The position numbers and the translations under genes are program-made. From Pseudomonadota bacterium (lineage in GTDB: Bacteria > Bdellovibrionota_C > UBA2361 > OMII01), in the NCBI GenBank assembly GCA_027485595.1, contig JAIXQT010000185.1, positions 727 through 64,726 of the forward strand: 64,000 bases of DNA, written 5' to 3'. The notes below the pieces were generated by a model. It worked only from the letters and a program-made list of their open reading frames with translations. It did not search any database and had not been told where the DNA came from. Positions 1-64,000 of this stretch are shown piece by piece. Numbering within the stretch: the first letter of the stretch is position 1; every line of letters starts with the position of its first letter.

Positions 1-983
1 AGGTCAGCCCATCGGAGGTAGTTCATCGCAACGGAAGCATACGTCGATCCGCCCCCTTGGTCAGGCAACGTCGCATCTCCACTGGTCCAACTGACGTTGT
101 TGCCGAAGACCAGGTTGTCAGAGTTCTTTCCTGATACGGTACTATCCCTCGCGATCTTCTGTGTCGTGGTTAGCGTATTAAAGAAAGCCACCCACTGAGA
201 TTGAGAGATCTCTCCCTTCATTATGTAGAACTTTTGATACCCCTTCGGAAATGCAGCGGGAATGGTGAAGACAGCCCCCGTCGCATCTTCCCCCGAATTG
301 CTGTTGCTCACATACCGATACTCACTATTCGTCTCTCCAAGCCCGGTGCCAGATCCCGCCTGGGTGCCAGTTGTTATCGCTGACTCGCTCCCAATGTACC
401 ACGGATCGGTATCGCTGCTCCCCTGCCGAAACGCAGCTGTTGCTAACGCGTTATCACCAGCGAAGAAGGCTCCTGGCGGGACGTACGCCATCTCTATCGC
501 GAACACCCGGATGTCGATGGTGTCATTCACGCCAACTCCGTCTTGTGTGTACTTCCAATTCAGTGAGAAGCCTGTCTTGGTGAACGTGCCCACGCCATCG
601 GCGCTCCGGTAGATGAAAACGCCGACACCTGGATTGGTCGCGATGTTGAATGCAGCGCTCGTATCGACGAGCCCCACATCTAAGGAGGCACCAGAAGGTA
701 CGGTGTGTCCGGTGTCGGTTAAACTTGCGTGCGCCCAGTCGCCCCCGTTCTTGCGAAACTTCACAAACACCCACGCCGCGTCCCAGTTGTTCGGAGCGGG
801 TGCGCCCGGGTCGGTTGATCGCCACGAGTTGTTCCACGAGATATCGAAATTGATCGGGGCAGTGCCCGTGCCGGCGTCGCGGGTGCCGACACTTGTGTTG
901 GTCACGTTGATTCCGCCGCATACGCCATCTGAGGCGGATAACACCACCGCGGCAAGCAGTATCAGCACGTTAAGAAACTTCAT
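1..983 (-). CDS. secreted SUMF1/FGE-like (formylglycine-generating-enzyme fold) domain protein, N-terminal part only; the C-terminus lies beyond the window start. Paralog of 2141..4612.
   Basis: Absent from the ORF track because it is open at the window edge. Manual translation from the ATG at 983 gives MKFLNVLILLAAVVLSASDGVCGGINVTNTSVG..NNWDAAWVFVKFRKNGGDWAHASL..AIEMAYVPPGAFFAGDN..LPDQGGGSTYASVAMNYLRWAD. This is colinear with residues 1-320 of the 823-aa product of 2141..4612. The N-terminus is signal-peptide-like. Confidence 0.75.
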   Translation of the reverse strand, partial: MKFLNVLILLAAVVLSASDGVCGGINVTNTSVGTRDAGTGTAPINFDISWNNSWRSTDPGAPAPNNWDAAWVFVKFRKNGGDWAHASLTDTGHTVPSGASLDVGLVDTSAAFNIATNPGVGVFIYRSADGVGTFTKTGFSLNWKYTQDGVGVNDTIDIRVFAIEMAYVPPGAFFAGDNALATAAFRQGSSDTDPWYIGSESAITTGTQAGSGTGLGETNSEYRYVSNSNSGEDATGAVFTIPAAFPKGYQKFYIMKGEISQSQWVAFFNTLTTTQKIARDSTVSGKNSDNLVFGNNVSWTSGDATLPDQGGGSTYASVAMNYLRWAD

Positions 984-1053
984 TATACGAATATCGGCTG
1001 CATGGTGAATTAGCTCAAGGGGTTTTGGGTTCATATGCGATCCGCGACATTGG

Positions 1054-1073
1054 GGCGACCAGACATGGTCGCC
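1054..1073. repeat. REP-like hairpin GGCGACC-N6-GGTCGCC between two minus-strand genes
   Basis: Perfect 7-bp stem (ggcgacc agacat ggtcgcc). The same stem sequence recurs twice at 11917..12010. Confidence 0.5.
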
Positions 1074-1103
1074 GTCCCGCTCCCCAACCAGCAACCACGG
1101 TAC

Positions 1104-2003
1104 CTACGTTTTTGGCGTAGTCCCCCACCGCTTCTGCCTCAGGTGCAAAATCACCATAACGGTTACGGAGAAGGTAAAGGCGCAAAGAGCAACAACGTGA
1201 TTAGCAGGCCGCTCCATGCTCAGTGAGATCCGGAGAAGAACCGTAGAGATGATGAAACTTGCGTTCCTCACCACCGTGAAAAATGACGAGTCATACAGAA
1301 AGGAGATGATCAGCAGGAGAACATCCGCATATATCATCACGTTGAAGAAATCGAGGTAGAAGAACGTATCAGGATCGGGGAACTCCGTTCGGTTGACCAG
1401 AGCTAACCAGGCGTGCGAAGCCCACGCCATCACGCTGTAGGCGCTCGTCACCACAAGCACTACGACCAAGATCGCAGAAACGGCCTTCTTGAAATCGATG
1501 AACCTGCGAAGATCCGCCTGACTGTCCCCCTCGCGGTGGCGGGAATGGAGTCGATGAAACAAGACGGTCAGCGTAAACATGATCAAAGAAGCTACAAGGT
1601 CATACCCAAGGCTTAACACCGCAGGATCCGACGCGTGAATTGGAGCGTGCATGGGCACGCTCGCGATGTCATGAAAAAAGCTCCGTAGGGTTATGAGGGT
1701 CACGATCTCAAACTGCTTGGCGATAAACTCCGTCATAGACTCAGGAAGTATGATGACGAGCAGAAAAACCTCATACACGAGGATAAAGCTAAATGGGGTG
1801 TAGATAGCCTTCAGATAGTTGAAGCTGTGCCCGCGATAGAGTGCTGGGACGTTGTTGAAGAGAAAGATGAGTGCAAGGTGACTGAGGAAAAAGAGAACCG
1901 CCATCCGAATAATCAACACCTCGAATCGGCGGATATGTGCGGGCGTCACAAACTGTGTAAAGAGGCGAGCTAGGGAGTGAGCGGCAGATTCAGCGGGTGT
2001 CAT
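1104..2003 (-). CDS. multi-pass integral membrane protein, function unknown
   Basis: ORF 1104..2057. The internal ATG at 2003 is preceded by GGAG 8 nt upstream (MTPAESAAH..). Several long hydrophobic segments. No motif recognised. Confidence 0.6.
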   Translation of the reverse strand: MTPAESAAHSLARLFTQFVTPAHIRRFEVLIIRMAVLFFLSHLALIFLFNNVPALYRGHSFNYLKAIYTPFSFILVYEVFLLVIILPESMTEFIAKQFEIVTLITLRSFFHDIASVPMHAPIHASDPAVLSLGYDLVASLIMFTLTVLFHRLHSRHREGDSQADLRRFIDFKKAVSAILVVVLVVTSAYSVMAWASHAWLALVNRTEFPDPDTFFYLDFFNVMIYADVLLLIISFLYDSSFFTVVRNASFIISTVLLRISLSMERPANHVVALCAFTFSVTVMVILHLRQKRWGTTPKT

Positions 2004-2140
2004 ACGGTGTCTCCTAAATAGCGCCTTGCAACATCTCGCTGGAGCTGAGGCTTGCACAGCCGAGAGCTTTCGGCATCGAAAATATCATCCTGCTGAATAC
2101 AGATGTCAGGTTTGGTGTCGCCGTGGGCGTGGCGATCGAA

Positions 2141-4612
2141 TCAAAAAGGCACTGATCGTATCTCAATGTCATCCATAATAACGTCATAGTTTATCACTTG
2201 CTCAACTCGACCGAGAAACAGTCTGCCCACACTTGCAGTAGACGTTCCGTTATTCGACACGGCGAGCATTCCAGACGCGCCTGACGCGGGCCATGTCGGT
2301 CTCGAAGCTGTCGTCGTAAGCCCAACGCGACAGATGGCATTCCCACCACTACCAGCCTCATACTCGACCCAGCCGTAGTACGTCGTTCCCGTGGTTGGAG
2401 CTGTCGCTGCATCGACGGTGGAGCCGCCAATCGGAGAAGCGCGAAAAACATTAGTTGCATTCCGCAATCCAACGCTGCAGAGGATGGTATCCGATGAATC
2501 TCGTAGCGTCATAAAAACATTATTACCGGATGAGACCCGCTGCGAATTGAACCTGAATCGGACATAGACCGTCGAAGACGGCACAAACGAGGTATACCCG
2601 TTAGGCCGACCGGTTCCTGCCGACTCCACACGAGCGGAGTAGCTGCCCACGAGAGGAGCTGGCGCACTCGCGTATTGCGCGGCAAAAGCTGTATAAGGCG
2701 ATGTGTTGTAAACCCATTGGTTAACAACTCCAGGCCCCTCGAAGGTCTCCGTCAGTGGAAGGGACTGAATCGCTGGGGTGGGGGTCGGTGTTACGGTAGG
2801 CGTTGCGGATGGCGTGAGAGTTGGAGTGTTTGTAGCTGTTCTTGTTGCCGTTGGAGTCGTTGTTGGTGAACTTGTTGGCGTGATCGTTGGAGTAGCAGTT
2901 GGAGTAAAGGTTACCGTTGAAGTCGGAGTGGATGTTACGGTTGGAGTGCTGGTTGGAGTCCTCGTAGGTGTTTGAGAAGACGTTGCGGTTGGTGTTACGG
3001 TCGAGGTTGCAGTCGCCGTTACAGTTGGAGTCTCCGTCGGCGTCGCCGTGCGGGTCGGAGTCGGCGTTGACGCCGGAATACTCTCTCCGAGCGCCGCGCG
3101 AGCTCCACGCCCGCCGAACCCGGATTCGCGATCAGCGAAGATCACGGCGGCACTACTTCGATCCGACACGCGTGCCGAGAGAGCTGCATCATTCCACGCG
3201 CCACCCTTAAAACCGGCCCCGGATCCACTGCTTGCGGGCCACGAGGTTACGTTCGCGTCTCCAGAGGCGTCTAAGATTCCATCTCCGTGGCGCGCGCCGT
3301 TAAAGGATCGCCCAGAAGAGTTTGCGACCGTGACAACTCGATCCCAGAGCGAACCAGAGAGGTCCATGACCCCGTAGTAGCCAGCTCCTGACGCTTCTCG
3401 CGTCGATACCCCGTACCCAAAACTTCCCACTCGAAGCGGTCCCTGCACCCCAGCGTGGTCACCGTAGGAAACATTCGCCCCGCTCTGTGCCCGCTCTGTG
3501 CCGCTGCCTCCGCTTGAGATAGTTGTCGCTTGCGTTCCTGAGGCACCTCCCCACGCGTACTCACCTGCAACTACAGAGAGCGGTCCCCGTGCCGTCTTCT
3601 CAAACTCAAGCTCGCTCATCGGACGCAGCCCCGCCCAATCGAGGTACGCGGCGACGTCAGCCCAGGAGAGGTAGCTCATCCCAACGTGTTCATACGTCGC
3701 CCCGCTTCCTTGATCAGGCAGCGTCGCGTTGCCGCTCGTCCAACTGACGTTGTTGCGATACGTCAGCGAGTCCCCTTTAGCGACGGTGATATCGCGCGCG
3801 CTCTTCTGCGTAGCGGTTAACGTGTTAAAGAATTCAACCCACTGCCCCTGCGTGATGTGGCTCTTCATGACGTAGTACGGCGCGAAACCCTTCGGATAGA
3901 CCTCAGGGATCGTGAACACCGCGCCGGCGGCATCTCCATCATCCACCAAAGGGTTGTAGTAGAGCGGCTCACTTTGACCGGAACCACTTCCGTTACCCGT
4001 GGTGCTCTGAACCTGTAAGGGGGCTTCACCCCCTACGTACCACGGGTCGGTGTCTGAGCTTCCCTGCCTCAATGCGCCGGTGGAGGTGTTGTTGTCCCCA
4101 GCGTAAAAGGGAGCTTGGGGTACGTACGCCATCTCGACCGCTATGACCTTTACCTCCACGTTATCAGTTATCGCGACCCCGTTCGCCCAATAGTTCCAAC
4201 TAAGCGACACGCCGCTTGCGGTGAAGCTCCCCGTGCTGGTGTTTCTCGGGTATACGAAAGCTCCAACACCGGGATTCGTTGAGATGTTAAACGCGGAGCT
4301 CGTATCGGCGAGTCCAAGGGTTATCGCGGCGTTCGATGGTACCGAGTGTCCTGCCTCATTTAACTTCGCGTGGCTCCATTCACCACTCCCAACCCGGTAC
4401 TTTACAAACACCCACGCAGCGTCCCAGTTGTCAGGAGCTCCACTTGAGCGCCACGAGTGCGTCCACGAGATGTCAAATGTTATCGGGACATCTCCACTCC
4501 CGGTGTTAGGCGTACCAAGCGAGAGGTTTGATATCGTTACCTCGCTACACACCCCCTGCCGCGCCAAGAAGAGCGCACACAGAAAAAGCAGTGGTAGTAA
4601 AAGACGCCTCAT
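2141..4612 (-). CDS. secreted SUMF1/FGE-like domain protein with Pro/Thr-rich linker and C-terminal jelly-roll-like (LamG-type) domain
   Basis: 823-aa ORF with signal peptide MRRLLLPLLFLCALFLARQGVCS. The central region (YVMKSHITQGQWVEFFN..MSYLSWADVAAYLDWAGLRPMSELEFEKTARG..YYGVMDLSGSLWDRV..GGAWND) is typical of the FGE-sulfatase/SUMF1 fold. A roughly 100-aa PT linker is followed by a 210-aa beta-rich C-terminal domain. Confidence 0.85.
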   Translation of the reverse strand: MRRLLLPLLFLCALFLARQGVCSEVTISNLSLGTPNTGSGDVPITFDISWTHSWRSSGAPDNWDAAWVFVKYRVGSGEWSHAKLNEAGHSVPSNAAITLGLADTSSAFNISTNPGVGAFVYPRNTSTGSFTASGVSLSWNYWANGVAITDNVEVKVIAVEMAYVPQAPFYAGDNNTSTGALRQGSSDTDPWYVGGEAPLQVQSTTGNGSGSGQSEPLYYNPLVDDGDAAGAVFTIPEVYPKGFAPYYVMKSHITQGQWVEFFNTLTATQKSARDITVAKGDSLTYRNNVSWTSGNATLPDQGSGATYEHVGMSYLSWADVAAYLDWAGLRPMSELEFEKTARGPLSVVAGEYAWGGASGTQATTISSGGSGTERAQSGANVSYGDHAGVQGPLRVGSFGYGVSTREASGAGYYGVMDLSGSLWDRVVTVANSSGRSFNGARHGDGILDASGDANVTSWPASSGSGAGFKGGAWNDAALSARVSDRSSAAVIFADRESGFGGRGARAALGESIPASTPTPTRTATPTETPTVTATATSTVTPTATSSQTPTRTPTSTPTVTSTPTSTVTFTPTATPTITPTSSPTTTPTATRTATNTPTLTPSATPTVTPTPTPAIQSLPLTETFEGPGVVNQWVYNTSPYTAFAAQYASAPAPLVGSYSARVESAGTGRPNGYTSFVPSSTVYVRFRFNSQRVSSGNNVFMTLRDSSDTILCSVGLRNATNVFRASPIGGSTVDAATAPTTGTTYYGWVEYEAGSGGNAICRVGLTTTASRPTWPASGASGMLAVSNNGTSTASVGRLFLGRVEQVINYDVIMDDIEIRSVPF
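2774..3073 (-). repeat. degenerate coding tandem repeat (Pro/Thr-rich linker, residues ~514-613 of the 823-aa protein)
   Basis: PTPTRTATPTETPTVTATATSTVTPTATSSQTPTRTPTSTPTVTSTPTSTVTFTPTATPTITPTSSPTTTPTATRTATNTPTLTPSATPTVTPTPTP. The antisense frame gives the spurious GV-rich ORF 2778..2975. Confidence 0.85.
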
Positions 4613-4909
4613 GACTTTGTGTTCACCTGTCCATCCTCCTGGTATGGATTCGCTCTATATCACTGGGAAAATCGGCACACCGGGGGGATATGCTTAGGAT
4701 GTGTCGCTTTTTGGATAAGTCGCAGAAGTCGCTGGAAAAGCGAGGAAATAACCCTGTTAGCTCCTGCAGCAACGGTTTCCCGCCGGCTGATTGGCTGAGC
4801 GCCCAAGCATGAGCTCGGCTGGGTCTGGCAGGAAATGCATTGGTATTATCAGTTGGTTAGCGCCCCCCTGGGGTCCTTATTCGCAATCAGGGATACCAGA
4901 AACGGTATC

Positions 4910-4937
4910 GGCGGTTCGAATCCTCTCCGCTCCGCCA
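4910..4937 (+). other. orphan tRNA-like 3' end (T-arm, acceptor 3' strand and CCA); no intact cloverleaf found
   Basis: ggcgg-TTCGAAT-cctct-ccgctcc-g-CCA. The T-stem has one mismatch. The required 5' acceptor strand GGAGCGG is absent within 400 nt upstream. The adjacent hairpin gatacc-agaaac-ggtatc has a 6-nt loop, so it is not a canonical anticodon arm. Confidence 0.35.
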
Positions 4938-5080
4938 TTTCACTCCCCACCAAAAGTAAGATTCGAACCTGTTCGGCCGAAGGGCCGAACCAAACAACAC
5001 GGAGAATCCTCTCCTTTAGGCGCCGTAGCCCCAAAGGGGCGAAGGCGGCTCTCCGCCATTTCACTCCCCACCAAAAGTAA
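4930..5080. repeat. 30-bp perfect direct repeat (copies at 4930..4959 and 5051..5080)
   Basis: ctccgccatttcactccccaccaaaagtaa occurs twice, 121 bp apart. Copy 1 overlaps the tRNA-like CCA end. The spacer contains an inverted T-loop-like GATTCGAACC and the 8-bp hairpin gttcggcc-gaag-ggccgaac. Confidence 0.8.
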
Positions 5081-5689
5081 AATTGTAACCGACATCACTT
5101 CGCGGCCGAACACCCCCTTCAAAGGAAATGTTCCCTGGATGAAAGGTCGATACTACCCCATGATCAATACGATACCCGGGCGCGTCTAGGGCGCTCATAA
5201 TCTGCAAAACCACTAAGAACATTCACGACTGCGCAGCCACCCGCTGCCGTGGGGCGCTGTTTATGGTCGAAATTTGTTGGGGTGATAAATGTGTGATACT
5301 TAATACTCGTTTGGAAATCACTTCTTTCCACTAAGTTTTCATCGAACTAAGAGCTTCAGCGCACAGCGAAACATCCAGTGGACGGCTCCTCTAGCTAGAC
5401 CGCGCTCGTACAGCATGAACACTTAAACGGTATCTTTTGGAGCTTTCTATTCTTGGTGCGACGGACCTCAATGAAGGCCTCGGCCAAAGAAAGGAAACAT
5501 CTAATCGGTTCAAACTTCAACTCCCTCGTTGTTGACGTAATTTTACTTTTTATGGAGACATGGTCGCAGATGTTTTAAGGAAAAGCAGTCCTTACTCCTT
5601 GTCCAAACCGTTTGACGAAGTTGGTCCGTTGAGGCGCGCCAAGATGAAGAGACGAGCGATGGCAACCAACGCGACCCAATTTTTTATCT

Positions 5690-6373
5690 ATGTTTCAATC
5701 GTTTTGTAAGTTGGTGACAAAACTCACCCAGCTGTCGTCATATCAAACATCTCTCCAAGCTGATTCGACCCTATCTCTCTCCGGGCCTCCAATTTCTGAG
5801 AACGTTCGGCAGACATACGCGCTGATAGAGACACATGAAAACAAACTACGAGGCCTTGCGCTGGCTTGCGCCACTCGGCTGCGAAGCATGAAGCTCGATG
5901 AGCTAGACACCTTACGTAAGGTGGATATGTACCTGGACGCGAGAGAGACGGGTACCTCTCCCAGGGGTGTTTCACTCCAACGACTTGAATCTTGGGTACT
6001 GATTAAGCAGCCGCAACTCCAGACACAACTGTGGCTGCTCAATCAAATTCTCGACTCTTTTGATAGTACTCTCTCGACGCTTGGCGAATTGGGGGATAGC
6101 GAAGCCTCGCGGAATCCTGAAAACGCCTCTCCTCGTTTAGCTCAGGGGAGCGGTCGGGCTCTTGTGGCCATGATTGATGAGGCAAAGGGTTTGCGTGACA
6201 GAATCCAAGAGGGACTCGCGGCGGATTCAAGAATCCATAGTTCAAGTCAAGCGGCATCTCCATTCTGTAAGTTTCTTGACCGATACCAACGACTCTTGAA
6301 AGACCCGGTCTTACATACGCAGTTCTGCCCGAATCAGGGGTTGATCGATAAATTCGAGACCTGGAATCCTTAA
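5690..6373 (+). CDS. hypothetical protein (ORFan) in an A/T-richer stretch
   Basis: 227-aa ATG ORF. No motif recognised. It lies downstream of a ~1 kb non-coding region. Confidence 0.5.
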   Translation: MFQSFCKLVTKLTQLSSYQTSLQADSTLSLSGPPISENVRQTYALIETHENKLRGLALACATRLRSMKLDELDTLRKVDMYLDARETGTSPRGVSLQRLESWVLIKQPQLQTQLWLLNQILDSFDSTLSTLGELGDSEASRNPENASPRLAQGSGRALVAMIDEAKGLRDRIQEGLAADSRIHSSSQAASPFCKFLDRYQRLLKDPVLHTQFCPNQGLIDKFETWNP

Positions 6374-6529
6374 CGGAATCGAAATGATAACGGGCTGTTT
6401 TACCATATCCATGCTACGCAACCTACTCTCCTTCGTGATGGTGCCTTTGTAACCGGTAGCCCTTTTGGGTAGCAAAAATTAACACTGACAAGAGATGGTC
6501 TCGTCCCTTTGTTTTCGAAGGGGCGAAAA

Positions 6530-7048
6530 TCAATACTGCACCAACGAAGACACCGCCCCATCCTTCAACTTGTCGCGCCCACCGAGTCCGAGCAATTCAA
6601 CGAGAAAGATGTACGACGCGACCGATGCGCCGACTTTTTGAACTAAATCACCAGCCGCGCGCGCGGTTCCGCCGGTGGCGAGCACATCATCGATAACAAC
6701 GATGCGTGAGCCTGGGTCGACGAGACCGTGCTTTAACTCCAAGCTATCCGTGCCGTACTCTAAACCGTACTCAACTCGGACTCGATCACCAGGCAACTTA
6801 CCGGGCTTTCTTGCGAGAATAAGGGGCACTCCCGCTTCATGGGCGACCGGCGCAGCGAAGAGGAACCCGCGAGACTCAACGGCGACGATCCCAGCGACCT
6901 TGAGGTCTGAAACCTCTTTCGCCATGAGATTGACAACATGGCGAAAAGCGGTCGGAGCTTTAAGAAGGGGCGAAATATCACGAAACAGGATCCCTGGCTT
7001 TGGAAAGTCGGGGATATCAGCGATGAAGGATTTAAGATCGTTGCTCAT
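6530..7048 (-). CDS. apt: adenine phosphoribosyltransferase
   Basis: MSNDLKSFIADIPDFPKPGILFRDISPLL.. and PRPP loop VVIDDVLATGGTA. Start moved to the internal ATG at 7048; the ORF track begins at 7120. Confidence 0.9.
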   Translation of the reverse strand: MSNDLKSFIADIPDFPKPGILFRDISPLLKAPTAFRHVVNLMAKEVSDLKVAGIVAVESRGFLFAAPVAHEAGVPLILARKPGKLPGDRVRVEYGLEYGTDSLELKHGLVDPGSRIVVIDDVLATGGTARAAGDLVQKVGASVASYIFLVELLGLGGRDKLKDGAVSSLVQY

Positions 7049-7146
7049 ACAGTGCTCGCGATACTCCGTGTAAGGGTGTGGTGAGAACGAGGCGATAGTA
7101 TCCCGATTTGACCGGCACAAAAATGCGTAAAAACAAGATCGCCAAT

Positions 7147-7920
7147 CTACTCACGAGAACTAAGGACCCGCACAAACTCTCGAACGAACGCCTCGGACCC
7201 AACTGATGCCGCTTGTTCGATGAACGCGCCGAAATCTGTTGCTGCGTGTCCCGACGCTTCATCCGAGATAATTCGGGTCACAACAAAGGGCACACCGTGC
7301 TCAACACACACTTGCGCGACGGCTGCCCCCTCCATCTCAACGCATTTAAGGTCGGAAATTGCCGCGCTGAGAGAGTCACGTTCACCGGGGTCGCACACAA
7401 ACACATCACCACTTCCGATTACACCGGCGTGAACTCGCGGCAGTTGCTTTGAAAAGTGCTGCACGCCGCTCGTGTAGGACGGAGACAACACCGTGAGCGT
7501 GGCGGCCTCTGTCGCAACAGCAAAGAGCCGATCACAGCTCTTCATCTCTCGTACTCCAAGGAGTGGAATATCAAAACGCTCGTATCCCAACACCCCTTTC
7601 AGATCCATGTCGTGCTGCACCAAACGATCGGCGACGACGATATCGCCGATTCGAACGGCTGAGTCCGTGGCGCCCGCGACCCCAACAACGACAATCGCCT
7701 CTACACCGAACTCTTGTATGAGCAACGATGTAGTCACGGCGGCGGCGACTTTTCCTACTCGGGCCGCAACGAGCGTCAATTCGAGGTCGTTATGAGAAAC
7801 CGAAAGGAAGGAGCGGGGGCCGATCCCTCGGGAGGTGGTGAAACCGAAGGCGTGCGCGATAAGCCGGAACTCCGATTCCATCGCGGTCATGATGCCGAGC
7901 TTAGCTATCTTACGTGCCAT
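7147..7920 (-). CDS. mtnN: 5'-methylthioadenosine/S-adenosylhomocysteine nucleosidase
   Basis: GIMTAMESEF, VGVAGA, VEMEGAAVAQVC and RIISDEA blocks. Start placed at the internal ATG at 7920 (MARKIAKLGIM..). The upstream 79 codons of the ORF look non-coding. Confidence 0.8.
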   Translation of the reverse strand: MARKIAKLGIMTAMESEFRLIAHAFGFTTSRGIGPRSFLSVSHNDLELTLVAARVGKVAAAVTTSLLIQEFGVEAIVVVGVAGATDSAVRIGDIVVADRLVQHDMDLKGVLGYERFDIPLLGVREMKSCDRLFAVATEAATLTVLSPSYTSGVQHFSKQLPRVHAGVIGSGDVFVCDPGERDSLSAAISDLKCVEMEGAAVAQVCVEHGVPFVVTRIISDEASGHAATDFGAFIEQAASVGSEAFVREFVRVLSSRE

Positions 7921-8235
7921 ACGTCCCTTTCCCTCCCAGGCGAGTGTGGCTCTTACGGTACGCTCCGGGGGAGCGAAAATCCAGGCGGAGCACCCGGATG
8001 GGAAGCCCCTGCGGGCCCCCGAGGCAGCCGACCGGCCCTCCACCCAGAGCGTCCCCTTCAGCTGTCTCGATCGGCTCGAATCGCCTCGTTTTAGACCTCG
8101 ACAAGGCAGGGCCTCAATCGAGCCCAAAACCACCCTTTTTCCACACCCCAAAAGCACCTCAAATCTGTGCTTTTTTCAGGGCTTAGAGCTGTTTTTTACC
8201 TTGAACAAACTACCCCCTCGTCCTAGAGTACGCGA

Positions 8236-10755
8236 ATGGAAAATCAACCATCTGTAAGCCCAATCGCCATTGAATCAGAGATGCGTCAGTCGTACCTCGA
8301 CTACGCCATGTCCGTTATCGTCGGTCGCGCCCTCCCGGACGTCCGAGACGGCCTTAAACCCGTACAGCGCCGCGTTCTCTACGCGATGCTCAACGAGGGT
8401 CTCGTCTCGAACCGTAAGCACTCCAAGTGCGCGGGTGTCGTGGGCGAGGTGCTCAAGCGCTACCATCCACACGGTGACATGCCGGTATATGAGGCGCTCG
8501 TTCGTTTGGCCCAGCCGTGGAACCTTCGCTACCCCCTGATCGACGGACAGGGCAACTTCGGATCGGTCGACGGTGACCCACCAGCGGCATACCGATATAC
8601 CGAGTGTCGTATGACCTCGCTCGCTGAGCGACTTCTTGAGGATATCGAGAAAGAGACGGTTGATTTCTCGCCAAACTTCGATGACTCAACGCAGGAGCCA
8701 CAAGTTCTTCCATCCGTTATTCCGAATCTCCTCGTAAACGGCGCGAACGGAATCGCGGTAGGCATGGCTACCCACATTCCCCCACACAACCTCACTGAGG
8801 TTATCGATGGCGCGCTCGCGGTACTTAATAATCCGAACGTATCGCTTCAAGAGCTTCTTCAACTCATCCCAGGCCCAGATTTTCCAACCGGTGGAACGAT
8901 CTACGGACGTGGGGCGATCATCAGCGCCTACTCAAACGGTCGCGGAATCATTCAGGTTCGAGCGAAGGCATCTTTTGAGAAGCTCAAGACGAAGAGCCGC
9001 GAGGCGGACATCATCGTCATCACCGAGATTCCGTACCAGCTCAACAAGTCCCGACTCCTTGAGAAGATCGCGGAGCTCGTGAATGAGAAGCAGATTGAAG
9101 GAATCTCAAAACTTCGAGACGAGAGCGATCGCCAGGGCATGCGCATTGTTGTTGAGTTGAAGCGTGACGCAACCCCTGAGGTTGTGCTCAATCAGCTCTA
9201 CAAGCTCACACCGATGCAATCGAGCTTCGGTATCGTGAACCTCGCGATCGTTGATGGAAAGCCGGTCATCTGTTCACTCCACGACCTCTTGACCCACTTC
9301 CTCAACCACCGACGAGATGTTGTGACTCGTCGCACTGAGTTCGACCTCAAGAAGGCTAAAGAGCGTATGCACCTCTTAGAGGGTTTCCGCATCGCGCTTC
9401 TCAACCTCGACGATGTCATCAAGCTCATTCGTGGCGCGAGCACTCCGAAGGACGCGCGCGACGAACTTATCTCGCGCTACACCCTCTCAACGATCCAAGC
9501 GCAAGCGATCCTCGACCTCCGCCTCCAAAAGCTTACGGGCATGGAGCGGTTGGCGATTGAGCAAGAGTACGACGAACTCGCTAAGTTAATCCAAGAGCTC
9601 TTGGATATCCTCGGCGACGCTAAGCGTATCGACTCGATCATCGGCTCTGAGCTTCTCGCTGTGAAGGAGAAGTACGGCGACGCTCGTCGTACTGAGATCA
9701 TTGACGATGGCGGTGAGATCGACATGCACGATCTTATCGAGGACGAGCAGATGGTCGTGACCGTATCGCACAAAGGGTACGTCAAGCGAACATCGGTGTC
9801 CGAGTACCGTGAGCAACGAAGAGGCGGCAAGGGAATCATCGGCGCGTCATCGGATGACGATGATTTCGTTCAGCACCTCTTTGTTACCTCAACCCTCTCC
9901 GACCTCCTTGTGTTCACCAGCTTGGGACGGATGTACTGGCTCAAGGTCTACAACATCCCAGAGTCAGGCCGTACCTCGAAGGGCCGCGCGCTCGTTAACC
10001 TCCTTGAGCTCAAAGAGGACGAGAAACTCTGTACCATCTTGCCGATTCGTGAATGGAGCGAGAACAGCTTCATCGCCCTTGCGACCAAGCAGGGAATCAT
10101 TAAGAAGACATCACTTGATGAGTTCTCTCGCTCCCGTCGTAGCGGTATCGTCGCGTGCACCCTTGAGGAAGGCGACACACTCATCGGCGCAGCTATCACG
10201 AGCGGCAAGGATGACATCCTCCTCGCTACCCGTGAGGGCATGTCGATCCGATTCAACGAAGACCAAGTTCGAGCGATGGGCCGTTCAGCTCGAGGCGTAA
10301 CGGGAATTCGTTGCGAAGGCGAGGACTCCGTCGTGAGCATGACCGTTATCCAAGACGGCAGCGCTCCGGTAGCTGAGGGACAGGAGGAGCTCACTCTTCT
10401 CACCGTCTGCGAAAACGGCTTCGGTAAACGAACGGTCGTATCTGAATACCGTTCACAAAACCGTGGCGGCAAGGGACTCATCGACATTCAAACCGAGGGC
10501 CGCAACGGTCCAGTGGTTGAGGCGATGGCGGTAAACAACACCACCGGCATCATGCTCATCACCTCAGGCGGGAAGATCATCCGCACCAGCGCGAAGGACG
10601 TTTCCGTCATCGGACGTAACACCCGCGGCGTAAAGATGATCGACCTCGACACCGAGGAGAAGGTCGTCGCGGTCGCCCAGGCGAGCGGCGAGACGAACGG
10701 ATCTGAGGACGCCCCGGCTGAGGAGACACCTCCAACTGAAGGCTCCGCAAGCTAG
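8236..10755 (+). CDS. gyrA: DNA gyrase subunit A
   Basis: 839 aa. SYLDYAMSVIVGRALPDVRDGLKPVQRR, the catalytic-Tyr block AAYRYTECRM and C-terminal beta-pinwheel repeats. Confidence 0.97.
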   Translation: MENQPSVSPIAIESEMRQSYLDYAMSVIVGRALPDVRDGLKPVQRRVLYAMLNEGLVSNRKHSKCAGVVGEVLKRYHPHGDMPVYEALVRLAQPWNLRYPLIDGQGNFGSVDGDPPAAYRYTECRMTSLAERLLEDIEKETVDFSPNFDDSTQEPQVLPSVIPNLLVNGANGIAVGMATHIPPHNLTEVIDGALAVLNNPNVSLQELLQLIPGPDFPTGGTIYGRGAIISAYSNGRGIIQVRAKASFEKLKTKSREADIIVITEIPYQLNKSRLLEKIAELVNEKQIEGISKLRDESDRQGMRIVVELKRDATPEVVLNQLYKLTPMQSSFGIVNLAIVDGKPVICSLHDLLTHFLNHRRDVVTRRTEFDLKKAKERMHLLEGFRIALLNLDDVIKLIRGASTPKDARDELISRYTLSTIQAQAILDLRLQKLTGMERLAIEQEYDELAKLIQELLDILGDAKRIDSIIGSELLAVKEKYGDARRTEIIDDGGEIDMHDLIEDEQMVVTVSHKGYVKRTSVSEYREQRRGGKGIIGASSDDDDFVQHLFVTSTLSDLLVFTSLGRMYWLKVYNIPESGRTSKGRALVNLLELKEDEKLCTILPIREWSENSFIALATKQGIIKKTSLDEFSRSRRSGIVACTLEEGDTLIGAAITSGKDDILLATREGMSIRFNEDQVRAMGRSARGVTGIRCEGEDSVVSMTVIQDGSAPVAEGQEELTLLTVCENGFGKRTVVSEYRSQNRGGKGLIDIQTEGRNGPVVEAMAVNNTTGIMLITSGGKIIRTSAKDVSVIGRNTRGVKMIDLDTEEKVVAVAQASGETNGSEDAPAEETPPTEGSAS

Positions 10756-10770
10756 TGGATCGACTCCACA

Positions 10771-10819
10771 GCCCCTCCGCCCCCTGAAAAGGACTCGTGG
10801 CGGAGGGGCTTTTTTATTT
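10771..10819 (+). terminator. intrinsic terminator after gyrA
   Basis: 11-bp stem gcccctccgcc / ggcggaggggc followed by ttttttattt. Confidence 0.8.
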
Positions 10820-10899
10820 CCCTTCCTGAGATTGTCCCCGCACGGTGTCGGGGGAGCTTTTACTGGACCGAAATGTCGTATACGCTCAGACGGTCTCGT

Positions 10900-11895
10900 A
10901 TGAACAACCAAACCACCATAAAGATAGCAGTTGTAGGGCTCGGAGCCTGGGGATCCGCGCTCGCTCTTCATTGCGCGAGGCTCGGGCACGTCGTTGTTGG
11001 TTGGAGTCGAGACACTGCTCTCACGCAAGAGGTCACAACATCGCGAAAACTCCTCGTCGCCGGACATTCGGTCCACATTCCCGATAGTTTTAAAGCAACG
11101 TCCAATCTCGAGGACCTGCGCGGCGCGGAGTTCACCATTATGGCGTTGCCGGCTCGCGCGTGGGGAGAGGTACTTCCGAAGCTGACCACGAAGGCCCTCG
11201 TGAGCGCCACAAAGGGGTTAGAGAAAGAAACAGCTCTTACCCCTCTCTCCTTCGCTCACGAACGATGCGGTTATAACAGAGAATCTCTCGCGGTCATCTC
11301 TGGCCCAAGCTTCGCTTCCGATCTTGTCGCCGGGCGTCCGATCTCAATCGTCGCGGGATCCACCTCACAGACGCTCGCTTCGCTCATCGCGAACTCATTG
11401 TCATCGCCAGCTCTTCGCGTCTATACCTCCAACGACCCGCTGGGAGTCGAACTTGGTGGAATCTTAAAGAACATCATCGCTATCGTGGCGGGAGTATCTG
11501 ATTCGCTCGGTTATGGTCCATCGGCTCGAGCCGCGGTTATCTCTCGTGGCCTCCGCGAGATGACAACCCTCGCGGTGGCTCTTGGGGCGGAAGAGAGAAC
11601 ACTAACCGGGCTCTCAGGGTTGGGAGATCTGATCATGACTGCAACGGAGGACCAGAGTCGAAACCGCACCGTTGGTTTGCGGCTCGGCAAAGGGGAAAAG
11701 CTCTCTGATGTTATCGCTTCCCTCGGCGCAACCGCGGAGGGGGTCTCAAGCGCGCCCCTCGTTCTATCCTTGGCACGCAAGCACAGTATCGACGCGCCCA
11801 TTACCGAGCATGTGGTTCGGCTCATGAACGGCGATCTTCGCGCCACCGAGATGGCGCACGCGTTGATGACGCGGCCGTTGAAGAGTGAGTTTTAG
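10900..11895 (+). CDS. gpsA: NAD(P)H-dependent glycerol-3-phosphate dehydrogenase
   Basis: IAVVGLGAWGSALA dinucleotide fold and the GLKNIIAIxAG-type block (GILKNIIAIVAGVSD). Start taken at the ATG at 10900. Confidence 0.9.
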   Translation: MNNQTTIKIAVVGLGAWGSALALHCARLGHVVVGWSRDTALTQEVTTSRKLLVAGHSVHIPDSFKATSNLEDLRGAEFTIMALPARAWGEVLPKLTTKALVSATKGLEKETALTPLSFAHERCGYNRESLAVISGPSFASDLVAGRPISIVAGSTSQTLASLIANSLSSPALRVYTSNDPLGVELGGILKNIIAIVAGVSDSLGYGPSARAAVISRGLREMTTLAVALGAEERTLTGLSGLGDLIMTATEDQSRNRTVGLRLGKGEKLSDVIASLGATAEGVSSAPLVLSLARKHSIDAPITEHVVRLMNGDLRATEMAHALMTRPLKSEF

Positions 11896-11916
11896 ATTGT
11901 TTTTAAACCGGTATAT

Positions 11917-12010
11917 GGGAGGGCGACCATTCCTGGTCGCCGCGTATCGCACCTGAACGAATTTCATATACTGCCCGGGCGTTTCGGCGACCAGGAATCG
12001 TCGCCCTCCC
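11917..12010. repeat. 25-bp inverted repeat (24/25 match) between the convergent genes gpsA and ctaB. Each arm is itself a GGCGACC-N6-GGTCGCC hairpin. Probably a bidirectional terminator or REP element.
   Basis: gggagggcgaccattcctggtcgcc (11917..11941) versus ggcgaccaggaatcgtcgccctccc (11986..12010). Confidence 0.6.
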
Positions 12011-12020
12011 GGGGTGCAAA

Positions 12021-12941
12021 TTAAAACGACCGATCCCCAAGTATCAACGCGAAGAACAACGGCAAATAAATCACCGACGCTCGCAAGAGCTTCTTAGCGT
12101 CCTGAACAGAGTGTGAACGATAGAGGTTCACGCCGATAGAGAGCATGCCCATTCCGAGGATAAAGATTCCCCAACCGTAAAACTGTCCGGCCATGCCATA
12201 GAAAACTGGAAGAAGGGACACGGGAATAAGCACCACCGAGAATGCGATCACCTGTCTAAAGGTACTGAGTCCATCCGGCTCAACAACGGGCAACATCTTG
12301 AAGCCACCACGTCGGTAATCATCTTTGTACATCCACGCAATCGCGTAGAAGTGAGGGTGCTGCCACACGAAGAGGATCAGGAAGAGGATCCATGCCCCCG
12401 CGTCGAGCTGCCCTGTCGCCGCCGTCCATCCACCCATGGGAGGAAGCGCACCCGGTATAGCTCCTACAACGGTATTCCACCAGGTAACACGCTTGAGAGG
12501 TGTGTACACCAGAACGTAGAGGAACACGGTTAGGAGGGAGAGAAATCCGGTAAGCAGGTTCACTTGCCACGCAAGGAGCCCTACACCCATCAACACCAGG
12601 GTAATACCAAACTCAAGCGCCTCAGCAGGTGTTATGATCCCTTGGGGGAGTGGGCGTGTCTTGGTGCGGTGCATCTTCTGGTCAGCGTCACGCTCGATGT
12701 AGTGATTGAGAACCGCCGCGCCACCAGAACTGAGAGCCGTTCCAAGAAGCATAATAATGAAGGTATCGAGGGGTTGAAGGCTCTTGGCTCCCAGGAAGAA
12801 TCCTGCCGCGCTCATCACGAGGACCATGGTCAAGATACGGGGCTTCGTCAGGCAGACGTATGCCGAGACCTTCTCGTTTTTACTTTGGAACAGACGTGAC
12901 ATAGAAGCACCGATCTTAGGCACAGAGGGGTTCCATGTCAA
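12021..12941 (-). CDS. ctaB: protoheme IX farnesyltransferase (heme O synthase)
   Basis: UbiA-family membrane protein with NHYIERDADQKMHRTKTRPLP. The start may instead be the internal ATG at 12902. Confidence 0.9.
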   Translation of the reverse strand: MTWNPSVPKIGASMSRLFQSKNEKVSAYVCLTKPRILTMVLVMSAAGFFLGAKSLQPLDTFIIMLLGTALSSGGAAVLNHYIERDADQKMHRTKTRPLPQGIITPAEALEFGITLVLMGVGLLAWQVNLLTGFLSLLTVFLYVLVYTPLKRVTWWNTVVGAIPGALPPMGGWTAATGQLDAGAWILFLILFVWQHPHFYAIAWMYKDDYRRGGFKMLPVVEPDGLSTFRQVIAFSVVLIPVSLLPVFYGMAGQFYGWGIFILGMGMLSIGVNLYRSHSVQDAKKLLRASVIYLPLFFALILGDRSF

Positions 12942-12967
12942 CGTGCGGCGGCTAAAAGAGACTCGAG

Positions 12968-13657
12968 CTAAAGAACTGTCCTGACTCGACTATCCTCGGC
13001 GGAGGACCAGTATACCAAGACGGCTTTACCAAGAACGCGCGAGAGCTCCACAAAATGCTCGGGCCAATCCCGAGAATCCTGGGAATTGGTTCGGTTATCC
13101 CCTAAGACAAAGAGCGCCCCAGCCGGCACCCGGACCGGGCCGAAGTGGTACCCCGCCTTGAGGTCGAAATCGAGCCACCGCGCATACGGCTCCTCAAGAG
13201 GCGCTCCGTTGATAAAGACCTGCGTCCCTCTAATCTCAACCTCATCGTTCTCCAGTGCCACCACCCGTTTCACGAAGGTCTCACTCTCGCGCCCCTCTCC
13301 CGTGGAACGTGGCTGCTGAAATACAATAACGTCGCCGCGCTCAGGCTTCGCCCAAGAAACGACAACATCATCAATCAAGGGAATTCGCAGCCCGTACAGA
13401 AATTTCGGAACTAAGATGTAGTCACTCACCCGTAAGGTCGGATTCATCGAGGATGAAGGAACAAAAAAGGCCTCTACTAGGGATGCTTTCGAAAAACCGA
13501 CTAACAGGGCCGTTACAAGCACGAGCCGAACACCAAAGCGAAGTGCCTTGCGGAAAGGTCTCACGAGCGCCGCCCGCAACTCTTGTCGTCGGGCCTCTCG
13601 TCGCACGCGATAGGTGAGGTCAAAAAACGCGTGAGATCCGTGAGCGCTCAGCTTCAT
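12968..13657 (-). CDS. lepB: signal peptidase I (copy 1)
   Basis: Catalytic boxes PSSSMNPTL and GDNRTNSQDSR. Start placed at the ATG at 13657; the ORF track extends to 13726. Confidence 0.85.
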   Translation of the reverse strand: MKLSAHGSHAFFDLTYRVRREARRQELRAALVRPFRKALRFGVRLVLVTALLVGFSKASLVEAFFVPSSSMNPTLRVSDYILVPKFLYGLRIPLIDDVVVSWAKPERGDVIVFQQPRSTGEGRESETFVKRVVALENDEVEIRGTQVFINGAPLEEPYARWLDFDLKAGYHFGPVRVPAGALFVLGDNRTNSQDSRDWPEHFVELSRVLGKAVLVYWSSAEDSRVRTVL

Positions 13658-13919
13658 GAAACATCCTTCCGAGGAGAGCGTCCTCTCACGATGAGGGACG
13701 AACTTCCTCCTTTTATCGTGATGCACAACTGAAATCTAAGCAAACGATTGAGACAAGACATGCCGCTGAGACATCCGGCCCGCCTCGGGACAGAAACGCT
13801 CTCTCAAGAACCGATCCCAACCCTGAACCCCAGCACCACAACAGATATCGGTGATGATCCTCCTGGCTTTTCACCCCGGAGAGACGGATACGTCGGTACG
13901 AGTAAGCAACTGATGCCAG

Positions 13920-14393
13920 CTATTCAAGCCTAGAGAGCTCATCCTGGATTCGTCGCTCCTCCTCTGAGGTGAGGACAGACGCGCTCACGCCGGGCCGATC
14001 GGTGTTAATCTTTTTGCGGCGAATCGAGAGGTACACCGCAACGACCAAACCGATTGCGACGAACCCAAGAGGGACGATCCACACAAACATCCCCACGCCC
14101 GAAAACTTTGGAACGGCGCGGTATTGCTCTCCGAACTTTTGGATTACCTCATTGAGAACCACTTCCGAGGATTTTCCAGCCTCAAGTTCCGCGCGCATCT
14201 GATCCTTCAGCTCCGCGGCCTTCGAACTTGGACAATCGTTCAACGAACGGCCCGGGCAGAATGGACTGAACACCTGCTGATAGAGATGCGTTGCCTCTCG
14301 ATCAAGAGCCTCAGTTCGCTCATCAGCGATGGCATTTCCAACGAAGAACGAGAGACAGAGAGCTAGAATGACATTACTTATGCTACTGCGCAT
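13920..14393 (-). CDS. ccmH: CcmH/CycL-like cytochrome c maturation protein
   Basis: Signal peptide, then FCPGRSLNDCPSSKAAELKDQMRAELEAGKSSEVVLNEVIQKFGEQY and a single C-terminal TM helix, which is the CcmH layout. The Cys pair is spaced CX7C rather than CXXC. Confidence 0.65.
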   Translation of the reverse strand: MRSSISNVILALCLSFFVGNAIADERTEALDREATHLYQQVFSPFCPGRSLNDCPSSKAAELKDQMRAELEAGKSSEVVLNEVIQKFGEQYRAVPKFSGVGMFVWIVPLGFVAIGLVVAVYLSIRRKKINTDRPGVSASVLTSEEERRIQDELSRLE

Positions 14394-15070
14394 GGTGCAC
14401 CAAACTCTGCTCGATAGGTTTCAATACGCGCCTTAAGCTCATCATCAATTCGAAAACCAGATGAGTTAGCGCCAGAGAGATACGAGATAATATCATGAAT
14501 TGAGACGAGAGGGTGAATCTTGATCGAGTGCTTCGCTTCAGCCTCCTCAACAGCAGAGCACGTTCCCGACCCCTTCTCCGCTCGGTCAACGAGGATGATA
14601 ACACCAGCGACCTCAACACCAACCTTCTCTCGCAGTACGGGAACTACCTCATTTAAGGTAGAGCCCGCGGTAACCACGTCCTCAACGAGAACAACACGCA
14701 TGCCCTTGGTGAGAGCCTTGCCGACGTACTCACCACCATCGCCGTGAGTTTTCGCCTCTTTTCGATTGAAGCAAAAACCGATGTTTTTCTTAAAGTTCTG
14801 CTGCAAGCTCATCGCCGTTGAGACGCAGAGAGGGATCCCCTTGTAGGCTGGGCCAAAGATGACGTCGACGTTATCGAGCCCGAGCTCCACGATCTTCTGC
14901 GCGTAGAATGAGGAGAGTTTCGTAATCTTCTCACCATCATCAAAGCCACCCGCGTTAATAAAATAGGGGGCCTTTCGACCGGATTTGAGGGTGAATTCAC
15001 CGAACTTGAGCACCTTGCTCTGGATCAAGAAATCTACGACAGCTCCCCGATCAAGGTGTGTGGTTATCAT
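14378..15070 (-). CDS. pyrE: orotate phosphoribosyltransferase
   Basis: FGEFTLKSGRKAPYFINAG and PRPP loop VVLVEDVVTAGST. Confidence 0.9.
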   Translation of the reverse strand: MITTHLDRGAVVDFLIQSKVLKFGEFTLKSGRKAPYFINAGGFDDGEKITKLSSFYAQKIVELGLDNVDVIFGPAYKGIPLCVSTAMSLQQNFKKNIGFCFNRKEAKTHGDGGEYVGKALTKGMRVVLVEDVVTAGSTLNEVVPVLREKVGVEVAGVIILVDRAEKGSGTCSAVEEAEAKHSIKIHPLVSIHDIISYLSGANSSGFRIDDELKARIETYRAEFGAPCAVA

Positions 15071-15939
15071 ACACTTTTCTCCTCTGATGAAAGAATTGCC
15101 CCTACCCTACCCTCACATTGAACCTGCTCATGTGGAGCGTATGCGCCGTTTTTGAGGAGCGCGAACGCGCACAGTTTATTATTCGCGGCATCGGCGATAG
15201 TTGAAACGATCTTACCGATCGGCTTCGACTCCTTGCCGATCACGCTCGCTTGAGCGGAAAGCTCTTCATGACCCTCAAATACAACGCGCTCAAGGTGCCG
15301 AGGCAATTTGCCCAGGGCGTCGCTTCGCTCAATCACCTCTTGTCCGACGTAACATCCCTTTTGGAAAGATACCGCCTCGCGTAATCCTCCCTCAGTCAGG
15401 ATCATGGAATCGTTAATCTCTGTGGGATACTGAGCGAATCCGTCCGCAAAGCGTTTAAGGTCGTACTCCTTGGTGGAGAGCGGCGGCCCCAAACGCTCAA
15501 TCAACGTAGATCGCACATCGCTCGTTTTATCGGAGACGATCAGAAAGTCCTCCCCATCCTTACCCACTCGACGGCGAGCATGAGCAAGACAGAGAACGTC
15601 TCCGCCAAACTCTGGGCATGATTGACCCACTACATGTCCTACCAGCGCCTCGGACGAACAATCGACGATCGACACCCGGTCAGCCACGATGAAACGACCG
15701 AGCGCCGCGAACAGCGGCTGTCGCTCGCCGCCGTCACTCGCGAGATAAAAGGTGTCGTCGCTCTGGGCGTAGACAGTATAGAGACCCTCAACTCGTCCCT
15801 GAGGGCTCAACGCACCAGCGACCAAAGACCCACCAGCGGAGATCGTTCGGAGATCTTGTGAGAGGCGATTGTTGAGGTATCGACGGGCATCCTTGCCCGT
15901 TACCTTAAAAACTACCGGTGAAGGTTGTAGGTACCACAT
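15067..15939 (-). CDS. ygfZ: folate-binding YgfZ / GcvT-like protein
   Basis: FKVTGKDARRYLNNRLSQD and KGCYVGQEVIER blocks are typical of YgfZ-type aminomethyltransferase-fold proteins. Start placed at the ATG at 15939. Confidence 0.7.
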   Translation of the reverse strand: MWYLQPSPVVFKVTGKDARRYLNNRLSQDLRTISAGGSLVAGALSPQGRVEGLYTVYAQSDDTFYLASDGGERQPLFAALGRFIVADRVSIVDCSSEALVGHVVGQSCPEFGGDVLCLAHARRRVGKDGEDFLIVSDKTSDVRSTLIERLGPPLSTKEYDLKRFADGFAQYPTEINDSMILTEGGLREAVSFQKGCYVGQEVIERSDALGKLPRHLERVVFEGHEELSAQASVIGKESKPIGKIVSTIADAANNKLCAFALLKNGAYAPHEQVQCEGRVGAILSSEEKSV

Positions 15940-15944
15940 CACAC

Positions 15945-16568
15945 TTACCGAATGAGATTTCCTATACGCGAGAGGCTGTCCCACGACCAGAACACGATGA
16001 CAGCTTTGCCTTTAATGCGGTCATCGTCCAAGAACGGCACCGTCCAGAATCGCGAGTCCTTCGATTCATCCCGGTTATCGCCAAGGAGAAGAACATGGTC
16101 GGCGGGAACGGTCTGAGGGCCAAAATCACCCTCCGGGCTACCCCCATGAACCCAACGGGTATAGGGCTCTTTGAGGGGTTCTCCATTGACGAACACCTGG
16201 GCCCCTCGAACCTCAACAGTCTCTCCGGGGAGTCCGATAACTCGCTTGATTATGTGAATGGCCGAGTCATCCTCAGTTGGCGTTGCTGGATCGTCAGGAC
16301 GGGTGAATACCACGACATCTCCTCGCTTCGGAACGCTCCAGCGAATAACGGGCGCATCCACAAACGGCACCCGGAGTCCGTACCAAAATTTCAACACGAG
16401 GATATAGTCACCGATCTGCAAGGTCGGCTTCATGGAGCCTGAAGGGATCTTAAAAGGCTCAACTATCTGAACGCGAATAAGAAAGGCGAGACCAAGGATA
16501 ACAACAAGGGTCTTTACGAAAGCGACGAGCTCCGCCCAAAATCCGGCCGCCTGTTGTTGTTCCGACAT
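15945..16568 (-). CDS. lepB: signal peptidase I (copy 2)
   Basis: PSGSMKPTL and GDNRDESKDSR. Start placed at the ATG at 16568 (MSEQQQAAGFW..). Confidence 0.85.
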   Translation of the reverse strand: MSEQQQAAGFWAELVAFVKTLVVILGLAFLIRVQIVEPFKIPSGSMKPTLQIGDYILVLKFWYGLRVPFVDAPVIRWSVPKRGDVVVFTRPDDPATPTEDDSAIHIIKRVIGLPGETVEVRGAQVFVNGEPLKEPYTRWVHGGSPEGDFGPQTVPADHVLLLGDNRDESKDSRFWTVPFLDDDRIKGKAVIVFWSWDSLSRIGNLIR

Positions 16569-16730
16569 ACTGAACCCTTTCGCCCCTACACGGGACCTCT
16601 CACAAACGGGAGAAGGATAGCCGTCCGGGCGGTATAGGGTCAATCTTAGAGCAGCATCCAAGGGCATGAAAAAAGGCCCCGCCACGCTGAGTAGCTGGGG
16701 CCTTCGTAGTTGTGCTGGTGAGCTTATCCC

Positions 16731-17054
16731 TTAAGCGCTAAATTCCTGCCGCTTACCGAACACCACCGTGCTGCAATCAACTTCGATCTTAGGGTCCTTG
16801 CTCGTGACCGTCGAAACAAAGATGCCTGGCTCAAATGCTCGCTCTTTCAAGAGCTCAATCTTCTCGATCTCTGGGATGGACATGTTCGCCTTGATTGAGA
16901 AGTTAATCTCAACCACTACGTTGCCTGGAGAATCATCAAGGATCTTTGTGATCATGCCGTACAGTGGATAGGTGTTTCCTATCTCAACATCGCCGAACTT
17001 AACTTCGCAACCGAACTTCTCAAACAGATTTGGATTCTTGTCTTGATTTTCCAT
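16731..17054 (-). CDS. hypothetical protein
   Basis: 107-aa ATG ORF, A/T-richer than its neighbours. No motif recognised. Confidence 0.5.
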   Translation of the reverse strand: MENQDKNPNLFEKFGCEVKFGDVEIGNTYPLYGMITKILDDSPGNVVVEINFSIKANMSIPEIEKIELLKERAFEPGIFVSTVTSKDPKIEVDCSTVVFGKRQEFSA

Positions 17055-17429
17055 TTTACAACCTCACAAAGAAGCACAACGTGTACCCCCATATCAGCCA
17101 TGGGGGAAATGGTGCTTCAGGGAAATACGAGCAGGTCGAAAATAACCTCAAAAACCTTGTCACATCACGTCACTAGGGGCTTCCAATCCTTTCACCACGC
17201 CATCCGCAAAACACGTATAATCCTGCGCATACATCGTAGTTTTGGGCAAAAACGAGACATCACATCCCATCTCGTGCGGCTTTCACAAAGTTTTCATCCC
17301 TCAATCTCTCGTAGCCACGCTATGGCCCCCAATTTTTGATGCCGATGGCGGCTACATACACGAGATAGAGAGCGTCGCAGTTCCGACCGTAATGTCACTA
17401 CGACGTACACAACCTTACTGAGACGGGCG

Positions 17430-19172
17430 CTATGAGCACCGGGAAGCTCGATCACTGCTCCTCATCTGCTCACAGTGCCACGCGCAGAACGCCTCCATCG
17501 TGCAGGATGATGAGAAGCCGATTTCTAGCGCGAGAGCCTGAAACGCCTCGGGGCAATCGCCGATCGTCAGCGCAACAGGGAGGCTCTTAAAGAACTGCCG
17601 ATTGAGCTCCCACAGCTCTTGCGAGAGCGCGACCTCCTCTTCAAGGGGTACACTCATTCGCCGCGAGTTTTGCACGTACGGGAGGAGATACGGCACCCTC
17701 GCGACTGCGCCACCGGGAAGCCGAACGACCAGCCCCCCCTCGCGGGAGCCCACAAGAAAGTCGCGAACATCCCCTGCCTCAACAAGCGCTTCTCCGGCCG
17801 AACACTCCACGGTACGAAGGCTCACCCCTTCGCACACCTCCTGAACTGAGATGACTCCCTCAATGTGGATCCGTTGCGGCAGGAGCTGACAAACCTCTCG
17901 GATCGTTCTCCCCGTCGCGATATCATCATCCATCAGTAGATAAGAACCATCGGGTATCGCCGCAATCTGAACACCCAGATCGGCTGATCCCGGGCGAGGA
18001 AAGATTCCGCTGAGGCGCTCACCACTGGTGACGTTAAACCTGCGTGAGATAGCGATCGAATGATCGCCATCGATACATGCGTCTAAGCTGATAACTGGGT
18101 GGTGCGAGCGAACAATTACCCCGTCCATGCGACGCCGTTGCTCGGAGAGGGAGACCCGCGTTACGGACACCGTGGCGTGTGGCATTCGCCGACGAAAGGC
18201 ACGCTCGAGTATCGTAGCGAGCGACCCAACGAACGCTCGTTGCGCCCACTCAAGGTCAACGCCAACGCGGGCACTCCACCCATCGGTGCTCCAGGCCTCT
18301 TCATCACGGAGAAAAAGTTCAACCTTCGTCGGCACCTTTGTCGCTTGAAGTGCACACAATTCCTGGCTGACCTTGGGAGGAAGCCCACCTGAGCGCCCTT
18401 TTCGGATGACACGAGAGGCGATTGCATTCGGAGTATGGTCGCGCGCCACAAACACCCTTTCTGACCGAGCAGCAAGGGGATCAAGCAAAGCCTCACCATC
18501 TGTGCCAGCGCGGGGTACGATAACGATACGACCGTGGTCAAGGAACGCTTTACTAAATCCTGCGTTATCGCCACCACACACAAAGAATATCTCGATGGGA
18601 TGACCAACTTGAAGGGTGAGGTAGCGTGAGAGTCTTCGCACGATATCCGTGTAATTCACGGCCCGGTCAAGGTAAAGTGCTGCCCACGGGTCGACATCGA
18701 GCCAGGTGCTTTCGCTTGTGGCGAGTCGTGCGAGATGGGTGCGTTCCGCGCCTGACAGTGCCTCCTCGCCACACTTAGTTCGTACGTACCCATCATGATC
18801 GGGGGCGAAGAATCCGCCGACGACCCGCCATCCCCGCTTCTCGACCTCGAGCCGCGCGCTCTCCATCATCGCTAGATGGCCGTTGTGGATCGGGCAAAAG
18901 CCCCCAGATGTTACAAGCACCGCAATCGGCTTGTTTGACTCGGCACCTACCTCGTTGATTGCGTCGCATATCTTGATGAGCGGAGTGACTAAGAGCCTGT
19001 CATCAACCGTCTTGGAGATGTCACAACCTACCGGCACCCCATCATCGAAGAAGCCAGCGGCCTCAAGATGCTCGGCGCCATATCTTATGAGCACCGATGC
19101 GTAGAACGGGTCGGCGCTCGCCTTCGCTATCACACGACTCGAAGCTCCCGCTCGATGTTTGACCATCCCCAT
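17430..19172 (-). CDS. fusion protein: NMNAT-type nucleotidyl(adenylyl)transferase domain plus type I phosphoribosyltransferase domain
   Basis: 580 aa. N-terminal half: VLVTSGGFCPIHNGHLAMM ((H/T)xGH motif) and AIASRVIR (ISSTxxR-like). C-terminal half: PRPP-binding loop SYLLMDDDIATGRTIRE. It is the last gene of the operon, 4 nt after the preceding stop. Confidence 0.75.
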   Translation of the reverse strand: MGMVKHRAGASSRVIAKASADPFYASVLIRYGAEHLEAAGFFDDGVPVGCDISKTVDDRLLVTPLIKICDAINEVGAESNKPIAVLVTSGGFCPIHNGHLAMMESARLEVEKRGWRVVGGFFAPDHDGYVRTKCGEEALSGAERTHLARLATSESTWLDVDPWAALYLDRAVNYTDIVRRLSRYLTLQVGHPIEIFFVCGGDNAGFSKAFLDHGRIVIVPRAGTDGEALLDPLAARSERVFVARDHTPNAIASRVIRKGRSGGLPPKVSQELCALQATKVPTKVELFLRDEEAWSTDGWSARVGVDLEWAQRAFVGSLATILERAFRRRMPHATVSVTRVSLSEQRRRMDGVIVRSHHPVISLDACIDGDHSIAISRRFNVTSGERLSGIFPRPGSADLGVQIAAIPDGSYLLMDDDIATGRTIREVCQLLPQRIHIEGVISVQEVCEGVSLRTVECSAGEALVEAGDVRDFLVGSREGGLVVRLPGGAVARVPYLLPYVQNSRRMSVPLEEEVALSQELWELNRQFFKSLPVALTIGDCPEAFQALALEIGFSSSCTMEAFCAWHCEQMRSSDRASRCS

Positions 19173-19176
19173 AGCG

Positions 19177-20934
19177 TTACCCCTTCATCACCCTCTCGAA
19201 CAGGACATCCGTTCGGATAATCACCTTAGGTGTCCTTCCGCTCCACGGCTCAGAGTCGTGGAGGAGCCTGTGATCAAAGATAAGTGCGCGCCCCGCTGTG
19301 GGCGTTACCGCTGCAATGACCTCCTCATCGCGGGCCTCACGCGTCCAATCCGAGAAGTCACGCGCCGCGTAGGGGAGCGAGAGCTGCGGATCCGTGATAA
19401 AGCGGGTTCGGCCCCCACAAGCGGGGTCGCACTCATTGAGGTAGAGGACGAGGCTCATCAAGGTATGGGTCGCGCCGTCACCTGGATTAAACCCGGCGTC
19501 GTAGTGAACGACGAGCTCCCCACCGTTCTCATACCAGATAAGGCGAAACGCGGGGTTCACCCCGACCGCGCGCCATACGGCGTGCCCGCCCCAATCGGTT
19601 GTCGCGTACTCATCGAAGGTGCGTGGGGAAGCAACGAATGGTGCCACCCGTTCCCACACCCGAGCAGCAAGCTCTGGGGAATAGACCGTCGCCCGCCATG
19701 AGCCCACCTGCGAAGTCCCAGTGGTGAAACCCTTCACGTATCCGTTCGTTCCAACGGGGATTCTGCGCTGACGCGATACCTCGCTGATCAACGCCTCACA
19801 TTCATGGTGGGAGAGTAGCCCCTCAATGACACGAGCCTCACCCCCAACGCCCTCTACGCTCTTTGAGAGGGGAGAAGGTCTCACTCGCTCAAATACGTTG
19901 AGCGGCACAAGGGGATTGAGGGGAAACTCCCCCACAAGTCTCCGCTCGGTGGGTGACACGGTATAGTTCCCCTCCTCTCTCCACCCGCCTGGGACGGCGC
20001 GCTCATAGAGACTCAGGTGCACTGAAGGGTTGCCCCCCACGTACTTGTGCAGATTATATCGGTGCATCTCCTCAATCCGCGCGCCCCATTCTTCAAACTG
20101 CCGGACGGCCCCAGGGGAAAGTGTGCGCACCGCCTCAGTACGCTCCTTCTCGCTCAGGCACAAAAGAGCCGTGTAGAGCTCAACGAAATCATACGGAGCC
20201 CCGATCATCTCAAGGTGGGTTTTCCCGTCGTAAACATCGCCCGTTGGTGCGGCGCCGAGCGTCCCCATCGGAACCTTCAAGAGCTCTCCAAGGCGATACA
20301 CCTCGCTCTTGTGGAGATCCGAGATGATCTGAAGATCCACCATCCCATCTGAGGCCTTCCCGAAGAACCCGAGGTAGCTCCCCTCGTCTCTATTCGTCGT
20401 TCCGCATACGATCGCGGGCGTTCCCGACGCGGAGAGAAGCGCTGAGAGATAGTAGAGAGCCGGAGTGCGAAGGTAGGCGACGAGCTGCCCGTCAGCCCAC
20501 GCGTTTCCCCGAAGATAGGAACTTTCGCTCACAGCACGGCGAGCTGCCTCAAAGGTCGCACTAAGGTCGGGAACAACAAACTCGGCGTTGAAGGCCTTCG
20601 CCACGGCTTTAGCTCGGTCACGCGCGCGATCCTGATCACTCGCCCCCTGATCAACAAAGAAGGGAAGCGATGCCGCAACGATTCGCGATATCGGCGATCC
20701 CTCCATCCGCGACGCGACACTCACAAGCCCCAGCACAACCGCAGAGTCGACGCCGCCACTTACCCCAACCACAAGCCCGGAAAGTTTGTGCACCCGGCAG
20801 TAGTTGTTAATGAGTTCAACTTTTCGAGCGAGGCACTCCGCGGCGTCGAAGCCACGCCTGGCGCGAATCTCGTGGAGCGCCGTAGCAAACTCCCCATTCA
20901 TCGTCTCGTTCATCTCATGTCGTGGAACTAACAT
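19177..20934 (-). CDS. fusion protein: NH3-dependent NAD+ synthetase (NadE-type PP-loop amidoligase) domain plus C-terminal 2OG-Fe(II) oxygenase (prolyl-4-hydroxylase-like) domain
   Basis: 585 aa. PP-loop VVGVSGGVDSAVV and NadE block GTTNRDEGSYLGFFGKASDGMVDLQIISDLHKSEVYRLG. C-terminal VVHYDAGF (HxD), SLVLYLNE..GGRTRF, ALIFDHRLLHDSEP (distal His) and VIIRTDVLF. Confidence 0.8.
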   Translation of the reverse strand: MLVPRHEMNETMNGEFATALHEIRARRGFDAAECLARKVELINNYCRVHKLSGLVVGVSGGVDSAVVLGLVSVASRMEGSPISRIVAASLPFFVDQGASDQDRARDRAKAVAKAFNAEFVVPDLSATFEAARRAVSESSYLRGNAWADGQLVAYLRTPALYYLSALLSASGTPAIVCGTTNRDEGSYLGFFGKASDGMVDLQIISDLHKSEVYRLGELLKVPMGTLGAAPTGDVYDGKTHLEMIGAPYDFVELYTALLCLSEKERTEAVRTLSPGAVRQFEEWGARIEEMHRYNLHKYVGGNPSVHLSLYERAVPGGWREEGNYTVSPTERRLVGEFPLNPLVPLNVFERVRPSPLSKSVEGVGGEARVIEGLLSHHECEALISEVSRQRRIPVGTNGYVKGFTTGTSQVGSWRATVYSPELAARVWERVAPFVASPRTFDEYATTDWGGHAVWRAVGVNPAFRLIWYENGGELVVHYDAGFNPGDGATHTLMSLVLYLNECDPACGGRTRFITDPQLSLPYAARDFSDWTREARDEEVIAAVTPTAGRALIFDHRLLHDSEPWSGRTPKVIIRTDVLFERVMKG

Positions 20935-20942
20935 ACTCCCTC

Positions 20943-21578
20943 CTAGTAAAATACGTGTGTAAGTCGTGCATGTGCCGCCCGATACGGTGAAGCGTTCATG
21001 ATGAGCGCCGCCTTTCGCTCCACCGCGCGGTAACGCTCCTCAAGTACCGACGTCACCTCTCGGGCCGTTGGAACCTCAGGCACCGAGATCTCCCCGAGCC
21101 GAGCAAGATTCCATGTGGCGACAAGGAGCGCGCACGTGGGTTCAAAAGGTCGAGCGGCGATACTTCCAAGTGCGACACCTCCCTCAGGTGTGTCGAGAAA
21201 GAGGACCCGCTTCGGCGCCCTGCGAAATGGCTCAAAGTAGAGCCTCCGTCGTGGAAGCGTGGCGATTAAACGTTTGGCGGCATGTATGAGCGAGCTTTCG
21301 TTCACTACCGTATCGACCGAGTGGCCGCACATCGTCACGCCACGCCGTATCTCATGGGGCGTGAGCGCTGCGCGAGTTACGTGAATATCATCAAGTAATA
21401 CAAGCGACCGGACCGTCTTTCCGCTCTCTTGAAGTCGCCGCGCTACACGTTTGGCGATGGCGACGCTCTCACTGTGCCGCTCGGTGAACGACTCATCCGC
21501 GTAGACGTGCGCGCATTCGATACTCACATCACAACTCACCATCACTCCCTCCGCATCGAAAAGCCACCAGGTCATCAC
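20943..21578 (-). CDS. hypothetical protein (operon ORFan)
   Basis: 211-aa ORF overlapping the upstream gene end by 50 nt, or 14 nt if it starts at 21542. It contains a degenerate PRPP-loop-like string SLVLLDDIHVTRAAL, which is only weak evidence. Confidence 0.55.
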   Translation of the reverse strand: MMTWWLFDAEGVMVSCDVSIECAHVYADESFTERHSESVAIAKRVARRLQESGKTVRSLVLLDDIHVTRAALTPHEIRRGVTMCGHSVDTVVNESSLIHAAKRLIATLPRRRLYFEPFRRAPKRVLFLDTPEGGVALGSIAARPFEPTCALLVATWNLARLGEISVPEVPTAREVTSVLEERYRAVERKAALIMNASPYRAAHARLTHVFY

Positions 21579-22485
21579 CGCTCACCGTCAATCGGTCGAA
21601 GGTAACTGGATCTTGTAAGAGCTCGAGCGAGGTAGCCCCCTTATCAGTGAGCGCCCGCCGCAAACTCACCGCCACCTGCCGAACAAAGCTCATGACATGC
21701 GTTAACTTCAGAGCACGGTGGGTGAAGCTGGGGTAGTCGAGGAGCGCCACGATCCCACCGGGTCGAACCGATGCAACAAGGGTATCCGCGAGAGCAGGAA
21801 CGACGCGATCGATGAGCGAGGCATCGGTTACTATCTCATCCCACACCGCGGCGTATCGCTCTTCGCACGCATACAGCGGCCCAACCTCAACTCCCCGACG
21901 AGCGCAGTAGGAAGAGAGGATCAGATCATCGAGGAGGTGGTTCCCGAACAGAGCGTCGAACCGTGCGGGTGGAGTCTCCGAGAGTGCACCCCTTCGTGTC
22001 GTAGCGTGACCCCGCGCTCCAACGAGCAAAAGAAATCTCGCCGCGTGTGAAAGAGCCTCCGCGTCGGTATCAATAAGCTCAATAGTCCCAGCGAACCCGG
22101 CATAGTGCAGCCCACAGGCCACCTTCGGCACATACCCGCATCCTACCTCAGCGACCCGTCCGTCTTGGGGCAGCTCGATCTGTTGCAGAATCTCCCGCCA
22201 CACCTGCCCTACCGACCAGTAGAAGGTTAGATCGAGGAACAGCTCCTCGGTGCGCTCCGGTATACGGAGCAGATTGCGAGGTGTGAATGAGCTCTGCCGA
22301 TATTCGCGAGAGACGAGGCGACGAGTCGCTCGCGAGAGATCGCCGATGAACCGCTCAACTTCAACCGGGTCATACCTTCGGCTTCGACCGATCCGTACGG
22401 CCCGAGCCGCGGCTCGCCCAAGGCACGCACTCAGCGACGACGTGACCTGCCCACCAGAACACTTCAGTTGACCTATGCCGCCCAT
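21529..22485 (-). CDS. class I SAM-dependent methyltransferase-like protein
   Basis: 318 aa. Motif I-like VAEVGCGYVPKVACGL followed by an acidic IELIDTD. The start overlaps the ATP-grasp stop by 13 nt. Confidence 0.6.
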   Translation of the reverse strand: MGGIGQLKCSGGQVTSSLSACLGRAAARAVRIGRSRRYDPVEVERFIGDLSRATRRLVSREYRQSSFTPRNLLRIPERTEELFLDLTFYWSVGQVWREILQQIELPQDGRVAEVGCGYVPKVACGLHYAGFAGTIELIDTDAEALSHAARFLLLVGARGHATTRRGALSETPPARFDALFGNHLLDDLILSSYCARRGVEVGPLYACEERYAAVWDEIVTDASLIDRVVPALADTLVASVRPGGIVALLDYPSFTHRALKLTHVMSFVRQVAVSLRRALTDKGATSLELLQDPVTFDRLTVSGDDLVAFRCGGSDGEL

Positions 22486-23504
22486 GCCGCATCCCTCCTT
22501 CCGCCTATCGTCTCAGGAAAGATCATGTCCACGATCATCGAGGCCACGTTTCGTGGTCGCCCTCTCCCTGGCGCCATGTGGATCCCGATCCCAGGAACTG
22601 AGTTGATCTCAAGCACTCGATACGAATCCCCATCCTGCTTCTCTCGGATATCTCCGCACATAAAGTCGATACCGGCATAGGGGAGCCCGGGAATGGACGC
22701 GAGTGCCCGGTTGCAGATCTCTATCACCGATGGATGCGCGAGCTCGGTCACATCCGTTGGCACACCCCCCTTCTTTACATTCGAGCTTCCACGCAGATAG
22801 ACCTTCTCTCCAAGGCGGGGCACGGAGGAGAATGAGAGCCCCTGGCGCTTCAGATGCTGGGAAGCCTCACCATCAAGTGCGATCGGACAGAGGCAATTGA
22901 TTCTTGGGTGCGCCCGTCGGTAGCTCTCCCACGTGGCGAGGAGCTCTATTGAGTGAGCACCATCGCCGATGACGTGCGCGGGATCCCGGTGGAGCACAGC
23001 GAACCGACCTCGCGCAGTGAGAAACACTCGAAACTCGTGTCCCGTGAAGTGCTCCTCAACGATCACCTCCTGATTGCCAGATTCGTTCACGATCGCCTGA
23101 ACCGCCGCGCGTACCTCTTCGACGCTTTCAAGGCCCGTAAATACGTTTTCCCCCTGCACACCGAAGCTGGGCTTAACCACAACTGGAAAGCCAAGTGTGC
23201 GCTCCGCGTAGAGAGCTACCTCATCGACCGCTTCGGTCGGAAAATGATGCCCGCGGGGAATTCGCACTCCGGCTCTCTGAAGGAGACGTTTCGTGAGGGA
23301 TTTACTCCCAGCGATAACCGAAGCGGTGTAGGGTACGATGGAGCTATCTATATCCGAGAAGAGCTCTCGATGATCGCCGTAGGTAGCCTCGAGTATCTCA
23401 TTGGTTCGATCAAAGAGGGTTACCTCGATACCGCGGAACATAAGCTCTTGGGCTAGGAACCTCTGATTCGCTCGAAGTTCGGAAACGTTGAAGACCTCTC
23501 GCAT
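22473..23504 (-). CDS. ATP-grasp ligase (cyanophycin synthetase N-domain / GshF-like type)
   Basis: 343 aa. FPVVVKPSFGVQGENVF, VIVEEHFTGHEFRVF, SSNVKKGGVPTDVTELAHP and YRVLEINSVPGI are characteristic ATP-grasp blocks. Confidence 0.8.
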   Translation of the reverse strand: MREVFNVSELRANQRFLAQELMFRGIEVTLFDRTNEILEATYGDHRELFSDIDSSIVPYTASVIAGSKSLTKRLLQRAGVRIPRGHHFPTEAVDEVALYAERTLGFPVVVKPSFGVQGENVFTGLESVEEVRAAVQAIVNESGNQEVIVEEHFTGHEFRVFLTARGRFAVLHRDPAHVIGDGAHSIELLATWESYRRAHPRINCLCPIALDGEASQHLKRQGLSFSSVPRLGEKVYLRGSSNVKKGGVPTDVTELAHPSVIEICNRALASIPGLPYAGIDFMCGDIREKQDGDSYRVLEINSVPGIGIHMAPGRGRPRNVASMIVDMIFPETIGGRRDAAWAA

Positions 23505-23507
23505 GAC

Positions 23508-24092
23508 TCACCCTCCTGTGTTTCGATAGCCACCCGATCTACTTTCGCCACACGAAGATGGGGTACTCCTTGATGAACTAACCACCCGGGCGCGGGCGCG
23601 CTTCTCGAACTCCTTGCCAATAAGCTCAATCAACTCCTCCCGTCGTGCGCGTTCCGGTTCGGTAAGGCCTCCAGCGGAGTCCTTCATGCGAAGGTTGCTG
23701 TACTCATCGAGTAACTCGACCGGAGCGCTCAGCGATCGAAGTGTGAGTGCCTTGCCTGAGACTGCCACCGGGGTTCTTACAAGAACGACCTCCTCGATGC
23801 CGGGGACATCGCGAACACGAACTCTCGTGCCATCATCTCGAGGCTCTATCGAGAGGATCTTTGAAAGGTCACTCGGACGGTAGGCAACTACCCCTGTGGT
23901 TGATTCTGAGATGAGGAGCGAACTTCCCTTGAGGTGGAAGAGGTAGCTCTTGCCTTTGGGAAGCTCGAGGGGAAGCGCTTCGATCACACGAGCGGCGCTC
24001 TCACGCGATCCCCCCAGCCAGTAGTGGTCCCCTGGGGCTCGTGTCACAATGGTTGTCACGTTATCAAACTGCGCGTTTGTCGCTCCTCTCAT
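23508..24092 (-). CDS. hypothetical protein (first gene of the operon)
   Basis: The ORF track starts at the TTG at 24152. The ATG at 24092 is preceded by AGGGGGAAGGG. The stop lies 3 nt before the ATP-grasp start. No motif recognised. Confidence 0.55.
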   Translation of the reverse strand: MRGATNAQFDNVTTIVTRAPGDHYWLGGSRESAARVIEALPLELPKGKSYLFHLKGSSLLISESTTGVVAYRPSDLSKILSIEPRDDGTRVRVRDVPGIEEVVLVRTPVAVSGKALTLRSLSAPVELLDEYSNLRMKDSAGGLTEPERARREELIELIGKEFEKRARARVVSSSRSTPSSCGESRSGGYRNTGG

Positions 24093-24376
24093 ACCCTTCC
24101 CCCTCATGTGAGAGCTCAGAACACTCTGACTCTTGAGAACCACTATGTTCAAATTAATACTAGGCAGCTACTACGTGTATCGATTACCAGGAAACAGAGC
24201 GCAGAATGCGCATCGGTTCACAACACGGCGCATAACGCTCCAGACGCAAAGGATAGTTGGGAAACCCCTTTGAGCATCGAGTCCTACCGCGCCGAGTGAA
24301 AAGAGCTTATTTTCAGACGAAAAATGGCCGGTTCGTTCTCCCATTCCTCTCTCGAGGCGCATCTGCACTGACGAGA

Positions 24377-24619
24377 ATGACGAATCTTCTCAATCCAGAC
24401 GATCCACAACCGCGGTACTCCTGCCAGGTTGCCGTTGCCGGCTGTGTCCGAAAGACGATTCCGAAGCAGGAGCTCATTAAGGCGTTCTCTGATATCTTCA
24501 CCGCAAAAGTCCCGAAGGGGCTGAACTTCCTCGTTGCTAACGCTACAAAAGAGATCGCAGCGTTCAAGAGGGAGCTCCGCAAAGTGCCCGACCACTATAC
24601 TGAGTGTAACGAGCGCTAG
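24377..24619 (+). CDS. possible small Cys-containing protein (80 aa), divergent from the operon
   Basis: Internal ATG of ORF 24257..24619: MTNLLNPDDPQPRYSCQVAVAGCVRK..HYTECNER. Codon usage looks like neighbouring genes. The overlapping minus-strand ORFs are Arg/Cys-rich and look spurious. Confidence 0.35.
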   Translation: MTNLLNPDDPQPRYSCQVAVAGCVRKTIPKQELIKAFSDIFTAKVPKGLNFLVANATKEIAAFKRELRKVPDHYTECNER

Positions 24620-24690
24620 TCTCACATCTTGCGTTACCTTCCGACGGGACTTCGTCGCGACGGAGGCCACCAGCCCTGCTTTTCCGCATG

Positions 24691-25971
24691 TTAGGACAGT
24701 GATGGCACGGAATCTCGTCGATACATCGCAACACCCGCGAAGGTAACGGCGCAATCGCTCGGGTAATCCACCGCCTGATCATAGGCAACTACATCAACTT
24801 CAGGTTTGCCACCCAAACGATTCAAGACGTCGAGCACGAGGTACATCGTTGGAAAGCCACAGACGCGGCGAGCGTCCTGATCCTCGGCGATATGATCGAA
24901 GAGCGCCTTTGGATTGCACTCCTCGATAGCGCGTAGGTATTGCTGGTCGCGGTAGCCTATCTCTCGCATCCGCTCAGGTGACAGCGCGCCATCATCGCCA
25001 AACGAGCGCCCGACGTGCGCCATATCGACTCCGGCGAGAAACGAGATCTTCTCCCCATATTTAGCTCTCTCTTTAATGATCTCGGTGAGAGCTCCAGCAA
25101 AGGTCTCATACTCCTCCCACTCCTGCGGATAGCGCATCGCCTCGAGCATCTGGTGGTAACTTCCCACAAGGATCGGAACAACAGGGGCATCCGATTGCAC
25201 CACTGAAAGGAAGGGAAGTTGCAATTCGAGCGAGTGCTCTCGCCGGTGAAGGTATTGATCAGCGAATGCGCGATCTACACCAAAACGATTCGCTAGCTGC
25301 GTAACGAACTTTTGATCACACGGATGCGTACCGAGCGGAGATTGAAAATCCTTCGCGCAGAGATGAAATATTCGTCTGCTGTACTGATGAGCGGTGCCGA
25401 TCAGGATGTAGGTATCAGCTCGTGATTCGGTGAGCCGGGGATATATGGCGCCGTAACACGCGCCACCCCTTCGGTAATCGATGTGCGGGGCGATAAGACA
25501 CGCGACATCTCGAGTTGTTGCAGGAGTCTCAAGGTCCTTGAGATATCCTCGCACCATCCCGGAAAGCTCCTCTTTGCTTGCGGGATATGCAGCCCCCGCC
25601 AGAGCCGCCGCCCGAACTGGCGCGGTAGTGAACGCATCCTTCGCAAGCTTCTCAGCCGCGAAGTACCGAGCGTTAGCCATAAAGAGATGGTCATCAAGTC
25701 GTGTGATGAGCTCGCGCAGCATATCAGGAGTAAGCCCCTGCGGGGCGAACTTCGCGACTATCTGCTCACTCGTCTGCACGCCATCGAGCTCAACGATAAC
25801 GGGAGCGAACTGTGGCATAAGCGCGAGCGGTGAGGCGGATATCCCGATCGGGCACTGAATGACGAGTGCGTCCTGCCCATCCAGATTGTGCATCCGGATG
25901 TCGAGGGGCCAGCGGAGTTTTGGGCGGGTAAACGTTGCGTCCATGGGGTACACATAAGGGTACATCACCAC
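24691..25971 (-). CDS. MEMO1-family (AmmeMemoRadiSam system protein B-like) protein with ~130-aa N-terminal extension
   Basis: 426 aa. LIAPHIDYRRGGACYG, ILIGTAH and LAGVDMAHVG match the Memo/extradiol-dioxygenase-like fold motifs. Confidence 0.8.
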   Translation of the reverse strand: MVMYPYVYPMDATFTRPKLRWPLDIRMHNLDGQDALVIQCPIGISASPLALMPQFAPVIVELDGVQTSEQIVAKFAPQGLTPDMLRELITRLDDHLFMANARYFAAEKLAKDAFTTAPVRAAALAGAAYPASKEELSGMVRGYLKDLETPATTRDVACLIAPHIDYRRGGACYGAIYPRLTESRADTYILIGTAHQYSRRIFHLCAKDFQSPLGTHPCDQKFVTQLANRFGVDRAFADQYLHRREHSLELQLPFLSVVQSDAPVVPILVGSYHQMLEAMRYPQEWEEYETFAGALTEIIKERAKYGEKISFLAGVDMAHVGRSFGDDGALSPERMREIGYRDQQYLRAIEECNPKALFDHIAEDQDARRVCGFPTMYLVLDVLNRLGGKPEVDVVAYDQAVDYPSDCAVTFAGVAMYRRDSVPSLS

Positions 25972-26037
25972 TCAGGAGGCGATCAAAGGAATTCCCCGTG
26001 AGGCGGGGTGGTCATGGCCCCTGGCGGTGTTCGGTTC

Positions 26038-26388
26038 TCAGCCAGCGTGATGCGGCTCAGCGACGGAGTAGCCTCCCCGCTCTGAAAGCTCTCGACGGAT
26101 AGATGCGGCTATCTCCTCCATCTCTACGTTCCCGCGGCCGGATATCTGGTGCGAATTCACGTTCACCGACGGGGTGGTAGTAGGATCGAACATTACCGAT
26201 ATTCCAGGGGAGGAACTCAACGACCACTTATAATCACCAGTGCGCGAGCGCTCCGGGAGGTGAATAGTACACAACGCCATGCCATACGCGGCGTTTGCAT
26301 CGACGAACCACGCATCGGCGAAGAGCGGGGCGACTACCTTGAGAGCGGCGTTAACTGCATCGACGAATCGTTGAGATCGGACGGGCAT
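26038..26388 (-). CDS. hypothetical protein
   Basis: ORF 26038..26493. The probable start is the ATG at 26388 (MPVRSQRFVDAVNAALKVV..). It is followed on its strand by the hairpin ccccgc-ctca-cgggg. Confidence 0.5.
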   Translation of the reverse strand: MPVRSQRFVDAVNAALKVVAPLFADAWFVDANAAYGMALCTIHLPERSRTGDYKWSLSSSPGISVMFDPTTTPSVNVNSHQISGRGNVEMEEIAASIRRELSERGGYSVAEPHHAG

Positions 26389-26718
26389 CTCAGTTACTTT
26401 CTCATCCGGAAGCGAGGTTTGAGATTGCGCTCGGCGGGGCGGCAGAGAGAGACACGCAAAGGAGAGTCGAGGTTGCAACAGGGGCTGGTGCATACGCGAT
26501 TCCTGACAGTGAAAGCATGTGACGACCGGCTAGGCATAGCACGATTTCGTTAAGGCGTGCGGAACTTTTTAATCCTCATAACAATTGAGGGGGTATTACT
26601 ACAAACGGGAACCATGGGGGCGTTTCCCCTAAAATTGGGGACGCTTCTGCTCTGTAGAAAAACTCTAGATCAAGCGTTGATAGCTACATTGTGGCAGATG
26701 GCTCGCAGAGCGAGTTCT

Positions 26719-26773
26719 CGATAACGTTATTAATGAGCGGCGGTGCTCCGTCCGCTCGGTTTGGTTGTTATGC
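26719..26773 (-). other. attC of cassette 2 (55 bp)
   Basis: Minus strand: GCATAAC-aaccaaacc-GAGCGG-acggagcaccg-CCGCTC-attaataac-GTTATCG (R''-L''...L'-R'). Confidence 0.75.
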
Positions 26774-26779
26774 CGTCCA

Positions 26780-27148
26780 TCAAGAGGAATATTCAATCCC
26801 CAACATGCGCAGTAGATATCTTGCTCCCACTATCATTGCGGCAATCAGCCAGATTTTCGCAATCACGCTAAGCTGGTTGCGCAGTTTCAACTTTCGTATG
26901 TGGAAAGAAAACAAGATTGTCCCAACGACCAATCCAAGTACGAAGAAGATTGCGACATCCCCACGCAAATCCCGACTTAAGTAATGACACCAAAGCTGAC
27001 TTAGCGTTGCCTTGGAGGCTTCAAAGGTTTGGCAGTATAGATTTCTACCAATATGGCAAAGAAAGACCGTGCTTAGCGTGCACGGAACTAGCGTTCCAGT
27101 GAGCAGGAGCAAATGAAGTAAGACCTGTTTCATTAAAAGAGCTACCAA
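26780..27148 (-). CDS. integron cassette 2 ORF: small membrane protein, function unknown
   Basis: 122 aa from a TTG start, or from the ATG at 27133 (MKQVLLHLLLLTG). Three or four hydrophobic helices. It starts 12-30 nt after the cassette boundary and ends 7 nt before attC. Confidence 0.6.
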   Translation of the reverse strand: MVALLMKQVLLHLLLLTGTLVPCTLSTVFLCHIGRNLYCQTFEASKATLSQLWCHYLSRDLRGDVAIFFVLGLVVGTILFSFHIRKLKLRNQLSVIAKIWLIAAMIVGARYLLRMLGIEYSS

Positions 27149-27160
27149 GACTCAAGAGCG

Positions 27161-27253
27161 GCATAACGTTTGACGTGAGGGGCGGCCGGAGCCGCAGGCG
27201 GAGGGAACCGCAAGCGCAGCTTGCGGACGTCCCTCTCGACGGAATTGTTAGCC
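27161..27253 (-). other. attC of cassette 1 (93 bp)
   Basis: Minus strand: GGCTAAC-aattcc-GTCGAGAGGGA...GACGTGAGGGG(rc)-aaac-GTTATGC. It is an imperfect inverted repeat. The TAA stop of the cassette 1 ORF lies inside R''. Confidence 0.75.
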
Positions 27254-27670
27254 GACATAGTGCTGCACCCAAGGGTTTTTGACGACTGACGCCAGCTGCG
27301 ATGGCTCAAACTCGAAGCCAAAGGAAACGGAATGCCAGAAACTTTGGTTTTCGGAAATGATGTGATGGCCAATGGAGCCCTGAACGGCCAACTGCCCTCT
27401 TGAATTTGCGGCGAACACTTTTAGCGTTAGCTCATTGGGGGACATCGACGACAGATTGGCTTCGCCCGCGAGAGCCTGATTGAGAGCGACCAACTCCGCG
27501 CAGAATTTTTTCATTTCTTCCGCGTGAGCCCACGCAGAGGCTGTGCCCTCGAACCCGTGCGAGCCCACAGATACTTCTATGTTTGCATCCTCGAAGCTGG
27601 GGAGCTGTGGCTCCTCTTCAACGAAGACACTCATCTCGAAAAAATTGTCGTGATTGGTAAGTCGGAACAT
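27248..27670 (-). CDS. integron cassette 1 ORF: hypothetical soluble protein
   Basis: 140 aa. The ATG lies 7 nt downstream of the GTTAGCC junction. No motif recognised. Confidence 0.65.
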   Translation of the reverse strand: MFRLTNHDNFFEMSVFVEEEPQLPSFEDANIEVSVGSHGFEGTASAWAHAEEMKKFCAELVALNQALAGEANLSSMSPNELTLKVFAANSRGQLAVQGSIGHHIISENQSFWHSVSFGFEFEPSQLASVVKNPWVQHYVG

Positions 27671-27677
27671 TGATGAC

Positions 27678-27684
27678 GGCTAAC
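27678..27684 (-). other. attI / first-cassette recombination junction (G|TTAGCC)
   Basis: The minus-strand GTTAGCC is the exact reverse complement of R'' (GGCTAAC) of attC at 27247..27253. Confidence 0.7.
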
Positions 27685-27910
27685 ATAGGTATTGTGCAGA
27701 TCCGGTGATCTAGCACGTTTACTCATTCCTTTCATCGTATCCCAGCGGCCGTCCCGCCCTCAATCAAAAATAAACCATCATGGATTCAGTCAATTAGAGC
27801 GACAAAGCTACCTTTTCGGCTAGTCCGGTATGTATACCTGAGAGTGTAGATCACCAGATCGGTTGTTCTGGGTCGCGAAACCTTTCTCCGGATTTTTCGA
27901 TACCCCTAGG

Positions 27911-28891
27911 ATGGAATCACATGAACGACCCAAAAAATTTCTGGATCTCGTAAGGGAACGAATTCGACTCCGGCATCTTAGTTATACGACCGAGAAGAGC
28001 TACATCGGGTGGATTCGAAGATTCATTCTCTTTCATGGCAAGAGGCATCCGCAGGAGATGGGCGAGGAGCATCTTGTGGCGTTCCTATCAGACCTCGCGG
28101 TTCAACGGAACTGTTCACCCGGCACTCAGAACCAAGCTCTCAACGCCATCGTTTTTCTCTTTCGGCATGTGCTTCGGCGAGACGTGGGTGAGTTTAAAGG
28201 TATTATGTGGTCCCGGCGAAAGCGGAGGGTCCCGGAGGTCATGACGAGGGAGGAGGTAGCGCGCGTACTTCAAGCGCTGAAGCACCAGCCCCAGAAATGG
28301 CTTATCGGATGTTTGCTGTATGGATGTGGTCTGCGACTATCAGAGGCGCTCCATATTAGGGTCAAGGATATCGAGTTCGGCCAGGGATTCATCGCCATTC
28401 GCGATGCCAAAGGAGATAAAGATCGAATTGTGCCACTCCCAAAAAGGTTGGTGGCTCCGCTACGAAAGCAGCTCTCAATTGCAGAGGGTATCCATCAGGC
28501 TGACATCAAGGCCGGATATGGTCGGGTGTCACTACCGTTTGCTTTGTCGAAGAAGTACCCGAACGCCGACCGGGAATGGGCGTGGCAGTATCTCTTTCCC
28601 TCAACGAAGCTATCGCGAGACCCTCGCAGCGGCGATATTAAGCGCCACCACATATTCGACACCTTCATGGACAACGCTGTGAAGCAGGCGGCGCTCGCCG
28701 CGGGTCTCTCAAAACGGATCACCTGCCACACCTTTCGCCACTCCTTCGCGACTCATCTCCTCGAGAACGGACGGGATATTCGTCTCATTCAGGAGCTGCT
28801 CGGGCACAGCGATGTGAAGACCACCATGATCTATACACACGTGGCGAAGTCACCGGTGCCGCGCGTGGTGAGTCCGTTTGATGAGTTGTAG
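27911..28891 (+). CDS. intI: integron integrase
   Basis: Tyrosine recombinase boxes GLRLSEAL, HTFRHSFATHLL and MIYTHV, plus the IntI-specific additional domain ALSKKYPNADREWAWQYLFPSTKLSRDPRSGDIKRHHI. Start taken at the ATG at 27911; the ORF track starts at the TTG at 27863. Confidence 0.92.
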   Translation: MESHERPKKFLDLVRERIRLRHLSYTTEKSYIGWIRRFILFHGKRHPQEMGEEHLVAFLSDLAVQRNCSPGTQNQALNAIVFLFRHVLRRDVGEFKGIMWSRRKRRVPEVMTREEVARVLQALKHQPQKWLIGCLLYGCGLRLSEALHIRVKDIEFGQGFIAIRDAKGDKDRIVPLPKRLVAPLRKQLSIAEGIHQADIKAGYGRVSLPFALSKKYPNADREWAWQYLFPSTKLSRDPRSGDIKRHHIFDTFMDNAVKQAALAAGLSKRITCHTFRHSFATHLLENGRDIRLIQELLGHSDVKTTMIYTHVAKSPVPRVVSPFDEL

Positions 28892-28952
28892 TGCGGTATA
28901 TCCTCCTTTCAGTGACACAACAAAGGATTGGCGTAGGCAACCGTACCAACTG

Positions 28953-30116
28953 TTACAGCGTGCCAATATCGGAGATCGGCACAATCGATACATCGTCAAC
29001 CTTAAACGTTTCCGCTCCCGTATAAACGATACACGACTGACTGACACGTGCGGACGGCTGCGCCCGGTAAAAGCGTATATTCTTGAGAAACTCCGCGTTA
29101 AAAGTGGAGCTTGCTTTAACCTCAAGAAGTTTGACATTCGCTCCGTCGTCGATCACAAAGTCGATCTCATGTCCGGCGCTATCGCGGAAAAATCCGAGGG
29201 AGTGCTCGCGGCCTGAATTGTAGCGATTCTTGATAAGCTCACTCGCCACAAAGGTCTCTACTATCGCGCCGCGCAGCGGGTGGTGCGCGATCTGTTCAGA
29301 GGAACGAATGCCGAGGAGGTAGCATAGAAGTCCCGTGTCGAGGAAGTAGAGCTTTGGAGACTTGAGGATCCGTTTAGAGAGATTGACATGATGGGGCTGT
29401 AGTCGAGTGAGGATAAAGCTCGTCTCCAGTACGGAGATCCACTCGCGGACTGTACTCTGATCGATACCGGCCTCAGCGCCGAGGTTTGTCGCGTTGAGGA
29501 GCTGTCCACTGCGGGTCGCGCAGAGCCTCAAGAAACGCTCAAAAAGACCGAGATCCCTCACATTTATTATCTGCCGAACATCTCGCTCAAGGTATGTTTG
29601 AACATAGAATGATAGGGCCTGACTTGGGTCCAACCTGTCATGAAGAATTCGAGGATAACCCCCGCTAAAGAGATAGTCATGCAGAGAGCTCGGTGCACTG
29701 CCAGAACTTTTCAATTCAGCCGAGCTGAATGGTAGAAGTTTAAGAATTGCGGTCCGGCCCGCGAGGGATTGGGAAACGGACTCCATGAGTTGGTACTGAT
29801 GGCTCCCGGTGAGAATGAACTCCCCGGTAGTGCCTCGCTCATCCACGGCGACCTGGATATACGATGCGAGCTCGGGTAAGTGCTGAATCTCGTCGATGAT
29901 GCATCCACCTTTGTGAGCATCGATGAATCCACGTGGGTCCTCCGCTATTCGAGCCCTTTCATCGGGTCTCTCGAGGTTGAACAGTGGCAGAGATGGAAAT
30001 GCCATCTTGCATAAGGTTGATTTGCCGGACTGGCGGGGGCCAACTACGGTAACCACCGGATACTGTCGGGATAGGCTTACGAGATGGGGGGAGAGGGCTC
30101 TTTCAATCACCCCCAC
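28953..30116 (-). CDS. AAA-family ATPase of the DUF4143 / COG1373 type
   Basis: 387 aa. Walker A VVGPRQSGKSTL, Walker B CIIDEIQ and a C-terminal restriction-endonuclease-like region, which is typical of this family. Confidence 0.75.
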   Translation of the reverse strand: MGVIERALSPHLVSLSRQYPVVTVVGPRQSGKSTLCKMAFPSLPLFNLERPDERARIAEDPRGFIDAHKGGCIIDEIQHLPELASYIQVAVDERGTTGEFILTGSHQYQLMESVSQSLAGRTAILKLLPFSSAELKSSGSAPSSLHDYLFSGGYPRILHDRLDPSQALSFYVQTYLERDVRQIINVRDLGLFERFLRLCATRSGQLLNATNLGAEAGIDQSTVREWISVLETSFILTRLQPHHVNLSKRILKSPKLYFLDTGLLCYLLGIRSSEQIAHHPLRGAIVETFVASELIKNRYNSGREHSLGFFRDSAGHEIDFVIDDGANVKLLEVKASSTFNAEFLKNIRFYRAQPSARVSQSCIVYTGAETFKVDDVSIVPISDIGTL

Positions 30117-30331
30117 AGATTAGGGTTTCAATCCCCAATATGCAAGATCTCATTTTAGAACAATAACCTCAGCTAGTTACGGACTCTCCTTGCCTTCCTG
30201 TGCCTCTTACGACACTACTTCCCGCTACAGGAGGGTAAAGCCCCTGTCAGTGCATGACTGAGGTGCTTTTCTAACAACGGCTTCCGAAACCTATCATCGT
30301 TTCCCTCGATATGTAGGTTGGAGGATTTTCT

Positions 30332-30841
30332 ATGTCACAACAGGAGCCAGCCCAACTAGTAGGTATCGAGGGATTAATTTACCTCATCCGCGGTCAAAAG
30401 GTGATGTTAGACAAAGATCTTGCGGCACTGTACGGAGTGGATACGCGGAGCCTGGTACAGGCTGTTAAACGAAACGCCCGGCGCTTCCCAGAAGACTTCT
30501 GTTTTTCATTGTCAGATCAAGAGTTTGGTATTTTGAGATCACAAATTGTGATCTCAAACCGCGGCGGTCGAAGAACACCTCCCCTGGTATTTACGGAACA
30601 GGGGGTCGCAATGCTCTCGGGTGTCTTACACAGCGACAGAGCCATCCAAGCGAACGTTGAGATCATGCGAACGTTCGTGAGACTTCGAAAGTTACTGGTA
30701 ACCAATGAAGCACTCGCAGAAAAATTAGACATTTTGGAAAAGCGCTACGACAAGCAATTCAAATTGGTCTTTGACGCTATTAGGGAAATTATGACTCCTA
30801 CTCAACCGCCCCCGAAACGAAGAATTGGTTTCGGGAGATGA
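30332..30841 (+). CDS. ORF6N (KilA-N-related) DNA-binding domain protein
   Basis: [50 protein letters not shown] is the characteristic ORF6N block. Confidence 0.75.
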
Positions 30842-30986
30842 TGCCTTTTGCGCTTTGAGCTGTGAGAGAAAATCGGCAGCCACCAAAATCTTTTGGGGTT
30901 AACGGGTCGTGACTCCGATTGATAAACTATAGGATGCCGTGTCGGCTCCCCGTCGCGTACACTTTGAGAGCGTATAGATATACCGG

Positions 30987-32369
30987 TCACTTCCCAATAC
31001 AGAACTTGGAAAAGATCCTGCCGAGAATATCCTCGGTATAAGTCTTTCCGATGATCTCATCGAGCGCATTGAGCGCTTCCCGAATATCGGCCACAAGAAT
31101 TGGCAACGCCGGTGTTTTTGAGGCGACGGCGTCAGCGAATCGAACGAGGGAATCCTCCGCTCGACGAAGGCAGTCACGATGGCGCTCATTGGTAACGACC
31201 TCTCCAACCTCTCCACGCTCCGGCATGCTTTTGCCAACGTCCTCAACGAGCGCTTCGATGAGCGCCCCAATGCCAGCACCGGTTTTCGCTGAGATATAAA
31301 AGTTCTGCTGACAGGTCTTTGAGTCACAGAAGACCTTGATCATCGCGTTTGGGTTGAGATCGATCTTGTTTACCACGAGCCATACTCGCTTACCGCTCTC
31401 CCGCAGTAGGTCAGCGGTTGACTGCCAGCTTAGGGCCTCATCGGTTGCGTCAACGACAAGGAGTACGAGATCAGCCCACGGAATACGTTCCTTTGCGAGC
31501 TCGACACCGATCTTCTCAATCTCATCGGTCGTTTCCCTAATACCGGCTGAGTCACAGAACACGAATTTCTGGCCTCCGAGCGATGCCTCCTCCTCGATAA
31601 GGTCTCGAGTCGTTCCCGATATCGGTGAAACGATCGCTCGCTTCTTTCCAAGAATAAGATTTAAGAGGCTCGATTTTCCGGCGTTTGGCTGACCACAAAG
31701 GAGCACGCGAGCGCCCTCTTTTACGAGAGCGCCGAACGCGTACGTAGAGAGGAGCTGCGACACCTTAGCGCGCGCTACCTCGGCGCGAGCCGCTATCTGA
31801 TCGATCCGTTCGGGCTCAATATCCTCTTCGGGGAAATCTATTGAAGCCTCAAGTTCAGCGAGTACATCTCGGAGCGGTTCGCCGATCGCGGATACCGCTT
31901 GGCTTAACCGGCCCTTCAATTGCTCTCCAGCGAAGCGGAGCTCCTCCTCTCCCTTGGCGTTGATTACATCGGCGATCGCCTCAGCTTGCGCGAGATCTAA
32001 CTTGCCGTTTAGGAATGCGCGCTTGGTGAACTCGCCGGCCGCGGCAGGAAGGATTCCGTATGCGTAAAGGGAGCGCAGCACCTGTTGCACAAGCAGAGGA
32101 CTTCCGTGGAACTGAAACTCGGCGACATCCTCTCCGGTAAAGCTCCACGGAGCGGGCATAAAAACCGCGAGCCCTTTGTCGAGAGTCGCTGACGTCTTAA
32201 AGTCCAGGATCTCTCCAAAGATAAGTGTACGGGCATGCCGCAGCGGATCTTTCTTACCCTTAAAGAGCGCTTTCAGCGCGAGTCTCGTGCGCGGGCCGCT
32301 CACTCGAATCACAGCGACCCCGGCGGGAACGGGCGCGGTCGCGAGTGCTGCTATCGTTGTTTCTTCCAT
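30987..32369 (-). CDS. mnmE: tRNA modification GTPase MnmE
   Basis: 460 aa. G1 motif GQPNAGKSSLLN and C-terminal FCIGK. Confidence 0.93.
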   Translation of the reverse strand: MEETTIAALATAPVPAGVAVIRVSGPRTRLALKALFKGKKDPLRHARTLIFGEILDFKTSATLDKGLAVFMPAPWSFTGEDVAEFQFHGSPLLVQQVLRSLYAYGILPAAAGEFTKRAFLNGKLDLAQAEAIADVINAKGEEELRFAGEQLKGRLSQAVSAIGEPLRDVLAELEASIDFPEEDIEPERIDQIAARAEVARAKVSQLLSTYAFGALVKEGARVLLCGQPNAGKSSLLNLILGKKRAIVSPISGTTRDLIEEEASLGGQKFVFCDSAGIRETTDEIEKIGVELAKERIPWADLVLLVVDATDEALSWQSTADLLRESGKRVWLVVNKIDLNPNAMIKVFCDSKTCQQNFYISAKTGAGIGALIEALVEDVGKSMPERGEVGEVVTNERHRDCLRRAEDSLVRFADAVASKTPALPILVADIREALNALDEIIGKTYTEDILGRIFSKFCIGK

Positions 32370-32443
32370 GTCGGTTCTCGTTACTTGTTCGTAACCATCA
32401 AGACGTTCATGGAGAGTATAATCTTCATCCCGCTCCCAACCTA

Positions 32444-34255
32444 CTAGATCAGGGTAAGGATGTACCCCACGCCGAAGATCCCAATACTCGCGATAAAGGT
32501 CCCCCAGTAAACGCCACCCTGGTCGGTCTTACGGAGGTACATCTGCTGCGTAATCGAGATAATGTTGTTCACAAGCCAGTAAAGTACAAGGCCGGCCGGC
32601 ATCGGGAACACGATGAACATTCCCGCGAACACGATAGGCATGAACATCATAACCTTCTGCTGGGTAGGATCCGCTGAGGGGTTCGGGGTCGTCCACTGCT
32701 GGATGATCATACTTGCCGCCATGAGGAGCACCATCACGGGGACACCGATACCGAAGATCTCAAGCTTCTCGGGCGACGAAAGGTCAGTAATCCACAAAGC
32801 GAACGGCGAGTGACGAAGCTCGATAGCGTTCAGAAGCGCTTGGTATAGACCGAAGAATACCGGAATCTGAATGAGCATCGGGAAACAACCGCCCATCGGA
32901 TTCACACCACGACGCTTGTAGAGCGCCATCATCTCTTGGTTCAACTGCGTCGGATCCTTAACGCGCTCACGAAGAGCCTTCATCTCCGGCTGAATCTCCT
33001 GCATCGCCTTCATCGACTTGAAACTCGCCTGCGAGAGGGGAAGGAGCGCGGTCTTGATGATCAACGTCAAGGCGATAATGGCGAGGCCGTAGTTGTGAAC
33101 GATGAGGTAGAGGTAGTGGAGCATCCACAATAGTGGAAGCGCTAAGAACGAGAAGAAGCCAAGATCAATAGCTCGCTCAAGCTGGAACGAACCGAGCTTC
33201 TCAAGGAGCGTGTAGACCTTTGGCCCTGCGTACACCGTGAAATTACCGCCGATGTCAGAGCCGGCCACGCGACCAATGTAGAGTTCACCATCTCGGGCGA
33301 GCGCTGCATTATTGTCAGCGAGCGGAGGGATTAAGCTCGACATGAAATAGAGATCGCCAAGGGCTATCCACCGCGAGGTCTCTCGTTGTTGAACCTTGAG
33401 GGCATCCGCTGAGAGGTGATGAATCTTATTTGCGCCATCGAGATAGGTCACGTGCGATAGCGCCGCGTTCCGAGACTTATCAACTGGAAACCGGTGCGCC
33501 CACTCAAGCCAAACAGACTGACCCGGCGCTATCGACCGACCAAGCGTTACGTTGACAGTAAAGAGGTAGGACCCCTCGGTGAAGGTCAGGCTCTTGGTAA
33601 TCGGAACTCCACTTGGAAGGGTGCCGGTGAAATCGAGCGTGACTGTTCCACCCTGAGCGATCTGTAGATTTGCCGGCGATTGAGCCACAGGGGCGCCGTT
33701 TGCTGACGTGAGGGTATATCGAACAAGCTCGTCGTTCTCACTCCCAACATACACGCCCAGCGGAAGGGCCGAGTCATGAAGATCGCCGATCATATCGAGG
33801 GGAGTCTCATCACCTTGCTTCGCTTTGTAGCTATTGAGCGCGTAACTCTGAACACGAGCGCCAAGGTGGGAGATTCCGATGCGGGACACTCCAGATTGAA
33901 CATAGCTTACTCCAGCGGCTTGAATATCAGATGCCGTTGGATGTTTCGGTTGCTGTGTACCTACAACCTGGACTGGACCCGACGGCTGCGCCAATGGTTG
34001 AGAGGAGGCCTGGATGGGAGATCCGACAGTCGACTGAGAGGCTTGCTGCGCCTGTTGCGGAGCGGGGGCGGCGGGAGAGGTTGGCTGCTTCTTGGGAGCG
34101 AGGAAGAAGTTCGTGTAGGTGAACACGACCAAAAGGCACACGATAACAGCTCGAACTGTTCGCTGGTTGAATTCTTGAGAATTGTCAGTCACGGAGACTC
34201 CTTGGGAACGTTGTGAAGTGGCGTCATTTGTAGGGGAACCCCTCCCACCCGTCAA
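32444..34255 (-). CDS. yidC: membrane protein insertase YidC
   Basis: 603 aa. Large periplasmic domain and conserved C-terminal TM core ([10 protein letters not shown].., [16 protein letters not shown]). The start overlaps the yidD stop by 4 nt. Confidence 0.93.
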
Positions 34256-34491
34256 GGCACGGGGTCGAACCCACCAGGATTATACGGATGGCACCTGACT
34301 ATCCTGCGAAGCGCAAGCCAGGCGCCCCGAATCCATCCATGGATCTCAATGGCTTGAAGCGCGTAATCGGAACAGGTCGGCGAGAACCGGCATGCTCCGG
34401 TGAACATCCATGAGAACATCGCTTTATAGAGCCAATGAAGCGCTCGAGCGCACGGTCGGCGAGTTGTGACGGGGGATGTGGAGTCACACAC
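34252..34491 (-). CDS. yidD: membrane protein insertion efficiency factor YidD
   Basis: [33 protein letters not shown]. Confidence 0.85.
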
Positions 34492-34500
34492 GGAAGTCTC

Positions 34501-34878
34501 CTACCTATCTTTAGGAAGGTAGCCCTTCGAGCGCAGCGCTCCGAGAACCTCTCGACGATAGTCATCGAACTCACAGTCCTGGACACCACGGCGGGCGACC
34601 ACGACCATGTCGAGGGGCTCTGTAAGATTGTGACGGATAGTGCGGAATATCTCCCGCAAGCGGCGCTTTATCTTATTCCGAACGTTTGCGCGCTTCTCTA
34701 TCTTAGTTGTAACGGCTATGGCGAGCCTGCTCTCTTTCGTTTCTGATGGAATTACGAGCAGGAGAAAATGTTTGGAGTAAAGCTTACTCCCCTGTTGCTG
34801 GCACCGTTCTATATCAGATCGTTTACGAAGCCGGGCCTCAGGCCCAAGCCTCAGGCGTGAACTAACGCCAACCTTCAG
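34501..34878 (-). CDS. rnpA: ribonuclease P protein component; start codon uncertain and non-canonical
   Basis: Manual translation: ..RLGPEARLRKRSDIERCQQQGSKLYSKHFLLLVIPSETKESRLAIAVTTKIEKRANVRNKIKRRLREIFRTIRHNLTEPLDMVVVARRG.. It sits in the conserved rpmH-rnpA-yidD order. The frame is open from 34914, but no ATG/GTG/TTG precedes the conserved N-terminal region. CTG codons are at 34878 and 34854. Confidence 0.7.
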   Translation of the reverse strand: MKVGVSSRLRLGPEARLRKRSDIERCQQQGSKLYSKHFLLLVIPSETKESRLAIAVTTKIEKRANVRNKIKRRLREIFRTIRHNLTEPLDMVVVARRGVQDCEFDDYRREVLGALRSKGYLPKDR

Positions 34879-34885
34879 GTCTAAA

Positions 34886-35047
34886 CTACCGATAGTGCCC
34901 CTTGCGCGGCGAGGTTACCGAGATCTTCTTGCGACCACGAGCACGACGTGCGTTAAGGACCTTGCGGCCACCCTTGGTCGACATTCTCTTTCTAAAGCCG
35001 TGAGTCGTCTGACGACTCTTTTTGCTTGGTTTATACGTGCGTTTCAT
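34886..35047 (-). CDS. rpmH: 50S ribosomal protein L34
   Basis: Manual translation: [53 protein letters not shown]. Too short to appear in the ORF track. Confidence 0.9.
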
Positions 35048-35443
35048 AGCGTAACTACCTACTACGTGAGGCGGGCATAGTAGAGGCTTTCACCTCTCAG
35101 GTCAACCGCAGGGGGCGCAAGCATAGTACCATCGCTTGCATGGGCGCAAGATAGGTTTCAAAGAACCAAAAAGATCAACGATACCAGGGCACTACCGCCA
35201 CCCCTTCACCGCTTTTCCTCCCGATCATCATCCTCCTTGTAATAATTCTCACTCGCTTTACCCCACACATTCACATGTGAATTCCCGCCGGCCCAATATG
35301 ACTGCCGATTTGAACGAACCTTAGGACGTGAGACGGATTCGGGAAGGAAGTTGATGTAGCAGGTAGTTAAAAGCGCAGGATTTTGAGGGGCATAGCGACC
35401 AGGACAAAACGTTACAGGAGATAGTCATCAGACTCCCGACCCA

Positions 35444-36535
35444 TCACCCATCACGAGCCGCAAGAATATTCTCAATAGTCATCACCACGCCATCGAGGGC
35501 GGATTCCAAAGTGATCCGGGAGATAAAGTCTACACCCTCTTGAGCTATCGACCGGGCCTCCTCATCGTGAGCGATGAGCCACTGATGAACCTCACTCAAC
35601 TCCTTCACATCGCGAGACAGAGGGACGTAGTGTCGCCACGGCGTTAACGAACGGTGATACCACTGCTCAAAAGGGCTATCGATCTTCAGAACGACGGACC
35701 CCATCATCAACTTTAAGAAGAGAGACTTCCACGCGCAGTGGTGACCATCCGCATCCACCACGAACTTGAAGTTAAAGAAGTGCTCAAAAGGCACTTCATC
35801 ATGCAGAACGCCCTCTCGCACGAGATTTGAGATCTGATGAGGTGGGAGGTGCTTAATCCGCGTGAACTTCGCGTCAACAACACTCGAATCACCGACCTCC
35901 TTTGCTGCCAGCACAAGCTTAGCGCGAGCAGCACCTCTCCACTCAGGCCCCTCGATACCGATACCGGTCGCGGCCCCACGCCAAAAGATAGTTGGGCGTC
36001 GTTGAGCCCACGGAACATGAGAGGCGAGCACTTCTGACTCTCTGCGCTCTTCCCTATACCCCAAGGCTCCAATGAACGCTGGATCGGGAATTAAGAACGT
36101 TGTTGAATCGCCGATGTTTCGGCCGAACGAGAGGATCGGAACACGACGGGAGTACCCCTGACACCACTCCCACATCCCGTCTTCAAGCCACACCACGAAA
36201 CGGCCGCGAAGACCAGCCAGACGCGGATGTTTCGCCACCGCGTTACAGAGCTGCATGACAAGCGGGTAGTGCCCCTCATTTCGCGCCCACGTTTTCTGGC
36301 TGACCGAGAACGAGACCCTTCCCTCGCCGTGAAGGGTAACAATCGCGAACATCCATTCGTGGCTGAGTTCCGCGCACAACGCGTCAATCGCCTCTTCCGT
36401 GTACCGGGAGTGCTTCCAAAAAAAAGCCGGAGCCTCGTTGTACGCGGGTATAGGCTTACCCTCCCCCGTGCCAGAGAGCCGTGCGCCACATTGTTGTTCA
36501 CGTACCTCTGTCATGGCGTTCCTTATCACCATCAC
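35444..36535 (-). CDS. glycosyltransferase family 90 (CAP10/LpsA-like) protein
   Basis: TIFWRGAATG and FKFVVDADGHHCAWKSLFLKLMMGSVVLKIDSPFEQWYHRSLTPWRHYVPLSRDVKEL match the GT90 signature region. Confidence 0.65.
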   Translation of the reverse strand: MMVIRNAMTEVREQQCGARLSGTGEGKPIPAYNEAPAFFWKHSRYTEEAIDALCAELSHEWMFAIVTLHGEGRVSFSVSQKTWARNEGHYPLVMQLCNAVAKHPRLAGLRGRFVVWLEDGMWEWCQGYSRRVPILSFGRNIGDSTTFLIPDPAFIGALGYREERRESEVLASHVPWAQRRPTIFWRGAATGIGIEGPEWRGAARAKLVLAAKEVGDSSVVDAKFTRIKHLPPHQISNLVREGVLHDEVPFEHFFNFKFVVDADGHHCAWKSLFLKLMMGSVVLKIDSPFEQWYHRSLTPWRHYVPLSRDVKELSEVHQWLIAHDEEARSIAQEGVDFISRITLESALDGVVMTIENILAARDG

Positions 36536-36547
36536 GGGCTCTCCAAG

Positions 36548-38323
36548 CTAGGGAGCGATCCCCCCGAATAGGGGAGAGCTCATCTCTCCCGAGTGAAGCT
36601 CTAACCATTGAGAGCGAACTCGATTGGCGTCCTCATACCGACCCTCTCGATCGAGAGCCTCCGCGAGATAAAACAACGCTGGACCATACTCGGGGTTTTG
36701 TTCAACGATAGCCTGCAACGCATCACTTGCGAGACCTGGCTGAATCGCTGGCGAATCCCTCGGGATTCTTTGCATGACGAGTTGTGCGCACTGCCACAAA
36801 TCGTCCGGAAGAACGAGTCCAAACCCGTTCTTGGCGCGCATGATCGAGAACGGATTGCGCCGTAGCTCTCGAGCGAGCTCATCAACCACGACGGAATTCT
36901 CATACAATCGAAAGGGGGCTTCGTGCTTATGAGAGAGGCTCGGTAGAGGCTTTAGCAACGGTTCGCTCACAATACGCCATGCCTTGTGAGCGAGCATCAC
37001 CATCAGTCGCTTCATGCTGAACTCGAACTCTGGAAATCGGTCATGAAGCGAGAAGCCCCCACTATCTAGCCACGCGAGTTTTCGAACAACGAACTCAAGT
37101 GGCGAAACAGGAGAGAGAGAAAACGGCCCAGCTGGATTAAAGATTCGAGTTCCGTGCTTCGTAAGAAAGAGCTTCTCGGAGGTCTCTTGGTCCAGACTCG
37201 GGAGCGCAAGACCGATCTCGTCCCGCGAGAAGAGTCTGAAGATATCGGCGGCGAAGCTATCGGGAATCGAACGAGTCGAGGAGAGGCAGGCGACGATGTG
37301 CGACCGCGCCGCTCGAACCCCCGCGTCAACCGCCGCGGAGTGCGAACGTCCCCCATCTGATGGCAGAGCCACGTAGTGGAGCGCGATATTTTTGTTCCGA
37401 GCGCCATGGGCCCACACACCATCAGCCATGACGCGATTCGCCTCAGGAGAACCTGAGGCGTCAACGACTACGACCTCGAGAGACGGAAGCGTTTGTGCGG
37501 CTAACTGACGCAACAACGGCTGAACATCATCGAGGGAGGTTGTGACAGGCACAACAAAGGAGATATTTTGCTCTGGCTGAACCCGACGAGAGGCGTGCCG
37601 ACGGTACACCCGAGACATCTCTGTTTGGAGCGCGGAGGTATCAGCCCCCTTGGCAAACAGGTCTCGGTGATGACGATACGCGAGGGTATGAGGTGTCCTC
37701 AGGGATAGTGGGTAGAGCTCTTGAACGCGCAGCCAGAGATCGAGATCCATCGCGAAGTGCAGCCCTTCGTCAAATACCTCACTCGGTTCGACCTGTAATT
37801 CAGAGAGGATGCTTCGCTTAAAGAATAATCCGGGCTGCGCTGGAAGAGCGTGAGCGACCCAGTACTTGATCGTATCGAACCATGAGCGCTCGACGTTCTC
37901 GACCCTTGCGATCATGGCTCCATTTTCATTGAGAATTCCACAAGCTCCCATCACCACAGGGTGCCGCTCAATCTCAGAACGAACCTCTGCGAACGCTCCC
38001 TTTGCGTATCGATCGCTCGGATGAAGCCACGAAACGATCTCACCTGAGGCGACCGAGAACCCAAGGTTGAGCGCTTGCGAAACCGAAACGAACGGCGCTC
38101 TGATAACGGTGAGGCCCGGGTACTCAGCCAAGATCTCCTCAGTGTCATCGGTGGAACCACCTTCAACAATGATGTGCTCCACAGACGTGCTGTCCTCTTG
38201 CGCGCGCACAGACTCAATCGCGCCGCGAAGGCGCGATCCCTGATTCAGGGATGCCGTGATAATTGAGAACATTGGTCGTTTCATTCGCTCTTCGTCAGTA
38301 CCGTGCGGACACTGCATGCCCAT
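36548..38323 (-). CDS. glycosyltransferase family 2 protein with a second GT-like module and a C-terminal TPR-like tail
   Basis: FSIITASLNQG..IIVEGGSTDDT..WLHPSDRY, then ISFVVPVTT..VVVVDASGSPE. The likely start is the ATG at 38284 (MKRPMFSII). Confidence 0.75.
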   Translation of the reverse strand: MGMQCPHGTDEERMKRPMFSIITASLNQGSRLRGAIESVRAQEDSTSVEHIIVEGGSTDDTEEILAEYPGLTVIRAPFVSVSQALNLGFSVASGEIVSWLHPSDRYAKGAFAEVRSEIERHPVVMGACGILNENGAMIARVENVERSWFDTIKYWVAHALPAQPGLFFKRSILSELQVEPSEVFDEGLHFAMDLDLWLRVQELYPLSLRTPHTLAYRHHRDLFAKGADTSALQTEMSRVYRRHASRRVQPEQNISFVVPVTTSLDDVQPLLRQLAAQTLPSLEVVVVDASGSPEANRVMADGVWAHGARNKNIALHYVALPSDGGRSHSAAVDAGVRAARSHIVACLSSTRSIPDSFAADIFRLFSRDEIGLALPSLDQETSEKLFLTKHGTRIFNPAGPFSLSPVSPLEFVVRKLAWLDSGGFSLHDRFPEFEFSMKRLMVMLAHKAWRIVSEPLLKPLPSLSHKHEAPFRLYENSVVVDELARELRRNPFSIMRAKNGFGLVLPDDLWQCAQLVMQRIPRDSPAIQPGLASDALQAIVEQNPEYGPALFYLAEALDREGRYEDANRVRSQWLELHSGEMSSPLFGGIAP

Positions 38324-38707
38324 GTCGGCATATCAGCCGTGGCCGCACGGGCCGTCTATGAGTGTTACGATGAGGCGGGATCCCGATTTGCTTCTTGAAA
38401 GAGCATCCACAGCCACCGGGAGCAGAATAGATAATTGTCTCAGATCAGATAGTTGCACCCCCACGAGCGGATGTGGACGGCCCTCAAGAAACCAGCAACA
38501 CATCACAAGAAACGTCGGTTTACGTTCAGGAGTATACTCCGCAAGGGAGCCAAGTGCCTGTTATCAAACAGATTAGAGGGGGATTCTTTGATCAAAAAAC
38601 CTTTGCTGGGGTACGCAACCGTGGTACGTTCGCCCCGGTAGTTATAAAACATCACGCACTCCCATTATCGAAGTCGCATGACACCGCAGGCTGAACAGAC
38701 AAGAGAT

Positions 38708-39019
38708 TCAAGGCAGGAAGGTCGACAACAACAGTTCGATCTCGGACAACTCGTTGCCCCGGCACTGCGCCTTGGGCTTGAGTTGCACTCCTTTGGCCCT
38801 CGCTCCCAAGCCGTTCGAGACCTCTTTCGCGAGCAGCCTGACATCTTCCGGGGCACAAATGTCGCCGATGGGACCAATCTCCCAAGCGTTAAAAATATTC
38901 TGGTCTCCGCAGCCCTTGAGGACCGCGCGCGCCTGAAAGCTGCCTAAGTAAGCGAGGCAACTCGCCTCCCTGCTGCGAAAGCGTATCTTGGGTCGCTCTT
39001 CCCTAAGATTATCGTCCAC
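38708..39019 (-). CDS. possible small hypothetical protein
   Basis: 103-aa GTG ORF with gene-like codon usage (..LKGCGDQNIFNAWEIGPIGDICAPEDVRLLAKEV..). No motif recognised. Confidence 0.35.
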   Translation of the reverse strand: MDDNLREERPKIRFRSREASCLAYLGSFQARAVLKGCGDQNIFNAWEIGPIGDICAPEDVRLLAKEVSNGLGARAKGVQLKPKAQCRGNELSEIELLLSTFLP

Positions 39020-39067
39020 GCCACAACGATCGTTTCTCTACCAGCATGCTCCTGCTAGAAATTGGTC

Positions 39068-41266
39068 ATGCGATTCGTTCTACGTACTATTCTTTTTCTC
39101 CCTTTAGGCATTTTTTTCTTCCTGTCAGTGTCAGGCTGCGGAGATCCGAGCGTCAGCAAGGGACCTCACATCGAGGTTAAGCTTATCGCTGACCAACAAA
39201 CCCTCACACCTGGCTCGTACTTCCGCTTGGGAGTCCACTTTAAACCTGAGGCTGGATGGCACATCTACTGGAAGAACCCGGGCGACTCAGGTCTCGCGCC
39301 CCGCTTCGCGTGGGAGTCATCCGGAGGAGTTGCTGTCGACCATCCGCTATGGCCCTACCCTCAAAAGATCGCCGTTGGCCCACTCGTAAACTACGGGTAC
39401 GACGAAGTACTAATCCCCTTCCCCGCAACCTTCTCCGCCCCCCCACCCCGCGCGAAGAGCACAACCGTCACCCTCTCACTTCAATATCTAGTGTGCAAAG
39501 ACGAGTGTCTCCCCGGAGAGGCCCAACTTGCGCTGACCATCCCGATCTCAAAAAACGCTTCAGCTCCTTCGGAGTATGAGCGTCTCTTCGCCCTCGCAGA
39601 GAGGAATCTTCCAACCACCCTTGAGCGTGTCTCGATAGCCGTCGAGGAGCAACAGGACCAGATCATCGTCGCCCTCATTCCCCTGGAGCCCCGCTTCTTT
39701 CCTGGAGCGATAACCTTCTTTCCTCAGGACCCCGGCGTCATCTCAAATTCCGCGCCACAAGAAGTTTCGCTCGATAGCGGCGCGCTCCGTATCGCGCTCA
39801 AACGCGCCCCCAATCGACGAGACTCGGTACGACGACTGCGTGGCGTCCTCTACTCACCGCAGGGATGGTCAGAGAGCGGAGAGCCAAAAGCGATTGAGAT
39901 TGACACGAATCCAGAGGGTGCTGATGGTGCCGACGCTCCGCGTGGCTCCCAAAACGCGGCGATTACCCCAGTGTATCCAGGGGGAGAAAACGTCGGTTTC
40001 TTGGCCGCGATCTTCTTCGCGCTTCTCGGTGGATTAATCCTCAACGTCATGCCGTGCGTATTCCCAGTCCTCTCGATCAAGATCCTAAGCTTCATCGAGC
40101 AGTCCGGTAACGAGCCTAAGAAGATTAAGATGCACGGTCTCGCTTTTGCAGCGGGGGTCGTCATCTCATTTTGGATTTTCGCCGGAATCTTACTCGCGCT
40201 ACGCGCTGGCGGTGAGCAGCTCGGTTGGGGTTTTCAACTTCAATCACCCGCATTCGTCGCGACGATGATATTCATTCTGTTTGGACTTGGCTTCCTGTTC
40301 CTGAGCGACATCGCGTTGGGCACCTTCATTCAACGTGTCGCAGGCAAGGCGAAGATCTCAACCACCTATGCGGGCTCGTTCTGCAACGGAGCGCTCGCAA
40401 CCGCGGTAGCGACCCCGTGCACGGGGCCATTTATGGGATCCGCGCTCGCCGCAACGTTGACCCTCTCAGCGGTCGAGAACCTCTCGATTTTCACCGCTCT
40501 CGGCATTGGCATGAGCCTTCCCTACTTAGCGATCGCGTTCAAACCTCAGCTCCTTCAGCGTCTTCCACGCCCAGGAGCTTGGATGGAGAGCTTCAAGCAG
40601 CTCATGGCGTTTCCACTCTTCGCCTCTGTTGTGTGGCTGACTCGCGTGTTCGCACGACAGATGGGTCTTGAGGCACCTGGGCTCGATCTCCTCGCGGATC
40701 TGCTGTGGGGCGTGCTGCTCGTTGGATTCGCGTTTTGGCTCATCCTCCGTGCTCGAGATGTGTCATCCCCGCTGACGCAACGAGCGGTGCGAGCTGCGGC
40801 TCTTGCGCTCTTTGTCATCGGATTCGCCAAGGGACTGCCGTCATCGAAAGAGATTGAGGGCTCTCGGTCTCGGGAGTGTCTCGCTAACGAAACCACAACA
40901 GCGGAGCCAGACGCGTTTGGATTAATCTGGGAGCCTTACTCAGAGGCGCGCCTCTCTGCCCTCATGGCGCAGGGGCGATCGATCTACCTCGATTTCACCG
41001 CCGAGTGGTGCATTACATGCCAAGTCAATGAGAGGATCGTTTTTAGTTCAAGCGAGGTGCGGGCGCTCATCGTGCAAAAAAACGTCGCTCTCATGAAAGG
41101 GGACTGGACGACAAGGAGCCCCTCCATCACCGCGGCTCTTCGTCGATACGGAAGAAACGGAGTACCTCTCAACGTGATCATCAAGGACGGAAAACAGGAT
41201 TCAGCGATCGTGCTTCCTAACATCCTGACTCCAGGAGCGGTAGTGGCGGAGCTCGAGCGATTGTAG
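39068..41266 (+). CDS. dsbD: DsbD/ScsB-family thiol:disulfide interchange protein (lipoprotein-type N-terminus)
   Basis: Lipobox LSVSGC, TM core cysteines NVMPCVFPVLS and ATPCTGPFMG, and a C-terminal thioredoxin fold with AEWCITCQ. Confidence 0.85.
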   Translation: MRFVLRTILFLPLGIFFFLSVSGCGDPSVSKGPHIEVKLIADQQTLTPGSYFRLGVHFKPEAGWHIYWKNPGDSGLAPRFAWESSGGVAVDHPLWPYPQKIAVGPLVNYGYDEVLIPFPATFSAPPPRAKSTTVTLSLQYLVCKDECLPGEAQLALTIPISKNASAPSEYERLFALAERNLPTTLERVSIAVEEQQDQIIVALIPLEPRFFPGAITFFPQDPGVISNSAPQEVSLDSGALRIALKRAPNRRDSVRRLRGVLYSPQGWSESGEPKAIEIDTNPEGADGADAPRGSQNAAITPVYPGGENVGFLAAIFFALLGGLILNVMPCVFPVLSIKILSFIEQSGNEPKKIKMHGLAFAAGVVISFWIFAGILLALRAGGEQLGWGFQLQSPAFVATMIFILFGLGFLFLSDIALGTFIQRVAGKAKISTTYAGSFCNGALATAVATPCTGPFMGSALAATLTLSAVENLSIFTALGIGMSLPYLAIAFKPQLLQRLPRPGAWMESFKQLMAFPLFASVVWLTRVFARQMGLEAPGLDLLADLLWGVLLVGFAFWLILRARDVSSPLTQRAVRAAALALFVIGFAKGLPSSKEIEGSRSRECLANETTTAEPDAFGLIWEPYSEARLSALMAQGRSIYLDFTAEWCITCQVNERIVFSSSEVRALIVQKNVALMKGDWTTRSPSITAALRRYGRNGVPLNVIIKDGKQDSAIVLPNILTPGAVVAELERL

Positions 41267-41360
41267 GCTCAACATCCGCAAGAGGGATCTCAGTTATGGC
41301 GCTTCGAGGGAAGAGATCGTAGCCTCGAGCTCGTCATGGTGTATTAATTGGAGGCTCTCT

Positions 41361-41990
41361 ATGAATGTCATTCGCCCCGTTGTGAAGCAACTAACCGCGT
41401 CTCTTCTCGCGCTCTGCGCGGTACTAACCACCCCTCAAACGGCGCTCTCCGAAGCGGTTGTTGGGGAACAAGCACCGACCTTTACGGCGAAAGATTCAAC
41501 CGGTAAAGAGGTCTCCCTCAACAACTTCAAGGGGAAGATCGTCGTTCTCGAGTGGTTCAATCAGAACTGCCCCTTTGTGAAAAAATTCTACAAGGGTGGA
41601 GATATGCAGAGATTCCAACAGGAGCTGGGAGCCAAAGGCGTTGTATGGCTCACCGTTTCCTCCTCCGCTCCTGGAAAGAGCGGTCACCTTACCGCTGAAC
41701 AGGCGGAGACGACTCGCGCCGAACTGGGCATGAAATCATCAGCGCTCGTGCTCGATGAGAGCGGAGTTATCGGCAAAGCATACGGAGCACGTACGACTCC
41801 GCACATGTTTGTGATCTCGGCGGACGGCAAGCTCGCCTACGCGGGGGCGATCGACAGCGAGAGCTCGACCGACGCGGACGACATCGCTAACTCGAAGAAC
41901 TACGTGGTCGAGGCAGTTACTAATCTCCTTGCCAACAAGTCGGTTGAGACAAGCTCGACCGAGGCGTACGGGTGTTCCGTGAAGTATTAA
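41361..41990 (+). CDS. secreted redoxin / thioredoxin-fold (TlpA/AhpC-like) protein
   Basis: Signal peptide. KIVVLEWFNQNCPFVKKFY is typical of the one-Cys redoxin family. It follows dsbD. Confidence 0.7.
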   Translation: MNVIRPVVKQLTASLLALCAVLTTPQTALSEAVVGEQAPTFTAKDSTGKEVSLNNFKGKIVVLEWFNQNCPFVKKFYKGGDMQRFQQELGAKGVVWLTVSSSAPGKSGHLTAEQAETTRAELGMKSSALVLDESGVIGKAYGARTTPHMFVISADGKLAYAGAIDSESSTDADDIANSKNYVVEAVTNLLANKSVETSSTEAYGCSVKY

Positions 41991-42012
41991 CGAGCTCATC
42001 TGTGCTTGGTAA

Positions 42013-42054
42013 GGTCGGGCTTCGTCATCTTTGATGAGGCCCGACTTTTTTATT
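42013..42054 (+). terminator. intrinsic terminator
   Basis: Hairpin ggtcgggc..tcatc ttt gatga..gcccgac followed by ttttttatt. Confidence 0.75.
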
Positions 42055-42244
42055 GGTGGCAACAAAGCGGCGGCTTTGCCGATATCCCCTCGCAACACTC
42101 CCAGTTCTCTGGGTACATTATGCCCCTGAAGCGGGGGAACGCCCCACTACAACACACCGTTCTAAATAGCTCGTTTTGTAACAAATTGCCCCAAAGGGTT
42201 GCGCTCAGGGGTACATCCTTTGTAACAATGGCAACGGATTAAAG

Positions 42245-44926
42245 ATGTCGACACGACTTGTCATAGTAGAATCGCCAACCAAGGCTCGCACCATCGAGAA
42301 GTTCTTAGGTAAGGATTTCGAGGTGTTAGCTTCCTATGGTCACGTCCGAGACCTGCCAAATAACGCGGCCGAGATCCCAGCTGAGGTCAAAAAACAGAAG
42401 TGGGCCCGGCTCGGAATTAACGTCGATAGCGACTTTTCGCCCCTCTACATCGTCCCGAGCGACAAAGAGAAGCGGGTTAACGAACTGAAACGCGCGGTAA
42501 AGAAGGCCTCGATGGTCTATCTCGCGACCGATGAAGATAGAGAGGGAGAGTCCATTAGTTGGCACCTTCTCGAGGTCCTTGACCCCAAGGTGCCTGTTAA
42601 GCGCTTGGTTTTCCACGAAATTACGAAGAAAGCTATTGAAGAGAGTCTCAGCAACGCTCGTGAGATAGACCAGAACCTCGTCCGAGCTCAAGAGACCCGA
42701 CGTATTATCGACCGTCTCTACGGCTATTCAGTCAGCCCTCTTCTCTGGAAGAAGATGGTGCCGCGCCTGAGCGCCGGCCGAGTTCAGAGCGTAGCTATGC
42801 GGCTGCTCGTTCAACGTGAACGGGAGCGTGCTCGGTTTAGATCTGCGGATTATTGGGACCTTAAAGCTCTCTTTGAGGCTCCCTCGGATAAAACGCTCCC
42901 CTTTGAGGGGCTGCTCACCCACGTGGACGGAAAGCGGGTTGCGAGCGGGCGCGACTTCGACGAAACAACGGGCAAGCTTAACGAGAAAGATTCGATCATC
43001 CTTCTTGATGAGGCAGCCGCTCAGCGCCTTGAAAAGTCACTCGGTTCAGCCACTCCCGAAATTGCTGAGGTAGAGAGCAAGCCGTTCACCCAACGCCCCT
43101 ACGCGCCATTTACCACCAGTACCCTCCAACAGGAGGGAAGCCGCAAACTCGGATTCGGCGCAAAGCGCACGATGGCGATAGCGCAAACGCTCTACGAGAA
43201 CGGATTTATCACCTACATGCGTACCGACTCAACGAATCTGTCTGACGAGGCGATCTCGGCAGCTCGCTCGCTGATCGGCAAAGAGTTCGGCGCTGAATTC
43301 CTTCCGAGCGCGCCCCGTATCTATAAGACCAAGGTGAAGAACGCGCAGGAAGCGCACGAAGCGATTCGCCCCGCGGGTGCTGAGTTTACATCGCCACAGA
43401 CGGTTAAAGATCGCCTCGGGCTCGAGGCTTTCCGCCTCTATGAGCTTATCTGGAAGCGAACCCTCGCATGCCAAATGAAGGACGCTGAGGGAACTCGGGT
43501 TGGCGTAACGATCCAAGTTAGCAACGCTACCTTCCGCGCGTCTGGAAAGACTATCTCATTCGCCGGATTCCTCCGCGCGTACGTTGAGGGTTCCGACGAC
43601 CCAGAGGGCGACCTTGCTGAGCAGGAGCGCAACCTTCCCCCTCTCAAACAGGGCGATAAGGTATCAGCGATGGGGTATGATGTTCTTAAACACACGACCC
43701 AGCCACCAGCTCGATACACTGAGGGCACGCTCATCAAGGAGCTTGAGAAGCTTGGCATCGGTCGGCCTAGCACATGGGCAACGATCGTGGATGTCGTACT
43801 CTCTCGAGACTATGCATTTAAGAAGGGCACCGCTCTCGTTCCAAGCTTCCTCGCTATCGGAGTGACATCCCTCTTAGAGAACTACTTCTCACACCTCGTT
43901 GATTACGAATTCACCGCGAACCTTGAGGACGATCTCGACGCGATCTCCCGCGGCGAGAAGGACAACCTCGAGAAACTTCGATCATTCTACTTCGGCGAAG
44001 AGAGCATCTCGAAAGGATTGAAGGATCTCGTAACGCAAGGAGAGGAGACAATAGATCCTCGAGAGGTGTGTGGGATTAACCTTGGGGTCGATACCCAAGG
44101 AAGAAAAGTTGAAATCCGTATCGGTCGTTGGGGACCATTCCTCTCCAACGGGGAAACCCGTGCCAGCCTTCCAGACGGCGCCGCCTTCGATGAGTTGACT
44201 GCCGAAAAAGCTGAGGCGCTTCTCGTAGAGGCCGCCAAGGGTCCAGCATCTCTTGGGAACGACCCAGAGACAAACGAGCCGATTTACCTTAAGAAAGGCC
44301 GCTTTGGTCCGTACATCCAACGCGGAGAAATGGTTGAGGGAGGCGAGAAGCCTAAGATGGCCTCACTCCTTCCCGGCATGGCACCTGACTCCGTAACCCT
44401 TGAGACAGCGCTTATGCTCCTGTCGCTCCCGCGCACCGTAGGAAAGAATCCGGAGAACGACGCGGATATTACGATCCAAAACGGTCGCTTCGGTCCGTAC
44501 ATCAAGTGCGGAGTCGAGAGCAGAACGATCCCAGCAGATGAGTCTCCTTTTACGATGACCCTTGAGCGAACGCTTGAGATCTTAAAGCAACCTCGCTCTC
44601 GTGGCCGCGCTTCGAATCAGCCCAAGACCTTAAAAGAGGTCGGAAAGCACCCACGCTCTGGAGAGGCCGTTTCTATCAAGAGCGGTCGCTACGGACCTTA
44701 CGTGACGGATGGGACCGTGAACGCATCCCTACCTCAGGGCGCAGATCCTGAGGCCCTCACGATGGAGCAAGCGGTCGAGCTTCTCGATGCGCGCGCAGCG
44801 AAGGGACCTTCGAAGGGACGCAAGCGCGCGGCGAAAGCTAAGACCACCGCGGCGCCCAAGAAAAAGGCGGCGACACCGAAGAAGCCTCGCGCTAAAGCCT
44901 CGAAGAAGGCGGCGGCTGAGGAATAG
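42245..44926 (+). CDS. topA: DNA topoisomerase I
   Basis: 893 aa. Toprim LATDEDREGE and active-site Tyr block GFITYMRTDS. The C-terminal region has four GR(F/W/Y)GP(F/Y) repeats without Cys4 zinc ribbons and a Lys/Ala-rich tail. Confidence 0.95.
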   Translation: MSTRLVIVESPTKARTIEKFLGKDFEVLASYGHVRDLPNNAAEIPAEVKKQKWARLGINVDSDFSPLYIVPSDKEKRVNELKRAVKKASMVYLATDEDREGESISWHLLEVLDPKVPVKRLVFHEITKKAIEESLSNAREIDQNLVRAQETRRIIDRLYGYSVSPLLWKKMVPRLSAGRVQSVAMRLLVQRERERARFRSADYWDLKALFEAPSDKTLPFEGLLTHVDGKRVASGRDFDETTGKLNEKDSIILLDEAAAQRLEKSLGSATPEIAEVESKPFTQRPYAPFTTSTLQQEGSRKLGFGAKRTMAIAQTLYENGFITYMRTDSTNLSDEAISAARSLIGKEFGAEFLPSAPRIYKTKVKNAQEAHEAIRPAGAEFTSPQTVKDRLGLEAFRLYELIWKRTLACQMKDAEGTRVGVTIQVSNATFRASGKTISFAGFLRAYVEGSDDPEGDLAEQERNLPPLKQGDKVSAMGYDVLKHTTQPPARYTEGTLIKELEKLGIGRPSTWATIVDVVLSRDYAFKKGTALVPSFLAIGVTSLLENYFSHLVDYEFTANLEDDLDAISRGEKDNLEKLRSFYFGEESISKGLKDLVTQGEETIDPREVCGINLGVDTQGRKVEIRIGRWGPFLSNGETRASLPDGAAFDELTAEKAEALLVEAAKGPASLGNDPETNEPIYLKKGRFGPYIQRGEMVEGGEKPKMASLLPGMAPDSVTLETALMLLSLPRTVGKNPENDADITIQNGRFGPYIKCGVESRTIPADESPFTMTLERTLEILKQPRSRGRASNQPKTLKEVGKHPRSGEAVSIKSGRYGPYVTDGTVNASLPQGADPEALTMEQAVELLDARAAKGPSKGRKRAAKAKTTAAPKKKAATPKKPRAKASKKAAAEE

Positions 44927-45197
44927 CGTTACAGACAACGTTCCCCTCCAAAGCACGGCTTGCGATCCGGGAGGGCCATTCCTGACCGCCGAAACATCGC
45001 GAATTACACATACCCCGTGCCTCTCGCAACCACACGGCGCGCAGGAATGAGCGCCTTCCTGTTGAACGCCCCTAGGTTTCAGGCAAACCCAGCGGGCAAA
45101 ATAAGACATCGTTCCCAAGAAGCGTACTAATCCTTTCGCACTATGCAAATTTTTTACACCGCGTTACCTAATTGCGGAATCAAATCCTAGAAGGCTT

Positions 45198-46085
45198 ATG
45201 CAGACCATCGTATATCTCACCCTCCTCTACTTTCTGTTCGGCTCCCTCATCGGGAGTTTCCTGAGCGTATGCGCATACCGAATCCCGATGGGAAAGTACG
45301 AGCCCATTCACGAGGGGGTTAAAGAGCTTAACCGAACGCTCTCAATTATCAGCCCAGCCCGCTCATTCTGCCCACGATGCGAGAAAACACTCGCGTGGTG
45401 GCACACCATCCCCCTCGTTTCATGGCTTATTCTGCGAGGTCGATGCGGACATTGCGATGCGACGATTCCTTTCCGTTATTTCTTCATCGAACTCATGACG
45501 GGACTACTGTGCGCTCTCACCTTCCTGCGCTTCGGCCCCTCGATCACAGGCCTCGTTGCGTTCGGCTTTATTTGCCTCTGCATCATCATCGCCTTCATCG
45601 ATCTCGACTACATGATCATCCCTGACGTAATTACGTATCCGGCGACATGCGCGGGTCTCGCCATCGGAGTTATCAATCGCTACGCGCCCGTTCCATTTCT
45701 GCGCCACCCCTTTGTCTCATCACCCTTAGAATCTTTCTACGGACTCCTCATGGGTCCTGGCCTCTTGCTCGCGGTTTGGTGGCTCTATTTCAAAATTAGA
45801 AAACGAGAGGGGCTTGGACTCGGAGACGTCAAATTCCTCGCCGTGGTGGGCGCGACGTTCGGCATGGAGAGCGCATGGTTCACAATCTTCTTTGGCTCAA
45901 TCCTCGGTTCAGTTATCGCGATCGTCGCGCTCATCGCGCGCCGAGGATCATTCGCGAGCTACTTCCCGTTTGGGCCATATCTCGTTGTCGCCGCGGTAGC
46001 CTATATTTTCGATCTTCATCTCCTCATCGGGCACCTGCTCGCCCCTACAACCCCAATCACATGGTGGATAGCGACACAGGTATGA
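45198..46085 (+). CDS. pilD: prepilin peptidase (A24 family)
   Basis: N-terminal Cys-rich CPRC..CGHC, multiple TM helices and GLGLGDVKFLAVVG. Confidence 0.85.
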   Translation: MQTIVYLTLLYFLFGSLIGSFLSVCAYRIPMGKYEPIHEGVKELNRTLSIISPARSFCPRCEKTLAWWHTIPLVSWLILRGRCGHCDATIPFRYFFIELMTGLLCALTFLRFGPSITGLVAFGFICLCIIIAFIDLDYMIIPDVITYPATCAGLAIGVINRYAPVPFLRHPFVSSPLESFYGLLMGPGLLLAVWWLYFKIRKREGLGLGDVKFLAVVGATFGMESAWFTIFFGSILGSVIAIVALIARRGSFASYFPFGPYLVVAAVAYIFDLHLLIGHLLAPTTPITWWIATQV

Positions 46086-47506
46086 CAGCAGCCGCGCAAG
46101 CAGATCTTGGTAGACTTCACATCCTCATCATAGATGACGATCAAGAGGTTCGCTCGTCGCTCCAAACTGTACTCGAGACGCTCGGCTACTCAACTCAAAC
46201 GGCGGCGACCGGAGAGCAAGGCTTACACGCGATAGAACGAACGGCTTTCGATCTTGTTCTCTGCGACCTGAGACTTCCCGGAGCCTCAGGGCTCGACGTC
46301 CTCAAGCACAAAAGCTCCGCGGTACCCCTCATTCTTATGACCGCGTACGGAAACTCGGACATCGCCACACAAGCGGCACGCGGTGGTGCGTTTGACTACA
46401 TCTCAAAACCCATTAACCCAGACGACCTCATCTTCATCTTGCGCAAGTTCGAGGACTTTGAGCGACTCAAACGAGAGAATGAGACGCTGAAGTCTCATCT
46501 CTCCGAGAAATATTCGTTTAAAAATATCGTGGCCCAGAGCGAAAGCTTCAAAGAGGTTTTCGAGACAATTAAACGTCTTTCACCTTTCAACACAACGGTC
46601 ATGATCACCGGCGAATCGGGCACAGGGAAGGAGCTGCTGGCTCGCGCTCTGCACGAAAGCTCTCCGCGGCGAGGGAAGCCGTTCGTCGCTATCAATTGCG
46701 GGGCCATTCCAGAGAACCTCATGGAGTCCGAACTTTTTGGACACAAGAAAGGCGCTTTCACAGATGCAAGCAGAGACAAGAAAGGGCTGTTTGAGGAGGC
46801 GAGCGGTGGCACCCTGTTTCTCGATGAGGTCGGAGAGCTTCCACTGCATCTTCAGGTGAAACTGTTACGAGCGCTTCAAGAGCAAACTATTCGTCGAGTT
46901 GGTGACGAACAGAGCATCCCGATCGATGTTCGCCTCGTTTCCGCAACGCTCCGGAACCTTGAAAACGACGCGCTTGAGGGGAGGTTTCGCGAGGACCTTC
47001 TGTATAGGCTCAACGTTGTCTCCATTCACCTTCCACCACTCCGAGAGCGGATAGAGGATATATCCCTTCTGATTGAGCACTTCATGCAGAAACACTCAAA
47101 GCGACTCGGCATCCCGGCGAAGAAGATCACCACCGAGGTCATGAAGGTTCTCCTTGAGTACGAGTGGCGCGGTAACGCACGCGAGCTTGAGAACTGTATG
47201 GAGCGAGCTCTCGTTCTCTCTCAGGGAGACGATATCGGACTCGATTCTCTACCTGATCAGGTTACTCGAGGACACTCAACGCGACAGCAAAACGCCTCCG
47301 GCATACATGACAAGGTCGATGACAACCTCTCTATCAAACAGAAAACCGCGGCGCTTGAGATCGACCTGATTCAACGTGCTCTGGCGAAAACGGGTGGTAA
47401 TCGAACCCATGCGGCGAAGATCCTCGAGATCAGTCACCGGGCTCTCCTCTACAAATTAAAGGAGTACGGGCTTTCCGGAGGGGACTCGGGGGCAAAAGAG
47501 AGCTAA
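46082..47506 (+). CDS. sigma-54-dependent response regulator (NtrC/PilR family)
   Basis: Receiver ILIIDDD..LVLCDLRLPG, AAA+ GESGTGKE, the GAFTGA variant GAFTDA and a C-terminal HTH. The ATG at 46082 overlaps the pilD stop (ATGA). The upstream part of ORF 45875.. is out-of-frame pilD sequence. Confidence 0.9.
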   Translation: MTAAAQADLGRLHILIIDDDQEVRSSLQTVLETLGYSTQTAATGEQGLHAIERTAFDLVLCDLRLPGASGLDVLKHKSSAVPLILMTAYGNSDIATQAARGGAFDYISKPINPDDLIFILRKFEDFERLKRENETLKSHLSEKYSFKNIVAQSESFKEVFETIKRLSPFNTTVMITGESGTGKELLARALHESSPRRGKPFVAINCGAIPENLMESELFGHKKGAFTDASRDKKGLFEEASGGTLFLDEVGELPLHLQVKLLRALQEQTIRRVGDEQSIPIDVRLVSATLRNLENDALEGRFREDLLYRLNVVSIHLPPLRERIEDISLLIEHFMQKHSKRLGIPAKKITTEVMKVLLEYEWRGNARELENCMERALVLSQGDDIGLDSLPDQVTRGHSTRQQNASGIHDKVDDNLSIKQKTAALEIDLIQRALAKTGGNRTHAAKILEISHRALLYKLKEYGLSGGDSGAKES

Positions 47507-47780
47507 CTAGGCTCGTAGGATATACAAAACATACGCCCCTTCCAGGTTGGTCTCAGGCGAGCGGATCTTTCCTAACTCCCTGGTAGCTGACCGCCCGTTG
47601 AAACCTGTCGTCTCACGGCACCCCAAACACCCCCAAAACGACCAAAAAAACGACGAAAAATTTTATACTTTTTTTGTGTCCGTAAGCACCTTTTTCGTCA
47701 TTTAACCGATTAATATAACTAGACTTATCGCTAACAGCCGGCATTTGGTGGAAAGCACCAGAGTGCCTTAATCTAGAAGT

Positions 47781-49463
47781 ATGCTTTCACAACGAACAGT
47801 CGAGCAGCTTATCCCTATCCTCAAGAAGGACGCTCGTCGTGCACTCAAGATGAGGGTCCGTGGTTTTGTACATCCGTACTACTGCGCTTTTTTGTTGAAG
47901 GATGTCCACTGGTTCAACACATGGGCGAGCAGTGGGTCGACCTGCCGCTCTCAAACTGATCGCTCACGAAATGTAAACTGCGATCTCCGGGTTGGGTCAT
48001 ACGATTACGACCAGGTGCTCGACGGTGGTCTTCGTGAGATGGACGAGGATCTTGAATCTCTCGCTCACTCTAATGTTCCGATTGATGACAACAACTTCGA
48101 TGGGTTGCGCATCACCGTGTGGAAGCTTCTTGAGAGCAAGTTCAGAGAAGCTCTTACTGAATACAACAACAAAGAGGCGAGTCGTATCTCCACTCGAGAT
48201 CCCAACAACGGGCTCTCGTCCTTCACAAAAGCGAAGAGGGCGTCGTATCGACACCTCGCTCGCATGGAATCGGTAGATCAGGAAGCGTGGGATAAATTCT
48301 GCAAAAGGGCTTCGCTCTGGATGTCCACTCTACCCCGCCTCTCCGGTAGTTGGGTTGAATTTGATGCCTCACAAGAGACTCGCATCTTCGTGAACACGGA
48401 GGGGAGCGTCATAGCTCAGAATACTCAAGTCTTTTCCCTGTCCGCCAACTTCCATAAGCTCACCAAGGAGGGATCGAGACTTGAGCAGGAGCTTGTCATC
48501 AACTGTGGCTCTCTGAAAGAGCTCCCCGACTTCGCGAGCTTTAAGAAATTAGCCCTCGAGAAATATGACAAGCTGATGCGCATGGCACGGGCCAAGAAGA
48601 TCCATGCATTTTCCGGTCCGGTGCTTCTTCACCCTGGCCCCGCGGGTCTTCTCTTCCATGAGGCGGTAGGACACCGTCTTGAGGGAAGCAGGCTCCTATC
48701 AAGTGGCGAGGGACAAACCTTTAAGGGTCAGGAGGGCAAGCAGATCCTCAAAGTGCCAATAACCGTGCGAGACAACCCCAACCTAAAGGAGTTCAACGGT
48801 CAGCGATGTATCGGCTCATACGCATACGACGATGAGGGGGTACGAGCATCCGACACCGTGCTTATCGAGGATGGAATATTAAAGAGCTACCTCACAACCC
48901 GCTCCGCAATCACGAAGGGAAGGTACCAATCAAATGGGCACGCACGGACGAAGTCGAACCAGCGACCAATTAGTCGCATGGCCGTCACCGTTGTTGAGGG
49001 TAAGAACGGTCTCCCACTCGACAAGCTCAAGAACCGACTCGTTCAAGAGGTACGGCGTCAAAAGAAGCCCTTCGGTTTGATCGTGTACGAGACCTCTGGG
49101 GGTGAGACCGACACCACAAACTACGACTTTCAGGCGTTCTCCGGCGATATATCCTACGCGACCCTCATCTATCCAAACGGGCGAGAGGTTCCGGTGCGCG
49201 GCATCAACTTTGTTGGAACCCCCCTGCAGTCCCTCAATAACATTATCGCCATGGGAGACACCCCAGTGGTCGACAATGGATTCTGCGGGGCAGAGTCGGG
49301 ACTCCTGCCTATCACCACCATCTCACCAGCGGCTTTGATTAGTAATCTCGAGCTCCAAGGTAAGGACGAGGAGCTCGTGACCCCAAGTATCCTTCAACGG
49401 CCAAAGAGCCTTCACCGGAAGCGTAAGCGCTCAAAACAACGGCGCAGGAGGGGGAACGGATAG
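47781..49463 (+). CDS. tldD: TldD/PmbA-family metalloprotease
   Basis: 560 aa. LFHEAVGHRLEG metal-binding block, the family's Gly-rich C-terminal region and a basic tail. Confidence 0.8.
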   Translation: MLSQRTVEQLIPILKKDARRALKMRVRGFVHPYYCAFLLKDVHWFNTWASSGSTCRSQTDRSRNVNCDLRVGSYDYDQVLDGGLREMDEDLESLAHSNVPIDDNNFDGLRITVWKLLESKFREALTEYNNKEASRISTRDPNNGLSSFTKAKRASYRHLARMESVDQEAWDKFCKRASLWMSTLPRLSGSWVEFDASQETRIFVNTEGSVIAQNTQVFSLSANFHKLTKEGSRLEQELVINCGSLKELPDFASFKKLALEKYDKLMRMARAKKIHAFSGPVLLHPGPAGLLFHEAVGHRLEGSRLLSSGEGQTFKGQEGKQILKVPITVRDNPNLKEFNGQRCIGSYAYDDEGVRASDTVLIEDGILKSYLTTRSAITKGRYQSNGHARTKSNQRPISRMAVTVVEGKNGLPLDKLKNRLVQEVRRQKKPFGLIVYETSGGETDTTNYDFQAFSGDISYATLIYPNGREVPVRGINFVGTPLQSLNNIIAMGDTPVVDNGFCGAESGLLPITTISPAALISNLELQGKDEELVTPSILQRPKSLHRKRKRSKQRRRRGNG

Positions 49464-49747
49464 CCCCCTGGTCACCCTGCGGTGGGCACAGCTTCATGCG
49501 TTTCTAGCGTGAACGTGGGGGCCGGGTCTGGAAGCTGCCCTAACCTGATGTACGGTAGCTAACGCCTGCCCAGAGCGGTTGTAAGAGCCACGCTGCTATT
49601 TCTTTGGGGACGTTTCCCGTTTACGGTTACGTGAAAGAACTACTATACAAACGCGGTTCAACATCCATAAAAATATCCCACCCTACCGCACCTATCCCCC
49701 CAATAGGGTCATCCTAACCTTTACGGTAGGGAAGCGAGGCAAAACCC

Positions 49748-49842
49748 CACGTAAACGTGCTCGTAAACGTGAACGTGAACGTACCCGGAATAAGAATACC
49801 AACGTTTTCGGGTACGTTTACGAGCACGCGCACGGTCACGTG
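49748..49842. promoter_or_regulatory. hexamer-periodic ACGT array embedded in a long imperfect palindrome, upstream of 49898..50800
   Basis: acgtaa|acgtgc|tcgtaa|acgtga|acgtga|acgtac. The left arm gtgctcgtaaacgt[gaacgtgaac]gtacccg (49757..49787) pairs with cgggtacgtttacgagcac (49809..49827). Confidence 0.4.
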
Positions 49843-49897
49843 TCGGTGTCCACAATTAAACTAATAGCAGTTTTTCCTCGCTTCCTTAGGAGTAGCT

Positions 49898-50800
49898 ATG
49901 TCCAGTGGTACGTTTGAGCCCCGTCTGAACCGCCGCACGGTAACGATGGATGACAGAAAGGTGGTAAGGGAGGTCGTACAACAGTCGGCCCTCCAGCCTA
50001 TTACTCCAACTCGTACCGAGCAGGTCTACGTCCCTACTGCTCAGCCTCCCCCAAAAGCTCAAGGCTATGCGGCTCTTGCCCCCCAGCACTCTCAGCCACT
50101 CTCCACGAGTGCTCCTAGCGGATCGGTATACCCTCCGACCTATCCACAGGAACAGAGCTACCACCGAGTCGAACAATCGAATCTCAAGCCCCTCCTGCCA
50201 ACCCAGACACCTATCGTTGCGCCTGAGGGATGTACCGTGTTGGTTATTAACGCAAGCCAGAGCATGGCGCACGAGATAACCCTTGAGCTCTCTCGCACCC
50301 TACCAGGATCGACGATCCTCTTTGCGCCGACATTGAGCCTTGCGTTGTGGATCTTAAAGCGACGTCAGATAAATCTAATCCTCTCAAGCGCTATCCTTCC
50401 CGACGGCGCGCTTGGAACGCTGCATCAGTTCATCGAACTGATGTCGCCTCCACCGGAGTTGGTCGTCATCAGCGATCTCCACTCCACTCGCGCCGAGCTC
50501 GGCTCGCATCCAGGATATCGTTTCGTAGAGCTGCGACGAGTATCCACCCGCCAGGGAGAGGAGCGGCAGGTAATGCAGAGCCGTATCTCAGAACTTGGCG
50601 CGAATATTCGTAACGACCTTAACAACCCGCTTCAAGAGATAGTGGCTATGGCCTTCGTCGCTCACTCGAGTCAAGGGATCTCACCCATGGCGGAGGAGGC
50701 TTTATCGGCTATTCAACGCGCGGCGGGGAATATGGCTGATGTGGTAAACCGACTGGAGGATCAGATTCGGGTGGTTGTGTCGGACTCGTCTCCCGCGTAA
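49898..50800 (+). CDS. hypothetical protein with degenerate receiver-like and HisKA-like segments
   Basis: 300 aa. Pro/Gln-rich N-terminus. The VLVINASQ..INLILSSAILPDG receiver-like region lacks the acidic pocket and the phospho-Asp. ANIRNDLNNPLQEIVAMAF resembles the HisKA H-box with Asn in place of His. Confidence 0.5.
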   Translation: MSSGTFEPRLNRRTVTMDDRKVVREVVQQSALQPITPTRTEQVYVPTAQPPPKAQGYAALAPQHSQPLSTSAPSGSVYPPTYPQEQSYHRVEQSNLKPLLPTQTPIVAPEGCTVLVINASQSMAHEITLELSRTLPGSTILFAPTLSLALWILKRRQINLILSSAILPDGALGTLHQFIELMSPPPELVVISDLHSTRAELGSHPGYRFVELRRVSTRQGEERQVMQSRISELGANIRNDLNNPLQEIVAMAFVAHSSQGISPMAEEALSAIQRAAGNMADVVNRLEDQIRVVVSDSSPA

Positions 50801-50860
50801 GCCATACGCCCGGAGTTTTTCGTTTGCAAACCTGCCCCTCCCCGCTATCCTCTTCATCCT

Positions 50861-52120
50861 ATGCGATCCTCGACACACCTTCCTCGCGACAATGACCCTC
50901 AATCATGGGTCCCCTTCGGAATGGTCGTAGTGATATTAGCGGTCGTGCTCGTTATTTTTCCGCTCAAATTGAGATCATTCGGCACGATCGACTTTGCCCA
51001 GTATTGGTCGGGATGGAACCTTTTGATTAACGGTCAAAATCCATACCAATCCATTTTTGCCAATCAAGGGGAACTGGATGTCACACTTTTCCCTGGTGAA
51101 ATTACACATTCGTGGAATCCCCCATGGACGTATACCCTACTCTCCCCTGTAGTGAGCCTTCCCTTTACGGCGTCCGCAATAGTGTGGTGCCTTCTAGAGG
51201 TATCGGCGCTATTTTTTATAGCACTGCGAGGCCCTCAAGCTTTAAAAACGAAAGGGATAGGAGTCATCTGGGGAGCCGTCGCGGTCCTCGTATTCTTGCC
51301 TTCGCTGTACTGCATACAATACGGTCAACTGGGGATCCTTTTCGCTTTTTGCCTCACAACTTTCCTCCTCGCCGTGAATTCGAAGGCCTATGCTTGGGCT
51401 GGCTTGTCACTTATCCCTCTCACCGCTAAACCTCATCTTTTTCTTCTGTGCGGTATTCCTGGTGTTTTATGGCTCACTCAACTTCCAGCTCGAGACGCCG
51501 CGCGTTTTCTTTGGGGAAGCGTCGGTGGGTTTGCGGTACTCCTGGGCGCGACCGTAGCAATAGCACCAACATCTCTCAGTAACTGGCTTCACGCAATCGC
51601 GACCTCTCCGGATGACGCACAAGTCGTTCACCTCACGTCGTGGATGACTCACACGACTGCTACAGCCACTCGCCTTTTTTTAATTGATACCATCAACAGT
51701 AATCCTACCTGGCCTCTGACGGTCATACCGGCGATCGCATGTATCACAACCTTCATCTATTTTATTTTCCGTAGACCAATCATTGAGTGGTCTACACTCC
51801 TTCCTCGTGTGTTATGCATTTCACTGGGAACGTCAAGCTATGGATGGATACACGATCAAACGGTTCTCGTGCTCTGCCCCCTGTTGCTAGTTTCCATCGC
51901 CCTCAGTCGTGAGAGCGCGAGCGCCAGAGCTTTAATCATTTCGGCCGCGCTCTTACCACAACTTATTTCCCTCGCCTACGTTGCGTCGAGCCCGCAAGCG
52001 ATGAGAGCTTTTTTTATCTTACCTTGGTTCTATTTGCTGCTTTTGCTCATAGTGCTACCTGACGACCAGAAAGTGCAGACACGCGATAATGATGAATTAC
52101 GATCCCCACGTCCGGGATAA
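50861..52120 (+). CDS. polytopic membrane protein, GT-C-type (DUF2029/GT87-like) glycosyltransferase candidate
   Basis: 419 aa with about 10 hydrophobic helices. The assignment rests on overall topology and composition only. Confidence 0.5.
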   Translation: MRSSTHLPRDNDPQSWVPFGMVVVILAVVLVIFPLKLRSFGTIDFAQYWSGWNLLINGQNPYQSIFANQGELDVTLFPGEITHSWNPPWTYTLLSPVVSLPFTASAIVWCLLEVSALFFIALRGPQALKTKGIGVIWGAVAVLVFLPSLYCIQYGQLGILFAFCLTTFLLAVNSKAYAWAGLSLIPLTAKPHLFLLCGIPGVLWLTQLPARDAARFLWGSVGGFAVLLGATVAIAPTSLSNWLHAIATSPDDAQVVHLTSWMTHTTATATRLFLIDTINSNPTWPLTVIPAIACITTFIYFIFRRPIIEWSTLLPRVLCISLGTSSYGWIHDQTVLVLCPLLLVSIALSRESASARALIISAALLPQLISLAYVASSPQAMRAFFILPWFYLLLLLIVLPDDQKVQTRDNDELRSPRPG

Positions 52121-52344
52121 AGCTTGAAGCCGTGCGGTGTATGATGCGTAGGTGTTCCACACGGCGCTATCGCTTCACGACAACGCCATGAAAATGAGCT
52201 TGTAGCGAGATTAAGCGAAATTCGTTAACTGAGGTGTACACCCAAAGGCGCCGAAACGCTCTCACCTGAGTGGTGGTGAGTATCTTTTTGTCCGCGGACC
52301 CGCCGACTGGCCTTCGCAGGTGGGGCATTTCTGCGGGCCTTCGA

Positions 52345-54084
52345 TTATAGTGCCTGCGTTACAGAGGCCTCGACCGCCTGCAAGTTCGCCTGAAGCTCAG
52401 TCGTACCCTGATACGTGCTCACCTCGGGACGAAACACGATATCGACATACGAGTTGGGCGTGAGCGCTGGATGTGAGGTCTGCCGCCACATGACACCGGA
52501 GATAAATCGCTTACCATCACTCAGGAGGGTCTTCAAATGAGCGCCCTTGATGTCTCGAACCTCAACGACTCGCAGGTTTCGAACCAAGACGTGAGGATTT
52601 GGATTGCCCACACCGAACGGAGCCAGATTCTTGAGTTCAGACACGAGCGGTATCGTAATCTCGGAGAGATCAGCCTCAGTATCAGCGTCAACAAATGGAA
52701 CGGTCTCAATCTCTTTCAGGCGTCGCTCGCACTCAGCGTTAAAGGCTTCCTTGAAGTTGAGGAGGTCTTGCTCCCTCACTGAGAAGCCACCAGCTCCCGT
52801 GTGACCGCCGTATTTAATGAGGTATGTACTACATGCGGCGAGAGCGTCAACGACACTGAATCCCTTAATTCCGCGAACCGAGCCTTTAAATATTCCCGGG
52901 ACATCCATACCCATGACCGCGGCGGGTCGATAGAAGTGCTCAACGAGGCGCTGCGCAACGATACCAATGACACCGGTGTGAAACTCCTGATTCCACGCGA
53001 CGAGCCCCCACCGATGCTCCGTATCCTTCTCGATCTGCGCAATCGCCTCAGCCTTGACGGCTCCTTCAATATCCTGACGTTGCACATTGAGATCATTCAA
53101 CTGACGGGCAAGCTTCTCGGCCTTGTTTGAATCGTTAGTTGTGAGCAGCTCCACCACAAGCTCGCCATGAACTAACCGGCCAGCCGCGTTGAGACGCGGT
53201 CCAATACCAAACGAGACGTCGGTACATCCTACCGCGCCACGAATACCGATAACGTTGCGAAGAGCTTTCAGTCCAGCCCGATGAGTATCAGTGAGTCGCT
53301 CTAATCCTCGCTTCGCTATTACGCGGTTCATTCCGATGAGCGGAACCATGTCGCAGATAGTGCCAAGACAAGCGAGGTCGAGAGACTGTCGAGGATCGAG
53401 ACCATCGAGCCCGAACTCGCGACGCAACCCCAGGACAAGGTACCAAGCCAATCCCGCCGCGCAGGCTGTCGCGGACGCGAAACCACACCCACTTTGATGG
53501 GGGTTAATGAAAACATCCACCGGAGGAGCGTCTGTGCTCATGTGATGGTGGTCGACGACGATAGTTTTTAAACCAAGCTCTCGCGCCACCGAGAGCTCCT
53601 TCGCATTAGTCGTTCCAAAATCGATCGTTAAGAGAAGTCCGTAGCCATCGTTGGCGATCTGACGCACGACCTTCTCGTTCAGGCCGTAGCCATCCACGAA
53701 TCGATCGGGAACGAATACCCGTGAGGCGACCTTTGCGTTATTAAAGAAATCGTGAACGATTGATCCGCCTGAGAGTCCATCAACGTCAAAATCGCAACAT
53801 ATCGCTATTCCCTGCCCCGCCTTATGGACCTCATGAATCAGCTTGCACGCCTCGGAGAGGTTCTTGAGCTTGGAAGGATCGGGGAGGCCCTCTTTAAGGG
53901 TGGGCGATATAAAGTGCTTGAGCTCATCGTTAGGCTCAAATCCGCGCGCGGCGAGTATGCGACCAATAACGGGATTGAGGTTCAACTGCTCGGCGATCTC
54001 GCGGGCGGCCCCATCGTCCTGCTTTTTAAGTCGAATCCGTTTGTGGGCTTTCGTTGAAGCCGATCTGTCGCTCGGAATAGCCAT
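52345..54084 (-). CDS. recJ: single-stranded-DNA-specific exonuclease RecJ
   Basis: DHH motifs ICCDFDVDG, VVDHHH and GGHTGAGGF. Start placed at the ATG at 54084. Confidence 0.9.
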   Translation of the reverse strand: MAIPSDRSASTKAHKRIRLKKQDDGAAREIAEQLNLNPVIGRILAARGFEPNDELKHFISPTLKEGLPDPSKLKNLSEACKLIHEVHKAGQGIAICCDFDVDGLSGGSIVHDFFNNAKVASRVFVPDRFVDGYGLNEKVVRQIANDGYGLLLTIDFGTTNAKELSVARELGLKTIVVDHHHMSTDAPPVDVFINPHQSGCGFASATACAAGLAWYLVLGLRREFGLDGLDPRQSLDLACLGTICDMVPLIGMNRVIAKRGLERLTDTHRAGLKALRNVIGIRGAVGCTDVSFGIGPRLNAAGRLVHGELVVELLTTNDSNKAEKLARQLNDLNVQRQDIEGAVKAEAIAQIEKDTEHRWGLVAWNQEFHTGVIGIVAQRLVEHFYRPAAVMGMDVPGIFKGSVRGIKGFSVVDALAACSTYLIKYGGHTGAGGFSVREQDLLNFKEAFNAECERRLKEIETVPFVDADTEADLSEITIPLVSELKNLAPFGVGNPNPHVLVRNLRVVEVRDIKGAHLKTLLSDGKRFISGVMWRQTSHPALTPNSYVDIVFRPEVSTYQGTTELQANLQAVEASVTQAL

Positions 54085-54248
54085 ATGTTGCCCTTTCGTT
54101 GATTGACCTACTGTACGTCGCATTGGAGCGGCAAGCCAAGGGTCTTGCCTCCCCCTTAAGCCCCTTGGAGTATGACTGATAGACACGCCAGGAGATCGTT
54201 GGGGGATCTTCCTGTCTCTATCTGATGCCGCAACGGGGCGCTCTGTGC

Positions 54249-54770
54249 TCACGTGCCCTGGCGCCGTTCCTTCCCCCTGGAAACGCTCGCGACCAGTTTT
54301 TGCTTTTTGAACTCCAAAAACTCCCGTAGGGGCCCCAGGTATCCCCCTCGCCGGAAGGGAGCCGCCCGGCGCTTAACCTCCGTCGCGGAGCACCAACGCC
54401 ACGCACCGAACTCCTGCTCCTTGTGACTCTCAAGATCGATATCGCTATCTTTCCCAACAAACTCCACTAACCAAAAGGTCTGCTTCTGGCCACGCCACTT
54501 TTTGTGGGCATACCGTGGTGGCGTGCGCCACTCATACTCGTGTGTCGACTTGAGTTTCGTTATCCTGCCGATATGGCGCTTTTTTAGTCCCAACTCCTCA
54601 CGAAGTTCTCGAATGACGTTCTCTCGGAGCGAGTATCGAGACTCAGCGCCCCCCTGCGGGAACTGCCAGTGTCCTTGCTCACCGTACCGCTCTCCCAGAA
54701 AGAGTCGTCCCTTACTGTTATACACCAGCATGCAGACATTGGGTCGAAGGGGGAGTTTCTTGGACGTCAT
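54249..54770 (-). CDS. rppH: RNA pyrophosphohydrolase (Nudix)
   Basis: Nudix box GGAESRYSLRENVIRELREELGL and RppH-like length. Confidence 0.8.
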   Translation of the reverse strand: MTSKKLPLRPNVCMLVYNSKGRLFLGERYGEQGHWQFPQGGAESRYSLRENVIRELREELGLKKRHIGRITKLKSTHEYEWRTPPRYAHKKWRGQKQTFWLVEFVGKDSDIDLESHKEQEFGAWRWCSATEVKRRAAPFRRGGYLGPLREFLEFKKQKLVASVSRGKERRQGT

Positions 54771-54836
54771 GGGTCAATTTCCTCTGATACGCCCTCTCAG
54801 TAACACACTTGGGTGCCTAACACACCGCATTGTTCG

Positions 54837-56393
54837 TCACTCTGTCACCATCTCCTCATCCACAAATTCCTGCACCTGTCGTGCGGAGAGATCTCCCCGA
54901 CTGAGATGGTACTCAAGAGATTGCGTCCACGGAATGAACGCTGAGGATGGAATCGCAGTCATCGCTTCGCGGATAGTCCGGGTACTCCCGTAGGCTTCCT
55001 TCACGGTCGGTGAGAGAAGATCGAGGGCTTCTGTTATGAGGACTCGACCATCAAAACCCGTGTCCGAGCAGCTGTGGCACCCAACTGCTTGATAGATCGG
55101 TCGCTTGAATCTCTGAGATCCCTGGGCATCGGCAATCTTACACGCCGAACACAAGCGGGGGCTCAGACGTTGATTGAGAACCAGCGAAACTCCCTGAACA
55201 CACTCTTTCGCCGACAGTTCAAAAGATCGAAGACGGTCAAGAGCCTGTAACGCGGACCCCATGTGCAGTGATGAGATGGTCAAATGTCCGGTGAGGGCCG
55301 CGGTCAACGCAATCCTCGCGCTCGTAGCGTCTCGCATCTCGCCAATCAAAATGACATCCGGGTCGTGTCGTAAAATCGAGCGGATCGCCCGCGGATAGTC
55401 GAGTCCCTGCGATTCCCGTACCTGAACCTGCACCATCCCGGGCAGGGGAGCTTCAACAGGGTCCTCGACCGTTACGACATTTCGACCTCGATGCTGCGCC
55501 TCTAACGCCAGGGAATACATCGTCGTGGTCTTTCCGCTACCGGTAGGTCCTGTGAGTAGGACGATCCCACTATTTCTCTTCATAACTCTGGTAAGGAGCC
55601 CCATCGCGAGCGGCTCCATGCCAATCGTTGAGAGTCGGGGAAGCTTTCTGGCATAGAGAAATCGAATAACCACACTCTCCCCATGCACAGAGGGAAGCGT
55701 GCTCAGACGAATGCTCTTCGCGGTGTTTCCAACCGGCACAACGCACGAACCATCTTGGGGGATGTGCTTCGAGGATATATCAAGTCCCGCTAACACTTTG
55801 AGCCGAGACACCATCTGGTCGTGCAGCTCTTTGGGGTAGTGGTGCTGTTCCTGAGTTAAAAGCTCTCCATCGATTCGCAGTCGCAGAAACGCCCCTTGTG
55901 GCGATGGACAGAGGTGAAGATCCGAGGCTCCCCGCGCCACCGCAAATTCGAGGAGGCTTGTAAGAAGCTGAGCTGCATCTCCAGTTGCCTGGGGCGTCGA
56001 CAGATTTATCGTTGGGGCGGTCCCCTCCCTCCGTTTGGCGAGCTTCTCCAGAGTGAGCTGAATAGCTCGGTCGTGTCCTCGGTACGCTTTCACAATAGCG
56101 TCATCAAGGATATCACCGTCGCAACAGGAGCAGAGTGGTTCTACATCTGTGAGGAACGTGAGGCTCCGAACGATCTCCTCAGACCGATTCGCGACTACGC
56201 AGTGTAATCGACGAGAGTTACCGTCGCGAACAACCGCGAGCGGGAGCACCCGCATCTTCACCGCATTCTCATACGTTAAAAGCGAGCGAGCCTCCTCCGT
56301 TGAACAGAGGGCGAGATCCTGAGAAGAATATCCCTCCGCCAGACGAGTATGAGGCGATAGCGCGTCCTGCGTTTCAAGGAGAGCTGTTTCCAT
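54837..56393 (-). CDS. GspE/PilB-family type II secretion / type IV pilus assembly ATPase
   Basis: Walker A LLTGPTGSGKTT, Asp/His boxes and the tetracysteine motif CSACK..CHSC. Confidence 0.85.
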   Translation of the reverse strand: METALLETQDALSPHTRLAEGYSSQDLALCSTEEARSLLTYENAVKMRVLPLAVVRDGNSRRLHCVVANRSEEIVRSLTFLTDVEPLCSCCDGDILDDAIVKAYRGHDRAIQLTLEKLAKRREGTAPTINLSTPQATGDAAQLLTSLLEFAVARGASDLHLCPSPQGAFLRLRIDGELLTQEQHHYPKELHDQMVSRLKVLAGLDISSKHIPQDGSCVVPVGNTAKSIRLSTLPSVHGESVVIRFLYARKLPRLSTIGMEPLAMGLLTRVMKRNSGIVLLTGPTGSGKTTTMYSLALEAQHRGRNVVTVEDPVEAPLPGMVQVQVRESQGLDYPRAIRSILRHDPDVILIGEMRDATSARIALTAALTGHLTISSLHMGSALQALDRLRSFELSAKECVQGVSLVLNQRLSPRLCSACKIADAQGSQRFKRPIYQAVGCHSCSDTGFDGRVLITEALDLLSPTVKEAYGSTRTIREAMTAIPSSAFIPWTQSLEYHLSRGDLSARQVQEFVDEEMVTE

Positions 56394-56554
56394 ACCCTCC
56401 CCTATCGCAACCTATCGCGATAAGTTGCGCCGCCATCCCTTGTGGAGGCCGCTCATTTCAGACCGCGATGCGATACGAGAGGCTCAAACGGCGCGTTACA
56501 GCCACTTTTCTAAAGCAAGTTCTCTTAAAGACGGTCTTATCAAAGCCGGTCTCA

Positions 56555-57313
56555 TTAAAGCCACTGTCTCCCCTGAGGGATGAAATGCTTTGGAAGCGTG
56601 GGCAGGAGGTAGTCGTGTGGCTTACGAAGGAAGTTAAAGGTAATGATATGCCCGAGCGCGGCGACACCATCTCGCCAGGTTATCTTTTTCCCCTCCAGAT
56701 AATTGCGAGGGAAGTACCAGATAGGTACCTCAATAATCTTTAATTTCAGTCGCGCTATCTTTGCAGTTACCTCGGGCTCAAAGCCGAATCGATTAGACTC
56801 AAGCTTTATATTTTTAATAACCTCTGCGCGGAAGAACTTGTAGCAGGTCTCCATATCGGTCAGGTACAAACCTGAGCAAAGGTTGCTCAACGTTGTAAGG
56901 ATTCGGTTGACGAGGTAATGGAAGGTTCGGTGCACCTGAACAACCGTTCCCTTAAACCGGGACCCGAAAACAACGTCGGCCTTGCCCGCGATGAGAGGGG
57001 ATATAATCCCCGGGATATCGTCCATAGAGTACTCGAAGTCAGCGTCCTGAATTCCAATAATCTCCCCTGTTGCAAGCTCTACCCCCTTACGGATAGCCGC
57101 CCCCTTACCTTCGTTCCTCTCTTGAAAATGGAGCTGAACGGTGGACGAAAACGGGAAACTCTGGAGGATGCTACGACTTTCATCCTTTGAGCAGTCGTCA
57201 ATAATAACGAGCTCTTTCTCAACCCCCTCGAGGATCAGAGAGTCTATCTGTCGCAGGAACTCAGTCAGGTGAGCTGCTTCATTGTAAACGGGGATGACGA
57301 GGGAAACTTTCAT
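56555..57313 (-). CDS. glycosyltransferase family 2 (polyprenyl-phosphate sugar synthase, GtrB/DPM1-like)
   Basis: SLVIPVYNE, IIDDCSKD and IQDADFEY. Confidence 0.85.
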   Translation of the reverse strand: MKVSLVIPVYNEAAHLTEFLRQIDSLILEGVEKELVIIDDCSKDESRSILQSFPFSSTVQLHFQERNEGKGAAIRKGVELATGEIIGIQDADFEYSMDDIPGIISPLIAGKADVVFGSRFKGTVVQVHRTFHYLVNRILTTLSNLCSGLYLTDMETCYKFFRAEVIKNIKLESNRFGFEPEVTAKIARLKLKIIEVPIWYFPRNYLEGKKITWRDGVAALGHIITFNFLRKPHDYLLPTLPKHFIPQGRQWL

Positions 57314-57559
57314 GAGTGGCGTATAAGGTAAGCAGAGCTAACTCGTAAACAATCTTTACTTTATTAACCTGAATGCCGGTCGCCGTCCACCTAGCAGGGT
57401 GGTGAATATGCTCTCACGGGGGTAATCTTGTAACGGATTGCGCATGGCACCCAAGAGATGCCCGCTTTTTACCGAGAGGGGCCTCGGTTTTAACGCATAA
57501 AATTCAATTGCTCTAGGTATTTACAAAAACTTCAAACGGTCTTACATCAGTAGTTACCG

Positions 57560-58003
57560 ATGGACATCATGAAACACCTCTTCCTACGATTCCTCTCCAC
57601 TCAGTCGACCCGAGGTCAGGTAGCCCGCTACCTGGTAGCCGGCAGCAGCGCTGTTGTCGTGGATTTCATCCTCTATCGTTCCATAATCTGGATATGTGGA
57701 CTCTGGATGCTAGATTTGAAGCTGCTCGCCAAAGCGGTGGGATACGTTGGCGGCACGGTCTACTCGTTCTACGTCAACCGATCATTTACCTTTAAGCGCA
57801 CAAGCTCCAATCGTGCTCAGGTGATGTCGTACCTGGCAGTATACGTACTCTCCATGTTCCTCAACGCCGGCATCAATCAAACCGGCCTCACGCTTCTGGG
57901 GACAAACGAACTTGGTATTAATCTGAGCTTCGCCACAGCCGCAGTGGCATCAGCCGCGTTCAACTTTGTGTGCATGAAACGCTTCGTGTTCAAGCGCGCA
58001 TAG
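57560..58003 (+). CDS. GtrA-family membrane protein
   Basis: 147 aa, 4 TM helices. RYLVAGSSAVVVDFILY and FVCMKRFVFK are typical of GtrA. It is divergent from the GT2 gene. Confidence 0.75.
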   Translation: MDIMKHLFLRFLSTQSTRGQVARYLVAGSSAVVVDFILYRSIIWICGLWMLDLKLLAKAVGYVGGTVYSFYVNRSFTFKRTSSNRAQVMSYLAVYVLSMFLNAGINQTGLTLLGTNELGINLSFATAAVASAAFNFVCMKRFVFKRA

Positions 58004-58094
58004 TAAGGATTTTCAAAGTTCTTTGACGTATCGAGCTATCGTTACCTCGAACGCGGTTGTTGAGCTTGCAACCGTATGAGACCTGAGGCTATCC

Positions 58095-60146
58095 CTACTC
58101 ATACACCTTGAAGGCGATTCGTCTCGTATCTTCGGTCGCGCTCCACAAAAGCTTCGGAACGAATGACGTTGTTGCATCGACCCGCACGAGCACCTTGCCC
58201 TCCTGATGAAAGGCTTGCGGTATCGGAATGCTCACCGAGTGCCTCTCACCGGACGCAAGCGTTACTAACACAGGTGGCTCGCCGTCCGTCGAAACCGAAA
58301 GCGTCTGAGGGATCGGCCCCGCTTCAAACATGAGTTCAAGCGTATGCGTGCCAGGCGAAATGTTCCGCTCGATGAGCGCTCGTTCACCACACCATCGGTA
58401 TGTGACGCCATTACCCGATGCTTCCGACGGAAAACATCCGAATCTCCTCGTCTCCCCATAGAATGACCGAGTGTGGCCTGGCGCTCCAAATTCCCAGGCG
58501 ATATGAAGCGCGAGGAACACCACACACCACCACGGTGATAAAAGAAGTCTTCTGTTAGAGAGGTCAGAGGGCTGATACGCCACAGCAGCTACGATCCCTA
58601 CCACCGCAAAAAAAAGAAATTGTAAGACCTGTACGTAAAATATCTCTTGAACGTTTCCGTAGATGAGAAACGCGCAGCCGTAACAGGCACCAAATAACAC
58701 GACAAGCTTCTCAGCGATCGGCCGGGATGAGTCTTTTAGAACTCGGGGCGCCGCCGCAAAGAGGAAAAGAGGGATAGCAACTAACGCCAACAATCCGCAC
58801 AGCCCCTTGCCGGAGAACGTCTGGGCGTACACGTTATGTGCGGATCCGTGAAGGGGAAGCACGAATCGCCCCGGAAAGGCGCCGTGAGAGGATTCAACCT
58901 CTTTTTCAAATTGCCAGGCGAATGAGTCGGCTCCCCCTCCGAGAACCGGATGGAGCGAACCGATCAAGAACCCCGCTTTAAAGAAATCAGTCCTATCTCC
59001 AGTTCGTTGAATATCCTTAAACCGAGATACGTAAGGCGACATCGCCTCCTCCACGGATCCCTTTCCCTGTATGGCGAAGACAAGCAGGAGACTTACAACC
59101 ACGGTAAGTGGAAGCGAGAGTAGTACCTTCACAAAAGAACGACGGAGCGCTCGTCCGATATCACGCTCATTTCTTTCAAGGAGCCGCACCACGTAGATTG
59201 CGGCCCACACGGCGACCAGAGTCAACGGATACGAGAGCCAACCTCCGCGTTGATAGGTTAGAATCAACACAAACTCTCCAACGGCGAGCGCGATGATGAT
59301 CGCCGTCGCACGAACCCAGAAAGGATATCTCATGCCTAAAATGACAAGGCAGGACGGAATCGCGAGTGTGAGGTACTCGGCGTACCACCCGGAATGACCG
59401 AACAAAGATTGGAGGCGAAACTGTTTGCCTCCGGGGTTCACGATTGGATCGAGGCCACGGAACCAACCGAGATCGATAAAGCCATAGTAATCAAGCACAC
59501 CCACAACGAGCGAGCCGAACAAACCAAGGAACACTGCACCTACAAAAAGCCAAGGGAGCCTATTGGTATCCCGCCGACACAATCGGTAGATACAGAGACC
59601 AAGCAGGAACGCGAGCGCGGTGTAGTACGTCGAGAGAACGCTATATATCAAGGTATGTTCGCTTGCGAGAACAAGCGAATAGACCGAAAAGGAGAGCGCC
59701 TCCAGACTCTCTCGGCTCGACAGGTTACGGAGATCGTCGACAAGGTGATTAACTGGAATCGAGACGAGGCTAGCGACTGAAAAGAAACAGTAAAGAAGTC
59801 CAAGGAAAATAAGGGGATTACGAAGTTCATCCTTCGAGATTGAGAAGAGGCTCTGCCCCTTCGAACGCAGCCCGCCAAGAGCGAGACCGAGAAAGAGGGA
59901 GGCTCCGGTCAGGGTGGATACGACCGCTTGAGTAGTGCCAGGACGGTTTCCGCCAAGAGGCAAGGCCAACAGAGCTAATGCGCAACCCAGTGTAGGAGCC
60001 ATAAAGCCCATCGCAGTAACTGCGACCACAATCACGACGCCGAACGGCGCATAGAGGTCGTACGAAAGCACAGCACCCGCAAAGAGCGCCGAAACTACCG
60101 CACAGGCACAAAACAGAGCCTGATGAAAAAGGGAGAAGAATCTCAT
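58095..60146 (-). CDS. O-antigen ligase (Wzy_C)-like polytopic membrane protein with C-terminal soluble domain
   Basis: 683 aa with more than 10 TM helices. The loop GSAHNVYAQTFSGKG resembles the Wzy_C/O-antigen ligase signature. Confidence 0.6.
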   Translation of the reverse strand: MRFFSLFHQALFCACAVVSALFAGAVLSYDLYAPFGVVIVVAVTAMGFMAPTLGCALALLALPLGGNRPGTTQAVVSTLTGASLFLGLALGGLRSKGQSLFSISKDELRNPLIFLGLLYCFFSVASLVSIPVNHLVDDLRNLSSRESLEALSFSVYSLVLASEHTLIYSVLSTYYTALAFLLGLCIYRLCRRDTNRLPWLFVGAVFLGLFGSLVVGVLDYYGFIDLGWFRGLDPIVNPGGKQFRLQSLFGHSGWYAEYLTLAIPSCLVILGMRYPFWVRATAIIIALAVGEFVLILTYQRGGWLSYPLTLVAVWAAIYVVRLLERNERDIGRALRRSFVKVLLSLPLTVVVSLLLVFAIQGKGSVEEAMSPYVSRFKDIQRTGDRTDFFKAGFLIGSLHPVLGGGADSFAWQFEKEVESSHGAFPGRFVLPLHGSAHNVYAQTFSGKGLCGLLALVAIPLFLFAAAPRVLKDSSRPIAEKLVVLFGACYGCAFLIYGNVQEIFYVQVLQFLFFAVVGIVAAVAYQPSDLSNRRLLLSPWWCVVFLALHIAWEFGAPGHTRSFYGETRRFGCFPSEASGNGVTYRWCGERALIERNISPGTHTLELMFEAGPIPQTLSVSTDGEPPVLVTLASGERHSVSIPIPQAFHQEGKVLVRVDATTSFVPKLLWSATEDTRRIAFKVYE

Positions 60147-60488
60147 AGGAACACCCCGGACGATGCTACAAGTAATTGCACCGTGATGCGAGGGGAAGAG
60201 CGGAAGCTCCTTTCACCTTAGGAGGCGGAGCACCTCGTAAGCTGGGGAAGCAGGGCAACAGGCCCCAGGTTCTCGTCGAGAGAGGTCCATCGATACGCCA
60301 CGAACTCCTGCTCTTTTTAAAGCAACGGCGAGCAAGTTGCCCCTTCAGATAGTGCGCGCACAGGGTGTCACAATAAGGTCGCCGGGCACACAATCGCAAT
60401 CTACCCGGCTTTCGACGCACATAACGTCGAAAGCAGACGGCAGGAGCGCGGTGCCGCTCCATCGAGAGATGGATATTTTAAACGTACC

Positions 60489-60902
60489 CTAGTGAGCTAA
60501 AGTCCTGAGCGCCTGCAAACGAGCGACCTTCTGAGAGAGAACTTCCCATTCAGGCTCGTACAGGCTCAATTGCTCAAGCTCAGCCTCAAGGAGCGCAACC
60601 TCATCGTCAGATACCTTCGACGAGGCGATCTCCTCAGGCTTATCCACCGTGTCAGCCAGCAACGTCAGCACGTTATTGTTAAAGGTACAGATTCCACCCG
60701 AGACGAGACACTTCTTTTCTGAGGCGTCAGCGGCATCGGTATATTGAGTAACACCCGTCGATATCAATCCGACATAGTCGCAGTGATTTTGAAGGAACCC
60801 AAGCTCTCCTGACTCAGAGGGAACTGTTACGTCGGAGACCGTGGCCTCAACCTCAAGTCCTCGTCCGGAGAATACCTTTAATTGAAATGTACCGTCTGAC
60901 AT
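60489..60902 (-). CDS. atpC: F0F1 ATP synthase subunit epsilon
   Basis: 137 aa. It follows atpD and has the typical beta-sandwich plus helical hairpin layout. Confidence 0.9.
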   Translation of the reverse strand: MSDGTFQLKVFSGRGLEVEATVSDVTVPSESGELGFLQNHCDYVGLISTGVTQYTDAADASEKKCLVSGGICTFNNNVLTLLADTVDKPEEIASSKVSDDEVALLEAELEQLSLYEPEWEVLSQKVARLQALRTLAH

Positions 60903-60913
60903 CCCCTACCCCT

Positions 60914-62371
<1,458 letters not shown>

Positions 62372-63256
62372 TTACTTGAGTGCTTCAGCTCCGCCGACGA
62401 TATCAAGCAGCTGGCTGGTGATACCTGTCTGTCGCAGTTTGTTAAACTTAAGTGTGAGAGAGTGAATAAGATCCGAAGCGTTCTTCGTCGCATTATCCAT
62501 CGCTGTCATACGGCTCGCGTGCTCACTCGCCTTCGTGTCGAAAGCAGCTTGTCGTACGATCGCTCGAACGATTCTCGGAACTACCGCGTCGAAAACGCGC
62601 TGTGTGTTCGGCTCGAAGGTCGTCGTCCCAGTCGCCGCCTCTGGAGAGGCATTTACAACCGCCAAGTTCTCTTTATCGAGGGGTAATAAACGCTCTGAGG
62701 TCGCAACCATCGAGATAGCTGATCGGAAGCGTGTGTACACCACGTACAGCTCGTCGAACTCCCCTTTCAGGAAATCAACCTCCAAACGCTGACAGGTCTC
62801 TTGAATTGGCCAGTTCGTCGGGTCATCCGAGAGCGTCTCATTTGCGTCGAGGTACTGACGGCCAATTCGACGGTAGTGCTCTGCCGGCTTCTTTCCAAGG
62901 ATAACGGTATCGATTGAGCATCCTGGATGCTTAGCCGCTATCTCTTTGTGGAGAGCGTCCACCTTGCGGTTGACGTTTGTATTGAAGCCGCCGCACAGAC
63001 CGCGGTTAGCGCCAAGAACCAATACACGAACACGTCTTACTTCAGGACGAGCCTCAAGAAACGGGTGCGTGAACTCGTTGCCACCTTCAAGCTGAGAGAG
63101 CACGCCCTTAAGAGCGTCCGTGTACGCTCGAGAGCGAACGACTGCCTCCTGAGTCTTTCGCAGCTTCGCAGCCGCGACAAGCTTCATCGCTGAGGTGATC
63201 TTTTTTGTGTTTTTCACCGACTTCAATCGTCGGCGAATCTCTTTAAGACCTGCCAT
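62372..63256 (-). CDS. atpG: F0F1 ATP synthase subunit gamma
   Basis: MAGLKEIRRRLKSVKNTKKITSAMKLVAAAKLRK and C-terminal ITSQLLDIVGGAEAL. Confidence 0.93.
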   Translation of the reverse strand: MAGLKEIRRRLKSVKNTKKITSAMKLVAAAKLRKTQEAVVRSRAYTDALKGVLSQLEGGNEFTHPFLEARPEVRRVRVLVLGANRGLCGGFNTNVNRKVDALHKEIAAKHPGCSIDTVILGKKPAEHYRRIGRQYLDANETLSDDPTNWPIQETCQRLEVDFLKGEFDELYVVYTRFRSAISMVATSERLLPLDKENLAVVNASPEAATGTTTFEPNTQRVFDAVVPRIVRAIVRQAAFDTKASEHASRMTAMDNATKNASDLIHSLTLKFNKLRQTGITSQLLDIVGGAEALK

Positions 63257-63269
63257 GAGGTGTCAATCC

Positions 63270-64000
63270 TTATGCTGCTGTAGCGTGTGCTTGAGCCGAC
63301 TTCTGCGTCTGAGCACCGTGCCCAGCACCGTTCGCGCCCGCGGTGAGAGATGTCGCCGTTCCAGCGACAAACTTCTCAACGAAGCTGGCGATAGCCTTCT
63401 TCAAACGGTCAGTAATGTCCTTATCGAGCTCCGCTTTAACGCGGAGGTCGTTCATAAGAGCTGACTCATTTGAAAGCATGTGACGGTGAAGCGCCTCTTC
63501 GAACGGACGAACCTGAGCGACCTCAAGCTTGTCTGTGTAGCCGTTAGCTACCGCGAAGATGGACAGAACCTGAAGCTCTACTGGCATCGGAACGTTCTGT
63601 CCTTGCTTCAAGATCTCAACGAGACGAGCACCTTTAGCGAGCTGCGCGCGTGTAGCGGCGTCGAGGTCAGAACCGAACTGCGCGAACGCTTGCTTCTCAC
63701 GGAACTGAGCGAGGTCGAGTCGGAGCGTTCCAGCGATCTTCTTCATCGCCTTAACTTGAGCGGCTCCTCCTACACGGGATACCGAGAGACCTACGTTTAC
63801 CGCAGGACGGATACCGGAGTTGAAGAGATCTGCCTCAAGGAAGATCTGCCCATCGGTAATCGAGATCACGTTCGTCGGTACGTACGCTGATACGTCACCC
63901 TCAAGGGTCTCAATCACTGGAAGAGCTGTAAGCGATCCACCACCGAGCTTGTCGCTGAGCTTCGCGGCTCGCTCAAGGAGTCGGGAGTGGAGGTAGAATA
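63270..64000 (-). CDS. atpA: F0F1 ATP synthase subunit alpha, C-terminal part (the N-terminus lies beyond the window end)
   Basis: ..[43 protein letters not shown].. The reading frame continues open to position 64000. Confidence 0.95.

Follow-up and report, generated by a model that had tools for sequence, protein, structure and literature searches.

NARP1, NARP2 and NARP3 are known phage pathways of NAD+ reconstitution. A chemical point of comparison is archaeosine synthesis, in which lysine is transferred by ArcS and RaSEA then acts, with removal of the amino-acid nitrogen carrier (PMC11298593). The window analyzed here, a stretch of 64,000 nucleotides from a Bdellovibrionota_C bacterium, contains a minus-strand operon of six genes, g1 to g6, whose architecture differs from that of NARP1, of NARP2 and of NARP3. 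A first-pass annotation of the window had not recognized this architecture as a described system. A full-text literature search likewise found no published account, and the conserved six-gene cassette is apparently undescribed. We favor, with a probability of roughly 55%, the view that the region represents a self-contained, horizontally mobile cassette that assembles a pyridine (NAD-type) dinucleotide, with unexplained tailoring; this reading is built from domain families, intact motifs, conserved gene order and fusions, patterns of co-occurrence and genomic contexts. The features are listed below in order of transcription.

g1, 23508..24092, minus strand: 194 aa from ATG 24092 (maximal ORF 23508-24152), protein with a Gly-Gly C-terminus
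g2, 22473-23504, minus strand: 343 aa (ORF listing), ATP-grasp ligase
g3, 21529-22485, minus strand: 318 aa (ORF listing), methyltransferase-like protein
g4, 20943..21542, minus strand: 199 aa, start at 21542 set by homologues (maximal ORF 20943-21578), protein with a predicted aminoacyl-tRNA synthetase-like fold
g5, 19177-20934, minus strand: 585 aa (ORF listing), two-domain fusion
g5 N-terminal domain, 19945..20934, minus strand: NadE-type PP-loop amidoligase with an SGGVDS motif and without glutaminase domain
g5 C-terminal domain, 19177..19944, minus strand: P4H/PhyH-like 2OG-Fe(II) oxygenase, HxD...H triad and Arg intact
g6, 17430-19172, minus strand: 580 aa (ORF listing), two-domain fusion
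g6 N-terminal half, 18318..19172, minus strand: conserved 80-aa leader and eukaryote-like NMNAT (HIGH-family nucleotidyltransferase)
g6 C-terminal half, 17430..18317, minus strand: putative, divergent type I PRTase-like domain, PRPP loop LLMDDDIATGRT

Once homologues fix the starts of g1 and g4, the junctions from g1 to g6 measure +3, -13, -14, +8 and +4 nt, which bears out the tight packing annotated earlier; g3 shares 13 nt with g2 and 14 nt with g4. The g1 start is backed by 13 homologues of 194 aa each, and a GGGGGAAGG ribosome-binding site lies 5 nt upstream of ATG 24092. Non-coding DNA borders the operon, about 190 nt on its upstream side and 375 nt on its downstream side. The GC content of the operon is 0.587 versus 0.549 and 0.536 in the flanks. 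Its neighbors are housekeeping genes, and no defence or NADase gene adjoins it in the window, a point against the reading that we favor. Independent contigs (L001/L002, L008 and the P0024 context) have the six genes in the same order, similarly spaced and next to different flanking genes; L003 and L007 entered this comparison as truncated contigs. Across the recurring cassettes, in Bdellovibrionota-like contigs, identity per protein is 39-82%. That the six-gene arrangement exceeds chance is confirmed.

The six-gene operon holds as a unit but proved too narrow a definition. The pair formed by the NadE-like/2OG and NMNAT/PRT-like proteins makes up the core of a rare, widely distributed module, and this core occurs without the other four genes in a wider set of loci. 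It is carried by CPR bacteria, Elusimicrobia, Streptomyces and Leptospira plasmids, predicted jumbo phages (IMG/VR contigs) and fungi, with versions in giant phages, megaplasmids and predatory and parasitic bacteria. The domain order is constant and the fusion points vary. Of 53 species-representative genome loci, about 50 have NadE-like directly upstream of NMNAT-PRT. Myxococcota have the four domains in one protein of 1100-1480 aa, the trio is encoded by three separate genes in Variovorax, Streptomyces, Leptospira and Paenibacillus plasmids, and fungi possess a 2OG-NMNAT-PRT fusion with no NadE nearby. The oxidative partner is 2OG only in 46 of 59 non-redundant loci, radical SAM only in 10, both in one and neither in two, counts whose independence is overstated because of kinship among the loci. 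The 2OG domain, grouped at first with the tailoring enzymes, is no optional extra but an obligatory partner, whose place is taken by radical SAM enzymes in part of the lineages. These substitutes are mostly RaSEA-like, a radical SAM neighbor reaching 195 bits with the RaSEA model TIGR01210. Phage loci without NadE also lack both oxidative enzymes, and three jumbo phages have NMNAT-PRT plus g4 only.

The three chemistries that finish a pyridine dinucleotide had been assigned to the two fusion proteins. NMNAT, NadE-like and PRT-like domains were all recovered, the last with sub-threshold scores. Profile searches place the N-terminal half of g6 in the CTP_transf_like/NMNAT family with its HxGH motif, and its PDB matches include 9rpk, an NMNAT (E 5e-11), and human NMNAT1 and NMNAT3. 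Residues H96-x-G98-H99, D161-P162-W163 and S253/R257 are invariant among 16 diverse homologues. In the C-terminal half, the putative PRT assignment stands on one motif and on profile scores below the family threshold. The sole PDB match in profile searches is the PRPP loop of APRT (E 0.0065), hhalign gives 47% (E 2e-4) with a bona fide type I PRTase of the window itself, and 7 of 18 members of the family have sub-threshold PRTase Pfam matches. At both motif and profile level, these data agree with a type I rather than type II signature, as first annotated. Invariant positions in this half are DDD, G, T, D468, R470 and D471, and a conserved DxRDFLxGSxxGGLVV...PYLLPYV module follows the PRTase-like domain.

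The proposed fusion in g5 is also recovered. Its N-terminal domain scores 85.8 bits with Pfam NAD_synthase and 78.7 bits with TIGR00552 (cut-off 63.65), the closest PDB structure being 3fiu (E 9e-16). A canonical NadE co-occurs with the g5-type enzyme in an Elusimicrobia locus (L040); the g5-type NadE is a separate paralogue. The C-terminal domain matches 2OG-FeII_Oxy_3 (31.6 bits), PhyH (22.6 bits) and, by profile, prolyl 4-hydroxylase 5iax (E 2e-4). Its H, D, H and R residues are invariant in 16 homologues; in g5 the triad is H477/D479/H559.

g2 is a stand-alone ATP-grasp ligase of the cyanophycin synthetase G-domain/GshF C-terminal type, as annotated. It matches cyanophycin synthase 7wac (E 9e-44 over aa 2-336), GshAB 3ln7 (E 4e-35) and TIGR02068 (E 2e-67, covering profile positions 162-474 only). 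Homologues adjoin the core in three CPR loci (L012, L022, L031). For g3, the annotated class I SAM methyltransferase relationship is found again with scores below family thresholds (Pfam MTS, E 0.033; TIGR04188, E 0.007), and g3 may be a class I SAM-methyltransferase-like protein. hhalign gives 38% (E 3e-4) with the SCO2525/NNMT-family methyltransferase domain, a domain that is elsewhere fused to g4-like domains. Conserved motifs of g3 include VAEVxCGxVPK, D139 and NHxxDD.

Two products, g1 and g4, had been called ORFans, and neither has a Pfam match. Structure prediction and Foldseek searches leave this description in place for g1 but overturn it for g4. The AF2 model of g4 (pLDDT 92.5) matches ArgRS 1iq0 in the PDB (E 1e-7, TMq 0.66), then CysRS, GluRS, MetRS and MshC; BFVD also gives a class I aaRS-like outcome. 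The predicted structure makes g4 a minimal Rossmannoid domain of the HUP class, similar to the catalytic cores of class I aminoacyl-tRNA synthetases. Its family comprises 426 representative clusters, and g4 is related to the "SCO2522 family". In P0032 a g4 domain forms the C-terminal part of a fusion with NMNAT-PRT, and both jumbo-phage UViGs and a Paenibacillus megaplasmid have g4 next to NMNAT-PRT. g1 is restricted to Bdellovibrionota-type cassettes. It comprises a beta-rich center, a helical hairpin and a disordered C-terminal tail; the fold is not matched, and no significant structural relative was found by Foldseek with a low-confidence AF2 model (pLDDT 57, tail below 50). The tail, with the invariant SSRSxPxxCGESRSxGxRxxGG-COOH, is the best-conserved segment, also in the L008 copy (48% identity). 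Candidate roles for g1 are those of a carrier, a scaffold or a substrate protein, and it may be the substrate of g2.

Frequent neighbors of the core are NAD-salvage genes (NrtR, NAMPT, NadR, PnuC, Nudix) or conflict genes (TIR, HET, macro). L040 contains NrtR and NAMPT besides canonical NadE, and PnuC and NadR occur in L022, L051 and L070. The core of Leptospira p1 adjoins HNH, TIR and Abi genes, that of the Paenibacillus megaplasmid accompanies macro and SLOG genes, and two fungal copies are paired with HET genes. Bdellovibrionota, Peribacteria, Microgenomates and a gammaproteobacterial MAG all have ATP-grasp and methyltransferase-like genes accompanying the core.

From these data we infer substrates, order of steps, product and biological role as follows. 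The PRT-like domain of g6 would first couple PRPP to a pyridine carboxylate or carboxamide obtained by salvage, the NadE-like domain of g5 would next adenylate the ring carboxylate and convert it to the carboxamide, and the NMNAT domain of g6 would then add AMP from ATP. The 2OG oxygenase, or the RaSEA-like enzyme that replaces it in anaerobic lineages, would be the obligatory fourth activity. For this step we favor a scheme in which the glutaminase-less NadE paralogue draws the amide nitrogen from an amino-acid amine and the oxidative enzyme then cleaves the N-C bond, unmasking -CONH2, in analogy with ArcS and RaSEA. NH3-dependent single-domain NadE enzymes function without a partner, so the chemistry does not demand such a donor; and since the fungal fusion has no NadE nearby, the oxidative step could equally well concern the base or the amide. 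g2 probably acts on the C-terminal Gly-Gly carboxylate of g1, while g3 and g4 would form a methyltransferase-like and class-I-aaRS-like ligase pair, as fused in other systems. In its Bdellovibrionota-type form, the g1-g4 sub-module may feed the line with a base or nitrogen donor on a carrier, or tailor the product. This product would most likely be NAD+ itself or a very close analogue, and the cassette would maintain or restore the NAD pool in settings of NAD shortage or attack (phage, plasmid, predator, epibiont, TIR/HET neighbors).

Among the three hypotheses of the first-pass annotation, NAD replenishment gains the most contextual support. The module does not amount to simple housekeeping, since Elusimicrobia and also Streptomyces hold canonical NAD genes. 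A non-orthologous Preiss-Handler pathway making NAD+ only, with four unrelated upstream genes merely co-transcribed, would account for the three textbook chemistries, the small-genome CPR carriers and the housekeeping flanks of the window. We consider it very improbable, because several genomes with different flanks have all six genes side by side with translationally coupled junctions, g4 can be physically fused to NMNAT-PRT, the oxidative partner is near-universal, and the module is found on plasmids and phages as well as next to canonical NadE and NAMPT. The favored reading, too, has a point against it if its product is plain NAD+ from nicotinate: the 2OG, ATP-grasp, methyltransferase-like, g4 and g1 proteins would all be needless, and their conservation argues for chemistry beyond textbook NAD.

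These extra enzymes keep alive the hypothesis of a modified NAD-like dinucleotide, which we regard as possible but doubtful. The PRT-like domain would take a non-canonical base, 2OG would hydroxylate, g3 methylate and the g2/g4 ligases attach an amino acid, giving a signal, an antimetabolite or toxin, or a cofactor analogue that resists or inhibits NADases. The obligatory oxidative enzyme, a PRT-like domain unlike any known nicotinate, nicotinamide or quinolinate PRTase (all type II), the recurrence of ATP-grasp and methyltransferase-like genes in unrelated phyla and the fusions of NNMT-family methyltransferases to g4-like domains are in its favor, as are the redundancy of plain NAD synthesis in the Elusimicrobia locus and the predators and antibiotic producers among carriers (Myxococcota, Bdellovibrionota, Streptomyces). 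However, the eukaryotic NMNAT signature is retained down to the DPW tryptophan, the NadE domain is above the nadE cut-off, and NMNAT-PRT with g4 alone in jumbo phages better suits fast NAD rebuilding. The window operon has no exporter, immunity gene or regulator, and carriers include CPR bacteria, whose genomes are poor in secondary metabolism. The third hypothesis, linkage to a peptide or protein, now has a concrete candidate in the invariant GG tail of g1. A nucleotide-linked or amino-acid-extended group could be built or attached there; g1 would then serve as a scaffold on which small molecules are made, comparable to LysW-type carriers or PEARL scaffold peptides, or would itself be permanently modified. 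The conserved disordered tail, the 3 nt between g1 and g2, the fold shared by g4 with amino-acid-activating class I aaRS and MshC, the weak match of g3 to TIGR04188, an ATP-grasp peptide-maturase methyltransferase, and the ATP-grasp clade of g2, which includes the cyanophycin synthetase G domain and glutathione synthetase-type enzymes and activates peptide C-terminal carboxylates, would fit. We find it unlikely: the core is found without g1, and so are g2, g3 and g4, so that g1, found in one lineage and modeled with low confidence, is not a general substrate; no protease or release enzyme is present in the operon; and the proposal covers g1-g4, leaving the need for NMNAT, PRT and NadE unexplained.

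One copy of the cassette lies within a PcfJ-flanked island. Nudix genes are found near the core in several loci, and in 11 loci an amino-acid racemase gene is immediately upstream of NadE-like.

The region 17430-24152 of the window is filled by six ORFs on the minus strand, here numbered g1 to g6 in transcript order. Homologues set the start of g1 (194 aa) at the ATG at position 24092, preceded at a distance of 5 nt by a GGGGGAAGG ribosome-binding site, and that of g4 at position 21542 (199 aa). The junctions from g1 to g6 measure +3, -13, -14, +8 and +4 nt, which bears out the packing and spacings described in the first-pass annotation. The observation of six packed minus-strand genes is confirmed as a whole, and their order recurs elsewhere.

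12968-16685, minus strand: two signal peptidase I paralogues (12968-13726 and 15945-16685) that enclose CcmH, a 230-aa type I PRTase and a YgfZ/GCV_T-like protein
17430-24152, minus strand: g1 (candidate carrier), g2 (predicted ATP-grasp protein), g3 (weakly methyltransferase-like), g4 (predicted aaRS-like fold), g5 (predicted NadE-like domain and 2OG oxygenase), g6 (predicted NMNAT and type I PRT-like half)
24691-25971, minus strand: Memo-like protein with a 120-aa N-terminal extension, upstream of the operon
27863-28891, plus strand: XerC/D-type tyrosine recombinase, upstream of the operon

Non-coding borders of about 190 nt and 375 nt delimit the six-gene block. At 0.587, its GC content exceeds that of the flanks (0.549 and 0.536), which carry housekeeping genes (UbiA, two LepB paralogues, CcmH, a PRTase and a YgfZ-like gene, with the Memo-like gene upstream). 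The tyrosine recombinase is located 3.7 kb from the operon. Taken together, the Memo-like gene, the recombinase (window 24284-28891) and the higher GC of the six genes may point to an island boundary. An Rfam scan of the window found no riboswitch or other RNA, the sole match in the region being a chance RsmV (E 0.13), and a tRNA search of the window found none. Promoter and terminator scans gave no convincing signal, none exceeding shuffle expectation. A megablast search of phage and plasmid collections with this region returned no near-identical DNA. PADLOC defence-system models gave only generic 2OG and methyltransferase-like matches in the window and no system was assigned. PHROGs holds no family for g1-g4 or g6, and neither PADLOC nor PHROGs has a model for g6 or g4. 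Homologues of NAMPT, NadR, PnuC and Nudix proteins are absent among the window ORFs.

g6 is composed of a conserved 80-aa leader, a eukaryote-like NMNAT domain and a C-terminal half. In the NMNAT domain, the HxGH motif (H96-N-G98-H99), a DPW motif and residues S253 and R257 of SxxxxR are invariant. g6 reaches 23.5 bits against Pfam PF01467 (cut-off 21) and matches PDB NMNATs down to E 5e-11 (9rpk); it stays below the TIGR00482 equivalog (38 vs 112). The N-terminal part is thus predicted to be a genuine NMNAT of the HIGH family. The C-terminal half carries the PRPP-binding loop of type I PRTases, LLMDDDIATGRT, whose DDD, G and T are invariant in 16-18 diverse homologues. It scores 12.3 bits against Pfam Pribosyltran (cut-off 26.3), and sub-threshold matches to PRTase Pfam families are seen in 7 of the 18 family members. 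The g6 profile matches APRT with E 0.0065 in the PRPP-loop region only, and hhalign of the C-terminal half against the PRTase of the window itself gives 47%. Because the type I match is confined to the surroundings of the PRPP loop, with low scores, we name this half type I PRT-like; it does not appear to adopt the type II fold. The type I loop call of the first-pass annotation therefore holds for the motif, with profile scores below the family cut-off. In the alignment of longer homologues (P0048, P0059, P0065, P0077 and P0078; alignment A1), the N-terminus opens like a J-domain (e.g. GDLYEILGV) and has no HPD motif.

g5 contains a PP-loop, GVSGGVDSAV, at residues 57-66 (SGGxDS motif). Its N-terminal domain, predicted to be a genuine member of the NAD_synthase family, scores 85.8 bits against Pfam PF02540 (cut-off 21) and 78.7 bits against the nadE domain model TIGR00552 (cut-off 63.65). 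It misses the full-length NadE equivalog models widely (NF010587, 89.7 vs 255), and no glutaminase domain is present. Among solved structures, the Francisella enzyme 3fiu is the best relative. Elusimicrobia carry this NadE-like paralogue together with a canonical NadE. The C-terminal domain is predicted to be a P4H/PhyH-like 2OG-Fe(II) oxygenase with an intact triad: H477-Y-D479 and H559, as well as the 2OG-binding R574, are invariant in the homologue alignment. It matches PF13640 (31.6 bits, cut-off 27), PhyH (22.6 bits, cut-off 22) and the P4H structure 5iax (E 2e-4). Thus, in profile searches, the NadE, NMNAT and 2OG assignments of the first reading lie above Pfam cut-offs, and those of Pribosyltran and of the g3 methyltransferase lie below.

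Homologues of g6 are rare, with 79 clusters among 5.8 billion proteins. Yet they are phylogenetically scattered: 53 species-representative genomes carry them. Bdellovibrionota hold the closest copies (51-56% identity); the remaining carriers belong to Myxococcota, Patescibacteria/CPR, Chthonomonadales, Obscuribacter, Elusimicrobia, Streptomyces and other Actinomycetes, and Gammaproteobacteria. Plasmids of Variovorax, Streptomyces, Leptospira and Paenibacillus also carry the family, as do fungi and IMG/VR viral contigs of 182-462 kb. Phage copies come only from IMG/VR metagenomic jumbo-phage contigs; tblastn of g6 against GenBank phages gave no match.

In nearly all prokaryotic loci, a NadE-like gene lies immediately upstream of NMNAT-PRT. 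The domain order NadE-2OG-NMNAT-PRT is constant and the fusion points are variable, ranging from three genes to a single protein of 1100-1480 aa. A fixed order combined with varying fusions is a classical sign of four activities acting jointly. All six genes are seen again in the same order in loci L001/L002 and L008 and in the contig of homologue P0024, with 39-82% identity per protein. Since the flanks of these cassettes are unrelated (one has a sigma factor and NAD kinase, another PcfJ), the cassette moves as a unit. CPR loci carry g2 and g3 homologues beside the core, without g1 and g4, and phages carry g4 beside NMNAT-PRT, without g2 or g3. As g2/g3 and g4 accompany the core separately, they behave as separable add-ons and not as one obligatory complex. 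The six genes taken as the unit by the first-pass annotation thus recur in intact order, but the unit that matters is broader: a module of four domains to which accessories are added in modular fashion.

Among 59 non-redundant loci with NadE-like and NMNAT-PRT, 46 have a 2OG/PhyH oxygenase only and 10 a radical SAM enzyme only. A single locus has both, and two have neither, one of these being at a contig end. Mutual exclusion of the two enzyme kinds gives 1e-8 in Fisher's exact test, the loci not being independent. The radical SAM partner is usually closely related to RaSEA (195 bits on TIGR01210), and Elusimicrobia have four radical SAM genes in place of the single RaSEA-like one. Three related phage loci without NadE also lack both kinds of oxidative enzyme. 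The oxygenase is an integral part of the module, not a decoration.

RaSEA strips the lysine skeleton after lysine transfer by ArcS, leaving an unsubstituted amidine (PMC11298593). The resemblance of the module to this archaeosine route comes from co-occurrence: a RaSEA-like protein stands beside the NadE-like amidoligase in precisely those places that have no 2OG domain. Unlike the ArcS-RaSEA route, the module has no ArcS, tRNA or 7-deazaguanine, and its PP-loop enzyme would activate a carboxylate as the acceptor. By analogy, the glutaminase-less NadE paralogue would take its nitrogen from an amino-acid amine and couple it to the pyridine carboxylate. The Bdellovibrionota form would hold this amine, after ATP-grasp ligation, on the C-terminal tail of the putative carrier g1. 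The 2OG/O2 oxygenase, or the RaSEA-like radical SAM enzyme in anaerobes, would then cut the N-C bond and unmask the carboxamide. An amino-acid racemase gene is found directly upstream of the NadE-like gene in 11 loci, which fits an amino-acid nitrogen donor.

Alternatively, the oxidative step may act on the base itself, for example by N-dealkylation or by oxidation of a methyl group to a carboxylate; the fungal 2OG-NMNAT-PRT fusions, which have no NadE nearby, fit this possibility as well. A particular case, N-demethylation of trigonelline or N-methylnicotinamide by the 2OG domain, is less favoured because in prokaryotes the oxidative enzyme co-varies with the NadE-like protein and its anaerobic substitute is RaSEA-like. 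The racemase and oxygenase also raised the idea of de novo synthesis of the pyridine ring from aspartate. It was rejected as insufficient: a C3 donor and a cyclase are missing, and the genes in question are absent from the fungal and phage forms.

The g1 gene ends 3 nt ahead of the g2 start and is seen only in the Bdellovibrionota-type cassette. Its AlphaFold2 model has a pLDDT of 57, and Foldseek with this model returned only insignificant PH/PTB-like matches. The best-conserved segment is a disordered C-terminal tail, SSRSxPxxCGESRSxGxRxxGG, which is always the end of the protein and runs to …GESRSGGYRNTGG. g2 is related to the G domain of cyanophycin synthetase (E 9e-44) and to the GshF ATP-grasp. 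It scores 227.7 bits on TIGR02068 (cut-off 850), over profile positions 162-474 only. Because g2 consists of the G (ATP-grasp) domain only, with no counterpart of the N and M domains in the three-domain CphA1, it is best described as a stand-alone homologue of this domain, not as a cyanophycin synthetase. CphA-type ATP-grasp enzymes such as CphA1 and glutathione synthetase activate the C-terminal carboxylate of a peptide. Taken with the invariant flexible C-terminus of g1 and the 3-nt gap, this leads us to infer, with low confidence, that g2 might load or extend the g1 tail much as CphA1 extends a peptide C-terminus, g1 offering the flexible carboxylate. With equally low confidence, g3 and g4 are proposed to work as a pair on this g1-tail intermediate or on the nucleotide. 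By likeness to carrier-assisted systems, g1 is a possible carrier. It is unrelated to LysW or known scaffold peptides and ends with Gly-Gly rather than Glu; unlike PEARL systems, the operon has no LanB-like PEARL enzyme or release protease. No analogues of a carrier ending in GG were found near the ATP-grasp genes of CPR.

g3 weakly resembles a methyltransferase. VAEVGCGYVPK and D139 are conserved, CPR homologues lack GxGxG, every Pfam and NCBIfam match is below cut-off, and the PDB gave no sequence match. Search for structural similarities with the AlphaFold2 model of g4 (pLDDT 92.5) revealed ArgRS 1iq0 (E 1e-7, TMq 0.66-0.69) and, more broadly, ArgRS, CysRS, GluRS, MetRS and MshC (E 1e-7 to 1e-3, TMq 0.55-0.69). 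With 199 aa, no HIGH or KMSKS motif and no anticodon-binding domain, g4 is modelled as an aaRS-like fold, a class I Rossmannoid catalytic core, and is not an aaRS. One His is conserved (ECAHIY), after strand 1. An exhaustive profile search gathered 426 representative clusters of about 200 aa. Of the two genes first described as ORFans, g4 thus loses this status, having a modelled enzyme fold and a large family; g1 shows no recognisable fold, Foldseek giving nothing significant.

The g4 family is physically linked to the module elsewhere. In P0032 it is joined to the C-terminal end of NMNAT-PRT; on a Paenibacillus megaplasmid it directly follows NMNAT-PRT, and in three related jumbo-phage contigs it lies within 2-4 kb of it. 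In P0195, P0238 and P0256, a g4-like domain is fused to an NNMT/PNMT/TEMT-type (SCO2525-family) methyltransferase, in parallel with the overlapping g3-g4 pair. Relatives of g4 match the SCO2522 model of NCBIfam, down to E 1e-10, with all scores far below family cut-offs and SCO2522 proteins of about 314 aa vs 199 aa for g4. The link of g3 to the SCO2525-family methyltransferase domain is weak (hhalign 38%). These similarities suggest a broader pairing of a ligase-like protein with a methyltransferase, including the uncharacterised SCO2521-2525 cluster of Streptomyces, for which a full-text literature search on the SCO2522/SCO2525 gene names found no function. In jumbo phages, a conserved gene of 415-495 aa always follows the g4-like one (L065:13593-14840, L066:10132-11406, L068:13629-15116); it has no Pfam or PHROG match.

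Several loci place the module among NAD-salvage genes. PnuC and NadR are neighbours in L022, L051 and L070, and Nudix/ADP-ribose-pyrophosphatase-like genes are present in several loci. In Elusimicrobia, an 11-kb same-strand array (L040:725-11584; also L036 and L041) contains NAMPT, canonical NadE, NrtR, four radical SAM genes, a 192-aa unknown, NadE-like and NMNAT-PRT. In appearance this is the module in an anaerobic, NrtR-linked form, whose radical chemistry would go well beyond that of one RaSEA-like enzyme. Other settings are those of conflict or mobility: predicted jumbo phages, a PcfJ-flanked island, and a phage-like Paenibacillus megaplasmid where the module occurs with macro and SLOG genes. 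On plasmid p1 of Leptospira interrogans (NZ_CP043881.1; L061:6497-14378), a Nudix-nadE-2OG-NMNAT/PRT block adjoins HNH endonuclease, TIR, abortive-infection and integrase genes, which places an NAD-building module beside a likely NAD-consuming defence gene. In two fungal assemblies, an intron-less 2OG-NMNAT-PRT gene (864 and 846 aa; L064:5054-10595 and L072:4471-9244) is divergent to a gene with a HET domain (heterokaryon incompatibility / cell death). This pair looks like a conserved eukaryotic link between an NAD-type synthesis enzyme and an allorecognition gene.

The module shares three chemistries, phosphoribosyl transfer, adenylyl transfer and ATP-dependent amidation, with Preiss-Handler/Francisella-type NAD synthesis (PncB, then NadD or NadM, then NadE or NMN synthetase). 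In contrast with that pathway, its PRT is type I-like instead of type II, its activities are fused pairwise or, in some lineages, all together, a 2OG oxygenase or radical SAM enzyme is integral, the NadE-like paralogue coexists with canonical NadE, and ATP-grasp, methyltransferase-like and aaRS-like genes are attached. The phage NAD+ reconstitution pathways NARP1 (Adps and Namat), NARP2 (Nampt and Nmnat) and NARP3 (PnuC and NadR) are likewise self-contained NAD-building sets on phages or mobile elements, and NMNAT-PRT is found in jumbo-phage contigs and, besides, next to PnuC and NadR and next to TIR. However, the window has the gene set of none of the three: PRPS-like Adps, NAMPT-family Namat/Nampt, PnuC and NadR are absent. 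The module PRT belongs to another fold class, and NadE, 2OG, g4 and the accessories have no NARP counterpart. As first judged, the architecture appears to be undescribed: full-text literature searches found no account of it, NARP1-3 use other proteins, and the NAD papers of the Aravind laboratory that were consulted do not contain it. What changes in the initial interpretation is the unit and the status of one "ORFan"; the domain calls stand.

The most economical reading of these sequences is a portable line for NAD-type synthesis or reconstitution. A modified dinucleotide as product stays a serious rival, because canonical NadE and NAMPT coexist with the module and because of the extra ligases and the methyltransferase-like protein. 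Within NAD-type nucleotide synthesis or reconstitution, the module has a realistic chance of new chemistry. A joint reading goes further: a new kind of carboxamide formation from an amine donor would, with g4 (aaRS-like) and a new pyridine PRTase of type I-like character, constitute a fourth, widespread route of NAD(+) reconstitution against NAD-depleting immunity, or a maker of an NADase-resistant NAD analogue. We give it about one chance in five. If true, its users would be jumbo phages, megaplasmids, predatory and epibiotic bacteria, and fungi.

NAD depletion and rebuilding are a central theme of phage-bacterium conflict, as NARP1-3 illustrate, and small-genome symbionts and predators depend on NAD salvage. 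The unusual spread, from Bdellovibrionota and CPR to jumbo phages and fungal HET loci, makes the module look like a general portable answer to an NAD-related problem, one that current pathway maps lack. The family would add a non-type-II pyridine PRTase, a NadE paralogue tied almost everywhere to an oxygenase or radical SAM partner, a minimal aaRS-like enzyme family and possibly a carrier protein. It yields concrete enzyme predictions and a case for re-annotating the "hypothetical protein" beside nadE and a 2OG oxygenase gene, the RefSeq records examined being Variovorax, Streptomyces, Leptospira and Paenibacillus plasmids.

At locus L031, a 220-aa gene between the ATP-grasp and methyltransferase-like genes was considered as a homologue of g1 or g4 and is neither. 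In this locus (6283-12169) and in L012 (13264-18906), from unrelated MAGs, a conserved trio of large genes lies beside the ATP-grasp/methyltransferase-like variant. It encodes an acidic low-complexity protein of 820-934 aa, an AAA-like protein of 513-578 aa and a protein of 319-360 aa.

Follow-up and report, generated by a model that had tools for sequence, protein, structure and literature searches.

The gene at positions 17430 to 19172 of the window, the whole 64,000-nt stretch of DNA analyzed here, raises the question of which enzymes its product unites and what compound they would make. The sequence-only reading took this product, P0001, for an NMNAT-like adenylyltransferase fused to a type I PRTase, and both domain assignments were upheld by sequence and structure comparison. 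P0001 is a member of a conserved, uncharacterized family of two-enzyme fusion proteins. With an NadE-type partner, the fusion probably makes up a mobile, self-contained module for NAD synthesis that is scattered over bacteria and giant phages.

Gene structure and domain architecture

P0001 is encoded by a single unbroken ORF on the minus strand, and its ATG lies 4 nt past the stop codon of an upstream NadE-2OG oxygenase gene (19177-20934). The AF2 model of the protein has a pLDDT of 91.9 and a pTM of 0.91. Conservation was judged from an alignment of 33 full-length homologues with 30-60% identity. The features of the gene are as follows.

17430..19172, minus strand: whole ORF of P0001, 580 aa, with an N-terminal extension, an NMNAT-like domain, and a PRTase-like domain (79 full-length homologues; AF2 model)
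18939..19172, minus strand: N-terminal extension, residues 1-78 (conserved AGFFDDG and TP motifs, alignment A1)
18357..18938, minus strand: eukaryote-type NMN/NaMN adenylyltransferase domain, residues 79-272 (PF01467, PDB match, Foldseek)
18876..18905, minus strand: GGFCPIHNGH, (H/T)xGH ATP-binding motif, residues 90-99 (G90, P94, H96, G98, and H99 kept in 33/33)
18402..18422, minus strand: IASRVIR, ISSTxxR-type motif, residues 251-257 (S253 and R257 kept in 33/33)
17733..18326, minus strand: divergent type I PRTase-like core, residues 283-480 (an RDE-bearing strand, a pair of long helices, and a Rossmann-like sheet)
17904..17948, minus strand: PRPP-binding loop GSYLLMDDDIATGRT, residues 409-423 (D416, D417, and G421 kept in 33/33, T423 in 32/33)
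17451..17732, minus strand: family-specific C-terminal subdomain, residues 481-574 (short strands 481-484 and 490-493 plus helices)

The N-terminal extension, in which G40 is invariant, was modelled with pLDDT values of 84-95 except for residues 1-9. It is retained in the NadE-fused and oxygenase-fused forms of the protein and follows the oxygenase domain in P0062. Three stretches had been described as having no recognizable motif. They do exist, but the N-terminal 78 residues, the central part (~283-400), and the C-terminal part (481-574) were all modelled with pLDDT >90 and are conserved rather than featureless. The supposed unassigned "linker" and "tail" turned out to be parts of one conserved C-terminal domain of ~300 residues. 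The Cys-rich character of the tail is real in P0001 (C557, C563, C567, and C579) but is not a family trait, with only C563 widely kept (26/33). A metal site in the tail was ruled out because a single Cys is conserved.

The N-terminal half is related to eukaryotic NMNATs

By homology, the assignment of the N-terminal half of P0001 as a putative eukaryote-type NMN/NaMN adenylyltransferase is well supported. The domain matched PF01467 with 23.5 bits, over the Pfam cut-off of 21, while the NCBIfam equivalog of bacterial nadD, TIGR00482, matched P0001 with an E value of 1.5e-9 and 38 bits, under its cut-off of 112. The best PDB sequence match in a phmmer search was 9rpk (E value of 4.7e-11), and all seven matches with E values of <0.001 were eukaryotic NMNATs. 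Structure comparison likewise gave an NMNAT fold. The top 50 Foldseek matches in the PDB were all NMN/NaMN adenylyltransferases, with eukaryotic ones first (E value of 5e-11) and TM scores of 0.73-0.81 to human, plant, and fungal NMNATs. Glycerol-3-phosphate cytidylyltransferase and pantetheine-phosphate adenylyltransferase were also considered for this half, and both were excluded by the PDB and Foldseek matches.

The two motifs named in the sequence-only reading were recovered, HxGH as GGFCPIHNGH with five positions invariant in the 33 homologues and the ISSTxxR-like motif as IASRVIR with two. In addition, FAPDHDGYVRTK and WLDVDPW of P0001 align with the SPxxDxY..K and WxxDPW mononucleotide-site motifs of the plant and human enzymes, and P124, D127, Y129, K133, W157, D161, and W163 are invariant in the family alignment. 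Family-wide, the invariant motifs read GxFxPxHxGH, [SA]PxHDxYxxxK, WLxVDPW, and ISSxxxR. The residues of the SPxxDxY..K and WxxDPW motifs presumably have the same individual roles as in solved NMNATs.

Fold (TM scores of 0.70-0.81, target normalized) and motifs are common to P0001 and human NMNAT1/3 (1kku and 1nup), Arabidopsis thaliana NaMNAT (9rpk), and the C. thermophilum enzyme (9iw1), with 21-25% identity over ~220 residues. Unlike these eukaryotic enzymes, P0001 is extended at its N terminus by a conserved stretch of 78 residues and at its C terminus by the PRTase-like domain of 300 residues, and its family is bacterial and phage borne.

The C-terminal half contains a divergent type I PRTase-like core

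The C-terminal ~300 residues can be assigned, with moderate support at the level of the fold, to a very divergent type I PRTase-like domain. In a VIA-align comparison with 48,161 chains, nearly all of the top ~25 rows were type I PRTases or PRPP synthetases (Z scores of 5.5-7.0; 97-131 residues aligned), including the PRPP synthetase 3mbi (Z score of 6.7). Foldseek gave weak matches to HGPRT, PyrR, and APRT (E values of about 0.05). The family profile matched APRT in the PDB with an E value of 0.037 and the PRPP loops aligned, and the loops were also aligned by hhalign with the PyrE encoded in the window. P0001 missed the Pfam threshold for PF00156 (12.3 bits versus a cut-off of 26.3), and at E values of up to 1 just 3 of the 33 family members matched this model. 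Weak matches to PF00156, UPRTase, and PRTase_2 occur in a few family members, and all of the weak sequence links agree in direction. The fold of residues 285-580 recurs in Atlas clusters with TM scores of 0.76-0.85, and the Atlas neighbors are PRTase named or carry PF00156. The C-terminal half does not lack a PRTase-like fold. The "canonical type I PRPP loop" of the sequence-only reading holds for the loop and the core fold, whereas the PRTase as a whole is not canonical, as its PF00156 and Z scores indicate.

The PRPP loop, YLLMDDDIATGRT, consists of a strand of four hydrophobic residues, the two acidic residues DD, and xxTGxT. Further invariant residues of the domain are R289, D364, R377, R393, D468, and D471, and those of the C-terminal subdomain are R492, P494, Y495, P498, R505, and N524. 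The subdomain is a candidate base-binding or "hood" part; its conservation and several invariant Arg residues were observed, with no match-up to the canonical hood, PPi loop, or flexible catalytic loop. P0001 shares the PRPP loop and five-stranded Rossmann-like core with type I PRTases (OPRT, HGPRT, APRT, and UPRT; PF00156) and PRPP synthetase but differs from type I PRTases in its long N-terminal helices and its own 95-residue C-terminal subdomain.

The PRTase-like domain is also found on its own and joined to a HAD phosphatase, and it sits beside a nucleoside hydrolase or PfkB kinase. These contexts are compatible with synthesis of a nucleoside 5'-phosphate by the domain. The PRTases known to act on nicotinate, nicotinamide, and quinolinate belong to type II, and no type I PRTase is known to accept a pyridine base.

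NadE partner and operon

Two genes upstream of the fusion gene are the following.

19177..20934, minus strand: NadE-type NAD synthetase fused to a 2OG-Fe(II) oxygenase, P0002 (PF02540, 3e-24; PF13640, 3e-7; TIGR00552 over cut-off)
20943..21578, minus strand: 211-aa protein g4, unplaced family (weak match to NCBIfam SCO2522_fam, E value of 0.005)

An NadE gene, regarded as the obligate partner, adjoins the fusion gene in 88 of 101 loci, and this NadE has no glutaminase domain. NadE occurs with a 2OG oxygenase in 58 loci and with a radical-SAM neighbor in 27, and no locus has both; this either-or pairing hints at an extra step outside the textbook pathway. Natural single-chain fusions comprise NadE-2OG-NMNAT-PRT (about 1,130-1,210 aa), NadE-NMNAT-PRT (855-883 aa), and 2OG-NMNAT-PRT (846 aa) proteins, with NadE joined to the NMNAT-PRT protein in P0083, P0085, P0097, P0120, and P0168. 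A complex prediction for P0001 and the NadE domain of P0002 (residues 1-334) scored 0.00, a value that says nothing on binding either way.

The g4 gene recurs beside the fusion in Bdellovibrionota-type operons, jumbo phages, and locus L099. Its profile had no match in the PDB, and an Atlas feature search gave only thioesterase leads (0.82) inside the noise range. Besides P0001 and P0002, the six-gene operon of the window encodes an ATP-grasp ligase, a methyltransferase-like protein, and two proteins with no assigned family. None of NrtR, NadV, PncA, and PncB is encoded in this operon. The window copy is chromosomal. It is flanked by lepB and a Memo-like gene, and its surroundings are free of phage genes; the operon has a G+C content above that of its flanks, and an integron is close by. 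Near the operon and in eight Firmicutes loci, Rfam searches detected neither an NAD riboswitch nor any other element, and a promoter and terminator scan found nothing over the shuffled expectation.

Distribution and genomic context of the family

The fusion family contains at least 1,100 sequence clusters, with hosts among the Bdellovibrionota, Myxococcota, candidate phyla radiation (CPR), Melainabacteria, gut Firmicutes, and Leptospira as well as on phage contigs. Sixteen viral contigs carry the fusion, 11 of which are longer than 180 kb (180-465 kb), and direct terminal repeats are present in two of five examined. The phages with the fusion also encode NadE, and four of five jumbo phage genomes have an NAPRTase elsewhere. 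PADLOC (defense) and PHROGs (phage) contain no family for P0001, and a tblastn search of P0001 against 50,697 GenBank phage records gave no match. The fusion and its C-terminal domain have no Pfam family and no solved structure, and a literature search yielded no paper on them; the papers found deal with clusters of NAD genes from jumbo phages and with NARP1-3, not with a PRTase-like fusion.

Several neighbors of the module belong to NAD metabolism. The NAD regulator NrtR adjoins it in nine loci, an NadV-type NAPRTase adjoins it in four, PncA and PncB adjoin it in L073, and an NAMPT-like gene is nearby in L049, L055, L074, and L099. In gut Firmicutes, the module is accompanied by two radical-SAM enzymes, a PLP decarboxylase-like protein, a GNAT, and a protein of 617 aa with no assigned family. 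A TIR-STAND gene adjoins one homologue (L005).

The window's own genome carries canonical nadC, nadD, and nadE elsewhere and a PncA-like gene; no NAPRTase/NAMPT-family gene was found in it. In just 3 of 24 congeneric species is the fusion gene present. A conventional NAPRTase-family or QPRTase gene occurs in 31 of 37 other module-bearing genomes checked. Anticorrelation of the module with PncB, NadV, and NadC was looked for and not found, both families being absent in just 6 of these 37 genomes. PncB or NadV sometimes adjoins the module, and with conventional genes so common, the PRTase-like domain would often be redundant if it used nicotinate. In two CPR genomes (G006 and G002), the only NadE match lies in the module, as does the sole NMNAT-like match (G006) or the sole plausible one (G002). 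No NAPRTase, QPRTase, PnuC, or PncA family match was found in these two MAGs of unstated completeness, which leaves the PRTase-like domain as their one recognizable supplier of the mononucleotide.

A putative NAD module and alternative explanations

The explanation that we favor, and to which we give about an even chance, is an accessory, Preiss-Handler-like NAD cassette in which the PRTase-like domain, NMNAT, and NadE act in turn. The PRTase-like domain would form the mononucleotide from PRPP and a pyridine base, nicotinate being the simplest candidate. The NMNAT domain would then use ATP to adenylylate it to the dinucleotide, a step well supported by homology, and NadE, as homology and context suggest, would amidate the carboxylate to yield NAD+. 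Synthesis of a base-ribose-phosphate followed by its adenylylation, as proposed from the sequence, fits the genomic context, in which the NadE partner and the NrtR, NadV, and PncA/PncB neighbors tie the system to NAD. Also in favor are the natural fusions with NadE, the lack of another visible mononucleotide source in the two CPR genomes, the HAD-phosphatase fusions, and the window's own genome, with its PncA-like gene but no NAPRTase-family gene. The window copy is most readily viewed as an additional, horizontally mobile cassette for NAD supply that is accessory in a Bdellovibrionota-like genome, since the canonical genes are present elsewhere and few congeneric species carry the fusion gene. 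Several observations count against the Preiss-Handler-like cassette. A pyridine base has no known precedent among type I PRTases, and the type I match is moderate (Z scores of up to 7). Most module-bearing genomes have a conventional NAPRTase or QPRTase, and the pairing with a 2OG oxygenase or radical-SAM enzyme is not explained by a plain Preiss-Handler scheme. The ATP-grasp ligase, methyltransferase-like protein, and two other operon proteins could mean further tailoring, and the argument from the CPR is based on MAGs of unstated completeness.

The C-terminal domain might not be a base PRTase, its PRPP/ribose-5-phosphate loop being kept for another purpose. It could sense PRPP, NaMN, or ADP-ribose to regulate NMNAT, or it could catalyze a PRPP synthetase-like or Adps-like reaction as in NARP1, and the mononucleotide would then come from an ordinary PncB, NadV, or NadC. 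We consider this rather improbable. It is in line with the conventional NAPRTase and QPRTase genes, which sometimes adjoin the module, with the position of 3mbi among the best structural matches, and with the appearance among the matches of PyrR and PurR, noncatalytic regulators that share the PRTase fold. PRS-like genes are also known partners of NAMPT-like genes in NARP1 (10.1101/2024.02.11.579819; PMC13586617). However, many charged residues outside the PRPP loop are invariant, as expected of a polyphosphate-binding catalytic site, and there is one PRTase-like core rather than the two of PRPP synthetase and Adps. The HAD-phosphatase fusions suggest a nucleotide product, and in G002 and G006 no alternative origin of the mononucleotide was found. 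The same two CPR genomes bear on a second reading, in which the product is not ordinary NAD but a modified or noncanonical dinucleotide, with another heterocyclic carboxylate base or a later modification. The NMNAT-PRT protein would build a scaffold, and the oxygenase or radical-SAM enzyme, ATP-grasp ligase, and methyltransferase-like protein would tailor it into a specialized cofactor, signal, or natural product. As the sole NadE/NMNAT set in both genomes, the module should make an essential cofactor there. The intact NMN-binding motifs of NMNAT and the NrtR, NadV, PncA, and PncB neighbors also indicate NAD itself, and the extra genes vary by lineage while the core is constant. These points make a noncanonical product rather unlikely, although it would agree with the mutually exclusive oxygenase and radical-SAM partners of NadE, the four additional proteins of the window operon, the extra radical-SAM, PLP decarboxylase-like, GNAT, and 617-aa genes of gut Firmicutes, the full canonical NAD gene set of the host, and the sporadic occurrence of the gene in its genus.

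Whatever its chemistry, the cassette may be a tool of conflict rather than of housekeeping, restoring or shielding the NAD pool as counterdefense against NAD-depleting immunity in giant phages and as resistance to NAD depletion in predators, epibionts, and hosts. Such a role appears possible, if on balance unlikely. The large viral contigs, some with direct terminal repeats, the NadE and NAPRTase genes of the same phages, and published phage NAD reconstitution and jumbo-phage NAD gene clusters (10.1101/2024.02.11.579819; PMC13464706; PMC11662467) argue for it, as do the patchy, accessory distribution in the genus, the TIR-STAND gene of L005, and the raised G+C content of the operon with an integron near. 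On the other hand, P0001 has no match in PADLOC, PHROGs, or GenBank phages, the window copy sits on a chromosome between lepB and Memo-like flanks with no surrounding phage genes, and the module looks like housekeeping in the CPR genomes. A bolder reading, which we hold to be improbable, is an unrecognized NAD route with two new chemistries, a type I-fold pyridine PRTase and an amide not derived from ammonia or glutamine. The PRTase would be a nonorthologous replacement of type II PncB, NadV, or NadC, fused to NMNAT for handing over its product. NadE, which has no glutaminase domain, would attach a nitrogen donor, e.g., an amino acid, to the carboxylate. Oxidative cleavage would then remove the donor, catalyzed in aerobes by the fused 2OG oxygenase and in anaerobes by a radical-SAM enzyme (RaSEA-like in the CPR). 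This amidation as a whole would have its analogues in peptide alpha-amidation or archaeosine formation.

Comparison with known NAD systems

The proposed order of phosphoribosylation, adenylylation, and amidation is that of the Preiss-Handler pathway (PncB, NadD, and NadE), which the module also resembles in having NadE as its constant partner and NrtR or PncA/PncB near some loci. It differs in that the first step would use a type I-like domain fused to the second enzyme instead of type II PncB and in that its NadE has no glutaminase domain and comes with a 2OG oxygenase domain or a radical-SAM neighbor. Clusters of pncB, nadD, and nadE have been reported from jumbo phages (PMC11662467).

The phage NAD systems are defined by the pairs Adps and Namat (NARP1), Nampt and NMNAT-Nudix (NARP2), and PnuC and NadR (NARP3) (10.1101/2024.02.11.579819; PMC13464706). 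Like the P0001 family, NadM-Nudix (NatV of phage KVP40; NARP2) and NadR (NARP3; PMC13464706) combine an NMNAT with a second NAD-related catalytic domain and occur in phages. In P0001, however, the partner domain is PRTase-like, not a Nudix hydrolase or ribosylnicotinamide kinase. Its NMNAT belongs to the eukaryotic type rather than to that of NadM or NadR, and NadE is required as a partner. NARP1 likewise uses a PRTase-fold protein, the PRPP synthetase-like Adps, with Namat in NAD rebuilding (10.1101/2024.02.11.579819; PMC13586617). P0001 has a single PRTase-like core rather than the two-domain PRS architecture, and NARP1 requires neither the NMNAT fused to this core nor the NadE that accompanies it; moreover, the window's own genome has no Namat or NAPRTase-family gene. 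Membership in NARP1-3 was rejected, with no NAPRTase/NAMPT-family gene in the genome and no Nudix or kinase domain in P0001.

Implications

NAD biosynthesis is among the best-mapped pathways, yet the fusion and its C-terminal domain are undescribed in the literature found. Should the domain prove to be a pyridine PRTase, a reaction known from textbooks would gain a new class of enzyme, and a gap in the NAD metabolism of some CPR bacteria would be filled. Should it prove to be something else, a conserved step of another kind would lie inside an NAD module. The rule that NadE is accompanied by either an oxygenase or a radical-SAM enzyme suggests chemistry outside the textbook pathway. The occurrence of the fusion in jumbo phages makes it a candidate for a further viral means to rebuild NAD against NAD-depleting bacterial immunity.

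The gene and its operon

P0001, the 580-aa protein joining an NMN/NaMN adenylyltransferase (NMNAT)-like half to a phosphoribosyltransferase (PRTase)-like half, is encoded by the last of six co-directional genes spanning positions 17430-24152. In order, these encode an unknown 214-aa protein, an ATP-grasp ligase, a 318-aa methyltransferase-like protein, a 211-aa protein (g4), NadE-2OG, and NMNAT-PRT, with 4 nt between the NadE-2OG stop codon and the ATG of the final gene. The last three are as follows.

20943-21578, minus strand: g4, 211 aa, a member of the row with a faint SCO2522-family match
19177-20934, minus strand: NadE-2OG, a NadE-type NAD synthetase fused to a 2OG-Fe(II) oxygenase (PF02540, 3e-24; PF13640, 3e-7; TIGR00552 above cut-off)
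17430-19172, minus strand: NMNAT-PRT (P0001), 580 uninterrupted codons by ORF reading

Downstream of the row lie the ordinary chromosomal genes lepB, a ygfZ-like gene, and pyrE. The G+C content of the operon region (window positions 18000-24000) is 0.58-0.59, compared with 0.52-0.55 in the flanks, which is consistent with acquired DNA.

Domains of the fusion protein

A search of 5.8 billion proteins retrieved 79 relatives of P0001, nearly all full-length, with identities down to ~30%. The HxGH and ISSTxxR-like motifs named in the sequence-only reading were found as GGFCPIHNGH (residues 90-99) and IASRVIR (residues 251-257), and the PRPP loop was found as GSYLLMDDDIATGRT (residues 409-423), for which "canonical" is too strong a term in so divergent a domain. 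All three lie where that reading had placed them. Key residues of the three motifs are invariant in an alignment of 33 relatives, which, together with the number of relatives, indicates that they are not chance matches. The N-terminal, central, and C-terminal regions, previously taken as motif-free, are all conserved in this alignment, with an almost invariant AGFFDDG motif within the N-terminal 78 residues and invariant residues at 283-400 (R289, D364, R377, and R393) and 481-574 (R492, P494, Y495, P498, R505, and N524). The cysteines of the tail described as Cys-rich are not conserved except for C563, kept in 26 of the 33 homologues, so a metal site there was judged unlikely. The AlphaFold2 model of P0001, built with the alignment of relatives, is a single compact structure (pLDDT, 91.9; pTM, 0.91). 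Many distant homologues, including those of jumbo phages, carry an extra N-terminal segment of 40-50 residues (P0031, P0036, P0049, P0052, and P0066; about 565-630 aa) that is absent from P0001.

By homology, the N-terminal domain is shown to be an NMN/NaMN adenylyltransferase. P0001 matches the Pfam cytidylyltransferase-like model above threshold, and its sole NCBIfam match is the nadD model, far under the cut-off. All seven PDB sequence matches with E values of <0.001 are eukaryotic NMN/NaMN adenylyltransferases, the best being A. thaliana 9rpk (4.7e-11) and the others including human NMNAT3, NMNAT1, and a C. thermophilum protein. The top 50 Foldseek matches of the full model are exclusively such enzymes, eukaryotic ones first (target TM, 0.70-0.81) and bacterial NadD next. 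The NMNAT-specific sequences [SA]PxHDxYxxxK and WLxVDPW, seen in the alignments, are invariant across the family. The NMNAT-like half proposed earlier is thereby upheld, and neither glycerol-3-phosphate nor pantetheine-phosphate transferases fit it better.

Residues 285-580 had no significant match to any Pfam, NCBIfam, PHROG, or PADLOC model. With the family profile, the PRPP loop is matched to adenine PRTases (E value, 0.037), individual members reach PF00156, UPRTase, or PRTase_2 (E values, 0.008-0.14), and hhalign aligned the PRPP loop of the family to that of the window's own PyrE; each of these weak signals points to a PRTase. When this region was modeled separately (pLDDT, 94.5), Foldseek weakly matched it to HGPRT, PyrR, and APRT (E value, about 0.05). 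When the same model was compared exhaustively with 48,161 chains by VIA-align, type I PRTases or PRPP synthetases filled nearly all of the top ~25 rows, with 97-131 residues aligned over model residues 1 to about 195; the Z scores (5.5-7.0) are moderate and were given weight because the rows are uniform and the PRPP motif is present. The whole 270-residue fold was found again in the ESM Atlas (TM, 0.76-0.85) in stand-alone proteins of 290-420 aa, in one cluster with PF00156 in 14% of its members, and in CPR proteins joining the PRTase-like fold to a HAD phosphatase. Language-model neighbors of the domain also carry PRTase names. In the model, the supposedly unassigned "linker" is a strand with two long helices and the "tail" is two short strands with helices; the fold, its recurrence, and the conservation indicate that both belong to a single conserved domain on a PRTase core. 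The PRTase fold proposed earlier is thus upheld, in a divergent, type I PRTase-like form. The NMNAT and type I PRTase-like assignments are considered very likely correct.

When 1.84 billion representative proteins were searched with a profile, the PRTase-like domain was found in 1,139 clusters. Its architectures were sorted by length and Pfam content.

Table. Architectures of the PRTase-like domain
NMNAT-PRT: about 560-640 aa
PRTase-like domain alone: about 300 aa; complete genes confirmed in loci L104-L106
NadE-NMNAT-PRT: 855-883 aa
2OG-NMNAT-PRT: 846 aa
NadE-2OG-NMNAT-PRT: about 1,130-1,210 aa
HAD (Hydrolase_3 phosphatase) with part of the PRTase-like domain: 615-667 aa in loci L107 and L108

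These fusions link NMNAT and the PRTase-like domain with NadE and the oxygenase as a single functional unit. The HAD-fused proteins of the window's genus (L107:4935-6782 and L108:3335-5338) adjoin either an inosine-uridine nucleoside hydrolase or the pair of a PfkB kinase and a 2H phosphoesterase, by annotation a riboside and ribose salvage context.

Genomic neighbors

In a tblastn survey, a NadE gene, which with the fusion constitutes the module, adjoins the fusion in 88 of 101 loci, and further recurrent partners were found by clustering all neighboring ORFs. NrtR, a Nudix-type NAD regulator (PMC2330246), is near the fusion in 9 loci. An Asp/Glu/hydantoin-racemase-family gene directly adjoins the module's NadE in 8 loci of CPR and other bacteria (L002, L003, L021, L035, L073, L074, L076, and L078), a NadV-type NAPRTase (NF006629, 549-595 bits) occurs in 4 loci, and PncA and PncB adjoin the module in one Saccharibacteria genome. 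In gut Firmicutes (MAGs of Clostridia/Bacilli, L027-L079; L038:3699-13137 is an example), the module is part of a conserved operon of 8-9 genes. These encode a PLP enzyme similar to DAP decarboxylase, a MoaA/viperin-like radical-SAM protein, NadE, NMNAT-PRT, a GNAT that is in some cases fused to NMNAT-PRT, a SPASM-type radical-SAM protein, a 617-aa unknown protein, one or two proteins of ~100 aa, and a 253-aa protein similar to the product of the window's 318-aa gene.

The g4 family occurs in 11 loci, 6 of them jumbo-phage contigs (L086-L090 and L092); it accompanies NMNAT-PRT in jumbo phages and in L099. Its invariant residues are E21, H24, Y26, D63, D64, E94, C149, W156, R160, and E187; profile and structure-feature searches gave no fold or function. 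In L106, a stand-alone PRTase-like gene is followed by one whose product faintly matches the SCO2522 family, which g4 also weakly touches.

Distribution

The fusion is found on genome contigs of Bdellovibrionota, where the closest matches lie (51-56% identity), and also on those of Myxococcota, several CPR lineages, Melainabacteria, Chthonomonadales, Actinomycetota (Acidimicrobiia), gut Clostridia and Bacilli, and Leptospira. It is also present on 16 IMG/VR contigs, most of which measure 180-465 kb; 11 exceed 180 kb. Five fusion-bearing viral contigs were examined: direct terminal repeats are present on two, NadE is encoded once or twice on each, and a NAPRTase is encoded elsewhere in the genome in four. 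Full-length homologues (53-56% identity) occur in 3 of 24 other species of the window's genus and the fusion in 1 of 16 other genera of its order. This patchy spread and the higher G+C content of the operon indicate that the gene is accessory and probably horizontally mobile.

NAD metabolism and proposed function

The window's own genome (3.6 Mb, 95.6% complete) carries nadC, a NadE of the glutamine-dependent type together with NadD, and a second cluster, whose genes encode NadE, a PncA-like isochorismatase, an NAD-kinase-like protein, a Nudix-NadD fusion, and an HTH protein (NAD loci outside the module, C77:3171-5767 [L102] and C156:21-5986 [L103]). It has three NadE-type and three NMNAT-type genes in total, and the module is an extra NAD gene set there. 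No NAPRTase-family gene was found in this genome. In the Shapirobacteria genome G006 (L023), the sole NadE and sole cytidylyltransferase-like matches are both in the module; in the Microgenomates genome G002 (L013), the sole NadE match is in the module and the single other cytidylyltransferase-like match is a 168-aa ORF. Neither genome has a NAPRTase, QPRTase, PnuC, or PncA match. Provided that the two assemblies are nearly complete, the essential cofactor must come from the module there, and the PRTase-like domain is the only visible mononucleotide source.

From the fold, the invariant residues, the fusions, and these missing genes, we infer that the C-terminal domain would bind PRPP and make a pyridine mononucleotide, which would be passed on to the NMNAT half, by homology an NMN/NaMN adenylyltransferase, with a NadE-type amidase as the partner. 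Nicotinate would be the simplest candidate base because NadE needs a carboxylate. The scheme as a whole is given an even chance; a role of the fusion in NAD-type nucleotide metabolism is likely. A NAPRTase-family or QPRTase match in 31 of 37 other genomes checked indicates that the PRTase-like domain would often be redundant, which counts against this simple reading; on a rival reading, the domain has a non-PRTase role, namely, PRPP sensing or an Adps/PRS-like reaction.

On another rival reading, the product is a modified dinucleotide instead of NAD. Of the 88 NadE-bearing loci, a 2OG oxygenase without a radical-SAM gene is present in 58, the reverse in 27, neither in 3, and both in none; these loci do not represent independent lineages. 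Most of the radical-SAM loci belong to Firmicutes, and further ones come from three CPR genomes and one phage; two different radical-SAM families are involved, one near the archaeosine enzyme RaSEA (196 bits versus a cut-off of 212). This split suggests that the two enzymes are aerobic and anaerobic solutions to one extra step. At the level of biological role, the rival to the proposed scheme is NAD rebuilding in conflicts. As a separate observation, the module in L005:1-7592 adjoins two large STAND-type (AAA_35) NTPases, the first also with a TIR domain, which are possible NAD-consuming immune proteins.

The known systems NARP1 (Adps and Namat), NARP2 (Nampt and NMNAT-Nudix), and NARP3 (PnuC and NadR) differ in lacking the NMNAT-PRT protein (10.1101/2024.02.11.579819; PMC13464706). 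Viral NAD-system surveys and jumbo-phage NAD gene-cluster work report pncB-nadD-nadE clusters and describe no PRTase-like fusion (PMC9503650; PMC11662467), and in source databases the homologues are annotated as "nicotinic acid mononucleotide adenylyltransferase" or as hypothetical. Therefore, the domain and architecture are undescribed while the pathway logic is already known.

Follow-up and report, generated by a model that had tools for sequence, protein, structure and literature searches.

A probable complete integron with two cassettes beside mnmE in the chromosome of an uncultured bacterium

Next to the chromosomal mnmE gene of an uncultured bacterium, a gene for a tyrosine recombinase diverges from two short ORFs, each of which runs up to a candidate attC site, and the question raised by this arrangement is whether it constitutes a functional unit of the integron type or a set of features that resembles one. 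The 64,000 nucleotides of DNA that were analysed, referred to here as the window, had previously been given a sequence-only reading, in which the locus was described as an integron with two cassettes. Its intI, attI, attC sites and cassette boundaries all hold up when explored through protein profiles, a covariance model and comparison with other loci, making it very probable that the locus is a genuine complete integron, in which an integrase gene and an insertion site are combined with attC-bounded cassettes. The evidence is considered in the order integrase, attC sites, boundaries and cassettes, followed by the genomic context from which the alternatives have to be judged.

The intI gene (27914..28891, + strand) encodes, from its ATG, a 325-residue protein that matches the integron integrase model TIGR02249 with 435.4 bits (cutoff 265) over the full length of the profile (positions 1-315 of 315), and contains the Pfam domains Phage_int_SAM_4 and Phage_integrase. 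Among solved structures the best match is the Vibrio cholerae integrase VchIntIA (PDB 2A3V), in which chain residues 4-319 align end to end with residues 8-324 of the query (E 3e-84). Recombinases of the XerC/XerD type lie far behind (E 1e-31 or weaker), and the XerC and XerD models score far under their cutoffs, which establishes the IntI identity of the protein. The catalytic R, K, HxxR, H and Y are intact, with GLRLSEA, AKGDKDR, HTFRHSFATH, LGHSDV and MIYTHV aligning with the corresponding motifs in 2A3V. The IntI-specific insertion to which attention had been drawn earlier is indeed present, as ALSKKYPNADREWAWQYLFPSTKLSRDPRSGDIKRHHI of the product aligns to the matching segment of VchIntIA, and the alignment to 2A3V shows that the W in AWQYLFP, DPRS and RHH of this segment are retained, together with the residues through which VchIntIA contacts extrahelical bases. 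Trp157 of VchIntIA is replaced with Arg, a residue present at this position in IntI1 also. The score against the equivalog model NF011946, 304.9 bits, is below the cutoff of 435 and no transposition or plasmid genes are located nearby, placing the integrase outside the mobile classes 1-5. The closest IntI among GTDB species representatives displays 56% identity, while exact-protein look-ups using IntI (with both start codons) and the adjacent AAA ATPase returned no record. It should be noted that the mechanically derived ORF of intI begins at TTG 27863, and that the Logan gene caller split the gene into a 271-residue call and a spurious 51-residue ORF, the DNA being identical.

The two attC sites are both on the minus strand. 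The 93-nt attC1 (27253..27161) comprises R'' GGCTAAC, L'' CGT-C-GAG, L' CTCACG and R' GTTATGC, while the 55-nt attC2 (26773..26719) consists of R'' GCATAAC, L'' AAC-C-GAG, L' CTCATT and R' GTTATCG, with the inner stem CGG-A-CGG/CCGCCG. In each site the spacers measure 5 and 6 nt, the L box has the form 3+1+3 and bulges on its '' side, and the inner stem contains a second bulge, an A that corresponds to T on the bottom strand; the paired R and L boxes, spacers and bottom-strand extrahelical bases that define attC architecture are thus present in both. There is one extra bulge in attC1, while position 3 of L'' in attC2 is C where T is otherwise invariant, resulting in a G-T wobble in the L box of the bottom strand. 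When R' is restored to its circular form the 7-bp R box closes and both sites are predicted to fold as end-to-end hairpins, which in attC1, with the ancestral R', is one long imperfect hairpin. The predicted bottom-strand fold of attC2 contains an extrahelical T, and folding, which had been suggested as a check on the sites, therefore gives the hairpins expected.

Detection of the sites was based on two self-built covariance models, R1 and R2, trained solely on integrons of other genomes; the training set of R2 contained 79 attC sites of 80 other loci, and a hand-written R/L-box rule was retained solely to harvest training sites. R2 matched attC1 along the entire model with 46.1 bits (E 8.2e-9), and attC2 with 32.6 bits (E 1.4e-5), these and the other E-values being rough as the calibration of the models was shortened. 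The next best match in the 128 kb of strand searched, representing the 64-kb window, has an E-value of 1.7, and only the two sites are significant. The ends of the R2 matches coincide to the base with those proposed, and the strand is that expected for cassettes divergent from intI. The lengths of 93 and 55 bp assigned in the sequence-only reading are thus reproduced by an independent model, which places at least one attC, recognized by sequence and structure, within 4 kb of intI. The mini-attC model R1, used alone, detected attC2 (41 bits, E 2.5e-7) but missed attC1, the stem of which is long and variable and has an extra bulge, and was replaced by R2, which was rebuilt from full-length matches. 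As evidence in its own right the loose R/L-box rule is unspecific, with 6 matches observed and 8.4 expected; under a strict two-bulge rule attC2 is the sole site in the window, with 12/12 pairs (0.46 sites expected). A match to the rule on the + strand at 30269-30412 (TTCTAAC...GTTAGAC), which is at the edge of an ORF6N indel and overlaps the ORF6N start, was rejected as an attC because neither model matches that strand there, the only match nearby being a weak one on the minus strand (9 bits, E 6.8). No relevant Rfam family, and none resembling attC, was found in a gathering search of the whole window or an E-value search of 20-32 kb.

The boundaries of the cassettes provide a test of these sites that draws on single bases. 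Reading the minus strand, the attI junction is G|TTAGCC at 27684|27683. The reverse complement of the attC1 R'', GTTAGCC, is identical to this junction at 7/7 positions, and that of the attC2 R'', GTTATGC, is identical to the attC1 R', again at 7/7. In three bona fide arrays used to calibrate this rule it was satisfied by 26/31 consecutive attC pairs, compared with 9.8% of non-consecutive pairs. The junction and the R'' complementarity reported for both cassettes are, therefore, exact. The putative attI insertion site (27681..27719, minus strand), with its crossover between G 27684 and T 27683, is further delineated by comparison with intI-less loci described below, as the 39-nt stretch is 95% identical in six of them (L163-L168), including 29 identical nucleotides up to the G. 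The identity stops at G|TTA, the point at which those loci continue into another first cassette, while the homology of cassette 1 to two further arrays (L172 and L173) begins at the attI G (G|TTAGCC). The heptamer, the conserved 39-nt block and the start of the cassette 1 homology are all consistent with an attI beside intI in which the G|TT crossover is resolved to the base.

Cassette 1 (27167..27683, minus strand) is a unit of 517 nt, TTAGCC...G, which contains a single ORF (27670..27248) encoding a 140-residue WapI-like protein that matches the Pfam family PF24716 (WapI) with an E-value of 5.5e-10. The ATG is 13 nt past the boundary and the TAA stop is within R''. Homologues of the protein, which include examples from Uliginosibacterium, Ideonella and Rhizobacter, display 41-88% identity and nearly all belong to PF24716, suggesting that the cassette 1 product is an immunity protein against a polymorphic toxin. 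Cassette 2 (26725..27166, minus strand; 442 nt, TTATGC...G) encodes a small hydrophobic protein of 117 residues (27133..26780 from its ATG, with an alternative TTG start at 27148), the stop of which is 6 nt ahead of R''. The protein matched no Pfam, NCBIfam or PADLOC family, but has a 117-residue homologue, P0012, that is 96% identical and occurs on 16 contigs from NCBI, JGI, ENA and Logan; the cassette 1 product was likewise unmatched in PADLOC. The earlier description of one ORF per cassette, starting shortly after the boundary and stopping at or just before the attC, agrees with these coordinates. Neither ORF displays an obvious promoter of its own or a visible Shine-Dalgarno sequence.

The promoter driving expression of the cassettes would be situated within or close to the intI-attI region, and promoters are presumed to reside in the intergenic DNA (27685..27913). 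This contains two conserved blocks, the palindrome GGTATGTATACC (27827-27838) and TTTTGATTGAGGG (approximately 27757-27774), both of which are also found in L163-L171, the intI-less loci, where their order is unchanged and the attI block comes after them. The second block contains TTGATT, which is a candidate -35 element only. A consensus scan for sigma-70-type cassette promoters yielded one weak site, located inside intI (28365-28336), against 2.2 expected by chance, and nothing convincing was found by the scan for PintI. As an operator the palindrome was not significant, since a one-mismatch search returned 2 matches, with 0.67 expected, and 13 of 100 shuffles equalled this number.

With these components the locus would be expected to function as follows. 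As a tyrosine recombinase that carries the extra domain specific to integrons, IntI would recognize the folded bottom strand of attC, corresponding to the + strand of the window, and recombine it with double-stranded attI between the G and TT of GTT. As a result, circular cassettes would enter at 27684|27683 and exit by recombination between two attC sites or between attI and attC. IntI may be active in recombination today, and the two cassettes are probably mobile units, as each also occurs in arrays elsewhere, its breakpoints being at G|TT.

The whole of cassette 1, and nothing beyond it, aligns to positions 1724-2249 of L173 (85.6% identity) and 5987-6507 of L172 (77.5%), in both of which the unit lies between attC sites of other arrays, and the TTAGCC start and GGCTAAC R'' are retained in all three. 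Cassette 2 is 96.8% identical over 465 nt to L163-L171, the similarity ending right after the attC2 R'. These nine loci contain the same upstream blocks, attI and cassette 2, but a different attI-proximal cassette, with the break at G|TT, and no intI. The intI-less module sits between genes for an epimerase and a His_Phos_1 protein, and is a stable version of attI plus cassette 2 that was found on at least 16 contigs from many samples.

The designation of the integron as chromosomal is appropriate, given the housekeeping context rpmH-rnpA-yidC-mnmE. The nearest named relatives of its MnmE, 62-64% identical, are from Oligoflexia and 'Deltaproteobacteria' MAGs, and the host may be Oligoflexia-like. 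On its other side the integron had been thought to adjoin an NAD-type operon directly; this is incorrect, as a 151-residue ORF and a Memo-like gene (24691..26493) intervene before the NAD-synthase-like cluster. The region beside mnmE that houses the integron is variable. In all relatives synteny is lost precisely at the mnmE stop codon, 30987, and the segment from mnmE to the Memo-like gene pair is entirely different between close relatives. The closest relative found (L174, MnmE 97% identical) has unrelated genes where the integron stands. L082, by contrast, in which backbone DNA is approximately 81-88% identical, retains intI (95% identity at the protein level) and the AAA ATPase beside mnmE as in the window, although its cassettes are not visible because the contig ends within intI. 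In L174, L177 and L178, the backbones of which are closer than that of L082, there is no intI by mnmE; the latter two are uninformative regarding cassettes as their contigs stop approximately 380 nt after the gene. The only other copy of the exact locus, L162, is 100% identical and derives from a different assembly of the same sample as L081. Invariance of the locus, which had been put forward as grounds for doubting the integron, is therefore not what is observed: relatives contain unrelated genes (L174) or have retained intI (L082), and other contigs carry a different first cassette.

It is possible that the integron is an inactive relic, in which the platform is frozen, the cassettes have become permanent genes of the chromosome and IntI, for all its intact motifs, is silent or has lost its function. 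Such a view could draw on an array of merely two cassettes, the identity of the sole other exact copy (L162), the negative promoter scan, and the intI-less combination of attI and cassette 2, whose occurrence on at least 16 contigs indicates that these modules persist without active shuffling. Decay is difficult to reconcile, however, with an intI that is full length, has every catalytic residue intact and is 95% conserved as protein in L082 against approximately 81-88% for the backbone DNA, or with two attC sites whose pairing and bulges remain canonical and whose scores clearly exceed noise. In addition, the L163-type loci and the window have different attI-proximal cassettes, the change falling exactly at the crossover, as would result from recent IntI activity. 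An inactive relic is thus considered unlikely, and the complete integron set out above remains the preferred reading.

A distinctly improbable alternative is that this is not a resident integron but a mobile one, carried by an SGI1-like integrative genomic island at the 3' end of mnmE (trmE), the gene adjoining the integron, at which SGI1 inserts. The abrupt loss of synteny at 30987 and the wholly different mnmE-to-Memo-like segments among close relatives are what an island would produce, the short array with heterogeneous attC sites resembles those of mobile integrons, and genes neighbouring the integron match the PADLOC defence-candidate families PDC-S01 and PDC-S05, typical cargo of islands. 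Conversely, the genes between 26.5 and 31 kb include neither an island integrase besides IntI nor a transposase, Tn402-type tni genes or genes for conjugation or mobilization, and no flanking direct repeats were identified around the segment. IntI is under the NF011946 cutoff (305 against 435 bits) and just 56% identical to its nearest GTDB-representative homologue. Furthermore, the same position of intI and the ATPase in L082, despite its more diverged backbone, is more easily explained by vertical inheritance or by homologous replacement than by the site-specific insertion of an island. Finally, the proposal that a Xer-like recombinase lies by chance beside two GC-rich hairpins (terminators or REP-like repeats) with AAC...GTT ends, for which the frequency of loose-rule matches in random sequence (8.4 expected, 6 observed) and the lack of an attC family in Rfam, and hence of an applicable curated model, could be cited, is effectively refuted by the covariance matches (E 8e-9 and 1.4e-5, all others being at 1.7 or above), the coincidence of site ends to the base, the 7/7 complementarity of both boundaries, the reuse of the cassette units in other attC arrays, and an IntI that passes the integron-specific model with XerC/XerD models far below cutoff.

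The relationship between the complete integron and the intI-less module of L163-L171 merits comment. The backbone tetranucleotide signature of the L163-L171 type correlates with that of the window with an r of 0.82, compared with 0.82-0.95 for proven relatives and 0.23-0.65 for unrelated DNA, and L082, which contains intI, and L166, which contains the intI-less module, are both from metagenome Ga0078894. It is conceivable, if rather unlikely, that the mnmE-linked integron and the intI-less module occur in a single lineage, perhaps even together in individual genomes. A single IntI would then act in trans on two attI sites, representing a split or dual-platform integron, and cassette 1 would also record flow from a betaproteobacterial array to an Oligoflexia-like lineage.

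Our understanding of integrons is unchanged by the locus, which is of an ordinary, textbook type that is well documented and unsurprising. It does add, from an uncultured lineage, an integron that is clearly delimited and has its attI crossover resolved to the base, with an IntI at most approximately 56% identical to any in species representatives. The locus also provides natural examples of one attI followed by different first cassettes across genomes, and of one cassette in the arrays of unrelated bacteria, cut every time at G|TT. For recombination and regulation assays, ready substrates are provided by the conserved 39-nt attI and both upstream blocks.

Comparison with known systems places the locus more precisely. 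The V. cholerae chromosomal integron (VchIntIA or IntI4, with VCR attC sites) has an integrase of the same family and fold (E 3e-84), and shares the divergent layout of intI and attI-cassettes, the R and L boxes and the bottom-strand bulges. In contrast, the IntI described here is clearly diverged, the host is uncultured and not a gammaproteobacterium, the array is of 2 cassettes, where that of V. cholerae has far more than a hundred, and two unlike attC sites (93 and 55 nt) replace the homogeneous VCR family. In large sedentary arrays the cassettes number in the tens and their attC sites closely resemble one another, and an array of two cassettes with attC sites of different families is therefore not typical of them. 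Class 1 mobile integrons and SGI1-type islands likewise have short arrays with heterogeneous attC sites, and the locus is immediately downstream of mnmE/trmE, but it differs from them in an IntI below the NF011946 cutoff and in the lack of tni or transposon genes, resistance cassettes and an island integrase. The array of Uliginosibacterium paludis (GCA_039631355.1, L172), in which no intI was found within the 12.4 kb fetched, contains the cassette 1 homologue as a discrete cassette (77.5% nucleotide and 75% amino-acid identity), and many of its attC sites are 82-96.6% identical to attC1. In that betaproteobacterial array 16 or more attC sites resemble one another, whereas here one such cassette is beside an unrelated one with a short attC. 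The L163-L171 loci correspond to CALINs (attC clusters without an integrase), and share the attI block, upstream blocks and cassette 2 with its attC; the window is not a CALIN as its intI is intact. An epimerase gene occupies the place of intI in the L163-type loci, the first cassette is different, and the surrounding genes (COX, SCO1, YqeY, epimerase and His_Phos_1) are unlike those of the window. As in complete integrons from the environment, each cassette is short and lacks a promoter, its function being accessory or unknown, and no resistance genes are carried. In the IntegronFinder study (Cury et al. 2016, PMC4889954) an intI with the specific domain is counted as part of a complete integron when one or more attC sites, on one strand, lie no more than 4 kb away; the locus has this composition and is structurally no different from the complete integrons so defined.

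The intI reading frame occupies 27863–28891 on the forward strand, with a probable ATG at 27914, and is listed as 342 aa. Its product covers the whole of the NCBIfam integron integrase profile TIGR02249 at 435 bits (cutoff 265), and in the NCBIfam search falls far under each of the cutoffs of the XerC, XerD and XerA models. Pfam identifies a SAM-like N-terminal domain and a catalytic domain. The top solved-structure match is VchIntIA (2A3V; E 3e-84, residues 8–324 aligned with 4–319), and in this alignment the set of catalytic motifs R, K, H-x-x-R, H and Y is complete. The integron-specific segment is also retained, including the W of AWQYLFP, the P of DPRS and RHH, which, with the TIGR02249 score, bears out the IntI-specific insertion proposed by the sequence-only reading. 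In VchIntIA these residues reportedly contact extrahelical bases (work of MacDonald et al. from 2006). Judged by its sequence, the gene is intact. The public gene call on L162, a Logan contig, breaks intI (916–1890, equivalent to window 28891–27917) into a 271-aa product and a spurious 51-aa ORF on the opposite strand, and also omits the cassette 2 ORF. As the DNA of L162 is 100% identical to the window, the split call is an artefact of annotation rather than a frameshift.

Rfam holds no usable family for attC sites, and a dedicated model was therefore built. Training sites came from a scan of GTDB species representatives for relatives of the IntI, which returned 80 loci (identity at most 56%). 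On its own, a hand-written R/L-box rule lacked specificity, giving 6 matches in the window versus 8.4 in random sequence, though it did reveal obvious arrays such as that of L021, where 14 sites lie upstream of intI. A stricter rule demanding both stems and both bulges identified 36 sites in the loci and, in the window, only attC2 (12/12 pairs, versus 0.46 matches expected). Thirty locus sites, cut to a constant 55 nt (alignment A1), gave model R1, which found attC2 at 41 bits (E 2.5e-7) and missed attC1 in the window. R1 applied to the 80 loci yielded 79 full-length sites (A2), from which model R2 was derived; both training sets were free of window sequence. Searched on both strands with filters off, R2 matched attC1 (27253–27161, minus strand; 93 nt from GGCTAAC to GTTATGC; 46.1 bits, E 8.2e-9) and attC2 (26773–26719, minus strand; 55 nt from GCATAAC to GTTATCG; 32.6 bits, E 1.4e-5), each over the full model and with exactly the ends originally proposed. 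As these are the only significant matches in the window, the third best scoring 11 bits (E 1.7), the array contains exactly two attC sites.

In the model alignments both sites have the canonical arrangement: R'' (7 nt), a 5-nt spacer, L'' (3+1+3 nt, its bulged C being G on the bottom strand), an inner stem whose bulged A is T on the bottom strand, then L', a second spacer of 6 nt and an R' containing GTT; attC1 has one extra bulge. Position 3 of L'' in attC2 is C in place of the T that is invariant elsewhere, so the recombinogenic bottom strand has a G-T wobble there. With R' as it would be in the circular cassette (a G followed by the first six bases of that cassette), each site was predicted to fold into one end-to-end imperfect hairpin closed by the 7-bp R box; in predicted folds of the chromosomal form the R box is paired only in part.

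Reading the minus strand confirmed every statement of the sequence-only reading on the attI junction (G|TTAGCC at 27684|27683), the attC ends and the R'' complementarity: for both elements, reverse-complementing the R'' heptamer gives exactly the GTTnnnn heptamer of the boundary upstream of it. The use of this complementarity as a cassette signature was upheld in three bona fide arrays (L021, L172 and L173), where R' of one site and R'' of the next were complementary at 7/7 positions in 26/31 consecutive pairs versus only 9.8% of non-consecutive pairs; the test is thus valid, and both window boundaries pass it. Each cassette holds, as proposed, a single ORF ending at or just before its attC. 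That of cassette 1 (27670–27248, minus strand, 140 aa) has its TAA stop within the R'' of attC1, and that of cassette 2 (27148/27133–26780, minus strand; 122 aa, or 117 aa from the ATG) ends 6 nt ahead of the R'' of attC2. About 225 nt (26494–26718) separate the last attC from a 151-aa ORF. Of these, ∼170 nt (26547–26718) lack a counterpart in the related genome L174 and contain no detected attC or ORF; the segment may be what is left of an older cassette or of an island edge.

The cassette 1 protein matches the Pfam WapI-like immunity protein family (5.5e-10) and has homologs on a JGI contig (P0002, 88%) and in Uliginosibacterium paludis (P0003, 75%). At the DNA level, window 27684–27165 aligns with L173 1724–2249 (85.6% identity) and window 27684–27161 with L172 5987–6507 (77.5%); both alignments run from the G of G|TTAGCC to the attC end. 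The unit lies within attC arrays detected by R2 (5 sites in L173, at least 16 in L172), and its TTAGCC start and GGCTAAC R'' are unchanged in all three arrays. An origin of cassette 1 in an array of the Uliginosibacterium kind is suggested by the 82–96.6% identity of attC1 to many attC sites of that array.

For the predicted cassette 2 protein, the homologs form a single cluster (P0012, 96% identity, 117 aa) from 16 contigs in NCBI, JGI, ENA and Logan. Window 27184–26720 is 96.8% identical to the loci L163–L171, with the alignment ending directly past GTTATC. The 39-nt attI block (27719–27681) is 95% identical in L163–L168, where it lies upstream of the cassettes; directly past its G|TTA these loci carry a different first cassette, whose 151-aa ORF bears a lipoprotein-like signal and whose attC is weak (19.7 bits), followed by cassette 2. 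No intI is present in L163–L171. Two further blocks of the window's intI–attI spacer, GGTATACAYACCGGA and TTTTGATTGAGGG, are kept in order, and an epimerase/DUF1731 gene ends ∼240 nt upstream of the crossover. This twin module (L163 5136–6415, also L164–L171; at least 16 metagenome contigs) is flanked by the epimerase/DUF1731 gene on one side and a His_Phos_1 gene on the other. Such loci are CALIN-type elements, that is attC clusters lacking an integrase (PMC4889954), that still bear attI. They represent the same platform with another attI-proximal cassette, the product expected of IntI-mediated insertion at attI. That the platform is now an inactive, frozen relic is unlikely, as intI is intact and conserved, and a cassette has been swapped at attI. 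The tetranucleotide signature of the L163-type backbone resembles that of the window (r 0.82; known relatives 0.82–0.95, unrelated loci 0.23–0.65), and L166, with the intI-less module, shares a metagenome with the intI-bearing L082. These two observations leave some room for a split, two-attI integron, in which the intI-less module and the mnmE-linked intI would reside in one lineage or genome, although this arrangement is distinctly doubtful.

The minus strand of the window encodes rpmH-rnpA-yidC-mnmE, and the integron is 2.1 kb past the stop codon of mnmE. The interval is occupied by an ORF6N gene (30332–30841, within an indel segment at 30231–30988) and a DUF4143 AAA ATPase gene (28953–30116), which match the PADLOC defence candidates PDC-S05 (E 3e-54) and PDC-S01 (E 1e-105), so the integron's neighbours are genes of the defence-island type. 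Two Logan contigs of run SRR16126907 (L081 and L162) match the window at 100% identity. L082, whose contig stops inside intI, encodes an IntI with 95% identity over residues 85–325 on a backbone 81–88% identical to the window, and keeps the order intI - AAA ATPase - mnmE - yidC with the ORF6N segment missing. In L174 (GCA_027486155.1; MnmE 97%, DNA 86%), an unrelated 7.3 kb with DIT1/PvcA-like, DJ-1, AsmA and lipase genes separates mnmE from the homolog of window 26546–24719, beyond which the alignment jumps to window 17170; in L175 and L176 (MnmE 78%) mnmE is almost directly joined to the homolog of window 17099, with ∼0.6 kb in the variable interval. Synteny breaks at the mnmE stop codon (30987) in all relatives compared, and the contents beyond it differ; the integron therefore belongs to a 13.8-kb hypervariable stretch downstream of mnmE (17170–30987), and only some of the relatives have it. 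L174 also keeps a 152-aa ORF and Memo gene pair. A gene cluster at 17430–24152 has no counterpart in L174 or L175; it encodes a cytidylyltransferase-like 580-aa protein, an ATP-grasp enzyme, a 585-aa protein in which NAD-synthase-like and 2OG-Fe(II) oxygenase domains are fused, and several proteins without a family, one of which weakly matches PADLOC mad2. The mnmE gene (trmE) is a known insertion gene of the SGI1 island. An SGI1-like island inserted here would agree with that hotspot, but it is very unlikely, as no island integrase or transposase lies between 26.5 and 31 kb and no flanking repeat was identified. The host assignment is tentative, because the nearest named MnmE homologs, from Oligoflexia and Deltaproteobacteria MAGs, are only 62–64% identical.

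A promoter scan did not identify a cassette promoter; a conserved TTGATT block is a candidate for Pc. The intI ATG is preceded, at a distance of 76 nt, by a perfect inverted repeat, GGTAT-GT-ATACC (27827–27838), which is conserved in the intI-less loci as GGTATACACACC. This repeat is a possible candidate operator that, for instance, an SOS-type repressor could bind; the count of the motif within the window is not significant.

Judged on sequence, the locus appears to carry all components of a functional integron, with cassettes that recur as discrete units in different genomes. By analogy with established integron biology, IntI would bind the folded attC bottom strand, here the plus strand of the window, and strand exchange between attC and attI would occur between G and TT, with the product resolved via replication. 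New cassettes would enter at 27684|27683, which would make cassette 1 the most recent arrival, and transcription of the cassettes would start from a promoter upstream of attI.

On each point that could be tested, the locus reads as a complete integron, and a chance resemblance is effectively refuted. Its value lies in its clean boundaries and in the natural examples of cassette swapping. The locus is neither a large homogeneous sedentary array nor a class 1–5 mobile integron; as regards the latter, its integrase scores 305 bits against NF011946 (cutoff 435) and transposon genes are absent. An Acidobacteriota MAG locus (L054) contains ∼25 nearly identical 76-nt attC sites (7062–16228, plus strand) downstream of intI (5427–6404, plus strand). 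This array has the ‘inverted integrase’ layout, with attC sites and intI on the same strand, whereas the integron of the window displays the opposite, divergent layout.
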